A stretch of 64,000 nt of DNA from Candidatus Gottesmanbacteria bacterium RIFCSPLOWO2_01_FULL_43_11b (GTDB lineage Bacteria; Patescibacteriota; Microgenomatia; UBA10105; UBA927): positions 158,980-222,979 of the forward strand of contig MFJV01000001.1 of NCBI GenBank assembly GCA_001780985.1, written 5' to 3'. The notes under the pieces were generated by a model that saw nothing but the letters and a program-made list of their open reading frames with translations, was not told the DNA's origin and did no database searches. Positions 1 through 64,000 of the stretch are shown here, piece by piece. Both the position numbers and the translations under genes were made by a program. The first letter of the stretch is position 1. Each line of letters starts with the position of its first letter.

Positions 1-1276
<1,276 letters not shown>

Positions 1277-1280
<4 letters not shown>

Positions 1281-1540
1281 TGCATGTTTTTTGATATTTC
1301 AGCCAGTTTACCTGCTGCCGCTTTTTGACTCGCTTTAATTGCGTCATTAAACGCTTGTTTGAGTGCTTCGTTTGCTACACCGTCAACCTCAACTGTCTTG
1401 ACGTTTTGATTTCCTGTTATAACTAATCGGACATTGCCTTGGATTACCTCAAATTCTTCCTGTTCCAGTGCAGCCTGAATTTGTGCCGCTTGCTTACGCA
1501 TCTGATTCACATCCCCTAACATCTTAAATGGATTCATCAT
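1277..1540 (-). CDS. ybaB: YbaB/EbfC nucleoid-associated protein
   Basis: 87 aa. Typical YbaB length and N-terminus (MMNPFKMLGDVNQMRKQAAQIQ...). Lies immediately downstream of dnaX, the classic arrangement. Confidence 0.8.
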
Positions 1541-1542
1541 AA

Positions 1543-2832
1543 TTAATTCCTTCCTAAGACAACCTCTACTTTTGTTTTTTCACCAAACAATTTTTTAAAC
1601 GTCGCTACCAACACTTCCTTTGTCTTTGGTTCAGATAACTTATCGAGGTGAAACTTGTAGAATGCCTCAATCGTTACTATACCATTCTTTACCTCTTTTG
1701 GTCTAGAAGATCGTAAGACGCCTGCAACAGAATGATTGTAGGACTTGAGTGAAGCAATCACATCTGTCCAATGCTCCGTGAGTTTTTCAGTTGTGAGTAA
1801 TCCTGTCTGTGAGGGTGTTGCATATGTTTGCTCTCCACAAAATTCAATGACTGCAAGTTCAAGAGGTAATTGAGGAATAGGTGAAATTCGTAGCTCCGCG
1901 TACGCTTGAGTGAAACGCTTTATTGCCTCACGGATCTCTTCGCTTTCTAAATCGTTCAGTAACTGTGTTTCAAGCTTTTGGAGAATGTCAATGAGAAACT
2001 GTTTCATATCGTGTCCGTTCACCACGAGTTGACCGATGATGGAAAGTCCTCTCTTTACATCTTTTTGCATGAGAGCGTCAATAAATTGATTAAGAATTTT
2101 TTCTTCGCTAAGAACAAGTGTCTTTCGCACGGTGTCTTCTGAAATTTTTCCCCTATGGAAACTTAACTGTTCAAGAAGTTTCGTCGCGTCACGAAATGAT
2201 CCGTCGGCAGCCTGCACAAGGAGTCCAAGTGCCTCTTTATCAATAACAATTTTTTCCTTCTTCACAATACGGACAAGCGCACTGGTCAGTTCATCTTTCC
2301 CTGCGGCAGAAAATGTTAGTCTCATACAGCGGGATTTAATTGTCACGGGAACTTTACCTGCATCAGTTGTTGCTAATACAAATACCGCATGGGGGGGAGG
2401 CTCCTCGAGAGTTTTGAGAAGAGCGTTAAATGCTTCCATCGTAAGCATGTGTACCTCATCAATAATGTAGATTTTGTAATCCCCGGAAACAGGGGTGAGT
2501 CCGATTTGCTCCCGAAGTGTTCGTATATCATCAATACCGCGGTTACTTGCAGCGTCGATTTCGAGCATGTCCATGTTGGTTCCTTTGGCAATACTTACAC
2601 ACTGTTCACATTTGCCGCACGGGCCTTCCCGTTTTGATAATTTTGTGCAATTAAATATTTTTGCAACAATTCTTGCTGCCGTGGTTTTTCCTGTTCCTTT
2701 TGGTCCGCTAAAAAGATACGCATGTGGAAGATCAGATTTGTCTTTGTGAAGAAGGGTTAAAAGCTGTTCCCTCACGGAAACATTATCAATTTCACTAATT
2801 ATTTGTGGTCTATAGATACGATAGAAAGACAT
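1543..2832 (-). CDS. dnaX: DNA polymerase III gamma/tau subunit
   Basis: Walker A GPKGTGKTT, zinc module CGKCEQC, and clamp-loader box architecture. 429 aa. Confidence 0.85.
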   Translation of the reverse strand: MSFYRIYRPQIISEIDNVSVREQLLTLLHKDKSDLPHAYLFSGPKGTGKTTAARIVAKIFNCTKLSKREGPCGKCEQCVSIAKGTNMDMLEIDAASNRGIDDIRTLREQIGLTPVSGDYKIYIIDEVHMLTMEAFNALLKTLEEPPPHAVFVLATTDAGKVPVTIKSRCMRLTFSAAGKDELTSALVRIVKKEKIVIDKEALGLLVQAADGSFRDATKLLEQLSFHRGKISEDTVRKTLVLSEEKILNQFIDALMQKDVKRGLSIIGQLVVNGHDMKQFLIDILQKLETQLLNDLESEEIREAIKRFTQAYAELRISPIPQLPLELAVIEFCGEQTYATPSQTGLLTTEKLTEHWTDVIASLKSYNHSVAGVLRSSRPKEVKNGIVTIEAFYKFHLDKLSEPKTKEVLVATFKKLFGEKTKVEVVLGRN

Positions 2833-2835
2833 AAT

Positions 2836-3231
2836 TTACTCCGGATGGTGCAGCCCGAACAAGTGATCAAGACCATGAAGAGTTAATTCAATTATCTTAT
2901 CATCTACCATTTTATTTTCATCAACAGCTTGGGAAACTGCCTGCGGGTAAGAAACAACGATATCGCCAAATCGCATCACTCCGTCAGGATTATCCACAAA
3001 AGGCATGCCTTTAATTGTTGGATCATTGAGACCGAAAGAAAGAACATCTGTTGTGTCATCCAATTGTCGATAGCGACGGTTGAGTTCACGCATCCTGCGA
3101 TCTCCGACAATGGTTACACTTACCTCCGCATCACTTTTAACTTTTTGGCTGAGTGCTTGCGAAAGAGCAGTTTTTATTTTTTTTCGGTCCACGGGAAAGT
3201 GTGATTCCGTTTGAAAAAGAATGGTAATCAT
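2836..3231 (-). CDS. ybeY: rRNA maturation endoribonuclease YbeY
   Basis: 131 aa. Metal-binding motif HGLDHLFGLHH (HxxxHxxxxxH) near the C-terminus. Confidence 0.7.
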   Translation of the reverse strand: MITILFQTESHFPVDRKKIKTALSQALSQKVKSDAEVSVTIVGDRRMRELNRRYRQLDDTTDVLSFGLNDPTIKGMPFVDNPDGVMRFGDIVVSYPQAVSQAVDENKMVDDKIIELTLHGLDHLFGLHHPE

Positions 3232-3674
3232 TTCGTCATCATTTGTTTAATGAGTCCTGATACACGCCCACCGTCCGCTTTTCCGGATACTTGTGCCATT
3301 GCTTGTTTCATGAGAATTCCGAAGTTCGTTTCACCAGAAGATACTATTGGTTCAAGGAGTTTTTTAAGTTCTTCATCACTTATCTGTTTCGGTAAGTACC
3401 CTTCGAGTATACCGAGTTCTACTTTTTCTTTATCCGCCAACTCCGTTCGTCCTGCCTTTTCAAACGCTTCAATAGATTCTTTGTGCGTCTTTACCTGTTT
3501 TTTAATGACATCCAGTACATCCGCTTCCGTCAGTTTCTTATCGGACTGATTACCGTACTTGGCAATTGCTGCGTTATTTATCGCAGAGAGAAGAAACCGG
3601 AGCGTATCACGGCCGGTTGTATTTCCGCTTTTAATTGCGGTGGTTAGTTCGGTTTTGAGCTGATCGAAAAGCAT
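3228..3674 (-). CDS. GatB/YqeY domain protein
   Basis: 148 aa. YqeY-like N-terminus (MLFDQLKTELTTAIKSGNTTGRDTLRFLLSAINNA). Confidence 0.65.
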   Translation of the reverse strand: MLFDQLKTELTTAIKSGNTTGRDTLRFLLSAINNAAIAKYGNQSDKKLTEADVLDVIKKQVKTHKESIEAFEKAGRTELADKEKVELGILEGYLPKQISDEELKKLLEPIVSSGETNFGILMKQAMAQVSGKADGGRVSGLIKQMMTK

Positions 3675-3679
3675 ATAGG

Positions 3680-3889
3680 TTAGTAATTGCGTCTTCCTGG
3701 ATGCTTCAGTCTTCGTTTGAGTTCTCTCTTTTTTTCTTTTCGGATTTCAGCAGGTTTTTGATAAAATTCTCTTTTTTTTAAATCCTGCAATACTCCTTCA
3801 GCTAAAACTTTGCGGGTAAATTTTCTGATAAGCGAATCGGAAGTATCTCCCGGTTGCGCTTTTACAAACACCATATGATTAAAATACAC
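3680..3889 (-). CDS. rpsU: 30S ribosomal protein S21
   Basis: 69 aa, basic. MVFVKAQPGDTSDSLIRKFTRKV... with a lysine/arginine-rich C-terminus. Confidence 0.8.
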   Translation of the reverse strand: MYFNHMVFVKAQPGDTSDSLIRKFTRKVLAEGVLQDLKKREFYQKPAEIRKEKKRELKRRLKHPGRRNY

Positions 3890-3895
3890 ACCTCC

Positions 3896-4216
3896 TTACA
3901 ACTTCCTCATCTTGTCAACGTTTCCGAGTATATGTATATGCATGTGATCGATAACTGCTGCGCCTTTACCGTTGTTGACTAAACGATACCCCATAATGTT
4001 CTGCTCTGCAATAACCTTTTTAATTGTTTTGACGAGATGCATCAAAATGTCCTCGTCAGCATCGGTCAATTGATCAATATGTTTTTTGGGTAAAACCAAA
4101 AAATGTACCGGTGCTTGAGGATGAATATCTGGAATTACCAAACAATTTTCATCCTCATAGATAGGTTTTGACGGAAGTTCTTTTGCAATAACTTTACAAA
4201 AAATGCAGTCGTTCAT
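3896..4216 (-). CDS. HIT-family (histidine triad) nucleotide hydrolase
   Basis: Histidine triad HMHIHILG. 106 aa. Confidence 0.75.
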   Translation of the reverse strand: MNDCIFCKVIAKELPSKPIYEDENCLVIPDIHPQAPVHFLVLPKKHIDQLTDADEDILMHLVKTIKKVIAEQNIMGYRLVNNGKGAAVIDHMHIHILGNVDKMRKL

Positions 4217-5040
4217 ATTTTTTCTATCGCCTCAATAATTTCCAGTAATGGTCTTTTACTTGGTCGCATGTCAGGATTTTTACTGCTTCCGTTTAATACC
4301 ATATGGCGACTAGCGTGAAGAAACCAAGTCGCCTCGGGTTCATCTTTTTTTAATGTATCATAAAGGTTGGTGAGATCAATCTCCTCTTTGGGCAATGATT
4401 TAATACGTAAATATCCTTTCTTCGGATCTTTACGAACGACAATGACGTACCCCATTTTTTGTGCAAGGTGCACTGCTTCATCATTGATCGTTTCCAATCC
4501 AAGGCCTTTCCCCCATTTTGTCGTAAATTCCTGACCTTTTTCTTTAATATCTTTCTCAGCCCACACTTTGTTTTGAAATAATTTATAGATTCCGTCAAGC
4601 GCTTTCATTCCAAGTTCTACGATTTGAATAGGATTATCCGCATAGAGAAGTCGCCAACCGTCGATCTGTGATACTAACCCCATGTTCCAAAAGTCAGCGG
4701 TCGGATTTGGGAAAAAAACTTCACGAAAATGGTCTATTTCATTAACCACTGCGCAAAGCCTTTCAAGTGCAGGGTCTGCACCGTGTTCCCGTTTGACCTC
4801 TTGATATATAAGAAGTGCTGCACAGGTATCCGCATCAGTCTGGTGATGGTCAAATTTTCCAAATGCCGTGTCAACGTGCAAAATATTTGGGTCACTGTCA
4901 GGATCTTTATTTTCTAATGATTTCCCTGCAGGAACAAATGCAAGACTCGCTTCCTCCCATCCTGGCAAGAAGGTCTTAACAAGCCAAATCGATGTTATAG
5001 CATCCAAATCCGGCCCAATATGCGCTACGATCGTCTTCAT
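4213..5040 (-). CDS. DHH-family phosphoesterase-like protein (NrnA-like N-domain; no obvious DHHA1 GGGH motif)
   Basis: Motif I HIGPDLDAITS (compare NrnA HxxPDxDAxGS). DHH motif KFDHHQT. Confidence 0.5.
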   Translation of the reverse strand: MKTIVAHIGPDLDAITSIWLVKTFLPGWEEASLAFVPAGKSLENKDPDSDPNILHVDTAFGKFDHHQTDADTCAALLIYQEVKREHGADPALERLCAVVNEIDHFREVFFPNPTADFWNMGLVSQIDGWRLLYADNPIQIVELGMKALDGIYKLFQNKVWAEKDIKEKGQEFTTKWGKGLGLETINDEAVHLAQKMGYVIVVRKDPKKGYLRIKSLPKEEIDLTNLYDTLKKDEPEATWFLHASRHMVLNGSSKNPDMRPSKRPLLEIIEAIEKI

Positions 5041-5082
5041 CGACTAAGTATACTGTTTTGGAGATTTGAGAACAAGTGGTTT

Positions 5083-5562
5083 CTATAACAGATCTATAGC
5101 CTTTTTAAGACCATTCCTTAAATCTACAAGCATAAGGGTCACCTCATAATTATGGACCCAGTTATTAGACAAATTCCGTACCTGGTTTTGGTACACTCTC
5201 TCAGACTCTGGAGATTCATCCACACGGAGTATTCGTTCTAGGGCATTGACAAAATCTTCCTTTTTCATTTTATGTTTTGGATGAAGTTTAATTCCAAAAG
5301 TCTCTATGTCTTCCCGATTTATTTCTTTTTGAGGGCTCACCGGCGGTTTGGTAAAAAATTCAGCCTCACATTCATTGCCACTTAGTAAATTCGACATTGC
5401 CTGTGCAAAGATCTTTACTGACTCAATACGGCGTAATTTTCCATTACCCATTTCGGGAAAGTATTTAAGTACTGTAACAGGATTTGGTTTTCCCGAAATT
5501 GCCTCCCGTGCTATTTGCCATAAACTACTCAAACCACCTTCGTTTCCTGGTAAGCGTGCCAT
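5083..5562 (-). CDS. hypothetical protein
   Basis: 159-aa ORF with protein-like composition. No recognisable motif. Preceded by an operator-like palindrome at 5658-5679. Confidence 0.4.
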   Translation of the reverse strand: MARLPGNEGGLSSLWQIAREAISGKPNPVTVLKYFPEMGNGKLRRIESVKIFAQAMSNLLSGNECEAEFFTKPPVSPQKEINREDIETFGIKLHPKHKMKKEDFVNALERILRVDESPESERVYQNQVRNLSNNWVHNYEVTLMLVDLRNGLKKAIDLL

Positions 5563-5657
5563 ATGAGGCGGATTCTAGTACTCCACGTTCTCTCTGTCAA
5601 ATTTAGTACGCTTGAGCAAAAAGGAAATCGGTGAAAAACGCTTCTACCGTAACGAGC

Positions 5658-5679
5658 TTCGATCTATCGATAAATCGAA
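5658..5679. promoter_or_regulatory. palindromic operator-like site TTCGATCTATCGATAAATCGAA + GTATTTTAT (copy B)
   Basis: Near-perfect 22-bp palindrome, 6 nt downstream of the TrpR-like gene's stop and ~100 nt upstream of gene 5083-5562. Confidence 0.45.
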
Positions 5680-5684
5680 GTATT

Positions 5685-6065
5685 TTATTTTCGTAATTTG
5701 CTAATTTTATCAAGTGCTCTATTAACCTTATCCCAAAACACTTCCATCTTTTCCTCATGTATCAACTTTTCTAGAATCCGCTTTACGCCCTCCCCTCCTT
5801 TATCCAACCAATTTCCTACTCTGTTAATCGTTGAAGTGCTCACATGAAGTATAAAGTGTATATCTTCATAGCTGTATTCTTTTTGTATCATAAGAGCAAT
5901 CGCTAATCTTTTTGCCAACATGACTCGTTCTGTTTTCGTAAAAAAATCGTAGAAAAAATCCTTCGCTTCTGATTGAGATCGAATTGCACCTAACACCCAC
6001 AAAAAATCATCTCGAATTGAGTAATAGACATCTTTATGAATCGGATTACGAGAAATTTGTGTCAT
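5685..6065 (-). CDS. TrpR-like YerC/YecD family DNA-binding protein
   Basis: 126 aa. Sequence character typical of YerC/YecD Trp-repressor-like proteins, with a helix-turn-helix. The gene is flanked by two copies of a palindromic site. Confidence 0.6.
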   Translation of the reverse strand: MTQISRNPIHKDVYYSIRDDFLWVLGAIRSQSEAKDFFYDFFTKTERVMLAKRLAIALMIQKEYSYEDIHFILHVSTSTINRVGNWLDKGGEGVKRILEKLIHEEKMEVFWDKVNRALDKISKLRK

Positions 6066-6075
6066 TGCGTTCTAC

Positions 6076-6097
6076 TTTCATCTATCGATAGATGAAA
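6076..6097. promoter_or_regulatory. palindromic operator-like site TTTCATCTATCGATAGATGAAA + GTATTTTAT (copy A)
   Basis: Perfect 22-bp palindrome 11 nt upstream of the TrpR-like gene's start, overlapping a TTGACT/TATAAAAT promoter-like region. Confidence 0.5.
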
Positions 6098-6124
6098 GTA
6101 TTTTATAAGGAAAGTCAACGACTA

Positions 6125-7594
6125 TCAATACGCTTGGGCGAAAAGCCAGCGGTGGGTAGCGGGTTTGCCGCAGTGAACACACGTTCCCTTTTCTTCTTTC
6201 GGCACCTGCCTGCCGGCAGGCAGGTCTAAGGGTAAACAACGGTTTGAAGCTTTGGTTTCTGCTTTAATTTTTGTTTCGCACGAGGCATCCTCACACCAAA
6301 ATGCGGAAATAAATCCCCGCTCCCCCGCCATAATCTTTTTAAAATGATCATACGATTCTACCGTATGTGTATGATCCAGAGTAAATTTCTTGTGAGTTTC
6401 CAATAAATTTTGTTGTATCGTCTCTAACATGCCAGAAATTTCATCGATACTAACTTTCTTTTTTTGCATTGTATCGCGAGCAACAGCAGTAACTATTCCT
6501 TCTTCCGCTTCCTTATCACCAATCTCAAGTCGGATCGGCACACCCCGGACCTCCCATTTATTAAATTTAAAGCCTGCACTTTCCCCATCTTTATCATCGC
6601 ATTTGACGCGAATCCCTATTTTTTTCAGCGCCTCTCTTTGTGCTATTGCATATTTTATGGTTTTAGGGCTCGATCCAGGAATAGGAATAAGGATCACCTG
6701 AATAGGTGCGATATTTGGAGGCATAATGAGCCCTTGATCGTCTCCGTGCGCCATGATGAGCCCGCCGATACTTCTTGTGGAGAATCCCCAACTGTTTTGC
6801 CACGGATAGAGCGGCTGTCCTTTTTCATCCTGCACAGTCCAATGAAATGCTTTTGCAAAATTTTGACCTAAATCGTGTGACGTACAACCTTGAAGCGCCT
6901 TACCATCCGGCATCAACATTTCAAAGGTATACGTTTTCTTAGCACCGGCAAATTTTTCCGATTCGCTCTTAACACCTGCAACACCGTAGAGAGCGAGAAG
7001 ATTCTGGTACGTCTCTTTGTACATATCGAGTGCCCAACGAACCTCGGAAACCGACTCTTTGTGAGTATTATGAGCGCAGTGTCCTTCCTGCCACAGAAAT
7101 TCACTCGTTCGTAAAAAGAGATACGTTCGCTTCTCCCATCGAACAATGTTATTCCATTGATTGATGCGGATTGGCAAATCTCTGTAGCTTTGAGTCCAAC
7201 GTTTGTACATTTCATACATAATCGTTTCACTGGTCGGCCGCACCACTAAGCGTTCTTTGAGTTCTTCTCCGCCAGCAAAAGTCACCACAGCCATATGAGG
7301 AGCAAATCCCTCTACGTGTTCTTTTTCAAGATTAAGGAATTTTTCCGGTATAAAGAGAGGAAAATACGCATTCTCCACTTTATGAGCTTTAATAAGTGGA
7401 TCCATGTAGTGTTGAATTCCTTCCCATAGCGCGAATCCATACGGACGAATAACCATACACCCCTTTATCGGCGCGTAATCGGCAAGTTGGGCTTTCAAAA
7501 TAACGTCTGTATACCAATCCGATAGATTGTCGCTTTTTTTCTTGAGCTCTTTCTTTTCAAATTGCTTTTGCATATTAGTAAAGTTTTCCTCCAA
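6125..7594 (-). CDS. proS: prolyl-tRNA synthetase, archaeal/eukaryotic type
   Basis: 489 aa. Class II aaRS core. C-terminal zinc module CVHCGKPATHRWLFAQAY ending in Tyr. Contains an in-frame copy of the 20-bp palindrome, encoded as DLPAGRQV. Confidence 0.9.
   Translation of the reverse strand: MEENFTNMQKQFEKKELKKKSDNLSDWYTDVILKAQLADYAPIKGCMVIRPYGFALWEGIQHYMDPLIKAHKVENAYFPLFIPEKFLNLEKEHVEGFAPHMAVVTFAGGEELKERLVVRPTSETIMYEMYKRWTQSYRDLPIRINQWNNIVRWEKRTYLFLRTSEFLWQEGHCAHNTHKESVSEVRWALDMYKETYQNLLALYGVAGVKSESEKFAGAKKTYTFEMLMPDGKALQGCTSHDLGQNFAKAFHWTVQDEKGQPLYPWQNSWGFSTRSIGGLIMAHGDDQGLIMPPNIAPIQVILIPIPGSSPKTIKYAIAQREALKKIGIRVKCDDKDGESAGFKFNKWEVRGVPIRLEIGDKEAEEGIVTAVARDTMQKKKVSIDEISGMLETIQQNLLETHKKFTLDHTHTVESYDHFKKIMAGERGFISAFWCEDASCETKIKAETKASNRCLPLDLPAGRQVPKEEKGTCVHCGKPATHRWLFAQAY
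6205..6224. repeat. 20-bp perfect palindrome CCTGCCTGCCGGCAGGCAGG (copy 1 of 3), in-frame in proS
   Basis: Exact self-complementary 20-mer. Flanks a/t extend it to 22 bp here. Confidence 0.9.
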
Positions 7595-7910
7595 TCATTG
7601 CATCATCTTTATCGGGAACAATCAAGATGCACTCGCCATCTTCGTCCGGTACACCCAGTGTCAGGCACTCCGAAAGAAACGGTCCGATTTGGCGTGGTGG
7701 GAAATTTACGACGCCCAATACTTTTTTCCCAACTAATTCATCTTTTTTATAATGTTTGACTATTTGGACGCTCGATCGTTTCTGCCCAATCTCCGGGCCA
7801 AAATCAATCGTGAGCTTATACGCAGGCTTACGCGCCTCTGGAAAATCTTCGACTGCAATAATTTTTCCTACCCGAATATCTAATTTTGCAAAATCATCAT
7901 ATGTTGCCAT
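7575..7910 (-). CDS. csaA: tRNA-binding domain protein (CsaA / EMAP-II-like)
   Basis: 111 aa. MATYDDFAKLDIRVGKIIAVEDFPEARKPAYKLTIDFG is a tRNA-binding OB fold. Confidence 0.75.
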   Translation of the reverse strand: MATYDDFAKLDIRVGKIIAVEDFPEARKPAYKLTIDFGPEIGQKRSSVQIVKHYKKDELVGKKVLGVVNFPPRQIGPFLSECLTLGVPDEDGECILIVPDKDDAMIGGKLY

Positions 7911-7929
7911 AATTGTCAGCTCCTTTCCA

Positions 7930-7965
7930 CAAAAAAACCGTTCTCCTTCATAAGGGTGAACGGTT
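7930..7965 (-). terminator. rho-independent terminator-like hairpin
   Basis: On the minus strand, AACCGTTC-(loop)-GAACGGTT followed by TTTTTTT. Lies between the 8114-8842 gene (plus a 150-nt structured spacer) and csaA. Confidence 0.45.
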
Positions 7966-8113
7966 CGTCCACGGTACCACCTTATTTGATTCTTAATTCA
8001 AGCTATCACGGGCATTCCCGTTTCTGTTCTTAGCAGAACCGCTTGTCCCGTTCGGAGCGGGACTCAAACGCGTTTCAATACTCCATGTAGTCTACCTTGA
8101 TCTGTTGTCCTTG

Positions 8114-8842
8114 TCAATTATCATTACCCTGTCCCTGGCCTTGTCCCTGGCCTTGCCCTTGTCCCTGGCCTTGTGATCCCATGCCTTGAGGATTATTATC
8201 ATTGCTATCATTTTCTTCTTCCAAATCCTCATCGTCGGTCTCCGTAATTTTTTCGAGTTCTTCAATTGTTTCTTCAATCGTTTCCTGGGTATCGGAAATT
8301 TCTTCCTGAATCGTGTCTTCTGTTTCGGGCTCTTGAATTATCGATTGCGTGGATGTTGGCGTAGGTGTCGACACAACGATTTGTGGGGTAAAAAAGGGTG
8401 TGGGCGTGGGGATGGGTGTTGGCATTTGTTGGGGTCTACTGGTTATTTCAGTTCTTTGTTGCTCGAGTTCTTGGGCAACTGTCTTGAGTGTTACCAGATA
8501 GGTTTGCGCAAGCTGTTTTTTCGCAGTTCTATTTGGCGCTCTGTCAATAACAGCTTTGGTTACCGCAACTTGCTTCTCTAAGTACGGCAATCCTTCAATG
8601 GATTGTTTATCCGATAGCAATCGTTTAACCTCCCCAAATCGCCGCTCTGTATACTTCACGTTAAGCGCACCGCTTGCCGCATAGGAAGGTTTTGCTAAAA
8701 ATAACAGTGTCGATTCAAGGGCAAGTTTCGTTGGATACAAGACATTCCCTGGAAGAGCATTCCAGGAAGCAACGATAAGAACACTTGGGACGGCAAAGAG
8801 GAGTAAAAATCCCCACGTAAAATAATCCAAGATTTTCCGCAT
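8114..8842 (-). CDS. hypothetical membrane-anchored protein with a Pro/Thr-rich linker, an acidic segment and a C-terminal (GQ)n repeat
   Basis: N-terminal transmembrane segment. PTPIPTPTP linker. EE/DD-rich block. Ends in GQGQGQGQGQGQGQGNDN, encoded by the imperfect 6/12-nt repeat at 8127-8174. Confidence 0.5.
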   Translation of the reverse strand: MRKILDYFTWGFLLLFAVPSVLIVASWNALPGNVLYPTKLALESTLLFLAKPSYAASGALNVKYTERRFGEVKRLLSDKQSIEGLPYLEKQVAVTKAVIDRAPNRTAKKQLAQTYLVTLKTVAQELEQQRTEITSRPQQMPTPIPTPTPFFTPQIVVSTPTPTSTQSIIQEPETEDTIQEEISDTQETIEETIEELEKITETDDEDLEEENDSNDNNPQGMGSQGQGQGQGQGQGQGQGNDN

Positions 8843-8843
8843 A

Positions 8844-9899
8844 TCAGCCTCGCACTAATCTAAGAATATCATTAATGGAAATCAGGAGAATGAGCGCAAA
8901 CAGAATGACCATGCCGATTTGGTGCGTGGATTTTTCAAACGCGGGTTTAATGCGCCTTCCCAGTATTTTTTCCAAAAACACAAAAGCAAGTCTTCCTCCG
9001 TCAAGGGCAGGAATAGGCAAAACATTGAGAACGGCAAGATTAAGAGAAAGAATGCTCATAAACTCAAGGACAGCTAACAAACCAAATTGGACTGCTTGAC
9101 CTGTTACCTGCGCGATACCAATTGGTCCGGCAACATCTGCTTGCAGTGGCTGCAATGTAATCAGTCTCCAAAATAGAATACCCAGGGAACCAAGCATGTC
9201 CCGACCCCGTAGAAGATTAATTTCTAATGATTTAATAGGTGCAATGGAAATTGGATAAGTCTTTTTTTCGAGGTCTGATATAGCAACCCCCATCGGTCCC
9301 TGACCTTGCGGATATTCTTTTCGAGGGGTCACCGATACTTGAAATTCTCTATTTTCGCGGATAACTGTTAGGGTAACTGCCTGCCCTGCAAGTGACTTTG
9401 TTGCATCAATGAGATCGCTTGGTTTTGTAATTTCTTTATCATCGAGTTTTGCTATCACGTCATTTTCCATAAGTCCCGCAGCCGCTGCCGGTGTTTCCTC
9501 CAACACCCGCTCTATGTGCACTCTTCCCGAAGGCTCCATCACTCCCTGCGTTAAAAGATATGACGTAATTCCAACTGCAAGGAAAAAGTTCATTGCAACA
9601 CCTGCAAGAAGTATCGCTGCCCGCTGTTTTTTGGTCTTTTGCCAAAAAAGAACTTTACCTTTTTGCTGGCCTTTCTCTTCGTCATCTTCTCCCGCAAGTT
9701 TGACAAATCCACCGATCGGAAGCCAGTTAACCGAATACATTGTTCCTCTTACTTTCTTTCCAAAAATCCGCGGCGGGAGTCCCAATCCGAATTCTTCAAC
9801 ATCCACTCCAAAAAAACGTGCAACGAGAAAATGCCCCAGTTCGTGGACAAGGACAAGAATGCTTAAGATGACAAAAAATGTTACGGCAGTGAGGATCAT
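8844..9899 (-). CDS. rseP: RIP (site-2) metalloprotease RseP
   Basis: HELGHF zinc motif in transmembrane segment 1. A PDZ segment. LDGG motif (NVLPIPALDGG). Confidence 0.85.
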   Translation of the reverse strand: MILTAVTFFVILSILVLVHELGHFLVARFFGVDVEEFGLGLPPRIFGKKVRGTMYSVNWLPIGGFVKLAGEDDEEKGQQKGKVLFWQKTKKQRAAILLAGVAMNFFLAVGITSYLLTQGVMEPSGRVHIERVLEETPAAAAGLMENDVIAKLDDKEITKPSDLIDATKSLAGQAVTLTVIRENREFQVSVTPRKEYPQGQGPMGVAISDLEKKTYPISIAPIKSLEINLLRGRDMLGSLGILFWRLITLQPLQADVAGPIGIAQVTGQAVQFGLLAVLEFMSILSLNLAVLNVLPIPALDGGRLAFVFLEKILGRRIKPAFEKSTHQIGMVILFALILLISINDILRLVRG

Positions 9900-9902
9900 A
9901 CT

Positions 9903-9985
9903 TTTGTATTGTCATCCCGGGCTCGACCCGGGATCCCTCTTTTTCAAATACTGGATTCCGGCTCAGGGGCCGGAATGACAAGAAT
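9903..9985. repeat. two tandem GC-rich 8-bp-stem hairpins in the rseP-frr spacer
   Basis: ATCCCGGG-ctcga-CCCGGGAT and ATTCCGGC-tcaggg-GCCGGAAT, bracketed by TGTCAT...ATGACA. Confidence 0.4.
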
Positions 9986-9986
9986 A

Positions 9987-10550
9987 CTAAACCTGTAGTA
10001 ATTCCGCTTCCTTACGTTCCCCAATCGTATCGATTTCTGCAATCATTTCATTAGTGAGTTCCTGAACTACTTTTTCGCCGTGTTTTCGTTCGTCTTCCGA
10101 AATAGTCGCGTCTGATTCTAGTTTTTTAAGGTGTTTCATCGCTTCTGCCCGTACTTGACGCACCATTATGCGTCCTGCTTCAAGTTTTGTACGTGCGAGC
10201 TTAATGTACTCTTGCCGGCGTTCCTCAGATAACGGGGGAAGTGTAATACGAATAATCTCTCCGTCGACGACCGGTGTAAACCCTGCATTTGCTTCCTGTA
10301 ATCCCCGTTCTATTTCAGCAATAATTGAGGGATCAAATGGCGCAATCACAATTGTTTTGGCCTCCATGGTTGTAATTGTCGCTAGTTCCTTAACTTTAAG
10401 TTTTTGCGATCCGCCATAGACGGAAATGATTATATTTTCAACAAGTGCTGATGTAGCACGACCGGAGCGAATTGAGGAAAGATCCGTATGCGTGACCTCG
10501 ATGGCTTTTTTCATCTGGTCACGGGCTTGGTTCGTAACAGGATCGATCAT
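9987..10550 (-). CDS. frr: ribosome recycling factor
   Basis: 187 aa. The pattern ...IISVYGGSQKLKVKELATI... is typical of RRF. Confidence 0.9.
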   Translation of the reverse strand: MIDPVTNQARDQMKKAIEVTHTDLSSIRSGRATSALVENIIISVYGGSQKLKVKELATITTMEAKTIVIAPFDPSIIAEIERGLQEANAGFTPVVDGEIIRITLPPLSEERRQEYIKLARTKLEAGRIMVRQVRAEAMKHLKKLESDATISEDERKHGEKVVQELTNEMIAEIDTIGERKEAELLQV

Positions 10551-11011
10551 TTATCTAATCCTAAAGCAATTCGACTGAATTTAGCAACTGCGATGTTTTC
10601 TCCGACTTTGGCGACGGTTTGTTTGACAAAATCTCCTATTGTCACCTTTGGATCACGGATATATTCTTCTTTGAGAAGTTCCGTGATGTTTTTGGGGTTC
10701 ATGGAGGCAACTTGTAAACAAATCTCGTGAGCAAGATGCTTAAATTCATCAGTTCGTGCAACAAAATCCGTCTCACAACGGAGTTCGACAAGAACACCAA
10801 TTTTACCATTTGCATGAACGTATGACTCAATAATCCCCTGTGATGTTTCTTTCCCTTCTTTCTTAGCAGCTTTCTCAAGCCCTCGTTCTGTGATGAGTTT
10901 CACAGCTTTTTCGAAGTCACCCTTTGCATCCTCAAGTGCCTGCCGGCAGTCAGAAACACCGGCTTGTGTTTTTTCTCTAAGTTTTTTTATATCATCAAGT
11001 TTTACTTGCAT
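10547..11011 (-). CDS. tsf: elongation factor Ts (short form)
   Basis: MQVKLDDIKKLREKTQAGVSDCRQALEDAKGDFEKAV (UBA-like N-terminus) and ...VELRCETDFVARTDEF. The upstream K/R-rich extension in the ORF track is the rpsB tail read in another frame, so the start is set at the internal Met. Confidence 0.85.
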   Translation of the reverse strand: MQVKLDDIKKLREKTQAGVSDCRQALEDAKGDFEKAVKLITERGLEKAAKKEGKETSQGIIESYVHANGKIGVLVELRCETDFVARTDEFKHLAHEICLQVASMNPKNITELLKEEYIRDPKVTIGDFVKQTVAKVGENIAVAKFSRIALGLDK

Positions 11012-11751
11012 CTTTTTTCTCCTTTTCCTTCGTCTCTTTCTTTTCTTCTTTCTTACTTTCTTTCTCTGTTTTTTCCCTTCCTTCTTTATATGCATCAGCG
11101 ATATATTTTGCAATGATTCGAATCGATCCTACCGCATCATCGTTTGCCGGGATGACAAAATTAATATCGGCCGGATCGGAATTAGTGTCAACCACACCGA
11201 CAATCGGGATCTCTCTGCGTTTCCCTTCACGGACTGCCGCGTCCTCTTTTCGTATATCGACGATAAAAAGTGCATCCGGAGGAGCATTGAGAGTAAGAAC
11301 CCCGCCATAAAATACGTTGAGTCTGCTTAGGTAGTGTCCAAGTTTCGTCTGTTCGTGCTTGGGAAACTTTTTCCATGCACCTGTTTTTTGCTCTTCTGCA
11401 AGTCTAATTATTTTTTTAATATTTTTGTGTACCTCATCCCAGTTGGTGAGGAATCCACCGATCCATCGTTGAGTCAGATATGGTGCACCGCAACTCTCTG
11501 CTAACTCTTTGACGATGCCACTTGCCTGGCGTTTGGTTGCGACAAAAAGCACAGTCCCGCCTCGTTGGGCAACTTCTTTGACAAATTGTGCTGCTGCCTC
11601 AAGACCTGTTTTTGTTTTGGCAAGGTCAATTATGTGGATGCCGTCTTTTTCGGCGTAAATAAATTCCGTTGCCTTTGGATTCCAGCGTTCGGCTTTATGC
11701 CCAAAATGGCACCCTGCTTCTAATAATTGTTGTAGTGTTATTTCTTCCATA
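10995..11751 (-). CDS. rpsB: 30S ribosomal protein S2
   Basis: MEEITLQQLLEAGCHFGHKAERWNPK... is the S2 signature. The likely start is the internal Met at 11751. The C-terminal tail is lysine-rich. Confidence 0.9.
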
Positions 11752-11778
11752 AAAAAAGGCGCAACACGCGCCAAAGTA
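11752..11778 (-). terminator. rho-independent terminator/attenuator between glyA and rpsB
   Basis: Minus strand: GGCGCG-tgtt-GCGCC followed by TTTTTTT. Confidence 0.55.
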
Positions 11779-11844
11779 ATTGACTACGTGTTCCTTATCT
11801 CCGCCACTCATGACCCTTTTGGGAGGAACACTTATGAGTGTGAG

Positions 11845-13152
11845 TTATGGGACAGGAAACTTCTTAGTTAATATTATAACATTTTTTCTTATTGTCGCAA
11901 GTTTTTTGTTTTTCATTAGCTCTACACGGGTTTTTTTGAGAAATAAACCGCGGTCTACTTTCTTTTCAGGCAGTCGGTAGTGCGAAACTTCAGCGATAAC
12001 TTGGGCAATCCATTTCCCAATTTGGTTCATTTGTTTTTCCTTCATACCGCGAGTGGTAATTGCCGGTGTTCCGAGACGGATGCCTGAGGGATAAAAGGGC
12101 GGATTCGGGTCATGCGGGACACTATTTTTGTTTACGACAATATTGGCTACCTCAAGCGCTTCTGCAACAATATTACCTACGACTTTTTGGGGACGAAGAT
12201 CAACAACCATAAGATGATTATCCGTGCCATCGGTCGTTAATGTTAACCCCTGATCCATCAACGTTTTTGCTAACACTTTTGCATTCATTACAATTTGCTT
12301 AGCATATGCGCGAAATGCCGGTGTTGATGCTTCTTTGAGCGCGATGGCAATTGCGGCAGTTACATTATCATGCGGCCCGCCCTGGAGAGCCGGGAATACT
12401 GCTTTGTCAATTTTGTCTCCCATCATTGGATCTTTTTTTATACCCTGATCAGTTACCATGAGCATGGCACCTCTTGGACCCCGTAAGGTTTTATGTGTCG
12501 TGGTCATAATAATGTCTGCATACGGAACAGGTGTGGGATGAACACCGCCGATTATCAGCCCCGTAATGTGGGAAATATCTGCAAGGAAATATGCACCAAC
12601 ACTGTCGCAAATTTCCTTCCACCGTTTCCAGTCATAAATCCTTGGATACGCTGTTGTTCCGACAACAATTATCTTAGGCTTTGTCATAATCGCAAGATCT
12701 GCTACTTTGTCCATATTAATTCTGCCGTCTTCTTCAACATCGTACTGTGCTGGTCGGAAATATTTTCCTGAGAACGTTACTTGCGGATGGCCGTGTGTCA
12801 GATGTCCGCCGGCAGAAAGCTTGAGCCCCATTATTACGTCTCCTGGGTTAAGGAGCGCAAAATATACCGCAGCATTTGCAGGTGAACCGGAATAGGGTTG
12901 AACATTAACGTGAGGAACTTTAAATAATTTTTTGGCCCGTTCTATTGCGATATCTTCAATTTCGTCGATATACGTATTCCCCTGGTAGTAACGTTTATGA
13001 GGGTACCCTTCAGAATATTTATTCGTAAGAACCGAACCTGTTGCTTCCCGTACAGCCTTCGAGGTGTAGTTTTCGCTGGGAATCATTTCCAAAACTTCCG
13101 ATTGACGCTTTTCTTCAAGTGCTATTAATGATGATATTTCTGCGTCTGCCAT
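11845..13152 (-). CDS. glyA: serine hydroxymethyltransferase
   Basis: 435 aa. Motifs HLTHGHP and TTTHKTLRGPRG (PLP-lysine region). Confidence 0.9.
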   Translation of the reverse strand: MADAEISSLIALEEKRQSEVLEMIPSENYTSKAVREATGSVLTNKYSEGYPHKRYYQGNTYIDEIEDIAIERAKKLFKVPHVNVQPYSGSPANAAVYFALLNPGDVIMGLKLSAGGHLTHGHPQVTFSGKYFRPAQYDVEEDGRINMDKVADLAIMTKPKIIVVGTTAYPRIYDWKRWKEICDSVGAYFLADISHITGLIIGGVHPTPVPYADIIMTTTHKTLRGPRGAMLMVTDQGIKKDPMMGDKIDKAVFPALQGGPHDNVTAAIAIALKEASTPAFRAYAKQIVMNAKVLAKTLMDQGLTLTTDGTDNHLMVVDLRPQKVVGNIVAEALEVANIVVNKNSVPHDPNPPFYPSGIRLGTPAITTRGMKEKQMNQIGKWIAQVIAEVSHYRLPEKKVDRGLFLKKTRVELMKNKKLATIRKNVIILTKKFPVP

Positions 13153-13190
13153 GTCTCACATCATACGTAATTTCTTGGTACAATACAAAT

Positions 13191-13736
13191 ATGAAATATA
13201 TGGTCATTCTCATATGCGGTGGGTCCTGTTCCGGAAAATCTGTGTTTGCATCACTATTTCAAAACGCAGTGATTTTGCCTCAAGATCACTTTTATTATTC
13301 TAAATCGCAAATGAAATCTGACAACTACGACGTACCTGAGTCAATTGACATTGCTGAGTGCGCGGAAGCTGCGAAAATACTTAGTGAAGGAAAATCCGTA
13401 ACAATTCCTGTGTATGATATGAAAATTTCAGATCGGGTGGGAACGCAGACAATCACACCAAAACCCGATACGAAATTTGTTGTCGTTGAAGGAATTTTTA
13501 CCTTCCATGAGCCGCTCCGTGAACTTGGCGACCTTAAGATTTTCATTGACACACCGACGGAAATTCGAGTGGCTCGGCGAATGCTTCGGGATGAGGAAAA
13601 AGGAAGAAGTGAAATCGATACGCTTTCGTGGTCAATAACAGTAGAAAAATATCATCGCCAACATGTAGAACCCATGAAGAAATTCGCAGATCTTATTATC
13701 CCCTTTTCATATAATCCGGTGCGGTTTGGAGATTGA
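13191..13736 (+). CDS. udk: uridine kinase family (uridine/cytidine kinase-like) protein
   Basis: MKYMVILICGGSCSGKS P-loop, and a UDK-like body. Start chosen at the internal Met; the ORF-track start overlaps the glyA start on the opposite strand. Confidence 0.65.
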   Translation: MKYMVILICGGSCSGKSVFASLFQNAVILPQDHFYYSKSQMKSDNYDVPESIDIAECAEAAKILSEGKSVTIPVYDMKISDRVGTQTITPKPDTKFVVVEGIFTFHEPLRELGDLKIFIDTPTEIRVARRMLRDEEKGRSEIDTLSWSITVEKYHRQHVEPMKKFADLIIPFSYNPVRFGD

Positions 13737-13955
13737 TTAATACTGAACTTCTCGTTTTCCTCCTTTTCCTAATCGTTCCATAAATTGACGGTTATAATCC
13801 TCCGCGATTTTTGGATCGATATATAGAATATCATATCCCGAACCGTCGTCTTTTTGAATAAGATAGGCAACGCCGTTTCCATATCCTAAATCTTGAGGCC
13901 TAGGAAAAATTGTCTGTCCTCCATCCCCTTGTTGCCCTCCAACTTGTCGAGTCAT
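13737..13955 (-). CDS. hypothetical small protein
   Basis: 72-aa ORF between udk and tdk. No motif recognised. Confidence 0.3.
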   Translation of the reverse strand: MTRQVGGQQGDGGQTIFPRPQDLGYGNGVAYLIQKDDGSGYDILYIDPKIAEDYNRQFMERLGKGGKREVQY

Positions 13956-13970
13956 ACTTCTTCCTCCTTT

Positions 13971-14552
13971 CTATCGATAAATTTTGTGATCGGATTCACA
14001 GACAGCGATATATTTATCAGCCGCTCCTACAACCACTTGCCCTTTTCCGCCTTTGAGTCTTTCCGTATGTCTTGCAAGCGATCCGCAGCGCTGGCAAATT
14101 GCAAATAGTTCAAGTCGCTCGTCGGCAAGTCCTAATAGATCCGGTGTTGCACCGAAAGGTTTTCTTTGGTAATCATATAAAAGCCCCGCCGCAATCACAT
14201 GAATACCGGCAGCTTTGAGTTTGAGGGCAACATCAATTATTTTTCTTTTATCAAAAAACTGCACTTCGTCTAATATTACTTTGTTCGCTCCGGAAGAAAG
14301 TATGCTTTCTACAATGGTTGCGGGTTTTTGCCCATCGACGATGATTGCTTTGCTTCTTTTGTTATCATGGCTGTGAATTTCTGACTTTGCTCCATATCGA
14401 TTATCAATGGAGGGTTTGACTGTGAGGACTTTATATCCCATCCGTGTAAATACCTCGACCATCGCAACAAGTTTTCCTGTTTTACCCGAGAACATCGGTC
14501 CGGCAATAACAGTGAGCTTGCCCTTTTTTTTACTTCGCTTCATGTCATTCAC
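13971..14552 (-). CDS. tdk: thymidine kinase
   Basis: P-loop VIAGPMFSGKTGKL. C-terminal zinc ribbon CQRCG...VCESDH. Confidence 0.85.
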   Translation of the reverse strand: MNDMKRSKKKGKLTVIAGPMFSGKTGKLVAMVEVFTRMGYKVLTVKPSIDNRYGAKSEIHSHDNKRSKAIIVDGQKPATIVESILSSGANKVILDEVQFFDKRKIIDVALKLKAAGIHVIAAGLLYDYQRKPFGATPDLLGLADERLELFAICQRCGSLARHTERLKGGKGQVVVGAADKYIAVCESDHKIYR

Positions 14553-15205
14553 AATATCCCGTTTTGGGCAAAAACGTCAAGTACCTCTTTATGAATTTCT
14601 TCACGCGGCCTGATTTGACTATCTTTGGTACATTGAATCATTTTCCAGTGTGGATATCTTGCTACCAATGAAAGGTACAGTGTCTCAACTGTTTTGAGAA
14701 GTTCCGTATCTTTTTCATACGTATCTTTCGTATTTCCCCGTTTATCTATAAGCGACTGAGCTGACTCTACCGGCATGTGAAAATACAAAACAAGATTTTC
14801 TTTGGGAAGTCCGATAATTTCCTGCTCGAGTTTATACACCCACTCAATAAAGCTTTGTTGTTCACTTTGAGGGAGTTTTGCCGCGTGATAGACAGCACTG
14901 CTTGCAGTGTAACGGTTACTTAATACAATCTTCCCTCCTTCAAGCCACGAAATCACGTCATTTTTAATTTGCCACCTATCGCAGGCAAAAGGTAAAACAG
15001 CAAGTTTTGGAGGTATGTTTTCTCCTAATTTTCCAAGGAGAAGGTCTTCGGCAATGCTTCCGAAAAATGATTCTTTATACCTTGGGAAGTCAATTGTCGC
15101 ATGGGAAATATTGTGGTTGGTTAAGTAGCGAACCAAAAATTCCGCTTGAGTTTTCTTCCCCGATCCATCCGTTCCCTCAAAAACAATTAATTTCCCTTGC
15201 GTCAT
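14549..15205 (-). CDS. tmk: thymidylate (dTMP) kinase
   Basis: LIVFEGTDGSGKKTQ P-loop at the N-terminus. 4-nt overlap with tdk. Confidence 0.8.
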   Translation of the reverse strand: MTQGKLIVFEGTDGSGKKTQAEFLVRYLTNHNISHATIDFPRYKESFFGSIAEDLLLGKLGENIPPKLAVLPFACDRWQIKNDVISWLEGGKIVLSNRYTASSAVYHAAKLPQSEQQSFIEWVYKLEQEIIGLPKENLVLYFHMPVESAQSLIDKRGNTKDTYEKDTELLKTVETLYLSLVARYPHWKMIQCTKDSQIRPREEIHKEVLDVFAQNGIL

Positions 15206-15249
15206 AAGGTTATCTTATCATAGATCAATTTAGTGTATAATGGGGCGCC

Positions 15250-16224
15250 ATGACAAACCGTGAGACAATGACGTCGCAAGATGCCGTCGAAAGAGATGCA
15301 AGACTCGACAGCTGGCTTACAGAATTTCATAAAATCGTAGACCCAGAACTAGGAGTTTTGCGCTTCAACTTGAGAAAGTCCTGGGAACGATATGTTGAAG
15401 ACCATATTCACAGTCTTCTGCGCGACTTGCGTGATCCTGAAAATCGAATCAAACCAAAAACAGAAGATAATATAAAAATGATTCGCATACTCACGAGGGC
15501 TGACAGAAAATGGAAGATACTCTCGCAGCTCATTCGTCAGGGAGGGTTTATTGCTATATGGGATAATTCTCCTTTTGATGAAGAAGCTGAACACCGTTGG
15601 TTGAGAACCCGGGACGATTTTCCCAATCATTATTCTTTGAGAGTTGCTCATTCCAAACAATTGTTTGATTTATTGCAAACCCCGGTCTTCACATTGGACA
15701 CGGTCACCTTAGTCGATGGTCTACCGATAGAAAAACCAAAAACCATTGAAGACGCACAGGACAGAATCACACAGATGAGTGACAAGCAAATTTCCACTGA
15801 AACGGGTTGGGTTTTTGGGACCCAAGTAAAGTCCGGCGCATCCGTAACCCTCCTCAACAAAACTGGGATCACCTACCATGTTAAACCTGTTCTTCTATCA
15901 AACATCAATCGTTATCTTCAAACCGCATCATCGATTTTTGATGTGTCTGGAGGAATAGATTTAAGCTCTGTGCAGGCACGGACAGAATTTATTGATATGA
16001 ATGAGCCGGTAATGGTTTATAGTCACAATAATTACGCCGACACGGGGCAATTAACTCTGCGCGGTGAAGATATGAAAAGTCCTCTATTTGACCCTTTTTT
16101 TGCAGGTGTTCCAGTCCATGCTGTCAAAGCACTTCTTCCGCTGATTCCTGCAATTTATTTATTTGGAGACCCGTTTTACATGGAATCATCTTACATGGAA
16201 GCTAAAACCTCAAAAACGTCGTAA
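15250..16224 (+). CDS. hypothetical protein within the nucleoside-salvage cluster
   Basis: 324-aa ORF with non-repetitive, protein-like composition. No family recognised. Confidence 0.45.
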   Translation: MTNRETMTSQDAVERDARLDSWLTEFHKIVDPELGVLRFNLRKSWERYVEDHIHSLLRDLRDPENRIKPKTEDNIKMIRILTRADRKWKILSQLIRQGGFIAIWDNSPFDEEAEHRWLRTRDDFPNHYSLRVAHSKQLFDLLQTPVFTLDTVTLVDGLPIEKPKTIEDAQDRITQMSDKQISTETGWVFGTQVKSGASVTLLNKTGITYHVKPVLLSNINRYLQTASSIFDVSGGIDLSSVQARTEFIDMNEPVMVYSHNNYADTGQLTLRGEDMKSPLFDPFFAGVPVHAVKALLPLIPAIYLFGDPFYMESSYMEAKTSKTS

Positions 16225-16847
16225 ACAGTGGGGATCGAAACATCGGCCGCTGGATGTTTTTCAGTCGACCACACGAGACATGTTTTCATACCGAGTTTTT
16301 TAGCAGGAATCAGATCGACGTCAATCCGGTCGCCTATCATCAGATGTGTTTCAACCGGCTGTTGGGTCTTATCCAAAATATATTGGAATCCTTTCAGGCT
16401 TGGCTTTGTATCTCCAACTAGTTCCGCCGTAACAATCTCTGCAAAAAGTTCTTCCGGGACTCCAAGTGCATGCAAAGCCGGGATAATTTTCTTCTTTATT
16501 CCGTTGACGAATAGGAAATGAGTGTATGACGAAAGATTCATGAGCATTTGAATAAGCCGTTCATCACGTTTGAGATATTTCGTCCGATCATAATATGCTT
16601 CCATTTCAATTGCCGACTGCACTACAGAAAGATGAGATAATTTTGCGACAACCTGGGTAGCGCTCTTAAATTGTTTTTTATAGATCTCGTTGAACTTTTC
16701 GACTACTTTCTCCTTTGACCATCCAGCGTGATCAACAATGACACGGTACTCTGCTTCCCGAACATCGTTTTTGAGAGCTGGTATAAGTTTGTAAAATGTC
16801 CCATCAAAATCCCAAATGATTACTTTTATAGAAAAAAGTTTGGTCAT
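16191..16847 (-). CDS. HAD-superfamily hydrolase (possible nucleotidase)
   Basis: HAD motif I, VIIWDFDGTFY (DxDGT). Confidence 0.7.
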   Translation of the reverse strand: MTKLFSIKVIIWDFDGTFYKLIPALKNDVREAEYRVIVDHAGWSKEKVVEKFNEIYKKQFKSATQVVAKLSHLSVVQSAIEMEAYYDRTKYLKRDERLIQMLMNLSSYTHFLFVNGIKKKIIPALHALGVPEELFAEIVTAELVGDTKPSLKGFQYILDKTQQPVETHLMIGDRIDVDLIPAKKLGMKTCLVWSTEKHPAADVSIPTVYDVFEVLASM

Positions 16848-16851
16848 ACTT

Positions 16852-17532
16852 TTATGCTTCTAATTGTCCAAGGTGGAGTATTTGGCGAGAACTTCCCATA
16901 ATAGGCTTTCCGGCAAGTGCTTTTTTTACAGTTGACACAAGTTTTTCTCTCGCCTTTTTGTAATGCACGATATCTAAATGATTTGTTTTCACAATTAATA
17001 CCCGGATGGATTTATTTTCCCGTAACCATTTGTGATTGAGCATATCGAGGAGCTCTAAATAACTTGTAGAAATCTGCTGTTCGTAGGTCCTCCCGCGTTT
17101 TTTAATGCGAGTTTGTAAAACTTCTGTAGACGTTTCCAAAAAAACAATAAGGTCTGGCGCCCGCATAAATGGCTCGAATGCTTTATACACTTTAAGGTAA
17201 AGCCACCACTCTGCTTCATCCATATTTCCCAACACGTATTGGGCTTTTCCGTACGAGAGTGCATCCTGTTGGATCGGCGTATCCTGGACTATTGAATATT
17301 TCTCTAGAATTTTTATCGTCTCGAGCATTTGTTTTATTTTTTCCATGAGAAAAAACATTTGCGAATGAAACGCCCATCGCTTCATGTCTTTATAAAAACG
17401 GGGCAAAAAAGCATTTTCACCAAAATGTTCTTCTAACAATTTGAATTTCAACTCGTGCGCCAGCAATTTAGCTACTGTGGTTTTCCCGGCGCCAATAGTA
17501 CCCATGATTGAAATGTATATTCTCTTTTTCAT
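16852..17532 (-). CDS. deoxynucleoside kinase (dAK/dGK/dCK family)
   Basis: IYISIMGTIGAGKTTVAKLL P-loop. The dNK-like body includes a DRY-like region. Confidence 0.8.
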   Translation of the reverse strand: MKKRIYISIMGTIGAGKTTVAKLLAHELKFKLLEEHFGENAFLPRFYKDMKRWAFHSQMFFLMEKIKQMLETIKILEKYSIVQDTPIQQDALSYGKAQYVLGNMDEAEWWLYLKVYKAFEPFMRAPDLIVFLETSTEVLQTRIKKRGRTYEQQISTSYLELLDMLNHKWLRENKSIRVLIVKTNHLDIVHYKKAREKLVSTVKKALAGKPIMGSSRQILHLGQLEA

Positions 17533-17611
17533 GTAAAACTTGACAATATTCTAGCATATCTTTAGTATGAAGAGGTTAGGTTCTTTAAAAGAGGGCGGAA
17601 ATTGGAAAATT

Positions 17612-17770
17612 TAAAGCGTGTGGACCAGCCCCTCGCGAGGAGCTGGTATACGAGGAAGGGGAAAATCGAATAGCCCGCCAGTCGGCGGATAAATCTGCGG
17701 ATACCCCTTGGTAGCGCTCTCTACCACAACAATAGACAGAAATGACTATTGAGGAGCCCGTCTCTCTTTC
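17612..17770 (+). ncRNA. glmS ribozyme (GlcN6P-responsive self-cleaving riboswitch), 5' leader of glmS
   Basis: AGCGUGUGGACCAGC...GCUGG is a P1 hairpin. ACGAGGAAGG...AUCGAAUAGCCCGCCAGUCGGCGGAU matches the conserved core GACGAGGA...AUCGAAUU..CGGCGGAUGCC of the B. subtilis glmS ribozyme. It lies directly upstream of glmS. Confidence 0.55.
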
Positions 17771-17778
17771 TAAACTTC

Positions 17779-19551
17779 ATGTGTGGAATATTTGGCTACG
17801 TTGGTCCTAGCCCTCATGGTGCAAAGATAGTTCTTGAAGGTCTCAAACGACTTGAATATCGCGGTTACGATAGTTGGGGAGTTGCTGTTGTACCTGCTTC
17901 AAAGGGTAAAATTGTCGTAAAGAAAAAAGCCGGAAGAATAGGCAAAGCTAGTGTTTCTGATATGCCAAAAGGGTCTGTTGCGTTCGGGCATACCCGCTGG
18001 GCAACCCATGGAGGAGTTACCGATGTTAATGCACACCCTCACCTTGACTGCACAGGAAATCTTGCTGTCATTCACAATGGTATTTTTGAAAACTATGAGA
18101 GTATAAAGCAGGATCTTATTAAAAAAGGGCACCGTTTTATCTCCCAAACAGATACCGAAGTTATCGCCCACCTCATTGAAGAATATGCAAAGACCATGAT
18201 GTTAAGTAAGGCAGTGCAACGGGCGTATAACGAAATGGAAGGTCTTAACGCATTCATAGTTATCCAGACAAAAGAACACCTCCTCCTTGGGGTAAGAAAT
18301 GGGTCACCCTTAGTCGTCGGATTCGGAGATCCGGAAAATTATTTGGCAAGTGATGCTGCAGCGCTCATTCCCCATACCCGGCAGGTTCATTTTCTTGAAG
18401 ATGATCAAATGGTAATTGTTGGAACTGATCAGGTAAACATATTTAACGCAAGAACCGGTGAACGCATTCGTCCGCTTAAACAGAAACTTACCTGGTCAGC
18501 AGAGCAGGCAGAAAAAGGAAAATTCCCTTATTTCATGCTGAAAGAAATTTATGAACAGCCCGGGCTTATTTCAGAAATTGCCGGAGAATCAACGATCCAA
18601 GCCAAAAAAATTGCGGAGGTTCTTAAAAACGCACATGGCGCCTATATCGTTGGCTGCGGAACTGCCGGATATGCTGCTCTTGCTGCTCAATATCTCTTTT
18701 CAGCCATATCAAACAGACACGTTAACTCTGTTATTGGCAGCGAATTTGGCTACCTCCAAAATTTTCTCGTGAAAAGAAGTGCCGTACTTGCCCTTTCACA
18801 ATCCGGCGAAACCATGGATATTCTTGAGGGAGTCAAGAAAGCCAAAGACAAAGGTGCAAAAATTGTTTCTTTGGTTAATGTCGTCGGATCCTCGCTTTGG
18901 CGGTTATCAGATGTAAGACTCCCAATTGGTGTAGGGCCGGAGAAAGGGGTCGCATCTACCAAAGCATTCATCGGGAAACTTACCCATCTCATACTTCTCT
19001 CTTACGCAATGATAGGCAAAATTACCAAGGGTCAGCGGATACTCACGCGGGCTGCAAAAGCAGCAACCGAGGTTCTCAAAGAGCAGCGGGTGAGTAAAAT
19101 AATGAAACTTGCAAAAAAACTCAAAAATACGGAACATATTTTTGTTATCGGGAGAGGGCTTTCATATCCTGCGGCGCTTGAAACAGCGCTAAAAATTAAG
19201 GAAATTTCCTATATCCATGCCGAGGGCTTGGCCGCAGGGGAACTCAAACACGGCCCACTTGCGCTTGTGACGAAAGGCATTCCCTGCATCGTATTTGCAC
19301 CCAACGATGAAACACAGGGAGCAAATCTTGCGGGAGCCATGGAAATGAAAGCACGAGGTGCGTATATTATCGGGATCTCACCCAAAAAGCATGAGGTTTT
19401 TGATTATTATCTGCCGGTTAAAGACGTGGGAGAGGCAACAATTATTCCCAATGTCATCGTTGCCCAGCTTCTGGCGTACTATTTAGCAATAGAGCGCGGC
19501 TTCGACCCCGATATGCCGAGGAATCTAGCAAAAAGTGTAACAGTAAAATGA
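17779..19551 (+). CDS. glmS: glutamine--fructose-6-phosphate aminotransferase
   Basis: Starts MCGIFGYVG (N-terminal Cys nucleophile). Two SIS domains. Ends ...KSVTVK. Confidence 0.9.
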   Translation: MCGIFGYVGPSPHGAKIVLEGLKRLEYRGYDSWGVAVVPASKGKIVVKKKAGRIGKASVSDMPKGSVAFGHTRWATHGGVTDVNAHPHLDCTGNLAVIHNGIFENYESIKQDLIKKGHRFISQTDTEVIAHLIEEYAKTMMLSKAVQRAYNEMEGLNAFIVIQTKEHLLLGVRNGSPLVVGFGDPENYLASDAAALIPHTRQVHFLEDDQMVIVGTDQVNIFNARTGERIRPLKQKLTWSAEQAEKGKFPYFMLKEIYEQPGLISEIAGESTIQAKKIAEVLKNAHGAYIVGCGTAGYAALAAQYLFSAISNRHVNSVIGSEFGYLQNFLVKRSAVLALSQSGETMDILEGVKKAKDKGAKIVSLVNVVGSSLWRLSDVRLPIGVGPEKGVASTKAFIGKLTHLILLSYAMIGKITKGQRILTRAAKAATEVLKEQRVSKIMKLAKKLKNTEHIFVIGRGLSYPAALETALKIKEISYIHAEGLAAGELKHGPLALVTKGIPCIVFAPNDETQGANLAGAMEMKARGAYIIGISPKKHEVFDYYLPVKDVGEATIIPNVIVAQLLAYYLAIERGFDPDMPRNLAKSVTVK

Positions 19552-19554
19552 TAC

Positions 19555-19860
19555 CTAACGGATTTCAGGAGAACCGACAAGTGTGACGTTTCCATACTCC
19601 GGAACTGAAGCATTCAATCGCCCTCCTTCAGTCATTTGTCCGACGCGTCCACCAAAATAGTTAACATTTCCATTATCTGATACCTGTACTTCTTCTCCCC
19701 AATGGAACGTCGCGGTTTCTCCGTCCACGACAACACGCAATCCATCAGCAATTCTTACGTCTCCAAGTAAAAATTCATGAATTCCCTGTAAAAGCTCTTG
19801 GTCAATAGGGGCAAATCCTTCTCCAGTTTGATAAATAGTTCCGCTTATGGTTGTTTTCAT
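19555..19860 (-). CDS. hypothetical protein co-transcribed with the ThyA-like gene
   Basis: 101 aa. 4-nt overlap with the upstream gene. Confidence 0.4.
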   Translation of the reverse strand: MKTTISGTIYQTGEGFAPIDQELLQGIHEFLLGDVRIADGLRVVVDGETATFHWGEEVQVSDNGNVNYFGGRVGQMTEGGRLNASVPEYGNVTLVGSPEIR

Positions 19861-21374
19861 AACTCCTTATTTGCCGCAGGATCCTGATTATATTTTTCCG
19901 CCTTGCCGAGTTTAATATAATATTCTGCACGTTGCAACTCTGTGCCGATGTAGATGAGGTGGCTGGGTAAAACCAAGTAATCGCCAATGTTGATCATTTG
20001 AATGTAGAGTTCCATCGCAGTTTTCCCCCGCCATTCTTTGAGAAGCAATCCTCCCTCTGGCGCGTAGAGCTTCACTACAATTTCATATATTTTTGATTTT
20101 TCGGCATACTTTGTCGGTCTGCCTACTTGATTTGACTGCTCAATTTCTATTGTTATATTTCCACGCCTGTCATCCTCAAACATTTGACGACTCGTATATC
20201 CTAGTTCTTTATCGTAGTTATCTTTGAGTATTTTTTCGACAAGTTCGTAATCGTCGCTATAGATATGGGCTGAATGGGTAATCATGACAAACGGGCCCAT
20301 TGTGTAGTCCGTCTCGTCGCTGACGAGTTTTTGGAGCTTCAAGAGACTAAACACGTTTCGCGGCCACCCGTGCACCATATCCTGACTTCGAAAGTGCGTT
20401 GTACAAAAGAGTTTGCTGTCTTGAATGGAAAATAACACTTGGGTGAGGCAAGGTGTATCACCTTTATTTACCTGATTCCAGTCTTCGCTCACTTTTGCAG
20501 TAAAAGCAACCATTTTTTTGCTAAACGGCCGATTTTTGATAAGTTCAATAATCTTTGCGATCTGATCGACATTGTCATGATTCCGTAATCTCTGACCGTA
20601 TGTATAAGCTATACCGGAAATTTGTTTAGCGGAAAGCACTTGCGGGTAATATTGTAAAAGCTCTGTTTTAGAAAACGGAAAATAGTGCGGTAAATACGGA
20701 TCTTCTGGATTCTCTTTATACACAACTGCCATCACGTTGAGAAGCTCTTTGAGTTCATTTTCCTGGGTATATCGTGTTTGCTTATTTCTCCCGTAACGCA
20801 TAATATTTTGAAGAATTTTAAGCCAGGTTTGGGCCGCTGTATCGCCGTCAATACGAAACCCAATCTGTTCACTGGGGTATGTGAAAGGCTTTGGTCTACT
20901 CGTTGGGAAAACCTTGGGTTTTGTGAAGGGTTGAACACGCTCCTTACTCAATATATCAACCGTCTTTTGGAGCTCACTGACGGGCTTTCCGCGAAGATTG
21001 ATCACTTCTACACTTTTTCGAAACTGGTCAATAGCATCTTTTCCAATCTCTTTTTCTATCTGCCCCTTCTTTTCGTCACCGACGATGAAAAACTCATTGT
21101 CTACCCCATTTTGCATGAGATTTACTAGCGCCTGCCCGCTTCTCGATAAATCAGCACCCCATAGCACTATTTTCCTCACATGCGGGTTTGCATAGATATT
21201 CCGAATCATGGCTGAAATTCCGGCCGACGAGTAGAGATTCCCGATTGCACAGTAATTTGTGGCCTCAAGCATCTTGGCCACTACCTGTCGTTCCGTCCAC
21301 ATAACGGCAACCCCCACGGGATTGTTCGGATCTTTCACTTGGAGCACGTGACGATATAGTATTGGCCAATCCAT
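19857..21374 (-). CDS. thymidylate synthase (ThyA)-like protein with an extra N-terminal domain (~170 aa) and C-terminal domain (~125 aa)
   Basis: Central region, residues ~175-375: YGQRLRNHDNVDQIAKIIELIKNRPFSKKMVAFTA...PCLTQVLFSIQDSKLFCTTHFRSQDMVHGWPRNVFS...ITHSAHIY. This matches the ThyA core (YGxQWR, IDQI..V, PCH, RS.D, GD.HIY). Confidence 0.6.
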   Translation of the reverse strand: MDWPILYRHVLQVKDPNNPVGVAVMWTERQVVAKMLEATNYCAIGNLYSSAGISAMIRNIYANPHVRKIVLWGADLSRSGQALVNLMQNGVDNEFFIVGDEKKGQIEKEIGKDAIDQFRKSVEVINLRGKPVSELQKTVDILSKERVQPFTKPKVFPTSRPKPFTYPSEQIGFRIDGDTAAQTWLKILQNIMRYGRNKQTRYTQENELKELLNVMAVVYKENPEDPYLPHYFPFSKTELLQYYPQVLSAKQISGIAYTYGQRLRNHDNVDQIAKIIELIKNRPFSKKMVAFTAKVSEDWNQVNKGDTPCLTQVLFSIQDSKLFCTTHFRSQDMVHGWPRNVFSLLKLQKLVSDETDYTMGPFVMITHSAHIYSDDYELVEKILKDNYDKELGYTSRQMFEDDRRGNITIEIEQSNQVGRPTKYAEKSKIYEIVVKLYAPEGGLLLKEWRGKTAMELYIQMINIGDYLVLPSHLIYIGTELQRAEYYIKLGKAEKYNQDPAANKEL

Positions 21375-21973
21375 TATCTTTCCATTCCTATCTTACTTGG
21401 CAGGGGCTTACGCTGACCGATATATTTTGCGGTCTTACGCTTGTAGTACGGCATTTGTGCTGGGCTTGTAAGTTCTTCAAATACTATTGAGCAAATACGC
21501 ATCCCGGGGTATAACATGACTGGGATTCTGCCCATATTGGCAAGTTCCAGTGTGATATGCCCCCGAAATCCAGCGTCTATATTTGCTGCTGTTGAGTGCA
21601 CGACTACCCCCATCCGTCCGATTGAAGACCTACCCTCAAGCTCACCGGTCAAATCTGCCGGCATTTCTATGTATTCGCGAGTTACCGCAAGAATAAATTC
21701 GCCGGAGTGGATGGTAAACGCTTCCCCGTTTTTCACTCTCACTTCGTGAGTGAGATCTATAAGTGTTGACGGGTCTTTGGGATCGATATATGGGGTTTTG
21801 CTGTGATTAAATACCCTATACACATTGCCTAACCGTAAATCCAGTTTACAGCTTCCGAGCTGCTCTTCGAAATTTGGCTTCGGCACTATCTTTACTTTTC
21901 CGCTTCTTATTGCCTTTTTAATATCACGGTCGGAGAGAATCATGGAGAAAGTATAGGGAAATTTATTCACCAA
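21374..21973 (-). CDS. dcd: dCTP deaminase (dUTPase superfamily)
   Basis: 199 aa. MILSDRDIKKAI...KLDLRLGN...AANIDAGFRGHITLEL, typical of Dcd. Confidence 0.8.
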   Translation of the reverse strand: MVNKFPYTFSMILSDRDIKKAIRSGKVKIVPKPNFEEQLGSCKLDLRLGNVYRVFNHSKTPYIDPKDPSTLIDLTHEVRVKNGEAFTIHSGEFILAVTREYIEMPADLTGELEGRSSIGRMGVVVHSTAANIDAGFRGHITLELANMGRIPVMLYPGMRICSIVFEELTSPAQMPYYKRKTAKYIGQRKPLPSKIGMER

Positions 21974-22061
21974 TACAAGCTACAATCCAAAAACTAATAG
22001 AAAACGTCTCACCTCAACGATCTCTTGACCCACACATACGCTATGATGTATTATCCCAAAC

Positions 22062-22397
22062 ATGAAAATAGAAACACTAGAACAATTAGCTGAAGACGGT
22101 GCTGCATCTCGAATTGTTCCAGTTGAGCCACTTGAGCTTAAACATTGGAGGGGAATCCTACGACAGCTCGCTTCCAAATTTAAACCGTCGAAGTTTATAG
22201 GAATTCCAAGGTATCACAATGGCAAATTCACAAGGGAAGTGAGACCTTCTATTACCGTCAGGCGGGATCACCATTCACGAGCTGATGGTCACAGAGACGA
22301 TTGGGATAAAGAAAAACAAGCAAGAACAGCTCGTTTCAAAAATACACGAAAAGCTGAACCGGTTGAACCTGAAGATCTTGTATCTGATGGGGATTAA
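22062..22397 (+). CDS. hypothetical protein
   Basis: 111-aa ORF. A promoter-like TTGACC-N18-TATTAT lies upstream. Confidence 0.35.
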   Translation: MKIETLEQLAEDGAASRIVPVEPLELKHWRGILRQLASKFKPSKFIGIPRYHNGKFTREVRPSITVRRDHHSRADGHRDDWDKEKQARTARFKNTRKAEPVEPEDLVSDGD

Positions 22398-23068
22398 TTC
22401 TTCTTGAGGTATTTCCTTCTCTTTTCCTCACTCATTTTCTCAATTGCATAGCGGAGCATTGTGCGGGGCATGGATTTGTAATGTTTCTTCAAAAATCTTT
22501 CCTCTGCTTTTTGATCAATCTTCCCCACTTCCCGAAGCGCCCATCCCACGGCTTTATGCATAAGATCATGGGAGTCGTGCAAAAGTATTTCGGTAAGTTT
22601 GAGGGAATCGGAAATATCTTTCTCACGTAAAAATGCGAATGTAGAAATGACTGCGATTCTTCGTTCCCAGATATTTTTAGATTTTGCCAGTTTGTATAAC
22701 AACGTTCGCGGCTTATCCAAAAGAAAGGTGCCAAGTATTTTATGTGACGATAAATCTACAAGATCCCAGTTGTTTATATATTTTGTGTTACGAAGATAGA
22801 GATCAACAATTTCTTTCGTATTGCCTTTTCCGGTAAGAATAATAAGCGCGGTCAGGCGATACTCATGAATCGGGCTATGGAGTAATTTTTCAATGTCTGA
22901 TAGTGGAAGGTTCGCATACTTCCATGCGATTTTCCTCAATTGCGGTACGGTGAGCCCGATAAACACATCCCCCTCTCCGTACTCCCCCTTCCCCGTCTTA
23001 AAATATTTTGCCAGCAGTTTCGCTTTTTCCGGGTTCTTTTGACTTTGTAAATCTGATTGTATATTCAT
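22394..23068 (-). CDS. DNA alkylation repair protein (AlkD/AlkC-like HEAT-repeat glycosylase)
   Basis: LLAKYFKTGKGEYGEGDVFIGLTVPQLRKIA...NNWDLVDLSSHKILG...KAVGWALREVGK. Start set at the internal Met (MNIQ...) to avoid overlapping the divergent gene. Confidence 0.6.
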   Translation of the reverse strand: MNIQSDLQSQKNPEKAKLLAKYFKTGKGEYGEGDVFIGLTVPQLRKIAWKYANLPLSDIEKLLHSPIHEYRLTALIILTGKGNTKEIVDLYLRNTKYINNWDLVDLSSHKILGTFLLDKPRTLLYKLAKSKNIWERRIAVISTFAFLREKDISDSLKLTEILLHDSHDLMHKAVGWALREVGKIDQKAEERFLKKHYKSMPRTMLRYAIEKMSEEKRRKYLKKN

Positions 23069-23099
23069 AAAAATTCGATTTATTGTATCATTAAATTCT

Positions 23100-23711
23100 G
23101 TGATTGCCGAAATTATCTTTGATCTTGAGACGCAAAAATTGTTTAGTGAAATCGGAAGTTTTAATCCGAGTAAGTTGGGCGTGTCTATTATGTCCATGTA
23201 TGTGCGGGAAGTTTCTGAAAATCAGGAGGAGCTTAACGGCAAATTGTTAAGCTTTTGGGAAAATGAGCTTGAAAAATCGTGGGAAATATTTAAGAAGGCA
23301 AGGAGAATCATCGGTTTTAATTCAATTAAATTTGACAGTGAAGTCCTCAAACCGTATGCGCCGGTTACGTTTTCTCGTCTCCCCCACTTTGACATACTCG
23401 CGTATTTGCGGGAGAAACTTGGTCATGGTGTAAGTTTAGATGCACTTGCCACGGCAACATTAGGCCGGGAAAAAACTGAGGTAGGAACAAAAGCTGTTGC
23501 GTATTGGCAGAGTGGCAAGCCCGAAGACCTCAAGAAACTCCAAGCGTACTGCGAAGCTGATGTGCTGTTAACTCGTGATGTTTATGACTACGCAATTAAA
23601 AACAAAATGCTCAAATACAGAGACAAATGGAATACACTCCGATCTGTTACGGTAGATTTTTCGTATCCGCAAGAGGTACTGGATGCATCGCGGCAGATCG
23701 GGCTGTTTTAG
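23100..23711 (+). CDS. DEDD-type 3'-5' exonuclease (RNase H-like fold)
   Basis: IIFDLETQ (Exo I) ... YCEADVLLTRDVY (Exo III, DEDDy/h-like). Confidence 0.55.
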   Translation: MIAEIIFDLETQKLFSEIGSFNPSKLGVSIMSMYVREVSENQEELNGKLLSFWENELEKSWEIFKKARRIIGFNSIKFDSEVLKPYAPVTFSRLPHFDILAYLREKLGHGVSLDALATATLGREKTEVGTKAVAYWQSGKPEDLKKLQAYCEADVLLTRDVYDYAIKNKMLKYRDKWNTLRSVTVDFSYPQEVLDASRQIGLF

Positions 23712-24906
23712 TCGATCTATGGAGGAGTACTCCGATAAGTATTGGTATAATGGGAAGCACTCGAAGCCATAACCGCGTCACAGCAATTTCGTCTCCAAAC
23801 TGCAGGAAAATGTAAAGCAAAATAAATCCTGCAACTCGAAATACGCTTATCACAACCGACTGTTCAAGTAATAAATGATATTTATTCTTCCATCCTCCGG
23901 GAGATGCATCAAGCACACGATAAACCTCAAGTGTCAGAGCATTCACATAAAAGGCCGCTGTCATTCCTAAAACAAGTATATACACCCATCCGCCAAAAAT
24001 AGTATCGAATGATCCCAATGAATACACTGCGATAACGGTGCCTATTACTCCTATCCAAAACCCATACCGATACCGTTTGAGAAATGCAATCGAGACAATG
24101 CTGCCGATTGCTCCCAAAGCGGAGGCGACTGTTAATGCAAGTCCAAGTGCCGCTTCCCCTCTCAAAAGTATGTACAGCAAGATTCCGGATACTGTTGACA
24201 ATGCAACGTCGAAAAATCCCATAAGCCCTTGCTGCCACAGCACAAGACCCCATCGTGTACTTCGACGGTGGTGTATTACGTGTCTATACGAAAATTGCGG
24301 TGGATCATGAGAAGGAAGTTTCTCTATAAGAATGACCGCTGCAGTCAAAATGGTAAACACGATGAGAAACAAAATCGCGTAACCTGTTGAAATCGATCCT
24401 GATAACTGTCCGATGCCGGCAATTATCCAGCCGCCCAAAACCGGCCCCAATGCGCTGGCAAAATTTATGAGCGCAAGATTCCAACCGATATACTCCGCAC
24501 GTCTTCCGGAATGGGTAAGTATATACTGATTGAGGTTAAACGCGGACCAGTAGTTACCGCCGGAAAATCCGCCTAAGATACCTAATGGCACTAAATACGC
24601 AATGCTCCTTTCCTTGAAGAAAAACAGTAGGAAATAATACAGGGCGCTTGCCAGAAAACTTATTTTCATCATAAGCCCTGATGAAATTTTCCGTAGCGTT
24701 ATTCCTGAAAGTCCGTAGAAAAATGCGAATGATGTAAATGAAACGATGTTATAAAAAATTGTGGTTTTAAGGTCGCTATGGGCAAAGAAAAACACGCTGA
24801 CAAACACCCCTGCAAGGGCGTAGGAGAGAAAGTTTAAAAATTGGATGATTATGAGCTTACGCTCTTCGTTAGATAAATTCCGCATATTTAGCCCATTGTA
24901 ACGCAA
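23647..24906 (-). CDS. MFS transporter
   Basis: 419 aa. Twelve predicted hydrophobic segments and MFS-like loop motifs. Confidence 0.65.
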
Positions 24907-24938
24907 AAAACATTTTTCTCAAAGGTACCGAGCCGCCG

Positions 24939-24958
24939 CCTGCCTGCCGGCAGGCAGG
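24939..24958. repeat. 20-bp perfect palindrome CCTGCCTGCCGGCAGGCAGG (copy 2 of 3)
   Basis: Exact match to copies at 6205-6224 and 37006-37025. Lies 37 nt upstream of the msrB ATG, inside an in-frame extension that lacks an ATG. Confidence 0.9.
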
Positions 24959-24994
24959 TTTAGTGGAAAATACTACAACAACCACGATCCCGGA

Positions 24995-25258
24995 ATGTAT
25001 GTTTGTGTTTCGTGTGGGAATAAATTATTCAGTAGCGACACCAAATACGATAGCGGCACCGGCTGGCCGAGTTTTTGGAAAACTTCGGGAAAAGTAAAAA
25101 CGAGTGAGGATCATTCTATGGGAATGATTCGCACCGAGGTTATGTGCGGAAACTGTAGCGCACACCTCGGACATGTCTTTAATGACGGCCCTCGAGACAA
25201 AACCGGTCTACGCTACTGCATTAATTCCCTCGCCCTCGATTTTCGACCGAAGGAGTGA
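24995..25258 (+). CDS. msrB: peptide-methionine (R)-S-oxide reductase MsrB (short N-terminus)
   Basis: CVSCG...GTGWPSFW...[16 protein letters not shown]...RYCINS. The in-frame upstream extension (..[13 protein letters not shown]) continues MsrB-like sequence. Confidence 0.8.
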
Positions 25259-25266
25259 TATGCACT

Positions 25267-26853
25267 CTAAAGGTAACCACCGTCTCTCAGGTGTGTTTCT
25301 ATATCTTTCTCAGAAAACCCTATTTTTTGGGCTATTTTATCCGCATGACTGGAAGTCGAAATACCAGGAACCAATTTAAAGGTTGGGTGATCACCATCAA
25401 ACTCCACTTGTAGGAACTGTCCTTTCTCTTCTTCTTTGAAATCATAAACCAATTCATGGTTATGGGTAACCAAAACAGTAGTGCCACCTTTTTTCTCGAA
25501 ACCATTCAAAACTGCCTGTGAGACCTGCATTTTCTCCTCTCTTGTTGTTCCTTCTGCCAACTCGTCCAGAACAACTAAACTTTTTGACCCGATAGAAAAA
25601 AAGATGTCGCGGGTTCTTGAAAGTTCGGTCCCAAACCGTCCTTCAGAATCTTCCAGAGCATCAAATTTCGGAGCTTGGTAAGCAATCTTTGTAGCCACAT
25701 TAATGACAGCGTTTTTTGCCAAAATGTCGCATCCTATTTGAGCCATAAGCTGACTCTGCACCACAGTTTTGCAGATTGTGGTTTTACCGCCACTATTTGG
25801 GCCTGTCACAAAGATAAGACCACGTAAGTCTACGGCATTTGGAACAAAATTTTCATCCTCCTTACCTAAAACAGGATTTCTTAGATCTTCAGCCTTAAAA
25901 GAATGACTGTTGTTATCTGTAATTTTGGGCGTAACCGTTGAGCTGGCCGCGGTTTTTGAGAACTCGAGGAAAGAGTTTAATTCATCTACTTTGCCGACTA
26001 CATCAACAGCCTGCAAAAATATTTGATTTTTTTGAGCAAGTTCATTTAAAGGCTGAATAAACGTTCGAAGATCAATTGTTGGTTTGACCCGATTTGCCAT
26101 CATTCCAAACATTGGCAGATATAAATTAATGATAAGGTAAAGGTCCATTTTATCGTCAAAAATGCTTAGTACTTCCTTTTGTTTAAATCCGGTAAACGCT
26201 GAGATTGCAAAAAATCCAAATGGGATCATCGGAATGATTGTTGAAGGACCGAAGCTCGTTGGCCAAAATCTTCTTTTTAGAGTCCAAAATCGAACCTCCT
26301 CTTTTGATTTTAATCCCTGTCTTGTTTTATAGATTGGACCTCTCATGAGCTGATAGACCGAAGACTTTTCGTAACTCTTAATAACGTCGGCTAAATTTTT
26401 AAGATACGCAGATTCAGGTTTTGGGATAACTCTGGATATTTCTTTTAAGTCTGAGGCTGCTTTTGTCGCCAGTTTAAAATCTTTATACGGGAACATCGTA
26501 TCCAAATCGTCATTGATAAATTTAAGAAAAGAATCTTCGAGAGCCTTAAAATTTTCAAGATAATCAATAATTGGTTTTCTGATCCGGTCGTTATTTCTAA
26601 GCTCTGCAACTGCTTCCTGCTTTGCCTGCACCACATTAATATCCTGGGGTGGGTGGGTTAAAGACCGATACAGAGTCAATGAACCCAAAGAAGTTATCGT
26701 GTGGTTCAGAGACTCATGCAAGTCATCTACCTGAATGAGTCGAAGTGATTCGCGGTCAGTGACCCCATCTTCGAGTTCATCAAGTAAGTCGTTGTGAATT
26801 ATTTGTAAAAGAGGTTTCTCACCTCTTGCGGTAAATCTGAGATGCTCAACCAT
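25267..26853 (-). CDS. MutS-family ATPase (MutS domain V; no Smr domain)
   Basis: FVTGPNSGGKTT Walker A ... LVVLDELAEGTT Walker B/DE. Start set at the internal Met, MVEHL. Confidence 0.6.
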   Translation of the reverse strand: MVEHLRFTARGEKPLLQIIHNDLLDELEDGVTDRESLRLIQVDDLHESLNHTITSLGSLTLYRSLTHPPQDINVVQAKQEAVAELRNNDRIRKPIIDYLENFKALEDSFLKFINDDLDTMFPYKDFKLATKAASDLKEISRVIPKPESAYLKNLADVIKSYEKSSVYQLMRGPIYKTRQGLKSKEEVRFWTLKRRFWPTSFGPSTIIPMIPFGFFAISAFTGFKQKEVLSIFDDKMDLYLIINLYLPMFGMMANRVKPTIDLRTFIQPLNELAQKNQIFLQAVDVVGKVDELNSFLEFSKTAASSTVTPKITDNNSHSFKAEDLRNPVLGKEDENFVPNAVDLRGLIFVTGPNSGGKTTICKTVVQSQLMAQIGCDILAKNAVINVATKIAYQAPKFDALEDSEGRFGTELSRTRDIFFSIGSKSLVVLDELAEGTTREEKMQVSQAVLNGFEKKGGTTVLVTHNHELVYDFKEEEKGQFLQVEFDGDHPTFKLVPGISTSSHADKIAQKIGFSEKDIETHLRDGGYL

Positions 26854-26866
26854 AGCGACTGGGGCA

Positions 26867-26894
26867 TTATAGCAGGTCTTTTGCCTTTTGCAAA
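26867..26894 (-). promoter_or_regulatory. sigma-70-like promoter for the MutS-like gene
   Basis: Minus strand: TTGCAA-N16-TATAAT, about 8 nt upstream of the start codon. Confidence 0.4.
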
Positions 26895-27053
26895 AAATCG
26901 GTCGGGGCGCCGAATTGGTAGCGGATTGCGATCCACGCCACCCCCGCAATAAGAGCAATGAGCAGGATTACCAAAAGTGTGAGAGGAAATTTCATCTACT
27001 CGTACAATAGCGGGAAGTAATGACACGTGCAGTTCGATGGAGCACAAAGTGTG

Positions 27054-27252
27054 TGGGTGATCCAGGGATCGAACCTGGGACCTCGTTCTTATATCACCCG
27101 AGTGATATTTCACGCAAAATGATAATGTGGGTGCGCATGGAATCGAACCATGTGCCTCTTTCTTATCAGGAAAGCGTTCTACCAGTGAACTACGCACCCT
27201 TCTTCATTTTGCGTGAACGCAGGAACGCGCTCTACCACTGAGCCAATCACCC
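27054..27252 (-). tRNA. interrupted tRNA-Ile(GAU)-like gene. Exons about 27220-27252 and 27054-27092. The 127-nt insert contains an intact tRNA-Ile.
   Basis: Exon 1: GGGTGATTGGCTCAGTGGTAGAGCGCGTTCCTG. Exon 2: ATAAGAACGAGGTCCCAGGTTCGATCCCTGGATCACCCA. Together they give a perfect cloverleaf (7/7 acceptor, canonical D- and T-arms, loop CUGAUAA). Confidence 0.5.
27128..27199 (-). tRNA. tRNA-Ile (anticodon GAU)
   Basis: GGGTGCGTAGTTCACTGGTAGAACGCTTTCCTGATAAGAAAGAGGCACATGGTTCGATTCCATGCGCACCCA. Confidence 0.9.
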
Positions 27253-27267
27253 TTTAAAACAAATTTG

Positions 27268-27339
27268 AGGTGCGGAGGGGAATCGAACCCCTGTGTTGCG
27301 GTTTTGCAGACCGCCGCGTTACCTCTTCGCCACCGCACC
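27268..27339 (-). tRNA. tRNA-Ala (anticodon UGC)
   Basis: GGTGCGGTGGCGAAGAGGTAACGCGGCGGTCTGCAAAACCGCAACACAGGGGTTCGATTCCCCTCCGCACC. Anticodon loop CTGCAAA. Confidence 0.9.
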
Positions 27340-27363
27340 AATATGACCAATTGTACCAGATAC

Positions 27364-27386
27364 AAAAAATCCCCTCAACGAGGGGT
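27364..27386 (-). terminator. rho-independent terminator
   Basis: Minus strand: ACCCCTCGTTGAGGGG hairpin followed by TTTTTT. Lies between ORF 27391-27702 and tRNA-Ala. Confidence 0.5.
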
Positions 27387-27390
27387 ATTG

Positions 27391-27702
27391 CTAGGATTGA
27401 TTGAAGACTTCTTGAGGAATTTTCTCTATTTCAAAAACAATTGCACCTTTAGGTAGAATGCATTTTGGTGTAACTCCTGCTTCTTTCGTCAGTTCATTAT
27501 TTTCTGCCACTAATCCAGCGGGACCACCGACTGTAACCGCCGAAAGAATTCCCTCTTTATATTTCAACGCTCTCAAAGCACGCATCGTATCAGCGGTTTG
27601 ATCGACAATATAAGAAAGGCTGACGTCGGTACCTCGATGAGATACCCAAACATGACCTTCAATTTCAATATTCCCTCCGCTTGTTAAATGCGCGCGTGGC
27701 AT
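27391..27702 (-). CDS. hypothetical protein encoded between the 16S 3' end and the tRNA cluster
   Basis: 103-aa ORF with non-repetitive composition (…TVGGPAGLVAENNELTKEAGVTPK…). No family recognised. Confidence 0.35.
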   Translation of the reverse strand: MPRAHLTSGGNIEIEGHVWVSHRGTDVSLSYIVDQTADTMRALRALKYKEGILSAVTVGGPAGLVAENNELTKEAGVTPKCILPKGAIVFEIEKIPQEVFNQS

Positions 27703-27966
27703 AGAGGTGTTAGTGTAGCAGGATTTCTTTTCTTTGACAATCGAATGGTGACAGGAAGAAATTGAGAGTTGTCACTCAACCATCTTTTATACACTAAAAG
27801 ACGATTTGCTCGAGAGTGACTTTGTCCCGCTCTCAGCGGGACGGATAATCAATCTCATCTTGAATTCCTCGCTCCGATTAGATCGGAGTGTAAATTCTCA
27901 ATGACACTGATTTTATAAATAGAAAGGAGGTGATCCATCCCCAGCTTCGGCTAGGGATACCTTGTT

Positions 27967-28663
27967 CATGTTTATTCCCGGTTTTCACCGGGGCATGGAC
28001 TATATCTTCATCCGCAAAAATTGACGTTTTTCTGGATGAACCGAACCAATTATTTTTGCAAAATCGTTGTAAGACCTTGCCGAAATATAAAATCTCCAAT
28101 AATTCGGATCAACCGTTTTACTAGGATTATGAATTACTCCACAATGAATACTTAATTCTTCTAAATAGTGTTTTACTTGTAAAAGATCTTGCTTGTCCTT
28201 TTGACAAAAATACAAGTAATACCTCACCGAAGAATTTTTAGCAATACCACCTTCTGCATCGAAATAACCTCGGATATATTCGATTTTGTCGTTCTTAGAA
28301 CGTATTTCAATATCTCGTAAAATCTTTTTCGGAAATTCTACTATCCAAAGATTACGAGACTTTCCTTCTTTATATATCCAAGCTCCAACATGTAATTTAC
28401 GAATTCCTATTTTTAGAAACTGCGCAAATTCTCTACTGTTAGTTGCTATTCGATAGGTAGATTGCCGACTGGTACCATCGTGAGCCATTCCCAATAAATA
28501 TGGTTTCGTCATATGCGGCGCCAACGTGTAGTCTCTACGGAGTCCCCGATATAATCAGGGTTCCCTCGGTATTCCCATATGTTGATTATAAACCAAGCAT
28601 GAAGGGTTCACCGATACAGTTGGATTTTCCCATACCCTTACGGATATGGGTCGCAACAAACTT
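27967..28663 (-). mobile_element. group-I-like intron in 16S rRNA between AAGTCGT and AACAAGG (about E. coli position 1498/1499)
   Basis: The conserved 16S sequence CCTTGTT|ACGACTT is split by 697 nt. The 5' exon ends in U and the intron ends in G (omega-G). It contains a LAGLIDADG ORF. Confidence 0.6.
28000..28524 (-). CDS. intron-encoded LAGLIDADG homing endonuclease
   Basis: 174 aa. LAGLIDADG-type motif YIRGYFDAEGGIA. Basic, inside the 16S intron. Confidence 0.65.
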   Translation of the reverse strand: MAPHMTKPYLLGMAHDGTSRQSTYRIATNSREFAQFLKIGIRKLHVGAWIYKEGKSRNLWIVEFPKKILRDIEIRSKNDKIEYIRGYFDAEGGIAKNSSVRYYLYFCQKDKQDLLQVKHYLEELSIHCGVIHNPSKTVDPNYWRFYISARSYNDFAKIIGSVHPEKRQFLRMKI

Positions 28664-29056
28664 ACGACTTAGTCCCCATCGCTGAGTTCGGCTTCGACCG
28701 TAAAAACGGCCTTCAGCCGCCCCCAACTTTGTTGGCTTGACGGGCGGTGTGTACAAGACCCGAGAACGTATTCACCGCAGCCTTCTGATCTGCGATTACT
28801 ACCGATTCCGACTTCATGAGGGCGGGTTGCAGCCCTCAATCTGAACTGAGGCGAAATTTCAGGGATTTGCTTGCCATTACTAGTTTGCATCCCATTGTTT
28901 TTCGCCATTGTAGGGTGTGTGTTACCCAGGGTATAAGCGCCGTGCTGACTTGACGTCGTCCGTTCCTTCCTCCCCGATACATATCGGGGCAGTCTCCGAT
29001 GACACTTATAACATCGGATACGGGTTGCGCTCGTTCTCCTACTTAAAGGAACACCC

Positions 29057-29087
<31 letters not shown>

Positions 29088-29202
29088 GCTGTGATACCAT
29101 CCTTGCGGATAGCCTACTATTTCTAGCGGGTTAAAACGGTACCATGTCAAACCCTGGTAAGGTTTTTCGCTTTGTCTCGAATTGAACCACACGCTCCACC
29201 GG

Positions 29203-29234
<32 letters not shown>

Positions 29235-30286
29235 TAATCTTGCGATCGTACTCCCCAGGCGGTCTGCTTAACGCGTTAGCTTACGTCAGTCCCCCTTGCG
29301 GCGGACCAACTAGCAGACATGCGTTTAGGGCTAGGACTACGCAGGTCTCTAATCTGCTTCGCTCCCCTAGCTTTCGTGTCTCAGCGTTAGGTGTGGGCCA
29401 GAAAGGTGCCTTCGCCTTTGGTGTTCCTCATGATATCAACGCATTTCACTGCTTCACCATGAGTTCCCCTTTCCTCTCCCATCCTCAAAGACTCCCCATC
29501 TCGAACCCAACGCCGAGGTTAAGCCTCGGGCTTTCAGGTTCGATGCGGAAATCCGCCTACACGACACTTTACGCCCAGTGAATCCGGATAACGCTTGCAC
29601 CCTACGTATTACCGCGACTGCTGGCCCGCCACAATTTTTTGTAGCGAACTTTGGACTATATCATCACCCCACAGATTGGGGGTCTCGCGTGTAGTCTCTG
29701 AGGACTCTCCCCGCCATCCTTTCATTATAAATGAAGGCGGAGGTTGCCTGCTGATTGTCTTGATACATGCTTGCTTTCGCAAAACTATTTCGCGGACATA
29801 TCAAGGTGTTCCAGCATATAGCGAGATTTTCTTTTACCGTATTACTACAGTAACTACGCACCATCCGATTACATCGAATCACGTAGTTTGTAGGTGCTTA
29901 TTCGCCAAACCTCGATGATCTGGCAAAAGAGGTTTACATACCGAAATACTTCATCCCTCACGCGGCGTCGCTCGGTCAGGCTTTCGCCCATTGCCGAATA
30001 TTCCTAGTTGCTGCCATCCGTAGATGTATAGCCCGTGTCTCAGTGCTATTGTGGGGGGTCGCGCTCTCACGCCCCCTACCCGTCATCGCCTTGGTAGGCC
30101 ATTACCCCACCAACAAGCTGATAGGAGCAAGGCCGCTCTTCCTCCGTGCCGTTACGCACTTTGATCTTACGACCTCATGGAATATTACCCCGTCTTTCGA
30201 CGAGCTATGTTCCAGAAAAAGGTACGTTCCTTGCTTATACTCACCCGTCCGCCACTAATCTTTCGACCGTTCAACTTGCATGCCTA

Positions 30287-30329
<43 letters not shown>

Positions 30330-30470
30330 AAAAAAAATTAACGTCCCGGATATCATGATTCGCTTACGCTCATCACCATCCGGGTCCGGCTGATGTCGCA
30401 ACGCGACATAATAGCCGGATTCCTATCACCATTCGTTTGTCAAATGTTAATGTGCGACTCTCAATGAGCG

Positions 30471-30500
30471 AAAAAAAGCCCCGCCATGCGGGGTTTTGTT
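30471..30500 (-). terminator. rho-independent terminator of the 30575-31828 gene (bidirectional hairpin upstream of the 16S promoter region)
   Basis: GCCCCGC-atg-GCGGGGC flanked by A-run and T-run. Confidence 0.5.
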
Positions 30501-30574
30501 ACGAACCACACCTTTGGCGTTTGCGCTTCATTCACTCATTGCTTTTGTATTATATGAGGCTCAACTAGGTTACG

Positions 30575-31828
30575 TCAAGAGCCTTGAGGATTTAGCCTTG
30601 TGCTATTTAAATAAGGAAGTCGTTTTGCGGCATCCGTTAAATCCCAATCTTTCGTTTCTTTGTTAAAATGAAGCAGTGTCCACGGAAGAAAATCGATTTT
30701 CCCAGGCGCGTATGTTTGCACTGCAGCGTGGTCCCCTCCACAAAAAAGACCTACATGCGATATAAAATCTTCTGCTTTTCCACCCTGTCGTTCCCATTGA
30801 AGCATGACATGGTCTATCGCACGGTAGTAAAGATCATATCCGATTTGCGCAAACCAATCGTTATAAACTGGAAAATCTGATTTTTGGAATACCGGCATTC
30901 CCATTTCCGCAATAAGTACTTCTTTATCACGGAGAAATCCCGTACTTTTTTGTTCTAACAACCATTCAAATACTTCTTTCTTATCCTTGTATAAATCAAA
31001 CACTGATTGCGGCATAAGCGGTTCAAGAGGATGATCATAGGCAAAGTAATAATCAAAACCGACGGCTTCTAACGCATCCCCCGCTCGTTTAACGAGCGTT
31101 TCAACATCTTTACGCCATTTCGAGCGGTCTGCAAATGCGGTATTAGTAATTATCGTCGTCATTATTTTAGGCTTATCTGTTCGTAAAGAATATGCTTGGT
31201 GCGTTACATCAATCATCTTGACAATTGTGGACTGCTCAAAATTTTTAAAGAATGAATTGTTGACCTCATTCATAACTTGCACAAATGTTGGTTGCAAGCC
31301 TGCTTGGTCACAGATCATTTGCGCTTTTTCAATAAATGATTGATAGACTAAAAGAAAAGCAGTTTCATCGTGTTGGGCAAGATCAACCATCCATTCTGCC
31401 GGAGAAAATAAAACGAGAGCTGATAAAGAAAGTCCTGCTTCTTTCATTGCTTTGAGGCTTTCTCGATACGACTTTTCGATATTCAAGTCAAACGACCCAT
31501 CGTCTCGCATGAGTTTTCCAAGTCGAAACTCAGTCCGCACCCCAGCTACTCCGAGTTCTTTCAGTTTCGTATAAAAACTCAACCTTTGGTCAAGGGTATA
31601 TTCCAACTCATCGGGTAGATAATCAGAAACAAACGGCACAACGCGACGCTTCGCCCGAAACTCAGCTGCGTCAGTCCTCATATACATCGGCGCTTCTTTA
31701 CTACCCCCGGTAGTCTCACTTCCACGTAAATTAAACATAATAGAAGACGCTACTGCTAGTTTTGCCCCTTTTCCCAGTAATCGCAAAAAGTCTCTTCTAG
31801 AAAAACGAGGCTGTTCAGGAACGCCCAT
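30575..31828 (-). CDS. secreted clan GH-A-like glycoside hydrolase with a twin-arginine signal
   Basis: Tat motif SRRDFLRLLG. VQVMNEVNN (candidate acid/base NE). LIAEMGMP (candidate nucleophile E). Confidence 0.45.
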   Translation of the reverse strand: MGVPEQPRFSRRDFLRLLGKGAKLAVASSIMFNLRGSETTGGSKEAPMYMRTDAAEFRAKRRVVPFVSDYLPDELEYTLDQRLSFYTKLKELGVAGVRTEFRLGKLMRDDGSFDLNIEKSYRESLKAMKEAGLSLSALVLFSPAEWMVDLAQHDETAFLLVYQSFIEKAQMICDQAGLQPTFVQVMNEVNNSFFKNFEQSTIVKMIDVTHQAYSLRTDKPKIMTTIITNTAFADRSKWRKDVETLVKRAGDALEAVGFDYYFAYDHPLEPLMPQSVFDLYKDKKEVFEWLLEQKSTGFLRDKEVLIAEMGMPVFQKSDFPVYNDWFAQIGYDLYYRAIDHVMLQWERQGGKAEDFISHVGLFCGGDHAAVQTYAPGKIDFLPWTLLHFNKETKDWDLTDAAKRLPYLNSTRLNPQGS

Positions 31829-31842
31829 TAGAGCCCATTATA

Positions 31843-32433
31843 CTATAGGGTGATAAAAAATGCTGTCCCAGCGCCCAACAACCATCCTCCAACTACATCC
31901 GAGAACCAGTGGTGGCCGAGGTAGATACGGCTAAACGATATAAGTCCAATATATGCTGCCAACCCAAATCCTATCCACGATTTCTTTTTTATAAATGGAT
32001 AAGCAAGTAGTGCTAGAAACATTGCCCTTGCTGCGTGGCCGGAGGGGTAGGAAAATTCCTGCCAAACATGATATGTCGGGAATATTGTTGTCGGATTTTT
32101 GAGCATGAAAAATGGCGGCGCCGGATGACCGACGATAGTTTTTCCATACATTTCAGCAAGAGTTAAAAGAGCAAAAAGAACGGGGATGAGCAAAGATTTT
32201 CGTTTTGTTGCGAAGACAATAATTGCGGCTATAGAAAATAACGGGCTTGCGAAAAATCCTATATCTTCAAACAGTCCATCGCACCTCGTTGTACAGAATT
32301 TCCCAATAAAATCCTGTACCTTCACTGTTACAGTAAAATCCAGATTTCGGATTATCGCACGATCTTCATATTTTGAAAGAAGTGCAAAAGCAAAAAGAAA
32401 AAAGATAGAGAGAAACAAAAAGACACGCTTCAT
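31843..32433 (-). CDS. PAP2-family phosphatase
   Basis: PSGHAARA ... SRIYLGHHWFSDVVGG (PAP2 motifs 2 and 3). Membrane protein. Confidence 0.7.
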   Translation of the reverse strand: MKRVFLFLSIFFLFAFALLSKYEDRAIIRNLDFTVTVKVQDFIGKFCTTRCDGLFEDIGFFASPLFSIAAIIVFATKRKSLLIPVLFALLTLAEMYGKTIVGHPAPPFFMLKNPTTIFPTYHVWQEFSYPSGHAARAMFLALLAYPFIKKKSWIGFGLAAYIGLISFSRIYLGHHWFSDVVGGWLLGAGTAFFITL

Positions 32434-32648
32434 ATTAACGTATTACCATGTTGATATAAGAATTTATACTGTAAGTAAATTGATACCAAAGAGGACAAAG
32501 AAAACACGAATTATGATTGCAATAACGATCAGAACAAAAATAGCAATAAGAAGAATCGGAAATGAAACAAATGGCGATGAGTATTGTTTCTGTTGTTCCC
32601 GTTCTCGCCACTTTTGATATTCGCTTCCAAGCCAAAAATGAAAAAGGC

Positions 32649-34235
32649 TCATTGTGCTCCCTTCGGGTAATACACATTCCAAATTGTGTTTTTATAAAAA
32701 TCGCGGATGACGTGGTCCGGTTCTTCCTGGTCAAAACAATTCGGTCTCCCGAACACAATACTATACACTTTCGTGTCTAATACATCTGCCATAAGATGCG
32801 TGTCATTACAGTTTCCCCCAAACACAACGTTTTCCAACTCTAACTTTTGTGATGGATTTACTTGAGCATTTTTCCAAACTTCCTGCACGGTAGTCGGAGA
32901 AACGTGCGCATAAAACGCATACTGAAGCAGATCCGCAAGCGTTGTGCCCGTAAGTAGTGCTTTTTTAGTAGGAGTTGGCTGAGTTGCAATATCATGTTGT
33001 ACTTGCTTCATGTCAGAAACCCACACATCGGCTCGCTGATACGCGTACCTCAGGTAATAATCAAAAAGAAAATGGGTAAAACTAAAGAGGTATATTCCAA
33101 ATAAACCAATCGCAATCAACTTTCCGTAATTCCGTATATGGATCAAGCCATCTATACCCGTGGCTATAAGAAGTGCGAACGGAATCGTCATCGGAAGCGT
33201 CCGTGTTGCATATGGTTCGCCAACAATCGCTCCGGGAATTCCGGAAACTGCAAGCAGTCCGAAGACGAAAATGACCGCGCCCTTTTCTTGTTTTTTTCGA
33301 ATAAGAAAAAATGCACCTGCCAGAAGTAACAATAAATCAACAAGGTATAATTTCCCCCGCATGTACATAGTGTAAATTTGGCTTGCCTCTCCGTGAAGAA
33401 ACAGATGTCCGACTGAATACGAATAGAGATAATTCGACGTCCATCGACCCAATACGCTCATTGGTTTATTTATGAACGCCTGTTTGAGTTTTTCGGGCCC
33501 CATTGTGTCACGGCGCATGAGTTCAATTTCCCAAGCAACCTTACCCACATCAATTTTTGTTTCAGCGAGAAATCCCCGATTCTTATTTGCAAAAGAAACA
33601 GCGGCAAACAGGACAATAACAACCAAAAAGCCAACCATTATCCGCACCGGAGTTTTTTTATAGATAAGGAGCAGTGCCATTAATGGAATTGATATTGGAG
33701 CCATACCACGATAACTAAGCAGTGCGAAGAGAAAACTTAACATGCTCAAAATCGGATATCTAAAAAACGCAACGACAGCAAGGAGATAAAAAAACGCCGC
33801 TGTGCCGATATCATAAGCTGTTCTGCTGAAAAATATATGCCATGGCATAATCGCAAGAGAAAGCGCGGATAAAAGTGCCACAGACTCTTTTTTGAAAATC
33901 TGTTTAGCCAAAAAATAAATAAGTGCAATGCTTATCGTTCCCATGAGCGCGTTGGGGAGCCTGCCGGCAAACGCAGAAAGGGGTAAGAATTTAAATACGA
34001 TCACCGATATATATGTCGTGACAGGCATGAATGGGTAACCAGCCCGAACGAGGTAGTTGAGGAACGGGTATGATTCTCCCAAAACATTTTTCCCGGTTTG
34101 TGCGAGCGAATAAGAATTAAAAATGTACCCTATTTCGTCGTGTGTAATACCATGGGGCACTTCACCTAATTGATATATCCGCAATATAAAACCAAATAAA
34201 ACAATCCCCAAAAGAAAAATGTTCATTTTTTTCAT
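32649..34235 (-). CDS. GT-C family glycosyltransferase (GT39/ArnT/PMT-like)
   Basis: 528 aa, polytopic. N-terminal ...RIYQLGEVPHGITHDEIGY... is typical of ArnT/PMT. Confidence 0.6.
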   Translation of the reverse strand: MKKMNIFLLGIVLFGFILRIYQLGEVPHGITHDEIGYIFNSYSLAQTGKNVLGESYPFLNYLVRAGYPFMPVTTYISVIVFKFLPLSAFAGRLPNALMGTISIALIYFLAKQIFKKESVALLSALSLAIMPWHIFFSRTAYDIGTAAFFYLLAVVAFFRYPILSMLSFLFALLSYRGMAPISIPLMALLLIYKKTPVRIMVGFLVVIVLFAAVSFANKNRGFLAETKIDVGKVAWEIELMRRDTMGPEKLKQAFINKPMSVLGRWTSNYLYSYSVGHLFLHGEASQIYTMYMRGKLYLVDLLLLLAGAFFLIRKKQEKGAVIFVFGLLAVSGIPGAIVGEPYATRTLPMTIPFALLIATGIDGLIHIRNYGKLIAIGLFGIYLFSFTHFLFDYYLRYAYQRADVWVSDMKQVQHDIATQPTPTKKALLTGTTLADLLQYAFYAHVSPTTVQEVWKNAQVNPSQKLELENVVFGGNCNDTHLMADVLDTKVYSIVFGRPNCFDQEEPDHVIRDFYKNTIWNVYYPKGAQ

Positions 34236-34771
34236 ATGTGTTTCATAATCTCATAGAGTACTATTCCCAACGATACCATAACGTTAAGACTTTTATTTAC
34301 TCCCCACATGGGAAGTTCCACAATTGCGTCAGCTATATCGAGGACTTCCTTTGATACTCCATGTGTCTCATGACCGACAACTATTGCTAGGGGGAATTCA
34401 TATGTTACCTTGTAAAACGGTTTACTGCGCTTGTCTTGCTCGACAGCAATGATTTTTACCCCGTCACTATGTAGTTTTTTTACGATATCAATCGTATTTT
34501 TCTGATATTCCCAATTCACCCATCCGGTTGTATTAATTGAAGCTTTTTTAATCCGTGAATTCGGTGGTGTTAATGTCTCACCGCAAAGGATTACTTTCTC
34601 TGCAGCAACTGCATCTGCGAGTCTAAAAATCGACCCAACATTATATGTATCAAGTACATTATCGAGAATTATATATATTGGATTTTTCTTAATGGATTTT
34701 GCCTTCTCTGGATCGACTTCAGTCGTCCGAAGTTCCCGCGCATTGAGCTTCACCATGAAGCTATTATACAC
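34232..34771 (-). CDS. SPOUT (TrmH/SpoU) RNA 2'-O-methyltransferase
   Basis: YIILDNVLDTYNVGSIFRLADAV ... IVVGHETHGVS ... SLNVMVSLGIVLYE. Confidence 0.75.
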   Translation of the reverse strand: MYNSFMVKLNARELRTTEVDPEKAKSIKKNPIYIILDNVLDTYNVGSIFRLADAVAAEKVILCGETLTPPNSRIKKASINTTGWVNWEYQKNTIDIVKKLHSDGVKIIAVEQDKRSKPFYKVTYEFPLAIVVGHETHGVSKEVLDIADAIVELPMWGVNKSLNVMVSLGIVLYEIMKHI

Positions 34772-34783
34772 GAAGCTCTTTTC

Positions 34784-35089
34784 CTAAGCCTTTGGTTGAA
34801 CCGAGAATTCTGGGGGCGCTAGTGTTATCCCCTTCTCTTCAACGAATTTAAGCGCCTTTTCGAGATCTTCTGGTTTTACTACAGCCGGCAAAGGCAACAT
34901 TGACGTTTCTGTATACATTGTTCCATTTGTATGATCAACCCAAGCTTCCATAGTTAATGGAACTTGAGCACCTTTAATTGTTGCCACTACATCCCAATCT
35001 CCCACTAGATAATACCTAGTACCATCACCAATTGGTTTACCTACCACCGATAATGGCGTTCCGGGAACAGAAAGATTTTCAAACCTCAT
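34784..35089 (-). CDS. hypothetical protein
   Basis: 101-aa ORF. Confidence 0.4.
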   Translation of the reverse strand: MRFENLSVPGTPLSVVGKPIGDGTRYYLVGDWDVVATIKGAQVPLTMEAWVDHTNGTMYTETSMLPLPAVVKPEDLEKALKFVEEKGITLAPPEFSVQPKA

Positions 35090-35113
35090 AACTTAATCCC
35101 TTCTTTCTTTATT

Positions 35114-35923
35114 ATGGACGGATATTACTCTCCCTCTCTGCCAAAGTCAACTTTTGCTATGATACGGTATATGTCAAGTTTTCAAGCGATTGTTCTTTCT
35201 ATTATTGAGGGAATTACTGAATTTCTTCCCGTCTCATCGACGGGACATCTTATTTTGGCCTCAAAACTTCTGCACATTCAACCTACGGAGTTTACAAAAA
35301 GCTTTGAAATTTTCATTCAGTTAGGTGCAATTATGGCTGTTGCTACACTGTACGGGCGCGTACTTCTGATAAACCGTAAACTTTGGCTTCCTCTTATCTC
35401 TGCTTTTATTCCGACTGCAATTGTCGGATTTACATTCTATCCGTTAATTAAAACCTATTTGTTGGAAAGCACAACAATTACAACGATCAGTTTATTTGTC
35501 GGAGGATTTGTTCTCATTTTTTTTGAACGAATTGGTTTCAAAAAAGATAAAACTCTGACATGGCAAAACGCAATAATTATTGGTTTATGTCAATCCGTAT
35601 CAATTATCCCGGGAGTATCGCGGGCTGCTGCAACTATAGTCGGTGGACTTGCGATCGGACTACCGCGAAAAGAGGCAGTTGAATTCTCATTTCTTTTAGC
35701 TCTCCCCACAATGGCTGCTGCGTCTGGATTGGATCTTATAAAAAGTGCTGGGAATTTTACTCAATCAGAGTTATGGATACTTGTTGTCGGATTTATCGGG
35801 GCTTGGGTTGTTGCCCATGTAACAATCAAAGCGTTCTTACGCTTCATTAAAACAAATACATTCACTTCTTTCGGTGTCTATAGGATTTTACTTGCATTAA
35901 TCTTCTGGCTTCTATACCGATAA
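35114..35923 (+). CDS. uppP: undecaprenyl-diphosphatase (BacA/UppP)
   Basis: EGITEFLPVSSTGHLIL ... PGVSRAAATIVGGLAIGL. Confidence 0.8.
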   Translation: MDGYYSPSLPKSTFAMIRYMSSFQAIVLSIIEGITEFLPVSSTGHLILASKLLHIQPTEFTKSFEIFIQLGAIMAVATLYGRVLLINRKLWLPLISAFIPTAIVGFTFYPLIKTYLLESTTITTISLFVGGFVLIFFERIGFKKDKTLTWQNAIIIGLCQSVSIIPGVSRAAATIVGGLAIGLPRKEAVEFSFLLALPTMAAASGLDLIKSAGNFTQSELWILVVGFIGAWVVAHVTIKAFLRFIKTNTFTSFGVYRILLALIFWLLYR

Positions 35924-36350
35924 TCCAACCCAATCCTGCACCGATTATGACATCAGATGGATAATGAACTCCTAAGTAAATTCGTGATATTCCAATAATC
36001 GTTGCCAGAAAATAAAGCGATCTTTTCCATCGCGGTTCAAAACCGGATAACACAGTCGCAAGAGTAAAAGCAACCATAGCGTGCGATGACGGAAATGAAA
36101 ATCCCGCATACACACTTGGCCGTGGGCGAGCAAAAAAGGGTTTGATAATAAATTCAGAAAAAATCCAGCTTACTCCGGCGGTAATCATGAGTGGGAAAAA
36201 AACTTTGTGTTTCCTCAATACATACCAGAGAAACCAACCTGCGCCAACGCCGGTAATAAGCATTGCAAATCCATCAAAAAAATCGTTATGCGGGAGACCA
36301 TTAATGATCGCAAATAGCCGTTGGTCGAGGGCAAGGAGCGTTTCGATCAT
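35862..36350 (-). CDS. PAP2-family phosphatase
   Basis: FPSSHAMVAF ... SRIYLGVHYPSDVIIGAGLG. Confidence 0.7.
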   Translation of the reverse strand: MIETLLALDQRLFAIINGLPHNDFFDGFAMLITGVGAGWFLWYVLRKHKVFFPLMITAGVSWIFSEFIIKPFFARPRPSVYAGFSFPSSHAMVAFTLATVLSGFEPRWKRSLYFLATIIGISRIYLGVHYPSDVIIGAGLGWIIGIEARRLMQVKSYRHRKK

Positions 36351-36513
36351 GGCGTGGGTGTTGGCGTGATAAAAATTATTTTAATTGCATCATCTTCCGG
36401 TACCGGTGAAATCACCCGTCTTGCTGATACAATAACACCGATAATGATAATTGCGAGGATAAGAATCCCAACAAGAACTGTAATGGCAGCAAGCGTCCGT
36501 TTGCGATCATCCA
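36345..36513 (-). CDS. possible small (~55 aa) membrane protein. It is below the ORF-track size cutoff.
   Basis: MDDRKRTLAAITVLVGILILAIIIIGVIVSARRV... Its stop overlaps the PAP2 ATG (ATGA). It lies just downstream of topA. Confidence 0.3.
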
Positions 36514-36520
36514 TACAGAG

Positions 36521-38524
36521 TTATTTTATATCTTCTTTCTTCCATGCTGCAAATGTGCAGTTGGGGTAGTTTGAACAACCGTAAAATGTTTTGCCGCGGC
36601 GGGTCTTTTTAATCACAATATCTCCCCCATCCCTCGGGCATTTCATATCAATTTTTTCTGCAAATTGGCGCGTATATTTGCACGCTGGAAAGTTACTGCA
36701 GGCGATAAATTTCCCGTATCTTCCCACACGCAAAACGAGCTGATGACCGCAGTCCGGGCACTTTTCATCAAGTAATTCAACCGGCGTTTTTACTTTTTCT
36801 GCCTGATCGAAAGCTGCGTCAAGCTCTTTGGCAAAAGGCGTATAAAAATCTCTTATTACAGGCACCCACTCTACTTGCCCGTCGGCAATAGCGTCTAAGT
36901 TATCCTCCATAGTTGCGGTAAAGGGGATATCAATAATATTCGGAAAATATTTTATTAGGAAATCGTTGACCAAAAAGCCCAATTCAGTTGGTTTCAACTT
37001 TTTTCCCTGCCTGCCGGCAGGCAGGTCTTCCCGCACTATGTACTGGCGTTCCTGAATTGTTGAAATAACCGGCGCATAGGTAGAAGGGCGTCCGATCCCT
37101 TTTTCCTCAAGCGTTTTAATTAGCGAAGCCTCATTGTAGCGAGGGGGTGGATTTGTAAAATGTTGTTCTGGTATGGCTTGGTTAAATCCTATTTCTTGCC
37201 CCTGTGTAACCTCGGGAAGAACAACTTCCCCGTTATCTTTTCCGAGAATTTTCAAAAACCCCTCAAATTTTATAACCGATCCCTGGGCTTCAAAAAGATA
37301 CGTATTGCTACTTGTAATTTTTATCGTTGTGGAATCAAAAATCGCTTCAGCTGCCTGGCTTGCGAGCGCCCGTATCCAAATAAGCTCATAGAGTCTGATA
37401 TGGTCACGGTTAAGTTCTGCGCTGTCGATCGTAAGCTGAGCGCCTTGTACAGTTGCATCTGTGGGTCTAATTGCTTCGTGAGCCTCCTGGGCTGATTTTG
37501 ATTTTGTTTTGTATCGACGCGCCTCTGCCGGTACATACTCTTTGCCGTATTCTTTTTCTATATAATCCCGCGCTTCACTAATAAATTTCTCAGACAGGTT
37601 AAAACTGTCGGTTCTGTGGTAGCTTATCAAACCCTCTTCGTAGAGTTTTTGAGCAAGTTGCATTGTGCGTTTCGCAGAAAAGTATAATCTTCGGCCCGCA
37701 TCCTGCTGGAGTGTGCTTGTCGTATAGGGAGGGGCCGGAAACCGTCTCACTTCTTTTTTGTCTACTGAAGAGACGATATAGGGTGATTTTAAATCTTTGA
37801 TTATGGTATCTGCTGCGTTTTGGTCAGTTATTGTCGAGGAAGCCGTAGTATATTTTCCGTCAAAAAGATCAAATTCAAGATTTTTTTCATACAAAACACC
37901 CTCTTTGGAAACCAGGTGTGCATGAATTTCCCCGAATACCCCTTCAATTGTCCAGAACTCTTCTTTTTGAAATTTTTCTATTTCTCTTTCCCGCTCAACG
38001 ATAAACCGTACGGCGACTGATTGAACCCTTCCTGCTGAAAGCCAACGGCGGGAAAGTTTCTGCCAAAGGAGTGGGGACAATTTGTATCCAACAAGTCGAT
38101 CTAATATCCTTCTAGCCTGCTGCGCGTTTACGAGTTTTTGGTCAATTTCACGCGGATGCGTTAGCGCTTCGGCAATCGCGTGTTCCGTTATCTCATGGAA
38201 TACTATTCGAGTAAACTTCGACTTTTTTAGTGTGTCCGCAACGTGCCAGGCAATTGCCTCTCCCTCCCGATCCGGGTCGGTTGCAAGAATAATCGAATCT
38301 GCCTTCTTTGCTGCGTCTTTGAGTTCTTTGGCGCGCTTTGCTTTCGCACGCGGGGTGACATATCTGGGGGTAAAGTCATGATCGACATCAACCCCGAGTT
38401 CGGATTTCGGCAAATCACGAATATGCCCCATCGATGCTTCAATTCGATAATCTTTACCGAGAAATCTCGACAGAGTTTTAGCTTTTGTTGGTGATTCAAC
38501 AATAATGAGATGATAATTTTTCAT
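36521..38524 (-). CDS. topA: DNA topoisomerase I
   Basis: TOPRIM N-terminus. Active-site region ...LISYHRTDS.... C-terminal Cys4 zinc ribbons. Contains palindrome copy 3, encoded as EDLPAGRQG. Confidence 0.9.
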   Translation of the reverse strand: MKNYHLIIVESPTKAKTLSRFLGKDYRIEASMGHIRDLPKSELGVDVDHDFTPRYVTPRAKAKRAKELKDAAKKADSIILATDPDREGEAIAWHVADTLKKSKFTRIVFHEITEHAIAEALTHPREIDQKLVNAQQARRILDRLVGYKLSPLLWQKLSRRWLSAGRVQSVAVRFIVEREREIEKFQKEEFWTIEGVFGEIHAHLVSKEGVLYEKNLEFDLFDGKYTTASSTITDQNAADTIIKDLKSPYIVSSVDKKEVRRFPAPPYTTSTLQQDAGRRLYFSAKRTMQLAQKLYEEGLISYHRTDSFNLSEKFISEARDYIEKEYGKEYVPAEARRYKTKSKSAQEAHEAIRPTDATVQGAQLTIDSAELNRDHIRLYELIWIRALASQAAEAIFDSTTIKITSSNTYLFEAQGSVIKFEGFLKILGKDNGEVVLPEVTQGQEIGFNQAIPEQHFTNPPPRYNEASLIKTLEEKGIGRPSTYAPVISTIQERQYIVREDLPAGRQGKKLKPTELGFLVNDFLIKYFPNIIDIPFTATMEDNLDAIADGQVEWVPVIRDFYTPFAKELDAAFDQAEKVKTPVELLDEKCPDCGHQLVLRVGRYGKFIACSNFPACKYTRQFAEKIDMKCPRDGGDIVIKKTRRGKTFYGCSNYPNCTFAAWKKEDIK
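37006..37025. repeat. 20-bp perfect palindrome CCTGCCTGCCGGCAGGCAGG (copy 3 of 3), in-frame in topA
   Basis: Exact match to copies 1 and 2. Confidence 0.9.
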
Positions 38525-39144
38525 AATTCCTCAATAATGTCATCCGCGGATTCTACCAGTTTCGCACCGTTTTTCAAAAGTATGTTCGTTGCCTGACTCA
38601 TTTTACTTGTAATCGGACCCGGTACAGCAAACACCTCTCTCCCTTGCTCTGCTGCGTATTTTGCTGTAATGAGTGCTCCGCTATGATCTGATCCTTCAAT
38701 CACAACAACACCCAAAGATAATCCGCTAATAATTCTATTTCTGGTTACGAACTGTTCCTTACTGGTTCTGGTACCGGGCGGTATCTCAGAAACAACAACG
38801 CCATTGCCATTAACAATATTCCAGTACAACCTAGCATTACTTGGTGGAAAGATAATGTCAACCCCGCATCCTAAAACTGCAATTGTTTTTCCTCCTTTAT
38901 CAATTGCGCTTTGGTGAGCAATAGAGTCGACGCCAATAGCCATTCCCGATACAATCGTAAATCCCTTTTTAACTAAATCAGTTACAAGATGCTTTGTAAT
39001 TTTTCTCCCATACGGGGTCATTGTCCGCGTGCCAACAACCGCAATAGTTTTTTCAAGATTTACCGTGGCTAAATCCCCCTTCACGTACAACACATCCGGG
39101 GGATCAGAAATTTCGGCAAGTAACCGCGGGTAGGTAGTAACCAT
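38521..39144 (-). CDS. dprA: DNA processing protein DprA (Smf)
   Basis: ...VVGTRTMTPYGRKIT...IVSGMAIGVDSIAHQ...IAVLGCGVDIIFP is a Rossmann-like DprA core. Confidence 0.8.
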   Translation of the reverse strand: MVTTYPRLLAEISDPPDVLYVKGDLATVNLEKTIAVVGTRTMTPYGRKITKHLVTDLVKKGFTIVSGMAIGVDSIAHQSAIDKGGKTIAVLGCGVDIIFPPSNARLYWNIVNGNGVVVSEIPPGTRTSKEQFVTRNRIISGLSLGVVVIEGSDHSGALITAKYAAEQGREVFAVPGPITSKMSQATNILLKNGAKLVESADDIIEEL

Positions 39145-39878
39145 TACGTCCCTAGCGTAGCATATTTGAGGTATTCGAGAATCATCTTGTAAAGTCTTTT
39201 TATATGGGGAGTAACATTTCCGGTCTGCTGCTTTGCAACTTCTCTGGTCAAATCAATCGCCTCCTTAATGTATGAAACGGTTCCCTCCTGGAAGGTCTGT
39301 TTTTCATATTTTGTGAGAATTGAGACAAAGGGCATATTCACGTACCGAACATCTCTTTTTTTAAAATAGTTATTGAGAAATAGTTCCACACCGTATCCTA
39401 AATGTTTAATCTCTCCTAAAATCGGAAGAAGGTCATCGCGTTTGATCGCGCGTTCTCCCCCGATTGGCTTTGCGAGATTCGGCCGCTTTTTATTTGTCTG
39501 TCGGACGCCAATTGTCATGACTGCCTGCTTTCGGATAACGGGAGCAATAAGTCGATCGAGATCGCGATGCGTGAGACCAATCAGATCCCCGTCGAGAAAG
39601 AGGACATACCTGGCTTTAGCTATCTTAACGCCTGCGACCATCGCAAACGCTTTCCCTTTATTTTTCTTATACGAAATAACCTGTACCGTTTTTCCGAACT
39701 GCTTTACTGAGGCAACCGTATCGTCCGTTGATCCGTCGTTCACCACAATAATTTCGGCGGCTTTCCCCCAGGTCCTCACAATCTCAACAACTCCCGGCAG
39801 GGTCCGCTCCTCATTGTAAACGGGAATTATTACTGATAGAGTTGGTGTGGTCATTTGGGAAAGTATACCATGATTCAA
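39144..39878 (-). CDS. GT2-family glycosyltransferase (polyprenol-phosphate sugar transferase-like)
   Basis: LSVIIPVYNEERTL ... IIVVNDGSTDDT ... DGD. Confidence 0.75.
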   Translation of the reverse strand: MNHGILSQMTTPTLSVIIPVYNEERTLPGVVEIVRTWGKAAEIIVVNDGSTDDTVASVKQFGKTVQVISYKKNKGKAFAMVAGVKIAKARYVLFLDGDLIGLTHRDLDRLIAPVIRKQAVMTIGVRQTNKKRPNLAKPIGGERAIKRDDLLPILGEIKHLGYGVELFLNNYFKKRDVRYVNMPFVSILTKYEKQTFQEGTVSYIKEAIDLTREVAKQQTGNVTPHIKRLYKMILEYLKYATLGT

Positions 39879-40310
39879 AGAGACATTATTATTTTTGTTG
39901 TCATTCAGCTTGCCATGGCACTATTTGCCTTCGCTGAGGCGTACATGGAGGGTCCGAACGGGTGGAAATGGAATCCAAAGTGGTGGCGCATTAATCTGCC
40001 CGGTGGATTTACCCTCAATAGCTATCACGTCTTTGTTTTCGCAGGTGTGTTTCCTCTTCTCCTTTCTTTACCATTAATAGTCAACGGCTGGAACAACCAT
40101 CTGTTTCTCGTTCTTCTTTTATCCTATGTGGTAGGGTTAATAGTAGAAGATTTTCTCTGGTTTGTCGTTAATCCTGACTATCCATTTCGAAAATGGAATC
40201 CGAAAGAGACGCGCTGGTATCCGTGGGTGATAATCGGAAAATTTGCCATCCCCCTCCCCTACGTTTTTGTCCTATTTGTTTCCGGTCTACTCATCTCGCT
40301 TATTTTGTAA
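39855..40310 (+). CDS. hypothetical integral membrane protein
   Basis: 151 aa, four hydrophobic segments. Confidence 0.4.
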   Translation: MGKYTMIQRDIIIFVVIQLAMALFAFAEAYMEGPNGWKWNPKWWRINLPGGFTLNSYHVFVFAGVFPLLLSLPLIVNGWNNHLFLVLLLSYVVGLIVEDFLWFVVNPDYPFRKWNPKETRWYPWVIIGKFAIPLPYVFVLFVSGLLISLIL

Positions 40311-41437
40311 ACATCCATAAGTTGGCTCCAGGATACTTTGCTATCATACTTTTGTCTTGCCTCTTTCTGACCGTTTGATGCGAGAAACAAGCGTTTTTCT
40401 CTATCACTCATAAGTTCCAGGACGCGTTGTGCAAAAACTTTGGGTGAGTGCTTAAAAACAATTCGACCCGTAACTCCATCCTGTAAAAGATCGATGATCG
40501 ACGGGCCTTTGAGAGCAATCACGCATAGCCCTGCTGCCATCGCCTCAACAATCACCCGTCCGTATGTTTCGGTTTGTGACGCATAGACAAACGAATCTGC
40601 AACTGCGTATATGTCCGGAATTGTTTTTATATTCTCATTCGTTGCGAAGAGGACATTGTTTGCAAATTTATGTTTTCTCGCGTATTCTTTCAACTTCGTC
40701 TCTTCCAATCCGTTACCCGCGAGCAAAAGTTTGATCTTCGGTGCTTTCTTATGAATGTAGGAGAATGCTCGTACAAGAAAATAGATATTTTTCTCTCTTG
40801 CAAGCCTGCCAACATAGAGAAGCACCATATCATCTTTATCTATCCCCAATCTCTGTCGGGCAACTCTTCTGTTGCCACTGGCAAATTCAACGGTGTCAAT
40901 TCCGGGAGGAACGACAAAAATAGGCGTACGCACCCCTCCTTGTAAGAGTTCTTGTTTGAGTGTTTCATTGGCAGCAGTTACTGCATCACATTTATTTATA
41001 AAATTAACCATGATTTTTGTCACAAAATGAGAAAGTGCCGTACCTGAAACCCAGGGTAAATATGACCTAAAGTAATCTGAATAGCGTGTGTGGTAAGTAA
41101 AAACAACAGGAATATGAAATTTCTTTTTCATTTTCAATGCAAGTTTTCCGATATAAAAGGGGTGGTGAACATGAAAAAGTGTAATGTGACGTCTTCGAAT
41201 TTCATTTTCAATCGTCGTTTCCGGAAACATGGGTATGGTTATGCCGATTTTTTTATAAAGCGGTATGGCGGGATACTCTACAACATCGGGCTGGTTTGAC
41301 TTTTTCCAATCTGCCTGTGAAGTAAATACGGTCATGTCAACACCACTCTGTTTTGCCTGGCTTTTCCAGTCACCGATGGTAATAACTACCCCGTTAATAA
41401 TCGGATAGTAATAGTATGTAAATACGCCAACGTGCAT
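40259..41437 (-). CDS. GT4-family glycosyltransferase
   Basis: GT-B fold. ...VVPPGIDTVEF... and an E-x7-E-like C-terminal region. Confidence 0.75.
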   Translation of the reverse strand: MHVGVFTYYYYPIINGVVITIGDWKSQAKQSGVDMTVFTSQADWKKSNQPDVVEYPAIPLYKKIGITIPMFPETTIENEIRRRHITLFHVHHPFYIGKLALKMKKKFHIPVVFTYHTRYSDYFRSYLPWVSGTALSHFVTKIMVNFINKCDAVTAANETLKQELLQGGVRTPIFVVPPGIDTVEFASGNRRVARQRLGIDKDDMVLLYVGRLAREKNIYFLVRAFSYIHKKAPKIKLLLAGNGLEETKLKEYARKHKFANNVLFATNENIKTIPDIYAVADSFVYASQTETYGRVIVEAMAAGLCVIALKGPSIIDLLQDGVTGRIVFKHSPKVFAQRVLELMSDREKRLFLASNGQKEARQKYDSKVSWSQLMDVYKISEMSRPETNRTKT

Positions 41438-41440
41438 TTT

Positions 41441-41497
41441 TTACCTCCCAAACCACGTTTCCAAAATTTTCTTCGCGATGGGAGCTGCGACATTAAT
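41441..41497 (-). pseudogene. remnant copy of the PBP2 3' end (encodes ..NVAAPIAKKILETWFGR*)
   Basis: About 80% nucleotide identity to 42239-42296, the true PBP2 C-terminus AAPIAKKILEAWFGR*. Lies directly upstream of the GT4 ATG. Confidence 0.5.
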
Positions 41498-41514
41498 TGT
41501 TTTTTTGCAGCACT

Positions 41515-41916
41515 TCAATCGCTTCTTTGGGTATCATTAATTTCCTTTGGTTTAAGGAATTTTTTTACTTTTTCCGTCATAAAATGCTTGCGGTCAAGAG
41601 TGACGAGAGCGTCACATGAGGCTTTTTTAGCTTCAGCAAGAATAATCGCGTCTTTTTCTACAATAATCCTTCTTGCCTTACTCATTGCCGTATGGTCGGG
41701 TTTTTGGTCAATAATGGAAAGTTTTTCTGCCAGAAGAAAAAATCGCTCGAGGTGATACGTTTGCAGTTTTTTTCGGACATTTCGTTCAACCTCTGTGAGC
41801 ACGACCTTGGAAGTGACAAGTTCTACGCCATGAAGAGTAAACAGTTTTGCCGACCCGCCTGTCGGAGAGTTCACTGCAGTAAAAAAGACGCTTGAGTCCA
41901 AAAACAGGCGTTTCAT
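41515..41916 (-). CDS. PIN-domain toxin (VapC-like)
   Basis: MKRLFLDSSVFF (first acidic residue). Further conserved Asp residues. 133 aa. 1-nt junction with the upstream antitoxin. Confidence 0.6.
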   Translation of the reverse strand: MKRLFLDSSVFFTAVNSPTGGSAKLFTLHGVELVTSKVVLTEVERNVRKKLQTYHLERFFLLAEKLSIIDQKPDHTAMSKARRIIVEKDAIILAEAKKASCDALVTLDRKHFMTEKVKKFLKPKEINDTQRSD

Positions 41917-42174
41917 TTAGAGGACGTCGTTTTTCTCCCACTCGGCAATCTCTCGATCACTAAATATTCGCGTGAACGGAAGAAGTACGGGATCGATAAA
42001 CGTTTTTTTGTAGAGTTTGCTCAGGTCTTTTTGGAGTTTGGCAAGGTAAGCAACATCAACGAGCGCTGCTTTTGGCATGCCGCCCTTGGTGAGAATAATA
42101 TAATCATCACCCTGCACTTTATCAACAAGATCACCCAGTTTCCCTCGTGCTTTCGTGATAGGAAGAATATTCAT
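41917..42174 (-). CDS. Phd/YefM-type antitoxin
   Basis: 85 aa. MNILPITKARGKLGDLVDKVQGDDYIILTKGGMPKAALVDV is typical of YefM/Phd. Confidence 0.6.
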   Translation of the reverse strand: MNILPITKARGKLGDLVDKVQGDDYIILTKGGMPKAALVDVAYLAKLQKDLSKLYKKTFIDPVLLPFTRIFSDREIAEWEKNDVL

Positions 42175-42235
42175 AGAAACAAAGCATACTATACGTTACA
42201 TATTTTGTCAAGTATTATGTAACAAATAATGTACA
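42175..42235 (-). promoter_or_regulatory. promoter/operator of the toxin–antitoxin operon
   Basis: Minus strand: TTGACA-N17-TATGCT, embedded in the inverted repeat TTACATAATA...TATGTAA. Confidence 0.4.
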
Positions 42236-43942
42236 TTACCTCCCAAACCACGCTTCTAAAATCTTTTTTGCAATGGGGGCAGCAACATTACTTCCCTCGC
42301 CCGCACCCTCTACTAATACTGTAACAGAAATTTCGGGATCTTCTGCCGGAGCAAACGTTGTAAACCAGGCATGGGTTCGATTATTAGGATCACCGAATTC
42401 AGCTGTTCCGGTTTTACAGGCAACGGAAATTTGAAAATCAAATAATGGCCAACCGGTCCCGCCCGAAGTACATGCTTCCTTCATCCCTTGCGTAATAAGA
42501 TCGATCGTTTCTTTTTGAATATTTAAACCCTTACACTCACTTTTGAGCTTCCGTATCGTTGGCTTACACACAATACCTCCATTGGCAACAATATTTGTCC
42601 ATGTATTTACCTGTAGGGGGGTTGTAAGTAAATATCCTTGTCCGATTGCGACATGATACGTATCTCCCAGGTACCATTCGTTATTTCGTAACTCCCGATC
42701 TACTTCCGTATTAAATTGGAGATTCTTCCAGGAAGGATCCGGCATGAGACCGGCAGCTTCTCCGCTTATTTCTATTCCCAATGGTTTTCCTATACCGATG
42801 TTTCGTGCCCATGCAGCAAGTTTGGTTATCCCTAACCATTCTCCTGTTTTATAAAAGAAAATGTCATTACTCCGTTGAATTGCCTTGACAATATCTACCA
42901 TTCCCTCAGTTTTCCCGTACTCCCGAAAGTACCAATTGGGAAATGTGAACGGCGGGATGCGTATAACACCCGTATCTTCTACTTTTGTATCTTTATCTAT
43001 CGCCCCCTCTTCAAGAGCAGCGATTGCCGTGACTATCTTAAATGTAGACCCGGGAGGATACACACCGCCTATTGCACGGTTAAAAAGCGGCTCATCAGGA
43101 CTATTTAAAACTGTTTCTACGTGTTCGGGAACAAATGATGGGCTTGAGAAAAGAACAAGTATTTCGCCGGTCGATGGTTTGCTGACAACCACCGCGCCTT
43201 TTGAGCCTAAGGGAAATTCTTTGGCAACAATTTGCGCAAGTCCTGCGTCGACAGAGAGCGTGACATCTTCGCCCGGACTTGCCTCTTCTCCTCCCAAACT
43301 TCGTACTATATCACCGTTTGCTTCTATTTCTACTAATTCCCTCCCGTCACGACCGCGCAGCCGCTCTTCAAACGCTGATTCGGCACCCATTCTGCCGATA
43401 AATGAACCGGGAAGGTAGTTTCTGAGCACGTAGTAATCATCTGCGAATTCTTTTGGACTGAGTTCCCCCATGTAACCAAGGACGTGTGCGAGTGCTTCTC
43501 CATATGGATACTGGCGGATATATTCACTTTCCAAAAACCAACCCTTTGGGAGTCCTTCGTTGGAAAGCTGATCTCCTTCTTCCTGACTTATTCTCTCTGT
43601 ACATACCTCTCCTTCTCTACATAGTTTTGTGAGTATGTACCGGGGAATATTAACGGTCAGAGCTTTCCCCGTGCGATCAAGTAAGACCCCTCGTGCAGCA
43701 TGTCTGATAAGATCGCGTGTTCTATTGGTATCGGCAAGCAACCTGTATCTGTGTCCTTGTACGAGGGTCAGTTCAAATAATCGCCAAACGAGAATAAAAA
43801 AGGCAACAAGAAAAACTGTCGTAAAAAAGAGAGCACGGCCTTTTCCGAACCACCAGCTTACCTCTTCTTCTTTCACCACACGCCGTTTCACTTTTTCTTC
43901 AAGGATTAGGTTATCGGAAAAAGCTTTTCCAAGTTTCAACAT
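42236..43942 (-). CDS. mrdA: penicillin-binding protein 2 (peptidoglycan D,D-transpeptidase)
   Basis: N-terminal transmembrane anchor, dimerisation domain, and the motifs STFK, SND/SGT-like and KTGTAE. Confidence 0.85.
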   Translation of the reverse strand: MLKLGKAFSDNLILEEKVKRRVVKEEEVSWWFGKGRALFFTTVFLVAFFILVWRLFELTLVQGHRYRLLADTNRTRDLIRHAARGVLLDRTGKALTVNIPRYILTKLCREGEVCTERISQEEGDQLSNEGLPKGWFLESEYIRQYPYGEALAHVLGYMGELSPKEFADDYYVLRNYLPGSFIGRMGAESAFEERLRGRDGRELVEIEANGDIVRSLGGEEASPGEDVTLSVDAGLAQIVAKEFPLGSKGAVVVSKPSTGEILVLFSSPSFVPEHVETVLNSPDEPLFNRAIGGVYPPGSTFKIVTAIAALEEGAIDKDTKVEDTGVIRIPPFTFPNWYFREYGKTEGMVDIVKAIQRSNDIFFYKTGEWLGITKLAAWARNIGIGKPLGIEISGEAAGLMPDPSWKNLQFNTEVDRELRNNEWYLGDTYHVAIGQGYLLTTPLQVNTWTNIVANGGIVCKPTIRKLKSECKGLNIQKETIDLITQGMKEACTSGGTGWPLFDFQISVACKTGTAEFGDPNNRTHAWFTTFAPAEDPEISVTVLVEGAGEGSNVAAPIAKKILEAWFGR

Positions 43943-43981
43943 TGTTCTCTTGATTAAAATAGCCTATAATAATAGAAAACT

Positions 43982-45121
43982 ATGAATCATGAATGCAGTC
44001 CGATGCACGAACAACCGGCCGAGTGGCTGGTCACCAGTCTCCCTAAAATAAGAAAAGTAAATTCGCTATTACCGAAAAACCTTCATTCTAATAATCTGCG
44101 TTCTTTCGAGCATGCTCGTCTTACCACGCTCGAAGAAAGTTGGCTTGACACGACTGGTATCCGGCCACAGGAAACCCATTGTACTATTATCATACCAGTC
44201 CACAATGAGCACCGTAGTCTCCCCTCGTTTTTACGTGCATTAATGGCTTCCCAAATTCCCTCGAGTGCGGATTTACACTTTGTATTTGTCGTAAATGGAT
44301 CTAATGATGATAGCGCTGCTATTATATACGACCGGTTATCTGACTTTCATTCTTTTGGTGACATCCGCTATACCGTTATGGAAACCGTAATCGCTGGCAA
44401 AGCAAATGCATTAAACATTGGAAACGACATCGCTCTAAAAAACCACCACACGATCGCAATGAACATTGATGCGAACAACTGGGTTGAACCCGATACAATA
44501 CCGTTGTTGTTTAAAAGAGCGCATCAAGAATTCAGCGATAATCCCGGTGATGTTGTTTTAGTAGATGCAAAGGCGATCTACGCGATCAAAAATAATACGC
44601 AGAGCCCCATTGATCGTTTCTGGTTTCGAGTAAAAGGTAATAACGTTCATACCCCACTTCTGACAGGATGGATGTATGCTTGGAATCCTGAGTGGATAAA
44701 TGAGGTGGGAGGATTCCCTTCCACGGTAACCGAAGACAGCGCTATAGCGATAGAAGCTCTCGCTCGAGGCCGACGTATTGTACATTCGTCGGCTCGAATC
44801 TGGGGATATATTTCTTCGACACTTGTTGATCGACAAAAAGAATTTACCAGGTATCTTCTCGGTGCAGTACAGCTTCTTCGCCACTTTGGTCGAACTTCGC
44901 TTCTACAAAACGCCATCAGTCCCGAGTATCCTCTTGATAAATCTATGTGGGAAACACTGCAATATTTTTTTGATGATTCTACACGTGGCAAAAACATCGC
45001 GCACTTTCCCTTGAGTCTCATAAAATGGATACGATATGAATATAGCCTTCTTATCGCTACATTGATACTTCGAAAAAAACCGGATATTCAAACGTGGGCT
45101 CCCATTAAATCGACGAAGTGA
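43982..45121 (+). CDS. GT2-like glycosyltransferase
   Basis: CTIIIPVHNEHRSL...FVFVVNGSNDDS... is a GT-A DxD-type N-domain. Confidence 0.55.
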   Translation: MNHECSPMHEQPAEWLVTSLPKIRKVNSLLPKNLHSNNLRSFEHARLTTLEESWLDTTGIRPQETHCTIIIPVHNEHRSLPSFLRALMASQIPSSADLHFVFVVNGSNDDSAAIIYDRLSDFHSFGDIRYTVMETVIAGKANALNIGNDIALKNHHTIAMNIDANNWVEPDTIPLLFKRAHQEFSDNPGDVVLVDAKAIYAIKNNTQSPIDRFWFRVKGNNVHTPLLTGWMYAWNPEWINEVGGFPSTVTEDSAIAIEALARGRRIVHSSARIWGYISSTLVDRQKEFTRYLLGAVQLLRHFGRTSLLQNAISPEYPLDKSMWETLQYFFDDSTRGKNIAHFPLSLIKWIRYEYSLLIATLILRKKPDIQTWAPIKSTK

Positions 45122-45659
45122 ACATAACGAGCATCCACGAGTAGATTGCTCCCAAAATAACCTGCAATACCGTATGATTTTTCGTTTCCACCCTCGCCCA
45201 AGCAATTAATGGAATCATCAAAAATACCTGCCACCACCCAAACCACTGGGTTACAACTCCTGCTGCTAACGTCGCAATCCCCACGTGTCCTGAAATTTTA
45301 TACTTCAATGTGATGAGGAAAAATCCCAAGAACCAGATGAAAAAAAGTATAAAAAGATTGATGAGTATTTCATTATTCCATGTTCGGATAAGGAAGAAAT
45401 TTCCTATAGTAACAGCGAGAAGTACAAGAAGCGGGAGGATTCTTTTCTTCCGCTCACGAATGTCCCAATCGGTTTTTAGTCGGAGCATTATAAAGAATTT
45501 AAAAATGAAAATAGCGCCAAAAAAAATCGAAATATACAAAATATAGAAGGATAATTGTGAAGCAATGAGATTGCTCCGAAACCCCCCGATGATAGAAAGT
45601 GCATAAAGCACTAACATCGGCTCGAAAAGGCGGGAAATAAAAGACGCAAGAAAAACCAT
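45105..45659 (-). CDS. hypothetical integral membrane protein
   Basis: 184 aa, five or six hydrophobic segments. Confidence 0.4.
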   Translation of the reverse strand: MVFLASFISRLFEPMLVLYALSIIGGFRSNLIASQLSFYILYISIFFGAIFIFKFFIMLRLKTDWDIRERKKRILPLLVLLAVTIGNFFLIRTWNNEILINLFILFFIWFLGFFLITLKYKISGHVGIATLAAGVVTQWFGWWQVFLMIPLIAWARVETKNHTVLQVILGAIYSWMLVMFTSSI

Positions 45660-45667
45660 TGATTCTA

Positions 45668-46723
45668 TTATACCCTGCGGGACGCAATTTTGACTTTATT
45701 CAAAAGCGCGTCGTCGTCGAGGAGTTTTCCTGCGCCGCGAACAACTGCTGTCTGAGGATCATCGGTGACCCAGACCGGCATCCGGAGTTCCGAGGCAATC
45801 AGCTTATCAATTCCCCGGAGTTTTGATCCGCCTCCGGCAAGCATAATTCCGTGTTCAACAATATCGGCAATTAACTCCGGAGGTGTCTCTTCAATTGTTT
45901 CAGCCAGAGCCTCGATAATTTCATGGACAATTGGAGATACTGCTTCCCGTACCTCTGATTCACTCACCCGAATTGACTTGGGTAGTCCAGTTTCTAAATC
46001 ACGACCTCGTACCACAGCTTGTTTCTCGGTTTTGTCAACAGGATAAGCACTTCCGACAGAAATTTTAAGGTTCTCAGCTGTTTGTTCGCCTATAAGAACC
46101 GAGTGTTTGAGCCGGACAAAGGATACGATAGCCTCATCCATTTCGTCACCGGCAATACGGATACTCCGATTAACGACAATTCCGCCTAAAGAAAGCACTG
46201 CAATTTCAGCAGTCCCCCCGCCGATATCGCAAATAAATGATCCCTGGCTCTCTTCAATGGGAAGTCCGGCTCCTATTGCTGCTGCCATTGGCTCTTCAAT
46301 GAGCCAGGCAGCCCGTGCACCAGCCAGAATCGCTGCTTCCTGGACGGCGCGCCTTTCAACTTCGGTCACCCCACTTGGAATTCCGATAACGACTTTTGGC
46401 CGGGGAATACTCGGAAGTCCTCTCCTTTTGGGACTTTCGTGGACAAGTTTTATGTAATGGGTGAGCATTGCTGCGGCTGCGTCAAAGTCTGCAATCACCC
46501 CGTCTTTTAATGGTCTAATCGCCTCAATAGTTGCCGGAGTTTTCCCTAGCATCTGTTTGGCTTCCCGGCCAATAGCCACAATCTGTTTTGACTTTTTGTG
46601 CCGTGCAACAACTGATGGCTCGCGGATAATTATTCCCTTATTCCGTACCCATACCAACGTATTTGCCGTCCCCAAATCAATTCCTAAATCATGGGAGAGT
46701 AATCCAAACAAAAAGTCAAACAT
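45668..46723 (-). CDS. mreB: rod-shape-determining protein MreB
   Basis: LGIDLGTANTLV phosphate-1 motif. Actin-fold motifs throughout. Confidence 0.9.
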   Translation of the reverse strand: MFDFLFGLLSHDLGIDLGTANTLVWVRNKGIIIREPSVVARHKKSKQIVAIGREAKQMLGKTPATIEAIRPLKDGVIADFDAAAAMLTHYIKLVHESPKRRGLPSIPRPKVVIGIPSGVTEVERRAVQEAAILAGARAAWLIEEPMAAAIGAGLPIEESQGSFICDIGGGTAEIAVLSLGGIVVNRSIRIAGDEMDEAIVSFVRLKHSVLIGEQTAENLKISVGSAYPVDKTEKQAVVRGRDLETGLPKSIRVSESEVREAVSPIVHEIIEALAETIEETPPELIADIVEHGIMLAGGGSKLRGIDKLIASELRMPVWVTDDPQTAVVRGAGKLLDDDALLNKVKIASRRV

Positions 46724-46773
46724 TGCTCGACCATTCTATCACAGCAGTGGATCGAACGTGATAAAATAGTGGT

Positions 46774-47292
46774 ATGAGAATTTTAAGTTTTGCAAAGAGA
46801 AAAGAAGGATCAATACGTGTGCAAGCTCAGGTCGTCGGACATACTCGTTGGCTCCAGGTTGGACGCGGGAGACAAGGACCAATTGAGGTAACATTTCATC
46901 AACCCCAACGAACCGATAAAACGCTTGCGCTTGATGAAACTGCCGGAGAAACGATCTTTGTTAGATCACAACAGGCAGAAAAAAAGAGTGGAAATTTCCA
47001 TGCTGTTGATTTTCCTAAACTATCACCCGGGGAAGTTCGAAAAAAAATTGACGTTGCCAATGTTTCTGGAGGTCAAGTACAGAATATTCGAGGGTCCAGC
47101 AGAGAAAATTGGCCGATAGGAGAAAAGCGGGATCCTGAATTTACACTCAAAAAATTGGCTCTTGGAGGATTTAAAACCAATCTCGGTGACCGTTATCAAC
47201 GCAGGTTGAAAGCATTGGATAGACTGAAAAAGAAAAGAGAAGAAGCAAAAAAAAGAAGTAAACAAGAAAGTAATGATGGCATCCCTTTCTAA
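46774..47292 (+). CDS. hypothetical basic protein
   Basis: 172 aa with a K/R/E-rich tail. Confidence 0.35.
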   Translation: MRILSFAKRKEGSIRVQAQVVGHTRWLQVGRGRQGPIEVTFHQPQRTDKTLALDETAGETIFVRSQQAEKKSGNFHAVDFPKLSPGEVRKKIDVANVSGGQVQNIRGSSRENWPIGEKRDPEFTLKKLALGGFKTNLGDRYQRRLKALDRLKKKREEAKKRSKQESNDGIPF

Positions 47293-47346
47293 GACGAACC
47301 TGCCTATAAACGTCAAGAGCGTAAAAAAGATGTTGGAGAAGTTTAA

Positions 47347-47835
47347 TTAAGTAGCTCGTCTACCAAGAAGAAACTCACATAATTGAGTAAGGGACTCTCC
47401 TATTAGAAAATTTTTAACATTTTTACCTGCATCAGGGCCGAAGCACGCGATAACATAGCGTTGTAACTCCTGGGGTTGTTCCTTTGCCATATGGGCAAGT
47501 TGGACGGCTTTCCTGTAGAGGTCTCCATCAAATTTTCCATTGTCGATTCCTCTCCACTGTTTTGGCAGGTTTATACCGTTTATAACATCCGGCAATCGAT
47601 TGACTGTGTCTGTTTCATCAGTGTTGGAACTCTTTAACTTCTCTTTTTTGGCGTTATCGAGCGATCGCAGATAGCCGAGTACACTCTTTTCCGGTGGTGT
47701 ATCATCCGGAAATATATGCAAATTTGCCTTTTGCCTCAATGACAAAGGATTACCAGGAATTCTTTTCTTATTCTCGTCATTTAGCCTCGGCAATCTGCCA
47801 TAATTTCTCAATCTTTCATATATTTTTATTGACAT
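47347..47835 (-). CDS. hypothetical protein
   Basis: 162-aa ORF. Confidence 0.35.
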   Translation of the reverse strand: MSIKIYERLRNYGRLPRLNDENKKRIPGNPLSLRQKANLHIFPDDTPPEKSVLGYLRSLDNAKKEKLKSSNTDETDTVNRLPDVINGINLPKQWRGIDNGKFDGDLYRKAVQLAHMAKEQPQELQRYVIACFGPDAGKNVKNFLIGESLTQLCEFLLGRRAT

Positions 47836-47893
47836 ATAAACTATCCTATAATATTTAGCTCATAAAATCAAGTTCTTATGCTATACTAACTCC

Positions 47894-49864
47894 ATGTCAA
47901 CTGAACTTATTATCCGTATGTGTAATCGGGTAATACACGTAGGATTCTTTCTACTCTTTGCTCTTGTTCCTTTACTTTTAACCCCCTGGAATTACGAACT
48001 GTTTGAATACAACAAGATGATGGCTGTTTATTTTGTAACAGCGTTTGTCGTAACTTCGTGGATTATAAAATCCCTTGCTCAAAAAGAATTTCGAATTACA
48101 AGAACACCTCTTGATATCCCCATTGTTCTATTTGTTATTTCACAATTAATAAGTTCCATTTTCTCCATGGATCCGCACGTATCCTGGTTTGGGTACTACT
48201 CACGCTTTAACGGCGGCATGTGGTCAATTGTCTCATACGCACTTCTCTACTATGCGTTCGTATCAAATATTGAAAATATTACCCTTTTTATTAAAGCTTC
48301 CCTTTCAACTGCAATTGTTATTTCTCTCTACGGAGTTGCTGAAAGGTTAGGGATTGACAAACACCTGTGGGTGCAGGATGTGCAAAATCGCGTGTTCTCA
48401 ACCCTTGGACAACCGAATTGGCTTGCTGCCTACCTTGTTGCATTATCTCCAATTGCACTTACCTTGCGTTCTCCGTTTAGTTATATTCTTTCGTTTCTCT
48501 TATTTGCTGTCCTTCTTTTTACCCGTTCCCGCTCAGGCCTTTTGGGGTTTGCGGTTGCCGATGGTATATATTGGGTAATTTTGTATTTGAAAACCAAAAA
48601 AAAATTATCTCTCCGTCTTCCATTTATCATTTATCATTTATCATTTATCATTCTTTTCGCTCTCTTTAGCCCGAATTTCATTCTAAAACAGGTAGCCCCG
48701 ACTACCCCGTCTCCCACATATACTGCTCCACTTCTCGAATCCGGAGGGACGGAATCCGGAACAATTCGCAAATATGTCTGGGAAGGAGCAGTGAATGTTT
48801 GGAAAAGCTCAACAAAAACAATGCTCATCGGAACCGGAACCGAAACATTTGCGTTTGCGTTCTACCAATTCCGCCCCGCAGGGCACAATATGACGAGCGA
48901 ATGGGATTTTTTATACAACAAAGCACACAATGAATATCTCAATTCCCTTGCAACAACAGGACTGCTTGGATTAGGAAGTTATGTCTTTTTCCTTGGATTA
49001 TTTATTTGGTGGTTTATACACCAAAAGAAACAGTCAACGCTCGACTATGCGCTATTTACCGGGTGGCTTTCAATCCTCGTCACGAACTTTTTTGGTTTCT
49101 CCGTCGTCGTCACACAACTATTTCTCTTTCTCTTTCCTGCGATGATTTTTGTTCAACAATTAAACAATGCAACAATAAAACAATTGAGATTGCCATCATG
49201 GACTATCTGGATTCTCATTATTGGAGGTGCTTATGTATTGATCAAGATTGGCAGTTTTTGGTACGCAGATACACTTTTTGCCGCAGGGTATAGGTTTAAT
49301 CGAGCTGGTTCCTATGAGAAATCCCGCATATATCTCACTCAAGCAACCAAGGTAAATCCCAATGAACCGTTTTACCATGATGAGTTAGGAAGTGCGCTTT
49401 CAGGATTAGCTGTTCTTGCTATTGAGTCTCAGGATGCAACAGGAGCCTCAAAACTTGCCCAAGAAAGCATTAAAGAAAATGATAGAGCCCTTACTATTAG
49501 TCCGAATAATGTTAATTTTTGGAAATCGAGGACGAAGATATTTTACTCTTTTGCCACATTTGATCCTCAGTTTAATAGAGCGGCAATTGGAGCTTTAGAA
49601 AAGGCACTCTCGCTATCTCCCAACGACCCTAAAATCATGTATAATCTCGCAATTCTTTTCGGTCGTGAGGGAAATAATGAAAAAGCTATCGAGCTTTTGC
49701 AGCAGTCAGTTGAACTCAAACGCAATTATCGCGATGCGTACTACGCGTTGTTTATCTTTTACAATGAAACCAAACAGCCTGATGCTGCCCGGGCAATCCT
49801 CCAGTCGTACCTAGATAATGTCGACCCATCAGATAGCGACTTCCAAGAAAGAATAAAGCAATGA
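47894..49864 (+). CDS. O-antigen ligase (Wzy_C)-like polytopic membrane protein with C-terminal TPR repeats
   Basis: More than ten transmembrane segments, then TPR-like repeats (…NPNEPFYHDELGSAL…, …SPNDPKIMYNLAILFGREGNNEKAIELLQQSVELK…). Contains (ATTTATC)x4 at 48621-48651. Confidence 0.6.
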   Translation: MSTELIIRMCNRVIHVGFFLLFALVPLLLTPWNYELFEYNKMMAVYFVTAFVVTSWIIKSLAQKEFRITRTPLDIPIVLFVISQLISSIFSMDPHVSWFGYYSRFNGGMWSIVSYALLYYAFVSNIENITLFIKASLSTAIVISLYGVAERLGIDKHLWVQDVQNRVFSTLGQPNWLAAYLVALSPIALTLRSPFSYILSFLLFAVLLFTRSRSGLLGFAVADGIYWVILYLKTKKKLSLRLPFIIYHLSFIILFALFSPNFILKQVAPTTPSPTYTAPLLESGGTESGTIRKYVWEGAVNVWKSSTKTMLIGTGTETFAFAFYQFRPAGHNMTSEWDFLYNKAHNEYLNSLATTGLLGLGSYVFFLGLFIWWFIHQKKQSTLDYALFTGWLSILVTNFFGFSVVVTQLFLFLFPAMIFVQQLNNATIKQLRLPSWTIWILIIGGAYVLIKIGSFWYADTLFAAGYRFNRAGSYEKSRIYLTQATKVNPNEPFYHDELGSALSGLAVLAIESQDATGASKLAQESIKENDRALTISPNNVNFWKSRTKIFYSFATFDPQFNRAAIGALEKALSLSPNDPKIMYNLAILFGREGNNEKAIELLQQSVELKRNYRDAYYALFIFYNETKQPDAARAILQSYLDNVDPSDSDFQERIKQ

Positions 49865-50403
49865 AACCGATCGTTCATGTCCCCAATGCTGTTCTCACCA
49901 CCCCAAGTAAAACTGTAACATCATTTGATAAACGGCTCGCACAACTTATTTCTGATATGAAAAAAATTCTTCTTGGTGCGAGTAATCCTAAGGGAGTCGG
50001 GCTTGCCGCACCACAAATCGGAGAAAATTGGCGCATATTTATTACAAAACCATGGGAAAGGTCCAGAATCCGGGTGTTTATTAATCCGGAAATTATTAAA
50101 AGTTCAATAGAACGTACAGACGGCGTTCCGGGAAGAGATAACAAATTTGAAGGGTGCCTTTCCATTCTAAAAATTTGGGGGAAAGTGAAACGGATTGCAA
50201 CTATTTCGCTCCGTTATTACGACCAAAAAGGCCAGAAGCACGAAGAAGAATTCAAAGGATTTCTCGCAACCATTATCCAGCACGAAACTGATCACACCAA
50301 TGGCATTCTTTTTACCCAACGCGTTCTTGAACAGAAGGGAAAGCTCTATCAAACCGACAAAGATAAAGAAGGAAAAGAAATTCTCGAAGAAATTTCAATT
50401 TAA
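49861..50403 (+). CDS. def: peptide deformylase
   Basis: GVGLAAPQIG, EGCLS, QHETDH. Confidence 0.9.
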   Translation: MKPIVHVPNAVLTTPSKTVTSFDKRLAQLISDMKKILLGASNPKGVGLAAPQIGENWRIFITKPWERSRIRVFINPEIIKSSIERTDGVPGRDNKFEGCLSILKIWGKVKRIATISLRYYDQKGQKHEEEFKGFLATIIQHETDHTNGILFTQRVLEQKGKLYQTDKDKEGKEILEEISI

Positions 50404-51237
50404 ATGACCATTATTTTTTTCGGCTCATTTCAAAAGTACTCGGTTCAGGTTTTAGAAAAACTTACCAATAATTTTTCCGTTACTGCTGTTATTACTACAC
50501 CCCCAAAACCTGCTGGGCGACACATGGAACTTAAACCAACTGAGGTTGCTCTGTATGCGCGGTCCAACAAACTTCCACTTTATGAACTTTATGAACTTTC
50601 TACTATTCCCGACATTCCTCGTCCTGATTTTATCGTTGTTGCTGGTTACGGCAGGCTTATTCCTCCGCTTTGGCTCGAATTTCCCAAAATTATGGCAGTC
50701 AATATGCACCCGTCGCTCTTGCCGCAATACCGCGGCGCATTCCCTGCTGAATGGGCAATACTCAATATGGAAAAAGAAACAGGGGTAACTCTCGTTAAAA
50801 TGTCTGCGGAATTTGATAAAGGGGACATCATTGCTCAAAAAAAATTTGTAATTGAACCGAGCGATACCCGCGAAACGCTCTATAAAAAACTTTATGATAT
50901 GGGAGCAAAGCTTTTGGTCGATACGTTACCTGCCAAAATTACTCCCCGTCCTCAAGCAAGCGGTGATTTTTTCTACGCGCGAAGGCTCACAAGAGACGAC
51001 GGCTTTGTGCCGTGGGAAGAATTTACGAAGGATATCTCTAAACTTGAAAGGAAACTGCGCGCGCTAACCCCATGGCCCGGCGTTTGGACCCGCCTGCCAG
51101 CGCCTGAGCGCAGCGATGGCGGGCAGGCCAAAACCCCACAGGGAAAAAGGCTAAAACTCCTCTCTCTTAATCCTCCAACTGTTCAGCTTGAAGGCAAAAA
51201 GCCTTCCCTCTTGACAGACCTATCACACTTATCCTAG
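50404..51237 (+). CDS. fmt: methionyl-tRNA formyltransferase
   Basis: MTIIFFGSFQ..., NMHPSLLPQYRG (formyltransferase SLLP motif). Confidence 0.85.
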   Translation: MTIIFFGSFQKYSVQVLEKLTNNFSVTAVITTPPKPAGRHMELKPTEVALYARSNKLPLYELYELSTIPDIPRPDFIVVAGYGRLIPPLWLEFPKIMAVNMHPSLLPQYRGAFPAEWAILNMEKETGVTLVKMSAEFDKGDIIAQKKFVIEPSDTRETLYKKLYDMGAKLLVDTLPAKITPRPQASGDFFYARRLTRDDGFVPWEEFTKDISKLERKLRALTPWPGVWTRLPAPERSDGGQAKTPQGKRLKLLSLNPPTVQLEGKKPSLLTDLSHLS

Positions 51238-51246
51238 TCTGAATAT

Positions 51247-51504
51247 ATGGCCCGCCGAAGACCTGCATTATTGCGACAAAAAGACATTGCTTCATGGAAT
51301 TTCATCATATTCCTCACTCTTGCTTTTATTCTTCTGGTTATCGTTTTGACTGCAAGTAACCGTATCGCTCTCGATGTTCGTAGTCGTGCAGCCGGAGCCT
51401 GTCCGTCTGTGACACTGCCGCGAGCAGAAGATTGTCCTGACGGATGGACGTTTAAGCGTGATACAACGGGTTGTGTGGCTTTTTTCTGCGAAGCTAAGCC
51501 TTAA
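51247..51504 (+). CDS. hypothetical small membrane-anchored Cys-containing protein
   Basis: 85 aa. Transmembrane segment, then CPSVTLPRAEDCPDG...CVAFFC. Confidence 0.35.
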   Translation: MARRRPALLRQKDIASWNFIIFLTLAFILLVIVLTASNRIALDVRSRAAGACPSVTLPRAEDCPDGWTFKRDTTGCVAFFCEAKP

Positions 51505-51777
51505 TTGTCATGGATCCTGAATCAAGTTCAGGATGACAAACTGCGGTCAAATCTCACCCTCTTAATACACCGTGTGCATAGATGCATTCTTTGAAGAGTT
51601 CCGTCAATAGGTAACGACACCCAGTGGAGGTTCGGAGCAAAGCGTCGGGAAGTAACCTGTGCCCGCTTTTTCCACTGACCTCCCGCAACTCCCGCATGGT
51701 GCGTGTGTTGCCGACCAGCAGATGAGTGTTTTTCGCAGATATCGCAAATCACCGCCATAGATTGTATACTATACCAC

Positions 51778-52446
51778 ATGATCGACACGCTCTTCAATAA
51801 TCCGTTAGGTTTTCTCTTCTGGCTTGTCGCCTTAGCAGTTGCGATTACAATTCACGAGTTTTCCCATGCGTACTGGGCTGACAGGCTTGGAGATCCCACC
51901 CCACGGCTCCAGGGAAGATTGACGCTTAATCCTCTCGCTCATCTGGATCCTCTTGGCACCCTGATGCTTCTTATTGTCCGTTTTGGTTGGGGAAAGCCGG
52001 TTGTTTTTGACCCGTTTAATCTTCGTCATCCCCGACGCGATGCCGCAATTATTTCCCTTGCCGGACCTGTATCAAACCTTATTCTGGCATTTGTATGCGC
52101 GGTTCTTTTGCGCATCTTATTTTCGTATCGGCTTACCGCACTATCGTCCGCAAGTACACTCGTCTATATGGCTATTGGCCTGTTACAACCCGTGATTATT
52201 TTAAACGTTGTTCTTGCCGTATTTAACCTTATTCCCATCCATCCTCTTGATGGATTTAAAATCGTCGGAGGCATTCTTCCGGCAGACAAAGCGAGAGAAT
52301 GGTATCAGCTTGAGTCCTACGGCATGATTTTTCTTATTTTCCTTATCTTCCCCTTCTTCGGCGGTGTCTCCCCAATCAGCCAACTCATCTCTCCTGTTAT
52401 CAACTTCCTCCTCAGTTTTCTCTTACCATCTCCCGCGATTATTTAA
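51778..52446 (+). CDS. site-2 protease family (M50) zinc metalloprotease
   Basis: HEFSHAYWA HExxH motif in a transmembrane helix. Start set at the internal Met, MIDTLF. Confidence 0.65.
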   Translation: MIDTLFNNPLGFLFWLVALAVAITIHEFSHAYWADRLGDPTPRLQGRLTLNPLAHLDPLGTLMLLIVRFGWGKPVVFDPFNLRHPRRDAAIISLAGPVSNLILAFVCAVLLRILFSYRLTALSSASTLVYMAIGLLQPVIILNVVLAVFNLIPIHPLDGFKIVGGILPADKAREWYQLESYGMIFLIFLIFPFFGGVSPISQLISPVINFLLSFLLPSPAII

Positions 52447-52725
52447 CCCCGCGAGCACTTGACAGACACTATTCTCTTGTTCTACCATCATAAATGCCCG
52501 TGTGGATTGGAGAATATTTTCCTCCACAAGTTCAAACCAAATGAGGTATCCCGCACCATACGGTGCAGGAAACAGGGTCAGGTGTCTCTCTACTGTTGTA
52601 TTGAGGCCAGCCCTTCCGATTTAAACAGTCGGGGAAAATACTTCACCACCGGGCGGAATTATTTTTCTTCTTGACACCTCCAACGGTTTCGCATTCTCTC
52701 ACACTTTTGATACAATAGTTTTCGT

Positions 52726-52797
52726 GCCGGAGTAACTCAGTGGTAGAGTAACTGTTTTGTAAACAGTAAGTCGCGGGTTCGAATCCCGCCTCCGGCT
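52726..52797 (+). tRNA. tRNA-Thr (anticodon UGU)
   Basis: GCCGGAGTAACTCAGTGGTAGAGTAACTGTTTTGTAAACAGTAAGTCGCGGGTTCGAATCCCGCCTCCGGCT. Confidence 0.9.
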
Positions 52798-53120
52798 CAC
52801 TTGGAATATTTTGACAGCACCTGTCGGTCAAAAGGTGTGTCTGAAAGAAAACGGTTAAACTCGAAAAACGCTTTGTCGTTTAAACGGTAGGTGACATTCC
52901 TCCCCTCTCTTGTTTTGAGAACCCATCCGGATAGATACATTTGTTTGAGGTGATGTGCGATTAAATTTTCGGGGAGATTGAGGTGATCAACAATATCTCT
53001 CACCCACATGGGATCATTAGCCAGAAGGTAGATAATTGCTAACCGGTGGGGATGCGCAATCCCGCGGTATTTTTTTGCAAACAATTTTGCTTTTTCTTTG
53101 AGTCTACCTCCCGTCACCAT
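52797..53120 (-). CDS. ArsR/SmtB-family transcriptional regulator
   Basis: …HPHRLAIIYLLANDPMWVRDIVDHLNLPENLIAHHLKQMYLSGWVL… winged helix-turn-helix. The ORF-track N-terminal extension is antisense to tRNA-Tyr. Confidence 0.6.
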   Translation of the reverse strand: MVTGGRLKEKAKLFAKKYRGIAHPHRLAIIYLLANDPMWVRDIVDHLNLPENLIAHHLKQMYLSGWVLKTREGRNVTYRLNDKAFFEFNRFLSDTPFDRQVLSKYSK

Positions 53121-53163
53121 GGTAAAGTCACTATAGCAAAAATGAGGTATAATACAACAACAA

Positions 53164-53248
53164 GCCAGGATGGCGGAGTGGCCAATCGCAACAGACTGTA
53201 AATCTGTCGCCCGTTCGGGCTGCCTAGGTTCGAATCCTAGTCCTGGCA
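53164..53248 (+). tRNA. tRNA-Tyr (anticodon GUA), long variable arm
   Basis: GCCAGGATGGCGGAGTGGCCAATCGCAACAGACTGTAAATCTGTCGCCCGTTCGGGCTGCCTAGGTTCGAATCCTAGTCCTGGCA. Confidence 0.9.
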
Positions 53249-53491
53249 CAGGCTATGAAAATGACAAAAGAAACAAACGCCATACTTTTATTAACAACGT
53301 TATCTGCATTCGCAAATCGTGACATCACCGGAATTCCAACCCCTCAATCAATAGAGCCTCTTCCATTTCATCCAAAAGGACCGATTATCAAACTTCCGGA
53401 AAAACCTAAACTATACGTTCGGACAAAAAATAAAGGACCACACAAACGCGGTACTTGACAGGATTGTACGTATCTTCTACTATTTCTCTCA

Positions 53492-53875
53492 ATGGACGGA
53501 GAACCGACGTCTGCCCCAATTTCTTCTGCCCCATCAATATCTCCAAAAGGCAAAAAGGCCGGATGGAAGCTGATTCTCTTAGGTGTCCTTCTTTTGGCTG
53601 CACTTAGTCTTGGAGGAACAGCCGTCTACCAGGCAATTCGTGGCGCACAACCTACCCCGACCCCAACACCGGCTCCCACGCCAACTCCTGAGCCGACTCC
53701 AACACCGCAGCCCTCACCGACAAAGAAACCAACGCCGACGCCAACCAAAAAACCAACGCCGACAGCAACACCAACATCAGCGCCAACCGGAACACCAACT
53801 CCCACACCAACTGAAGGCCCTACGCCAACACCGACACCGACCGGCACGCCTGCGCCCACTCCGACTGGCACATAA
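53492..53875 (+). CDS. membrane-anchored Pro/Thr-rich protein
   Basis: Transmembrane segment, then a ~90-aa ([14 protein letters not shown]...) low-complexity tail. Confidence 0.45.
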
Positions 53876-53924
53876 ATTTTTCTCCCCTCTTGATTTTTTC
53901 ACACTATGATGTTTAACTTATTCT

Positions 53925-54440
53925 ATGGAAGAAAAGACAAAAGCAGGTGAAGGAGAAAATTCAGCACTGTATTACGGCATTGGAGCTGCAGTTTTGGTTA
54001 TCTTGGTTGCCGGAATTTATATTTTCCGTCCGAAAACATCTCCCACCACATCTCCTGTTTCTCCTGGTGCACAAGTAACTGATATCCCCCTTGTACGGCC
54101 AACCGGCCCAATCACTGGCTTAGCCTGTGAACTCCAATATTACAACCCGGTTGTGGGAAAGAAAGAATTCTACGTGAGTGTTGAGGGAGCGGCGCTACCT
54201 GATGCTAAATCAGTCGACTGCAACTTTACTTTTAGCGTTGCAGGAAGCGTTGTGAAGACAGACAGTATTACTGATGCAAAACTTGTTGAAGAAAAATCCC
54301 GAAACGGAAAACTATTCACCTGCACGACAGTGCCGCTTGAACTGGAACCTAGTGTACCTACAACAGTTGACTTTGCCCTCTCTGATGATCTGAAAAATAC
54401 AGCCACCTGTTCCTCCACCTTCCTCTTCCCCGCCCCCTAA
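53925..54440 (+). CDS. hypothetical membrane-anchored 4-Cys protein
   Basis: 171 aa. N-terminal transmembrane segment, then a beta-rich domain. Confidence 0.45.
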   Translation: MEEKTKAGEGENSALYYGIGAAVLVILVAGIYIFRPKTSPTTSPVSPGAQVTDIPLVRPTGPITGLACELQYYNPVVGKKEFYVSVEGAALPDAKSVDCNFTFSVAGSVVKTDSITDAKLVEEKSRNGKLFTCTTVPLELEPSVPTTVDFALSDDLKNTATCSSTFLFPAP

Positions 54441-54518
54441 AGCAGTCCGTATCCTATATTACACTCCTTTTCTACGGAACTCATATAATGGATATGCGTC
54501 TATGATTGGGCAATAAAA

Positions 54519-55733
54519 ATGAAAAAGTATGGGCTTGTAGTTCTCATATTTTTACCGTTAGTCTTCCTTTTTCCTACCAGGGCGTTTGCCGAAGATTCCT
54601 CTTACTCCTGCTCCGTCACTCATCAGACAGTTTCCACAATTCCAAGGAGCTTCTTTGGCATGTTCACTCCCATCAACCGCATACCCGTGTCCGGGGATCA
54701 ACAACTGAAACTTTTTCAACGAATCAAGGATTCGGGTATTTATTCCGTCCGGGTGCAAATACAATGGCACAGAATTGAAAGGGTTGAGAATGAATATCAA
54801 TGGGAAAATTACGATTCCATCCTCCAAACTATCGAGAGTGTTGGCCTTAGAGCCTTGCCGGTACTTATTGGTGTACCTTCATGGGCCCGCCCATCAACGG
54901 GTCCAATGGCCAGAAAAATCGTCATAGATCCCGAACGCTATGAAGATTGGCAAGATTTCGTTGCTGAAGCAACCAGACGATACGGTGTAAACGGCGGCAC
55001 GGTTGCAAACGTTGCGTCTGACTGGGAAATCTGGAATGAGCCGAATGGGGAAAATTTCTTTCAAGGAACCCCGCAGGACATGGTCACAACCCTCAACCTG
55101 GCCTATCAGACAATCAAAAGCATCGATCCGCAATCAAAAGTCTGGTCGCAGGCTGCTTCCACCACAGGCTTAACCGGCACGAGAGATTTTTTTGAAGCGA
55201 TAGTCAAAGACGGATATTTCGATGTTCTTACCATCCATCTTTATGCAACCACCGAAAAAGCAATCGAACTTGCAACTTCAGCCCAACAATACCTTCGAGA
55301 AAACGGCAACAGCGTCAACAAAGAGGCAAAACTGTCAATTACCGAAACCAATCCCCTGCCTGTCGGGCACCAATGCGAATCCGTCAACAGTCTTAGTGAA
55401 CAGGAAATGGCCGATATAATAACTAATCACTATGCTTGTCTTTCCCAGGCGGGTGCCGATTCTGTCTACTATTTCATGGCGCTGGATTTACCTGATCCGT
55501 CATGTTCAGGAGGTACGGTTAAAGTAGGTATCCTAAACCCGGATCTGACCCCGCGCGCTTTATACAGTGCAATCAAAGAAATGATAACAATCGTCAGTCC
55601 GCAAACCCCTTTAGGCGACCTCAATTCTGACGGGAAAGTAGACATTTTCGACTACAACATCCTCGTTGAGAATTTCGGCAATCCGTACACAATTTTCGAC
55701 TATAATACACTTGTAGAGCGTTTTGGTACGTAA
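54519..55733 (+). CDS. secreted GH5-like glycoside hydrolase with a C-terminal dockerin module
   Basis: Signal peptide. WEIWNEPN (acid/base). SITETNP (nucleophile). C-terminus GDLNSDGKVDIFDYNILVENFG...TIFDYNTLVERFG (dockerin Ca-binding repeats). Confidence 0.6.
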   Translation: MKKYGLVVLIFLPLVFLFPTRAFAEDSSYSCSVTHQTVSTIPRSFFGMFTPINRIPVSGDQQLKLFQRIKDSGIYSVRVQIQWHRIERVENEYQWENYDSILQTIESVGLRALPVLIGVPSWARPSTGPMARKIVIDPERYEDWQDFVAEATRRYGVNGGTVANVASDWEIWNEPNGENFFQGTPQDMVTTLNLAYQTIKSIDPQSKVWSQAASTTGLTGTRDFFEAIVKDGYFDVLTIHLYATTEKAIELATSAQQYLRENGNSVNKEAKLSITETNPLPVGHQCESVNSLSEQEMADIITNHYACLSQAGADSVYYFMALDLPDPSCSGGTVKVGILNPDLTPRALYSAIKEMITIVSPQTPLGDLNSDGKVDIFDYNILVENFGNPYTIFDYNTLVERFGT

Positions 55734-56316
55734 AGGAAAATTTATGATGCCACCTTCACCAAGTTCTGAAGACCTCACGGAGATTACTGAGGTACAAAAG
55801 CCAAAACGGAGATGGTGGGTTGTCGTGGCGATTCCTCTGGGAATATTCGTTCTGCTGGGAATTGGTTTTTACCCGTTGATACAAACTACTGCTCCAACTC
55901 CAACACCCAAACCCACACCGATACTGCAAGAGTCCAATGCGTCAACTGTCCTTTCGGTAGATAGCGACAACGCAACAAGCACTCCTCTACTAGTTTCCGT
56001 CCCAATTACTATTAATACAGGAAAAAATACAGTGTCTGCTGTCGAACTTCATCTCTCTTTCGACCCCCAAAAGTCAAAGAATGCGAGCGTCTCCGCAGGG
56101 GCATTTTTTACCGACCCGACAATTTTAAAAAATGAAGTTGACCAAACAAACGGAAAAATCACCTTCATCCTTGGCTCTCTCACCCCCAAGCAAGGAACCG
56201 GTGTCGTCGCCATTCTCTCTCTCGAGCCCGTCGGAACGATCACTCTAGCTATAGATCCTGAGACGAAAGTTGCGGCTATCGGAGAAAAAGAAAATGTTCT
56301 CAAAAGCTACAAATGA
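55723..56316 (+). CDS. membrane-anchored cohesin-like domain protein
   Basis: Transmembrane segment, PT linker, then GKNTVSAVELHLSFDPQK...GTGVVAILSLEPV, which resembles type-I cohesin (…DFVFRYDPNVLEI…). Confidence 0.45.
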   Translation: MVRKGKFMMPPSPSSEDLTEITEVQKPKRRWWVVVAIPLGIFVLLGIGFYPLIQTTAPTPTPKPTPILQESNASTVLSVDSDNATSTPLLVSVPITINTGKNTVSAVELHLSFDPQKSKNASVSAGAFFTDPTILKNEVDQTNGKITFILGSLTPKQGTGVVAILSLEPVGTITLAIDPETKVAAIGEKENVLKSYK

Positions 56317-57284
56317 AACGATTCGCGCTCTTGCTTCCGTTACTTTTGCTTATCATAGCCATTCCGATCGGAGTCTACTATATTGGGCAAAGACAAGATA
56401 TTCGAGATCGGGCTGCTCCATCAACAACGCTCTCACTGTCTCCTTCATCCATATCAAAACAACAGGGTAATACTCTTTCCCTCGATGTAACTATCGACAC
56501 GGGAGAAAATACAGTCTCTGCGATTGAACTTGTCGTCAACACCGATCCGGCAAAAGTAAAAATAACAGGTATCGCTGCCGATGATTTTTTTAGCCAATCC
56601 CTCATTGAACCGGCGTTCACCGACAGCCGTGCCACCATGACCCGCGGTACACCACCGACATCTCCGCGTCAAGGAACCGGAACGGTGGCTACAGTCACAT
56701 TAGAAGTCGTCGCGGGAAACGGAACCGCCCAGATTACACTGGCAGGATCTCAAGTTGCTGGCATTGGTGAGCAGGGAAATGTTTTGAGTGGTACGGCGCC
56801 TGCAACGGTCACGATCACCTCTTCGACAAATCCGACTCCGACGCCCACTCCAACATCAGCTCCCGGGAGCACACCCACGCCCACACCCACCCCAACTCCA
56901 ACCCCAACAGAATCAGGGGAAACAGGAGCTGTTTCTCTTACAAGTCCGGTAAGCGGAGCAACGGTAACGACTGATACACCCACGCTTAAGGGAACCGCGC
57001 CTGCCGGCAGCACGGTCACGATTACTATTTACAGTGATCCGATCACGGTCACCGTAACCGCAGATAGTAATGGACGTTGGACCTATACTCCAACCCAATC
57101 ACTTTCCGATGGACAGCATCAGGTCGTCATATCAACAGCGGCAGAAGACGGATCGACGCTGACAGAGTCATCATCCTTTTATGTCCAAACGCAGGATATT
57201 CCGGTAACCGGAAATAACTGGCTTTACATAACCCTGATTGTCGCAGGGTTATTTTTCATTGGTTCTGGTATGCTGATACTGTGA
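56313..57284 (+). CDS. cohesin-like + PT-linker + Ig-like domain protein with a C-terminal hydrophobic anchor
   Basis: GENTVSAIELVVNTDPAKVKITGIAADDF...QGTGTVATVTLEV. PTPTPTS linker. Ig-like repeat. Ends ..IPVTGNNWLYITLIVAGLFFIGSGMLIL. Confidence 0.45.
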   Translation: MKRFALLLPLLLLIIAIPIGVYYIGQRQDIRDRAAPSTTLSLSPSSISKQQGNTLSLDVTIDTGENTVSAIELVVNTDPAKVKITGIAADDFFSQSLIEPAFTDSRATMTRGTPPTSPRQGTGTVATVTLEVVAGNGTAQITLAGSQVAGIGEQGNVLSGTAPATVTITSSTNPTPTPTPTSAPGSTPTPTPTPTPTPTESGETGAVSLTSPVSGATVTTDTPTLKGTAPAGSTVTITIYSDPITVTVTADSNGRWTYTPTQSLSDGQHQVVISTAAEDGSTLTESSSFYVQTQDIPVTGNNWLYITLIVAGLFFIGSGMLIL

Positions 57285-58066
57285 AGAAACTATCGATCAT
57301 TGTCCTTTTTATTTCTCTCTTGTTTCTGGCTGTAGTCGCCCTGACTGTATCTCTCGTCCAGCGAAGGCAGGAGGTGCGCACACGGGCAACCGCCGCTACC
57401 ACACTCTCCATTATCCCAAGCTCCGTCCAGGCACATATTGGCGATACGTTCTCCGTCGACGTGTGGATTAACACCGGAGAAAATACGGTCTCCGCTGCAA
57501 CCGTTGTTGTAACGTTTAACAGCAACGTGCTTACTGGGGTTTCAATTCAGCCGGGAACATTCCTCAGCGTGCCCCTTGAACCAGGCAGTTTCTCCGCAGG
57601 TGTCGCTCGCATAAGCCTCGGAAGTCAACCGACTGCGCCGGTCCAAGGAAGTGGGGCTTTATTTACCCTCACGTTTCAGGCAACCGGTGTTGGCACGACA
57701 ACTATCACATTTGATCCAACCACCGTCGTTGCCGCTCTCGGACACACAACGAGTGTCCTGACGGGAACGACCCCCGGCTCAATCACCGTCTCCCTTGTTC
57801 CCACTCCAACTCCCACACCAACAATCACGCCTACCCCAACCCCATCTCCAACACCCACGCCCACAGCAACACCTACCCCAACACCGCTGCCTCCTCGTCC
57901 TGGAGATCTAGATCTTGATAGAGATGTCGACATTTACGATTACAATCTCCTCGTTACTGATTTTGGAAAAACGGGGACAGCGGGTTTTATTGCGGCTGAC
58001 ATTGACAAAAACGGCAAAGTGGATATTTTTGACTACAATATTCTTGTGGAAGAATTCGGGAAATAA
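57281..58066 (+). CDS. cohesin-like + PT-linker + dockerin protein (adaptor scaffoldin-like)
   Basis: GENTVSAATVVVTFNSNVLTGVSIQPGTF...GSGALFTLTFQA. C-terminal GDLDLDRDVDIYDYNLLVTDFG...ADIDKNGKVDIFDYNILVEEFGK. Confidence 0.5.
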   Translation: MKKLSIIVLFISLLFLAVVALTVSLVQRRQEVRTRATAATTLSIIPSSVQAHIGDTFSVDVWINTGENTVSAATVVVTFNSNVLTGVSIQPGTFLSVPLEPGSFSAGVARISLGSQPTAPVQGSGALFTLTFQATGVGTTTITFDPTTVVAALGHTTSVLTGTTPGSITVSLVPTPTPTPTITPTPTPSPTPTPTATPTPTPLPPRPGDLDLDRDVDIYDYNLLVTDFGKTGTAGFIAADIDKNGKVDIFDYNILVEEFGK

Positions 58067-58072
58067 CCCACA

Positions 58073-59266
58073 CTAAATAACGCCAAGTTCTTTCCCAACT
58101 TTTTCAAAAATCTTCAAACCGAAATCCAAATCCTTCTTTGAGTGCCCAGCCGAAGGCATGACGCGAATCCTTGCTTTACCTAATGGCACCATTGGATACT
58201 TAATTGGGGTAGCAAACACTTTGTGTTCAAATAATTTACTGGAGAAGGTTTTGGCGAGATTTTCGTCTCCGAGCATTACTGGTGTAATTGGTGTTTGCGT
58301 ACTCCCGGTGTTAAATCCGAGTTTTTGAAAACTTTCCCTTAAATATTTTGCATTATCCCAAAGTTTTTTAACCAAAGATTTGGATCGGGACAAAATTTTT
58401 ACTCCTTCAATGACTGCAGCTGTGTCTGCAACAGTCAGTCCTGTCGAAAAAAGGTATGGTCTGCCTTTTTGACGGTAGTATTCAATCAGTTCTTTTTTTC
58501 CGGCAATAACCCCACCTAATACTCCGAATGCTTTTGAAAGTGTTCCAACTTCGATATCAATCTTCCCATGGAGCTTAAAGTGATGCGCTATACCGCGGCC
58601 TTGCCCCAAAACTCCTTCACCGTGGGCATCATCGACCATCGTAATGGCTCCGTATTTTTTTGCCAGGCGCACAATATCGGGCATCGGCGCAATATCGCCA
58701 TCCATGCTAAATACGCCGTCTGTGACGATGAGCATGAGATGATTCCCTTGAATTTTTTTTGCTTCATTCAAAACCCGCTCCAAATCAGTCATATCCAAAT
58801 GCTTATAGATAAATTTGTTTTTAATTTGAGCTAGCCGTATTGCATCGATAATGCTTGCGTGATTAAGTTCATCCGAGATGACAATATCTTCTTTCCCTAA
58901 AATCGTCTGGATGGCAACAATATTGCCGATAAATCCTCCCTGAAGGAGAAATGCCGCCTCAGCTCCCTTAAACTTGGCAAGAGCTGCTTCAGCCTCCATA
59001 TGGAGCTTCAGATTCCCTGAAATCGGCCGTACTGCCCCAGGACCTACCCCGTATTTTTTAACAGCTTTAATCACAGCACTAACGAGGCGTTTATCCTGTG
59101 CAAGCCCTAGGTAGTTATTCGAGCAGAAGTTGAGAACTTTTTTGCCGTCAATCGTAAACCAGGGGCCCTGCGGAGATTCCAAAACGCGAACAGGGGTATA
59201 CAACCCCTTTTGTTTCATTTCGTCAAGCGTTTTGTAATACGGTTCAAGTGGATCGTTCATACTCAA
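58073..59266 (-). CDS. alpha-oxoamine synthase family PLP enzyme (KBL / 8-amino-7-oxononanoate synthase / serine palmitoyltransferase-like)
   Basis: 397 aa. …[13 protein letters not shown]…, …GTLSKAFG… (PLP-Lys). Class-II aminotransferase fold. Confidence 0.75.
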
Positions 59267-59560
59267 GCTTTTTCCACTGGCGATGGACTATCATTAGGTG
59301 GATTAATTGATTCACTGATTTCAACACGTTTTGGAACCGAAGATTGAACCGACGAAAACTGTATTGCTGCAAGTTCATCACTTGCCCCTCCCTGTTCGGC
59401 AATTCCGGCTAATGTCTCAAGACTAAGCTCTTTTGCTCCTCCTGTCATATCACAACCACCTCCTTAAGTAAAAAATGACTATATAGCCTCAGTCGGAAGT
59501 CACCTCAAAATCCTTCACTATATTTTTTAATAAAGCTTAGTCTATAATAGATATTACTGT

Positions 59561-60166
59561 ATGAATAAATCTCATCCCCTTTCAAAGAAAAAACTTCAAC
59601 AATTCTATGGACAGGGAAATTCACTGTCTGAAATTGCGACTCTGTTCGATTGTTCTGTTCATAAAGTGATTTATTGGATGCAACGTTACGCAATTGCACG
59701 TCGTTCTAGAAGTGATGCGGCGTATATAAAATTAAATCCTAACGGCGACCCATTCTTTATTCAAAAAGAAAAATCGTTATTTCTCTACGGTCTTGGATTA
59801 GGAATCTATTGGGGTGAGGGAACAAAAGTAACTGGTCTTGTTCGAGTGACCAATTCTGATCCTGCGATGATCAAGGTTTTTAGAGAATTCTTGATACAAA
59901 TATGCGGAGTGCGAGATGATAAAATTCATTACAGCATTGTTGCGTTCAATGATAGTCATATTCCGACAGTTCAATCATTCTGGGCGACCTATCTGAAGAT
60001 TTCTCCTGACAAATTTGGTAAAATCGTACAGATACCGCCGCAAGGCAAAGGCTCATATAAGCGAAAGTCTCAATTTGGCGTCTGCTCTATTTCAGTAGGT
60101 AATATTAAACTGAAACATTGGATCATGCAGGAGCTGGAAAAAATTAAAGAAGCCCGGATAGTTTAG
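59561..60166 (+). CDS. helix-turn-helix + LAGLIDADG-like protein (possible free-standing homing endonuclease), 3' end overlapping tRNA-Thr
   Basis: N-terminal sigma-70 region-4-like helix-turn-helix (GNSLSEIATLFDCSVHKVIYWMQRY). FLYGLGLGIYWGEGTK resembles a single LAGLIDADG motif. Confidence 0.4.
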   Translation: MNKSHPLSKKKLQQFYGQGNSLSEIATLFDCSVHKVIYWMQRYAIARRSRSDAAYIKLNPNGDPFFIQKEKSLFLYGLGLGIYWGEGTKVTGLVRVTNSDPAMIKVFREFLIQICGVRDDKIHYSIVAFNDSHIPTVQSFWATYLKISPDKFGKIVQIPPQGKGSYKRKSQFGVCSISVGNIKLKHWIMQELEKIKEARIV

Positions 60167-60223
60167 TGGCAAAACGTTCCCTTGGTAAGGGAATGAGCGG
60201 GGGTTCGATTCCCCCTCCGGGCT
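60152..60223 (+). tRNA. tRNA-Thr (anticodon GGU)
   Basis: GCCCGGATAGTTTAGTGGCAAAACGTTCCCTTGGTAAGGGAATGAGCGGGGGTTCGATTCCCCCTCCGGGCT. Confidence 0.9.
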
Positions 60224-60224
60224 C

Positions 60225-60611
60225 ATGTCCAAACTGCCCAAAAAACAAATTCAAAAATCATTCGGTCGGGAGCTCGTGCTCGATCTCTACGATTGCGACC
60301 TCAAGAAAATTTCATCAAAGAGGGAAATCCACAAGTTTGTTATAGAGCTTTGCGATAATGTCATCAAAATGAAGCGGTATGGCAGAGCGCTCATCCCTCA
60401 CTTTGGCCATGCCGATCCCGTAACAAGCGGCTACTCACTCGTCCAACTTATTGAAACAAGCTCCGTGTCCGCCCATTTTTCGGAACTGAAGCGAAGCGTG
60501 TATCTCAACATCTTCTCTTGCGCACCTTTTGATGCCAAAAAAACAACAGCCTTTTGCAAAAAATTCTTTAGGGCAAAGCGCGTGAAATTACATCTTATTA
60601 AAAGAAGCTAA
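60225..60611 (+). CDS. speH: S-adenosylmethionine decarboxylase proenzyme (small SpeH type)
   Basis: …LVQLIETSSVSAHFSELKRSVYLNIFSC… matches the AdoMetDC self-processing ES|S site and FxCG region. Starts 2 nt after the tRNA. Confidence 0.65.
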   Translation: MSKLPKKQIQKSFGRELVLDLYDCDLKKISSKREIHKFVIELCDNVIKMKRYGRALIPHFGHADPVTSGYSLVQLIETSSVSAHFSELKRSVYLNIFSCAPFDAKKTTAFCKKFFRAKRVKLHLIKRS

Positions 60612-61471
60612 ACGGATAACTTCAGTGCGGCAAAAAACATGATTGCAGCCCCGGTAAAACGCACTGCATAAACTTTCAACGTATGTTTTTCCAAAAGTTC
60701 TGGTGCAACGCGGGAAAATATAAACGCAATAATCATCGAAAACGGCAGCGATAGTATCGTACTGGTTATGCCTACGTTTTGGGCAAGAGCCCGATTTGCA
60801 GCAATATATCCTAATACAAAAAAGAGTGATGAAAATGCGATCCCACCCATACCGGCAGGTCGTACTTTTTTTAAATCCTTTATAAACAGAGGAACAAGCA
60901 CCAAGAGTGAAATTTGTGCCACTACAGCTGTGAAGAGTGTCACTTCCCAATATCCGTTTGTTTGAAGAGCCTGATGGAGAGCAACGTTCATCACTGCCGA
61001 GATGAATATAGCTAGTAATGCTACCATCACCCCTTTTTGGAAAAACGTTGAGAGCTTCATCCGCTCATCCATGCTCACTAAAAACCCACAAAACGAAATG
61101 AGTGCGATAAGTCCGATTTGCATCGGTGTCAATCTTTCCCCTAAGACAAAAACACCTAAAAGTACGCTAAACGGACCGCGGAAGTTATAAAGCGATCCGA
61201 GCGTAGATACATCAAGCATATAGAGTGACAAAACGTAAACTATGCCAGCAAGAGCGTAAGTCAATCCTGAAAAAATAATTGGTCCCCATTGTTGGGGCCA
61301 AGTTACGCCGTAGACGAGGGCGACTGGAAGAATGAAAAACAAGGAACACGCCTCCCAAAAAAATTCGTACATCCATGGGTTTTTTATTGCGTGTTTTGTG
61401 GTCAGCTTGCCGGCAACGAGCGTTGCACCATAGAATAAAGATGCAATCCAGGCAAAGGAAATAGACGACAT
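60608..61471 (-). CDS. EamA/DMT-family transporter
   Basis: 287 aa, ten hydrophobic segments, duplicated EamA halves. Confidence 0.65.
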   Translation of the reverse strand: MSSISFAWIASLFYGATLVAGKLTTKHAIKNPWMYEFFWEACSLFFILPVALVYGVTWPQQWGPIIFSGLTYALAGIVYVLSLYMLDVSTLGSLYNFRGPFSVLLGVFVLGERLTPMQIGLIALISFCGFLVSMDERMKLSTFFQKGVMVALLAIFISAVMNVALHQALQTNGYWEVTLFTAVVAQISLLVLVPLFIKDLKKVRPAGMGGIAFSSLFFVLGYIAANRALAQNVGITSTILSLPFSMIIAFIFSRVAPELLEKHTLKVYAVRFTGAAIMFFAALKLSV

Positions 61472-61505
61472 AGGCGAAGTATAACAAATCAGGTATGATG
61501 ACTAT

Positions 61506-62354
61506 ATGAGTATTTTTTCGCTGTTTACATTCGCCGTCTTTGCTTTTGAAACTGTGCTTTCGCCGCTACCCGATGATGGTATTGCTATACCGGTGCCTGA
61601 GCCAACTCCTGAGATCTCATTTGGACAACTTCTCAATTACACCCCTCCAGCGGTCTTGGGCGCCGCGACAGAAGAACCGCCAACTCCTTCGCTGACTCCT
61701 CGGCGAAGCCGCAAAGATAACTTTACGATTGCCGTTTTGGGTGATTCTATGGTTGATACGCTGGGTCCGGATATCGGACATCTAAAAGCGGAGCTAAAAG
61801 ATGCCTACACCAGTGTCGCCTTTGCGATCCTAAACTACGGCGTTGGTGGAGAAAATATCGACAGTGGTATATCTCGCCTGACGAATGACTATACGTATCT
61901 GGGCCAATACGTCCCGTCACTTGTCTCTCAACGACCTGACGTTGTTGTGGTGGAATCGTTCGGGTATAACCCATATATTGACCCGACGAACGAACTCGAT
62001 CGTCATTGGTTAGCACTTGCAAAAATAGTCGATACGCTCAAAAAATCATTGCCAGATGTAAAAATCGTGATTGCATCAACGATTGCTCCGAATGCGGCGA
62101 TATTCGGCGACGGAGCGCTTAACTGGGACTCAACGCAAAAGCAAGAAAAAGTTGCTCGTATTAAAAGCTACTTGGAAAGTACTATTAAATTCGCCCAAAG
62201 CCAAAGGATCCCAGTCGCAGATGTCTATACACCTAGTGGCGGAAGAAGCGAATTCATTAATCCCGGCGACCATATACACTACTCTGACGCGGGAAGAGAA
62301 CTCTTCAGCAAAGTTGTTTCTGATACAATTGTAACGGCAAAACTTCTTGAGTAA
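61506..62354 (+). CDS. SGNH/GDSL-family hydrolase
   Basis: IAVLGDSMVDT (GDS block I). GG and DHIH-like C-terminal catalytic blocks. Confidence 0.65.
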   Translation: MSIFSLFTFAVFAFETVLSPLPDDGIAIPVPEPTPEISFGQLLNYTPPAVLGAATEEPPTPSLTPRRSRKDNFTIAVLGDSMVDTLGPDIGHLKAELKDAYTSVAFAILNYGVGGENIDSGISRLTNDYTYLGQYVPSLVSQRPDVVVVESFGYNPYIDPTNELDRHWLALAKIVDTLKKSLPDVKIVIASTIAPNAAIFGDGALNWDSTQKQEKVARIKSYLESTIKFAQSQRIPVADVYTPSGGRSEFINPGDHIHYSDAGRELFSKVVSDTIVTAKLLE

Positions 62355-62390
62355 GGTATAGATTTACAGTATAATCTCCACATTACGCCA

Positions 62391-62528
62391 GGTAGTAGAA
62401 TTTCGACATGGTTTTTATTCTTTGCCCGATAACACATAAACTATTTGGTTGTAAACATATTTTTATAAAGAAAGGACCGTAAAATTTCGAAAACCATAAA
62501 AGGCAAAGGTCGAAATTTCACTACCTGG
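62391..62528. repeat. 20-bp inverted repeat (CCAGGTAGTAGAATTTCGAC / GTCGAAATTTCACTACCTGG) bracketing ~100 nt, immediately upstream of rpmG
   Basis: 19/20 complementary arms at 62391-62410 and 62509-62528. Confidence 0.5.
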
Positions 62529-62529
62529 T

Positions 62530-62703
62530 ATGGCTCAAAAAGATCAACGGTTACTTGTAGCTTTAATTTGTACGGTGTGTAAAAGCCAAAATTACATTAC
62601 TGACAGGAATAAAATCAACACTCCGGAAAAAATAGTGCTTAAAAAGTACTGCCGTCACTGCCGAAAACACACAGAACACAAGGAAACAAGTAAACTTGAT
62701 TAA
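62530..62703 (+). CDS. rpmG: 50S ribosomal protein L33. It is below the ORF-track size cutoff.
   Basis: MAQKDQRLLVALICTVCKSQNYITDRNKINTPEKIVLKKYCRHCRKHTEHKETSKLD is an L33 zinc-ribbon signature (C..C ... C..C). Confidence 0.8.
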   Translation: MAQKDQRLLVALICTVCKSQNYITDRNKINTPEKIVLKKYCRHCRKHTEHKETSKLD

Positions 62704-62706
62704 GTC

Positions 62707-63210
62707 ATGCGAAATACAATCCTCTTTATTTCAGTTCTTGCGGTTGTCGCAGCGCTTCTTTTAGGATTTAATTTAGGCCGTAATCTAAAACCTACAACCT
62801 ACAACCTACAACCTACCCCAACCCCTCTCGCTTTACCGTCACCTACAATATCTCAATACACAAACACTATCTGCGGTATATCTCTAAACTACCCCGGTTC
62901 ACTGACGAAACTTGAGGCAACAGCTGGTGCTATGTTTATCGATTCGCAAAACGCCTCAAATTCAGTTGCACTTGCTTGCCAAGAAGAGATTCCCCGACCG
63001 CCTCTCACCCTCGAAAATATTGAAGAAGTGACGCTTATTTCAACGAGTGGAGCAAGTATTTCGGGGAGTCTCTATCATGATGCATCAGCAAAAGACGGAG
63101 CACCAGTTGACGAACTCATCTTCACACATCCGACAACTGGCCTGGACGTGTTTCTCGCCGGATTCGGTGCTACCTTCCAACAGATCCTCTCTTCGCTTAA
63201 AGTGTTATAA
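62707..63210 (+). CDS. hypothetical secreted protein
   Basis: Signal peptide. Contains (CCTACAA)x3.7 at 62791-62816. Confidence 0.4.
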   Translation: MRNTILFISVLAVVAALLLGFNLGRNLKPTTYNLQPTPTPLALPSPTISQYTNTICGISLNYPGSLTKLEATAGAMFIDSQNASNSVALACQEEIPRPPLTLENIEEVTLISTSGASISGSLYHDASAKDGAPVDELIFTHPTTGLDVFLAGFGATFQQILSSLKVL

Positions 63211-63214
63211 TATA

Positions 63215-63285
63215 TCCCAATTCTAGGGACGTAGGTTAATGGTAGACCTGAGCTCTCCAAAAGCTCTAGTGGGGGTTCGATTCCC
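63215..63285 (+). tRNA. tRNA-Trp (anticodon CCA)
   Basis: AGGGACGTAGGTTAATGGTAGACCTGAGCTCTCCAAAAGCTCTAGTGGGGGTTCGATTCCCTCCGTCCCTG. Confidence 0.85.
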
Positions 63286-63305
63286 TCCGTCCCTGCTCTC
63301 TTTTT

Positions 63306-63605
63306 ATGATAGAATCCATATCTCCATTCAGTAAATCTCAGACTATCGTTGGCGGAAAACTGGGATCGTGCGACTTATATGTCATGAAGCCTGGTGGAGT
63401 GGAAAACAAACACTTCCACAATGGAATTGAAATTGTCCTCGTTCTTAAAGGCAACTGCCAAACACATAAACAGGGGCATGGATATATGTATAGAAAAGGG
63501 CAAATTCACGAAGTAATCAATGACTCAAAAAATGAACTTATTTTTATTTGTCTGACTATCCCCGCAGAATCACAAAAAAACACACACTATATTTCCTCTA
63601 TTTGA
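63306..63605 (+). CDS. cupin-domain protein
   Basis: …HFHNGIEIVLVLKGN…GQIHEV… are cupin motifs 1 and 2. Confidence 0.55.
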   Translation: MIESISPFSKSQTIVGGKLGSCDLYVMKPGGVENKHFHNGIEIVLVLKGNCQTHKQGHGYMYRKGQIHEVINDSKNELIFICLTIPAESQKNTHYISSI

Positions 63606-63638
63606 TCTTTTTGTCAGTTCGCGCTAAACTCTACACCT

Positions 63639-63986
63639 ATGTCTCCAGAATACCAACGATGGAATCAGGTGCCGGAAGAGTTAAGAGCTCAACTAAAACA
63701 ATTAGCCGCAGCTTCAATTTCCCGACTTATTAATGAAGGTTTTTCTTTTATTGTGAATGGTCATGGCATTAAGATAGAACACGACTTAACACTGTTATCA
63801 GATACACAACGAGCGGATGCACGTAAACAAAATAGCTCTCGACACGTTATGTTGCCGCTTCGTGGTAGTTCGCCGAAAAAAGTAGAAAATCATCCGATAT
63901 TTAATACAGCGCAAGAAACACCATCGTTTAAAACCGGACACAATGTGAAACCCCGAAATCCTTGGCATCGCAGACGAATTATATAA
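63639..63986 (+). CDS. hypothetical protein
   Basis: 115-aa ORF near the window end. Confidence 0.35.
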   Translation: MSPEYQRWNQVPEELRAQLKQLAAASISRLINEGFSFIVNGHGIKIEHDLTLLSDTQRADARKQNSSRHVMLPLRGSSPKKVENHPIFNTAQETPSFKTGHNVKPRNPWHRRRII

Positions 63987-64000
63987 TCAATCCTCTTGAT

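Follow-up and report, generated by a model that had tools for sequence, protein, structure and literature searches.

Cellulosomes are usually defined by the presence of at least two cohesins on a scaffoldin (PMC13487519). A one-cohesin, one-enzyme "minimal cellulosome" has nevertheless been characterised in Cellulosilyticum lentocellum: its ClcC protein has a CBM3, ClcD is a functional GH5 cellulase, and their binding and synergy were shown experimentally (PMC13487519). Most parent proteins of non-cellulosomal cohesins and dockerins are non-catalytic (PMC13487519). In the Microgenomates, PMC9123182 describes expressed cohesin and dockerin genes in Candidatus Shapirobacterales (Bell et al. 2022) and cites a "cellulosome" in Candidatus Roizmanbacterium (Geesink et al. 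2020).

The window analysed here is a 64-kb stretch of Candidatus Gottesmanbacteria DNA. This CPR/Patescibacteria organism from groundwater has a tiny genome (1.02 Mb). All six ORFs named in the original prediction were found at their positions (Table 1), and cohesin and dockerin modules were confined to P3-P6 within the 64 kb. These four genes form a tight operon (54519-58066), in which the P3 enzyme is followed by three single-cohesin envelope proteins. The P3 stop lies 10 nt from the P4 start, which is preceded by a Shine-Dalgarno sequence, and 4-nt stop-start overlaps join P4 to P5 (56313-56316) and P5 to P6 (57281-57284); the P4-P5-P6 reading frames are translationally coupled within one operon. 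The P4 start is probably ATG 55744, not TTG 55723: AAGGA stands ahead of this ATG, and the NCBI record OGG23826.1 ("Cohesin domain-containing protein") likewise has 190 aa. Two proteins of the operon are already named in UniRef.

Table 1. Coordinates of the six genes and their modules in the window.
Feature	Coordinates	Strand	Description
P1	53492..53875	+	127 aa; one hydrophobic segment (residues 22-49), Pro/Thr-rich tail
P2	53925..54440	+	171 aa; N-terminal hydrophobic segment (residues 12-37), Cys-containing domain
P3	54519..55733	+	secreted cargo enzyme, GH39/PslG-like, with C-terminal short dockerin
P3 signal peptide	54519-54590		residues 1-24, ending ...TRAFA/ED
P3 catalytic domain	54690-55607		(beta/alpha)8, residues 58-363
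P3 E174	55038-55040		acid/base
P3 E276	55344-55346		nucleophile
P3 dockerin, short variant	55614..55730	+	residues 366-404; family dockerin HMM
P4, class B	55744..56316	+	190 aa; hydrophobic segment, short PT stretch, one cohesin
P4 hydrophobic segment	55807-55887		
P4 cohesin	55939-56307		
P5, class C	56313..57284	+	candidate anchoring protein; cohesin, Big_13, IPVTG tail
P5 hydrophobic segment	56313-56390		N-terminal; followed by juxtamembrane motif GQRQDIRDRAA
P5 cohesin	56418-56822		followed by PT linker
P5 Big_13 domain	56967-57185		Ig-like
P5 C-terminus	57198-57281		IPVTG and hydrophobic tail of 23 residues, no basic tail
P6, class A	57281..58066	+	candidate adaptor; N-terminal hydrophobic helix, cohesin, PT linker, dockerin
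P6 hydrophobic helix	57281-57391		N-terminal; motif QRRQEVRTRA
P6 cohesin	57392-57793		
P6 PT linker	57794-57901		
P6 dockerin	57902-58063		single, two repeats, both Ca loops intact

The two genes upstream of the operon, predicted to be membrane-anchored, do encode hydrophobic segments, but it is doubtful that either P1 or P2 belongs to the system. P1 had no Pfam family and matched other proteins solely via low-complexity PT repeats. Pfam and NCBIfam gave no significant family for P2 (OGG23824.1, "Uncharacterized protein"), and a search of the related loci found no relatives of it. A promoter-like TTGACA-17-TACTAT is present ahead of P1 (53455-53483); such sites were no more frequent in the window than in shuffled sequence.

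A family cohesin HMM matched P4 (E=6e-25), P5 (E=6e-33) and P6 (E=6e-45) and no other ORF of the window, a result far beyond chance. Against Pfam Cohesin (cut-off 24.1), P4 (32.5 bits) and P6 (41.1 bits) passed, but P5 (23.6 bits) fell just under. The AF2 model of P6 had a pLDDT of 93.2, and a Foldseek search with it returned cohesins as 39 of the 39 top PDB matches, with type I leading (TM 0.82 to 1g1k, 0.79 to 6kgd). These data confirm that the cohesins of P4-P6 are genuine and have the expected fold, as had been proposed for the three downstream genes. The best matches of P4 were the short middle cohesin genes of two related contigs (L001 and L003). The P6 cohesin is nearer to the class C than to the class A cohesins of its relatives, so that classes A, B and C are not cleanly orthologous.

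N-terminal hydrophobic segments and PT linkers were present in the cohesin proteins as predicted, and the anchors share a conserved juxtamembrane motif, Q-x-Q-E-x-R-x-R/K-A-A. These segments could be cleaved signal peptides instead of anchors, in which case P4-P6 would be released unless otherwise held. Both features foreseen in the second cohesin gene, an Ig-like domain (Big_13, 40.1 bits in Pfam) and IPVTG with a hydrophobic tail, were also found in P5. The pattern [IVLP]PV[TS][GA] plus hydrophobic tail is kept in P0007, P0009, P0015 and P0025. Matches of curated sorting-signal models to the P5 tail were all sub-threshold, and no sortase emerged when the window was scanned for the TLxTC signature motif and part of its ORFs were run through Pfam. 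As a sortase sorting signal, the tail is a conserved but unproven candidate.

Scanning the whole window in six frames located the dockerin Ca-loop/helix motif in two ORFs only. In P3, repeat 1 is intact (DLNSDGKVDIFDYNILVENFG), and of repeat 2 only the helix remains, its Ca loop having been lost (NPYTIFDYNTLVERFG). Canonical D/N residues occupy positions 1, 3, 5, 9 and 12 in both P6 loops and in loop 1 of P3. The P3 dockerin matched the family dockerin HMM (E=3e-10), and the family profile matched the solved dockerin 2y3n_B (E=2e-6). Pfam Dockerin_1 (cut-off 22.9) gave P3 only 14.0 and P6 19.3 bits, but closely related examples of this module scored above it (24.3 and 25.1 bits). The predicted dockerins are thus confirmed at the profile level, although the Pfam model does not recover them in P3 or P6. 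The "double dockerin" attributed to P6 was rejected, its sequence being one ordinary dockerin of two repeats; the combination of cohesin and dockerin that underlay its proposed adaptor role was upheld. Two distant homologues, P0114 and P0116, share the short one-loop form, and the P3 dockerin is a conserved variant with a single calcium loop. Its helices in the AF2 model (376-386 and 392-402) have a pLDDT of about 65; given this value and the missing second Ca loop, its binding may be weak or absent. Repeat 1 of the P6 dockerin has the conserved Tyr11/Thr18 signature, and scaffold-borne dockerins differ from cargo dockerins (15/15) at repeat 1 positions 11 and 18.

P3, the only cargo gene in the window, which is part of a 1.02-Mb genome, contains both WEIWNEPN and ITETN, the motifs that hold E174 and E276. 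Among its homologues (n=25), E174 is invariant and E276 is kept in at least 90%. Pfam GH39 scored 39.6 bits (cut-off 26), whereas Pfam Cellulase scored 21.1 bits, under its cut-off of 23.5. By sequence, the closest solved relative is PslG (E=1e-13, identity about 20%). A Foldseek search with the AF2 model (pLDDT 88.7) placed PslG at ranks 1-3 (E~1e-17) and GH39 chains in the next eight, and UniRef calls P3 a "GH39 N-terminal catalytic domain-containing protein". Together, these results show that P3 is a clan GH-A glycosidase of GH39/PslG-like type. The motifs, secretion and dockerin of the predicted GH5-dockerin enzyme were borne out, but not its family, and an identity as GH5 cellulase was rejected. 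It probably acts not on cellulose but on some non-cellulosic heteropolysaccharide or an exopolysaccharide.

The arrangement was compared in five contigs, the window and four others (L001, L003, L009 and L016), which are Patescibacteria-type. In all five, one to five dockerin-tagged genes directly adjoin two to four tandem cohesin genes, three in 4/5 contigs, and each contig has one cohesin protein with a dockerin and one with a C-terminal hydrophobic anchor. The cargo varies among genomes (GH39-like, GH28/pectate-lyase-like, sulfatases, unknowns), and the same dockerin is also found on GH43, GH10, GH5, GH16, GH32, esterases and others, the pattern expected from a general docking tag. In the metagenome contig L019, a nine-cohesin scaffoldin, with a cohesin 40% identical to a window cohesin, adjoins a GH44 enzyme with the same dockerin type. 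The overlapping operon and the dockerin/cohesin gene pairing kept in other genomes agree with the organised locus originally proposed. That such a locus would be unusual in a reduced-genome bacterium was overstated: the cohesin family comprises 1,465 representative clusters, and PMC9123182 reports the modules in Shapirobacterales and Roizmanbacterium.

It seems reasonably likely to us that 54519-58066 encodes a minimal, membrane-tethered, non-cellulosomal cohesin-dockerin surface-display system. P3, a putative retaining endoglycosidase with a C-terminal Ca-binding dockerin, would be exported via its classical signal peptide. The N-terminal hydrophobic segments of P4, P5 and P6 would insert in, or tether these proteins to, the cytoplasmic membrane, so that each might display one type-I-like cohesin atop a Pro/Thr stalk. 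By capturing the P3 dockerin, the cohesins would retain the enzyme, along with the sugars it yields, on the surface of this very small cell. The P6 dockerin could plug into another cohesin, making P6 a one-socket adaptor, and P5, with its Ig stalk and C-terminal PVTG-type tail, would be the likeliest base anchor. We infer the membrane topology of P4, P5 and P6, the binding of the P3 and P6 dockerins by cohesins, and which pairs form. Outside cellulosomes, cohesin- and dockerin-like modules do not always pair, as Peer et al. 2009 reportedly found.

P3 might instead maintain the envelope polysaccharide: like PslG in Pseudomonas, it would trim or release exopolysaccharide or wall glycan that the cell itself is synthesising, with the cohesin proteins merely holding it by the export machinery; this would be biosynthetic housekeeping, not nutrient scavenging. 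PslG is encoded in the psl biosynthetic operon (PMC4928890), and the cohesin triads of L001 and L003 lie directly upstream of genes for GT4 glycosyltransferases, an NTP-transferase, a Bac_transf priming transferase and DUF4012. We consider this role unlikely, as glycan-synthesis genes are absent beside the window operon, where tRNAs, an ArsR-type regulator and an aminotransferase are found instead, and the triad cargo of the relatives is degradative and varied (sulfatases, GH28-like, GH44 in L019); P3 also lacks the N-terminal TM anchor and C-terminal beta-sandwich of PslG. An adhesion function, in which cohesin, Ig and dockerin modules would each bind a host cell or substrate on their own and not pair with one another, is quite improbable: the adjoining dockerin and cohesin genes in five independent contigs, and the dockerin on many different enzymes, are hard to explain without pairing, and Gottesmanbacteria have no known host. 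This explanation draws on the Ig-like stalk of P5, on a single L013 protein that unites cohesin, CBM4_9, VWA and dockerin, and on proposals made elsewhere: host-glycan targeting by an essential dockerin-domain protein of the epibiotic Saccharibacterium Se (PMC10633639), an adhesin role of non-cellulosomal dockerins in Omnitrophota (PMC10066038) and the precedent of dockerin-rich giant proteins in other ultra-small bacteria. A role in host attachment is pure speculation.

It is highly improbable that the locus is a true, if minimal, cellulosome that breaks down cellulose or plant cell walls and has a GH5 cellulase for its cargo. The cohesin fold is nearest to type I cellulosomal cohesins, and both the C. 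lentocellum pair and the scaffoldin and GH44 of L019 offer parallels, but the cargo enzyme is GH39/PslG-like with a sub-cut-off GH5 score. The window has no CBM and no multi-cohesin scaffoldin, and no cellulase was found in the operon or the scanned flanking genes. The operon thus falls outside the strict cellulosome definition, and the original prediction, in its stronger reading as a cellulosome, was not supported.

Read as a surface-display system, the locus shares several traits with clostridial cellulosomes. The P6 beta-sandwich is like the type I cohesins of C. cellulolyticum (1g1k/2vn5), C. acetobutylicum (CaCohA2, 6kgd) and C. thermocellum (1anu/1ohz), with TM 0.74-0.82 and rmsd 2.1-2.3 A, although sequence identity to solved cohesins is only 11-23%. 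Also shared are dockerins of two ~22-residue Ca-binding repeats with near-identical helices, a C-terminal dockerin on a secreted glycoside hydrolase and, in P6, cohesin and dockerin in a single protein as in an adaptor scaffoldin. The window differs in having a single cohesin per protein rather than an array, neither CBM nor SLH anchor, N-terminal hydrophobic anchors with a conserved juxtamembrane motif, and GH39/PslG-like cargo with no cellulase. ScaE of Ruminococcus flavefaciens (2zf9, among the structural matches to the P6 model) resembles the candidate anchor P5 in its single cohesin and in the sorting-type signal at its C-terminus, and is anchored by sortase through LPXTG; P5 instead has IPVTG without a basic tail, which no curated sortase-signal model scored above threshold, and it additionally carries an Ig domain and, at its N-terminus, a hydrophobic segment. 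The barrel of Pseudomonas aeruginosa PslG (5bx9, 4zn2, 9g17) aligns with P3, its catalytic E165/E276 (PMC4928890) corresponding to E174/E276; the TM anchor at the PslG N-terminus is replaced in P3 by a signal peptide of the cleavable type, and the C-terminal beta-sandwich by a dockerin.

In ClcC/ClcD, as in the window, a single-cohesin gene adjoins a single dockerin-glycoside hydrolase gene, and that pair also falls outside a definition that needs two or more scaffoldin cohesins (PMC13487519). The window instead encodes a GH39-like enzyme and three cohesin proteins with putative membrane tethers, and has no CBM. It resembles non-cellulosomal modules in combining cohesin and dockerin in an organism without a cellulolytic lifestyle, and Archaeoglobus fulgidus 2xdh and the Clostridium perfringens GH84/GH33 modules 2jh2, 2vo8 and 2ozn were among the structural and profile matches; unlike most non-cellulosomal parent proteins, which are non-catalytic (PMC13487519), P3 joins its dockerin to an enzyme, and the cohesin and cargo genes form a conserved cassette. 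Shapirobacterales and Roizmanbacterium are, like the window organism, Microgenomates from groundwater, and the reports on them appear to stay at the level of domain annotation. Cohesin and dockerin genes in other Microgenomates, and similar gene sets in related bacteria, were already known; the sequences compared here served to describe the conserved cohesin cassette, its juxtamembrane motif, the subtypes of dockerin and the C-terminal PVTG tail.

All six ORFs of the original prediction, which saw a minimal cellulosome-like surface locus with one GH5-dockerin enzyme and three cohesin-like proteins, are present as described. The single-cohesin genes P4 (class B, a short cohesin protein), P5 (class C, cohesin plus C-terminal hydrophobic anchor) and P6 (class A, cohesin plus dockerin) follow the enzyme gene P3. 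P4 and P5 overlap by four bases, as do P5 and P6, and the likeliest start of P4 is the ATG at 55744, 10 bases past the P3 stop and preceded by AAGGA. These overlaps and this spacing indicate that P3-P6 form a translationally coupled operon. No support was obtained for the two small upstream ORFs, P1 and P2, as conserved components of the system, and the promoter/terminator scan gave promoter counts no higher than shuffled expectation. The locus is flanked by unrelated housekeeping genes, with tRNA-Thr, tRNA-Tyr and an ArsR-type regulator upstream and a class I/II aminotransferase in convergent orientation downstream. GC content at 56001-58000 is 0.51 compared to ~0.43 window-wide; the rise falls where P5 and P6 have their long Pro/Thr linkers, encoded by ACN/CCN codons, and does not necessarily imply a foreign origin. 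The reduced-genome setting that had been assumed is borne out by the source, a Candidatus Gottesmanbacteria, and by its 16S rRNA gene, which is interrupted by a group I intron as is common among CPR bacteria. P6 has 100% identity with a hypothetical protein from Candidatus Gottesmanbacteria bacterium RIFCSPLOWO2_01_FULL_43. No 23S rRNA gene was seen within the window.

Coordinates of the locus and of other features (window positions)
Feature	Position	Strand	Remarks
glmS ribozyme/riboswitch	17604-17761	+	Rfam RF00234, 43.7 bits vs gathering score 37
tRNA-Ile and tRNA-Cys	27127-27339		after the 16S rRNA gene
16S rRNA gene, ~1,720 nt	28616-30335	-	contains group I intron
Group I intron in 16S rRNA gene	29631-29890	-	Rfam RF00028, 57 bits
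85-aa ORF	51247-51504	+	no Pfam family; N-terminal hydrophobic segment, then …VRSRAAG…, Cys-rich tail
P1, small upstream ORF	53492-53875		
P2, small upstream ORF	53925-54440		
P3, GH39/PslG-like enzyme with dockerin	54519-55733		
P4, class B single-cohesin protein	55744-56316		
P5, class C single-cohesin protein	56313-57284		
Juxtamembrane motif	56385-56417		between N-terminal hydrophobic segment and first cohesin strand (…TTLS…)
P6, class A single-cohesin protein	57281-58066		
Juxtamembrane motif	57359-57391		between N-terminal hydrophobic segment and first cohesin strand (…TTLS…)
P6 dockerin, repeat 1	57902-57967		
201-aa ORF	59561-60166	+	no Pfam match; overlaps tRNA-Thr(GGT) start by ~15 nt
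tRNA-Thr(GGT)	60152-60224		AdoMet decarboxylase gene next, at 60225

The Pfam Cohesin cut-off (PF00963, gathering cut-off 24.1) was reached by P4 (32.5 bits) and P6 (41.1 bits), and P5, with 23.6 bits, fell 0.5 bits under it. A cohesin HMM built from homologues matched P4 (E = 6e-25), P5 (E = 6e-33) and P6 (E = 6e-45) and nothing else in the whole 64 kb, with exactly one cohesin in each protein. The AlphaFold2 model of P6 (44 homologues, mean pLDDT 93.2) starts with a helix (2-37) followed by a beta-sandwich (40-171) and ends, after a linker, in a two-helix module. When this model was compared to the PDB with Foldseek, the first 39 matches were all cohesins (TM up to 0.82, rmsd 2.1 A). They were led by type I modules (1g1k, TM 0.82; 6kgd, TM 0.79, rmsd 2.1 A) and also included the non-cellulosomal Archaeoglobus cohesin 2xdh and Clostridium perfringens modules. 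The beta-sandwich modelled for P6 has the jelly-roll fold of cohesins. Together, these results confirm the proposed type-I-like cohesins and show that the beta-sandwich domains do not come from unrelated families. The N-terminal hydrophobic segments, the Pro/Thr linkers and the Ig-like domain expected in P5 (Big_13, 40 bits) were found as well.

P3 carries a classical signal peptide (…TRAFA/ED). Its catalytic domain had been described as GH5-type, an identity that is ruled out by the following data. Pfam Cellulase (PF00150) gave 21.1 bits, under its cut-off of 23.5, and GH39 (PF01229) scored higher, with 39.6 bits for a cut-off of 26, the match spanning profile positions 36-279 of 472. Among solved structures, the closest in sequence is PslG, a Pseudomonas GH39 enzyme that hydrolyses the Psl exopolysaccharide (E=1e-13 across residues 58-363). 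In the fold search with the AlphaFold model (pLDDT 88.7), ranks 1-3 were PslG (E~1e-17) and ranks 4-11 eight other GH39 chains, with GH10 and GH5_18 structures coming after these 11 chains. The assignment of P3 to the PslG branch of GH39 thus rests on Pfam, sequence and fold matches. UniRef labels P3 as a GH39 domain protein and P4 as a cohesin domain protein. E174 (WNEPN) is invariant, E276 (ITETN) is kept in at least 90% of 25 homologues, and in the alignment to PslG they fall on its catalytic E165 and E276. The two Glu residues make up the clan GH-A pair, with the acid/base within N-E-P past strand 4 and the nucleophile past strand 7. Unlike GH39 enzymes, P3 has no C-terminal beta-sandwich: past the barrel (~residue 360) the model contains two dockerin helices alone, and the dockerin occupies that place.

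A dockerin was taken to be a tandem pair of ~22-residue repeats, both made of an EF-hand-like Ca loop (D/N at 1, 3, 5, 9 and 12) and a helix after it. A six-frame motif scan of the window placed Ca loops and helices of dockerin type in just two products, those of P3 and P6. Both missed the Pfam Dockerin_1 cut-off (PF00404, 22.9 bits), P6 with 19.3 bits and P3 with 14.0 bits, and this cut-off was passed by close relatives in the related contigs L001 (8824-9990, 24.3 bits) and L003 (5078-7063, 25.1 bits). Moreover, a ten-sequence dockerin profile gave a full-length match to the solved 2y3n_B (E=2e-6) and also matched C. perfringens, A. cellulolyticus and C. thermocellum dockerins. In P6, both repeats are complete (DLDLDRDVDIYD... 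and DIDKNGKVDIFD...), with D/N at all five positions, and the "double dockerin" attributed to this protein is excluded, being one ordinary module made of two repeats. In P3, repeat 1 is complete, and repeat 2 has lost its Ca loop and kept the helix alone (NPYTIFDYNTLVERFG); this dockerin was modelled as two helices with a pLDDT of about 65. The short form is not a one-off deletion. It is shared by the homologous proteins P0114 and P0116, whose catalytic domains are just 28-41% identical to that of P3, which argues for a maintained variant and not an accident.

The IPVTG motif and hydrophobic tail announced at the C-terminus of P5 are present. The motif is followed by 23 hydrophobic or neutral residues without the basic tail that, after an LPXTG-like pentapeptide and a hydrophobic stretch, completes a typical sortase signal, and this type of ending ([IVLP]PV[TS][GA] plus ~22 hydrophobic residues) is common to four homologues. 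In these homologues all matches to sorting-signal models (TIGR01167, PF00746) were sub-threshold (strep_LAETG 21.1 bits vs 30; Gram_pos_anchor 13-14 vs 20), and the P5 tail itself gave only a faint match, to the LPXTG-bearing end of a YfkN-type protein. An exosortase/archaeosortase-type signal was discarded, such models giving no match and weak sortase-type matches alone being obtained. The sole TLxTC motif of the window (33373, minus strand) lies out of frame inside a 528-aa membrane glycosyltransferase-like ORF and was rejected as a sortase; none was seen within 10 kb of P5-like homologues or near the L016 locus on a related contig.

A conserved juxtamembrane motif, Q-x-Q-E/D-x-R-x-R/K-A-A, is common to class A and class C proteins; it was also detected in L001, L003, L009 and L016 and in the homologous proteins P0007, P0009, P0015, P0025, P0028 and P0240. 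In the ~230 kb of related DNA sampled, the motif was confined to cohesin proteins; on this sample a general export signal was rejected, and the motif looks family-specific. AlphaFold modelled it as an extension of the TM helix, and its possible roles are those of a processing site or of an interaction element close to the membrane. The R-S-R-A-A stretch of the 85-aa ORF resembles the end of this motif.

Contigs carrying P6 relatives were treated as related loci, and closer alignment gave 8 of them, the source genome not being among these. L001 (a 120-kb contig), L003 (Gottesmanbacteria) and L009 (Patescibacteria) contain three tandem single-cohesin genes that adjoin 1-5 genes with the same dockerin, and L016 contains four consecutive cohesin-bearing genes. 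Every contig encodes one cohesin protein with a dockerin and one with a C-terminal hydrophobic anchor. The short class-B-type protein is found in all contigs but L009, where cohesins two and three have diverged. The window carries these genes in the order B-C-A; in L001 and L003 they run A-B-C. A clean A/B/C orthology was dropped because the P6 cohesin, although class A, is nearer to the class C cohesins of its relatives; orthology is clean for class B only. The dockerin-tagged neighbours, or cargo, comprise sulfatases and FG-GAP-like proteins in L003, a GH28/pectate-lyase-like enzyme in L009 and, in L001, two ~400-aa proteins of unknown type. In a large database, the ~40-residue dockerin (60-89% identical) is fused to GH43, GH10, GH5, GH16 and GH32 enzymes and also to beta-helix, esterase, sulfatase and BNR domains. 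This varied cargo, the range of enzyme types and the adjacent cohesin genes suggest that the dockerin behaves as a portable docking tag, with its sockets encoded alongside. In L001 (12243-18248) and L003 (11347-17215) the cohesin triad is directly followed by envelope-polysaccharide synthesis genes (two GT4, NTP-transferase, Bac_transf and DUF4012). This neighbourhood is absent from the window, indicating that the cassette has changed position with respect to its neighbours. At L013 8001-10844 (Candidatus Gottesmanbacteria nzgw407), one 947-aa protein combines an N-terminal cohesin, CBM_4_9, VWA and a C-terminal dockerin.

Specificity of type I dockerins classically depends on positions 10, 11, 17 and 18. 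Repeat 1 of the scaffold-borne dockerins has Tyr11 and Thr18 (DIYDYN·LVT) in the window, L001 and L003, compared to Phe at position 11 of repeat 1 in the cargo dockerins (15/15 distinct sequences). In L009 and L016, the class A dockerin is quite unlike that of the adjacent cargo. The Tyr11/Thr18 versus Phe11 difference is a candidate specificity switch. Given the classical positions and these differences between scaffold and cargo dockerins, two pairing specificities, and hence a two-level assembly, are plausible.

Searched exhaustively, the P6 cohesin domain has matches in 1,465 representative clusters at E<=1e-3, of which 222 reach E<=1e-10. The best match was P0239, a protein of 2,276 aa that holds nine cohesins, inserts of Big_7/fn3 type and, at its C-terminus, a dockerin, encoded at 4650-11480 of contig L019 (JGI 3300065536, 1-14820, GC 43.5%). 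The family also contains many two-cohesin proteins of ~520 aa, and P0240 has two cohesins. L019 further encodes a GH44 with a "DIFDYNILVGNFGK" dockerin of the same type as the window dockerin, a cohesin of the short class-B-like kind, an incomplete protein in which at least two cohesins are seen, a pair of cupredoxins and two cohesin proteins with signal peptides. Several proteins of the contig carry a single cohesin. Judged from its predicted genes, L019 is an elaborate cellulosome-like cluster whose cohesins and dockerins are of the types present in the window. The nine-cohesin scaffoldin and the GH44-dockerin of L019 suggest that the window operon is a minimal member of a family that reaches cellulosome-grade complexity elsewhere.

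The locus probably serves to retain a secreted hydrolase at the cell surface. The dockerin of P3 would dock on the cohesins of P4, P5 and P6, which would themselves be tethered to the membrane, with P5 as the likely base anchor and P6 as a possible adaptor. What supports the predicted cohesin-dockerin binding is the conserved adjacency of cohesin and dockerin genes and, set beside this adjacency, a role of these proteins in adhesion without any such pairing seems distinctly unlikely. The kinship of P3 with PslG, as well as the glycosyltransferase neighbours of the triads in L001 and L003, would fit an enzyme that processes the cell's own exopolysaccharide; with such neighbours missing around the window locus, we consider this explanation unlikely. 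A true cellulolytic complex is very improbable. The system is cellulosome-like at the level of connectors, and P3 is indeed a dockerin-fused glycoside hydrolase, GH39-like rather than a cellulase. Cellulosome membership fails because there is no scaffoldin with at least two cohesins (P4, P5 and P6 have one each), no CBM in any of the six proteins (Pfam) and no cellulase.

Beyond surface retention of P3, Microgenomates-type CPR might possess a cohesin-dockerin lineage of their own, a proposal that we put forward only tentatively. Such a lineage would be defined by the tethered B/C/A cohesin set, the shared juxtamembrane motif and the two dockerin subtypes, and would lead to hierarchical assembly and changeable surface hydrolases. 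If true, it would scale from one socket per protein in the window to the nine-cohesin scaffoldins of L019, and ultra-small cells would hold on their surface a changeable set that includes GH39, GH28 and GH44 enzymes and sulfatases. A cellulosome-like strategy would then have evolved, or been adapted, in a lineage other than Firmicutes and fungi, the membrane serving as anchor instead of the S-layer.

The tiny genomes of CPR bacteria and the scarcity of their biosynthetic pathways raise the question of how such cells acquire sugars and deal with surfaces or hosts. A dedicated docking system would account for how small cells avoid the diffusive loss of costly secreted enzymes and their products, and would extend the known cohesin-dockerin machinery past cellulolytic Firmicutes. 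Designer enzyme scaffolds could also draw compact orthogonal parts from the dockerin, which is short and highly conserved (…DIFDYNILV·NFG…), and from its small single-cohesin partners. The additions of the present analysis, at the level of predicted features, are a conserved cohesin gene cassette, dockerin subtypes, the juxtamembrane motif and a short dockerin variant, and these four make the window locus a good minimal test case. Non-cellulosomal cohesins and dockerins have reportedly long been known, through work ascribed to Peer et al. in 2009. In Cellulosilyticum lentocellum, a system of one cohesin and one enzyme has been characterised (PMC13487519). For other Microgenomates, PMC9123182 reports cohesin and dockerin genes, with expression shown in one case, and cites Geesink et al. 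2020 for a Roizmanbacterium precedent. In view of these precedents, the window locus is not new in kind; the idea being already in the literature for related CPR lineages, the gain would be a well-defined, testable minimal example of such systems rather than a new principle.
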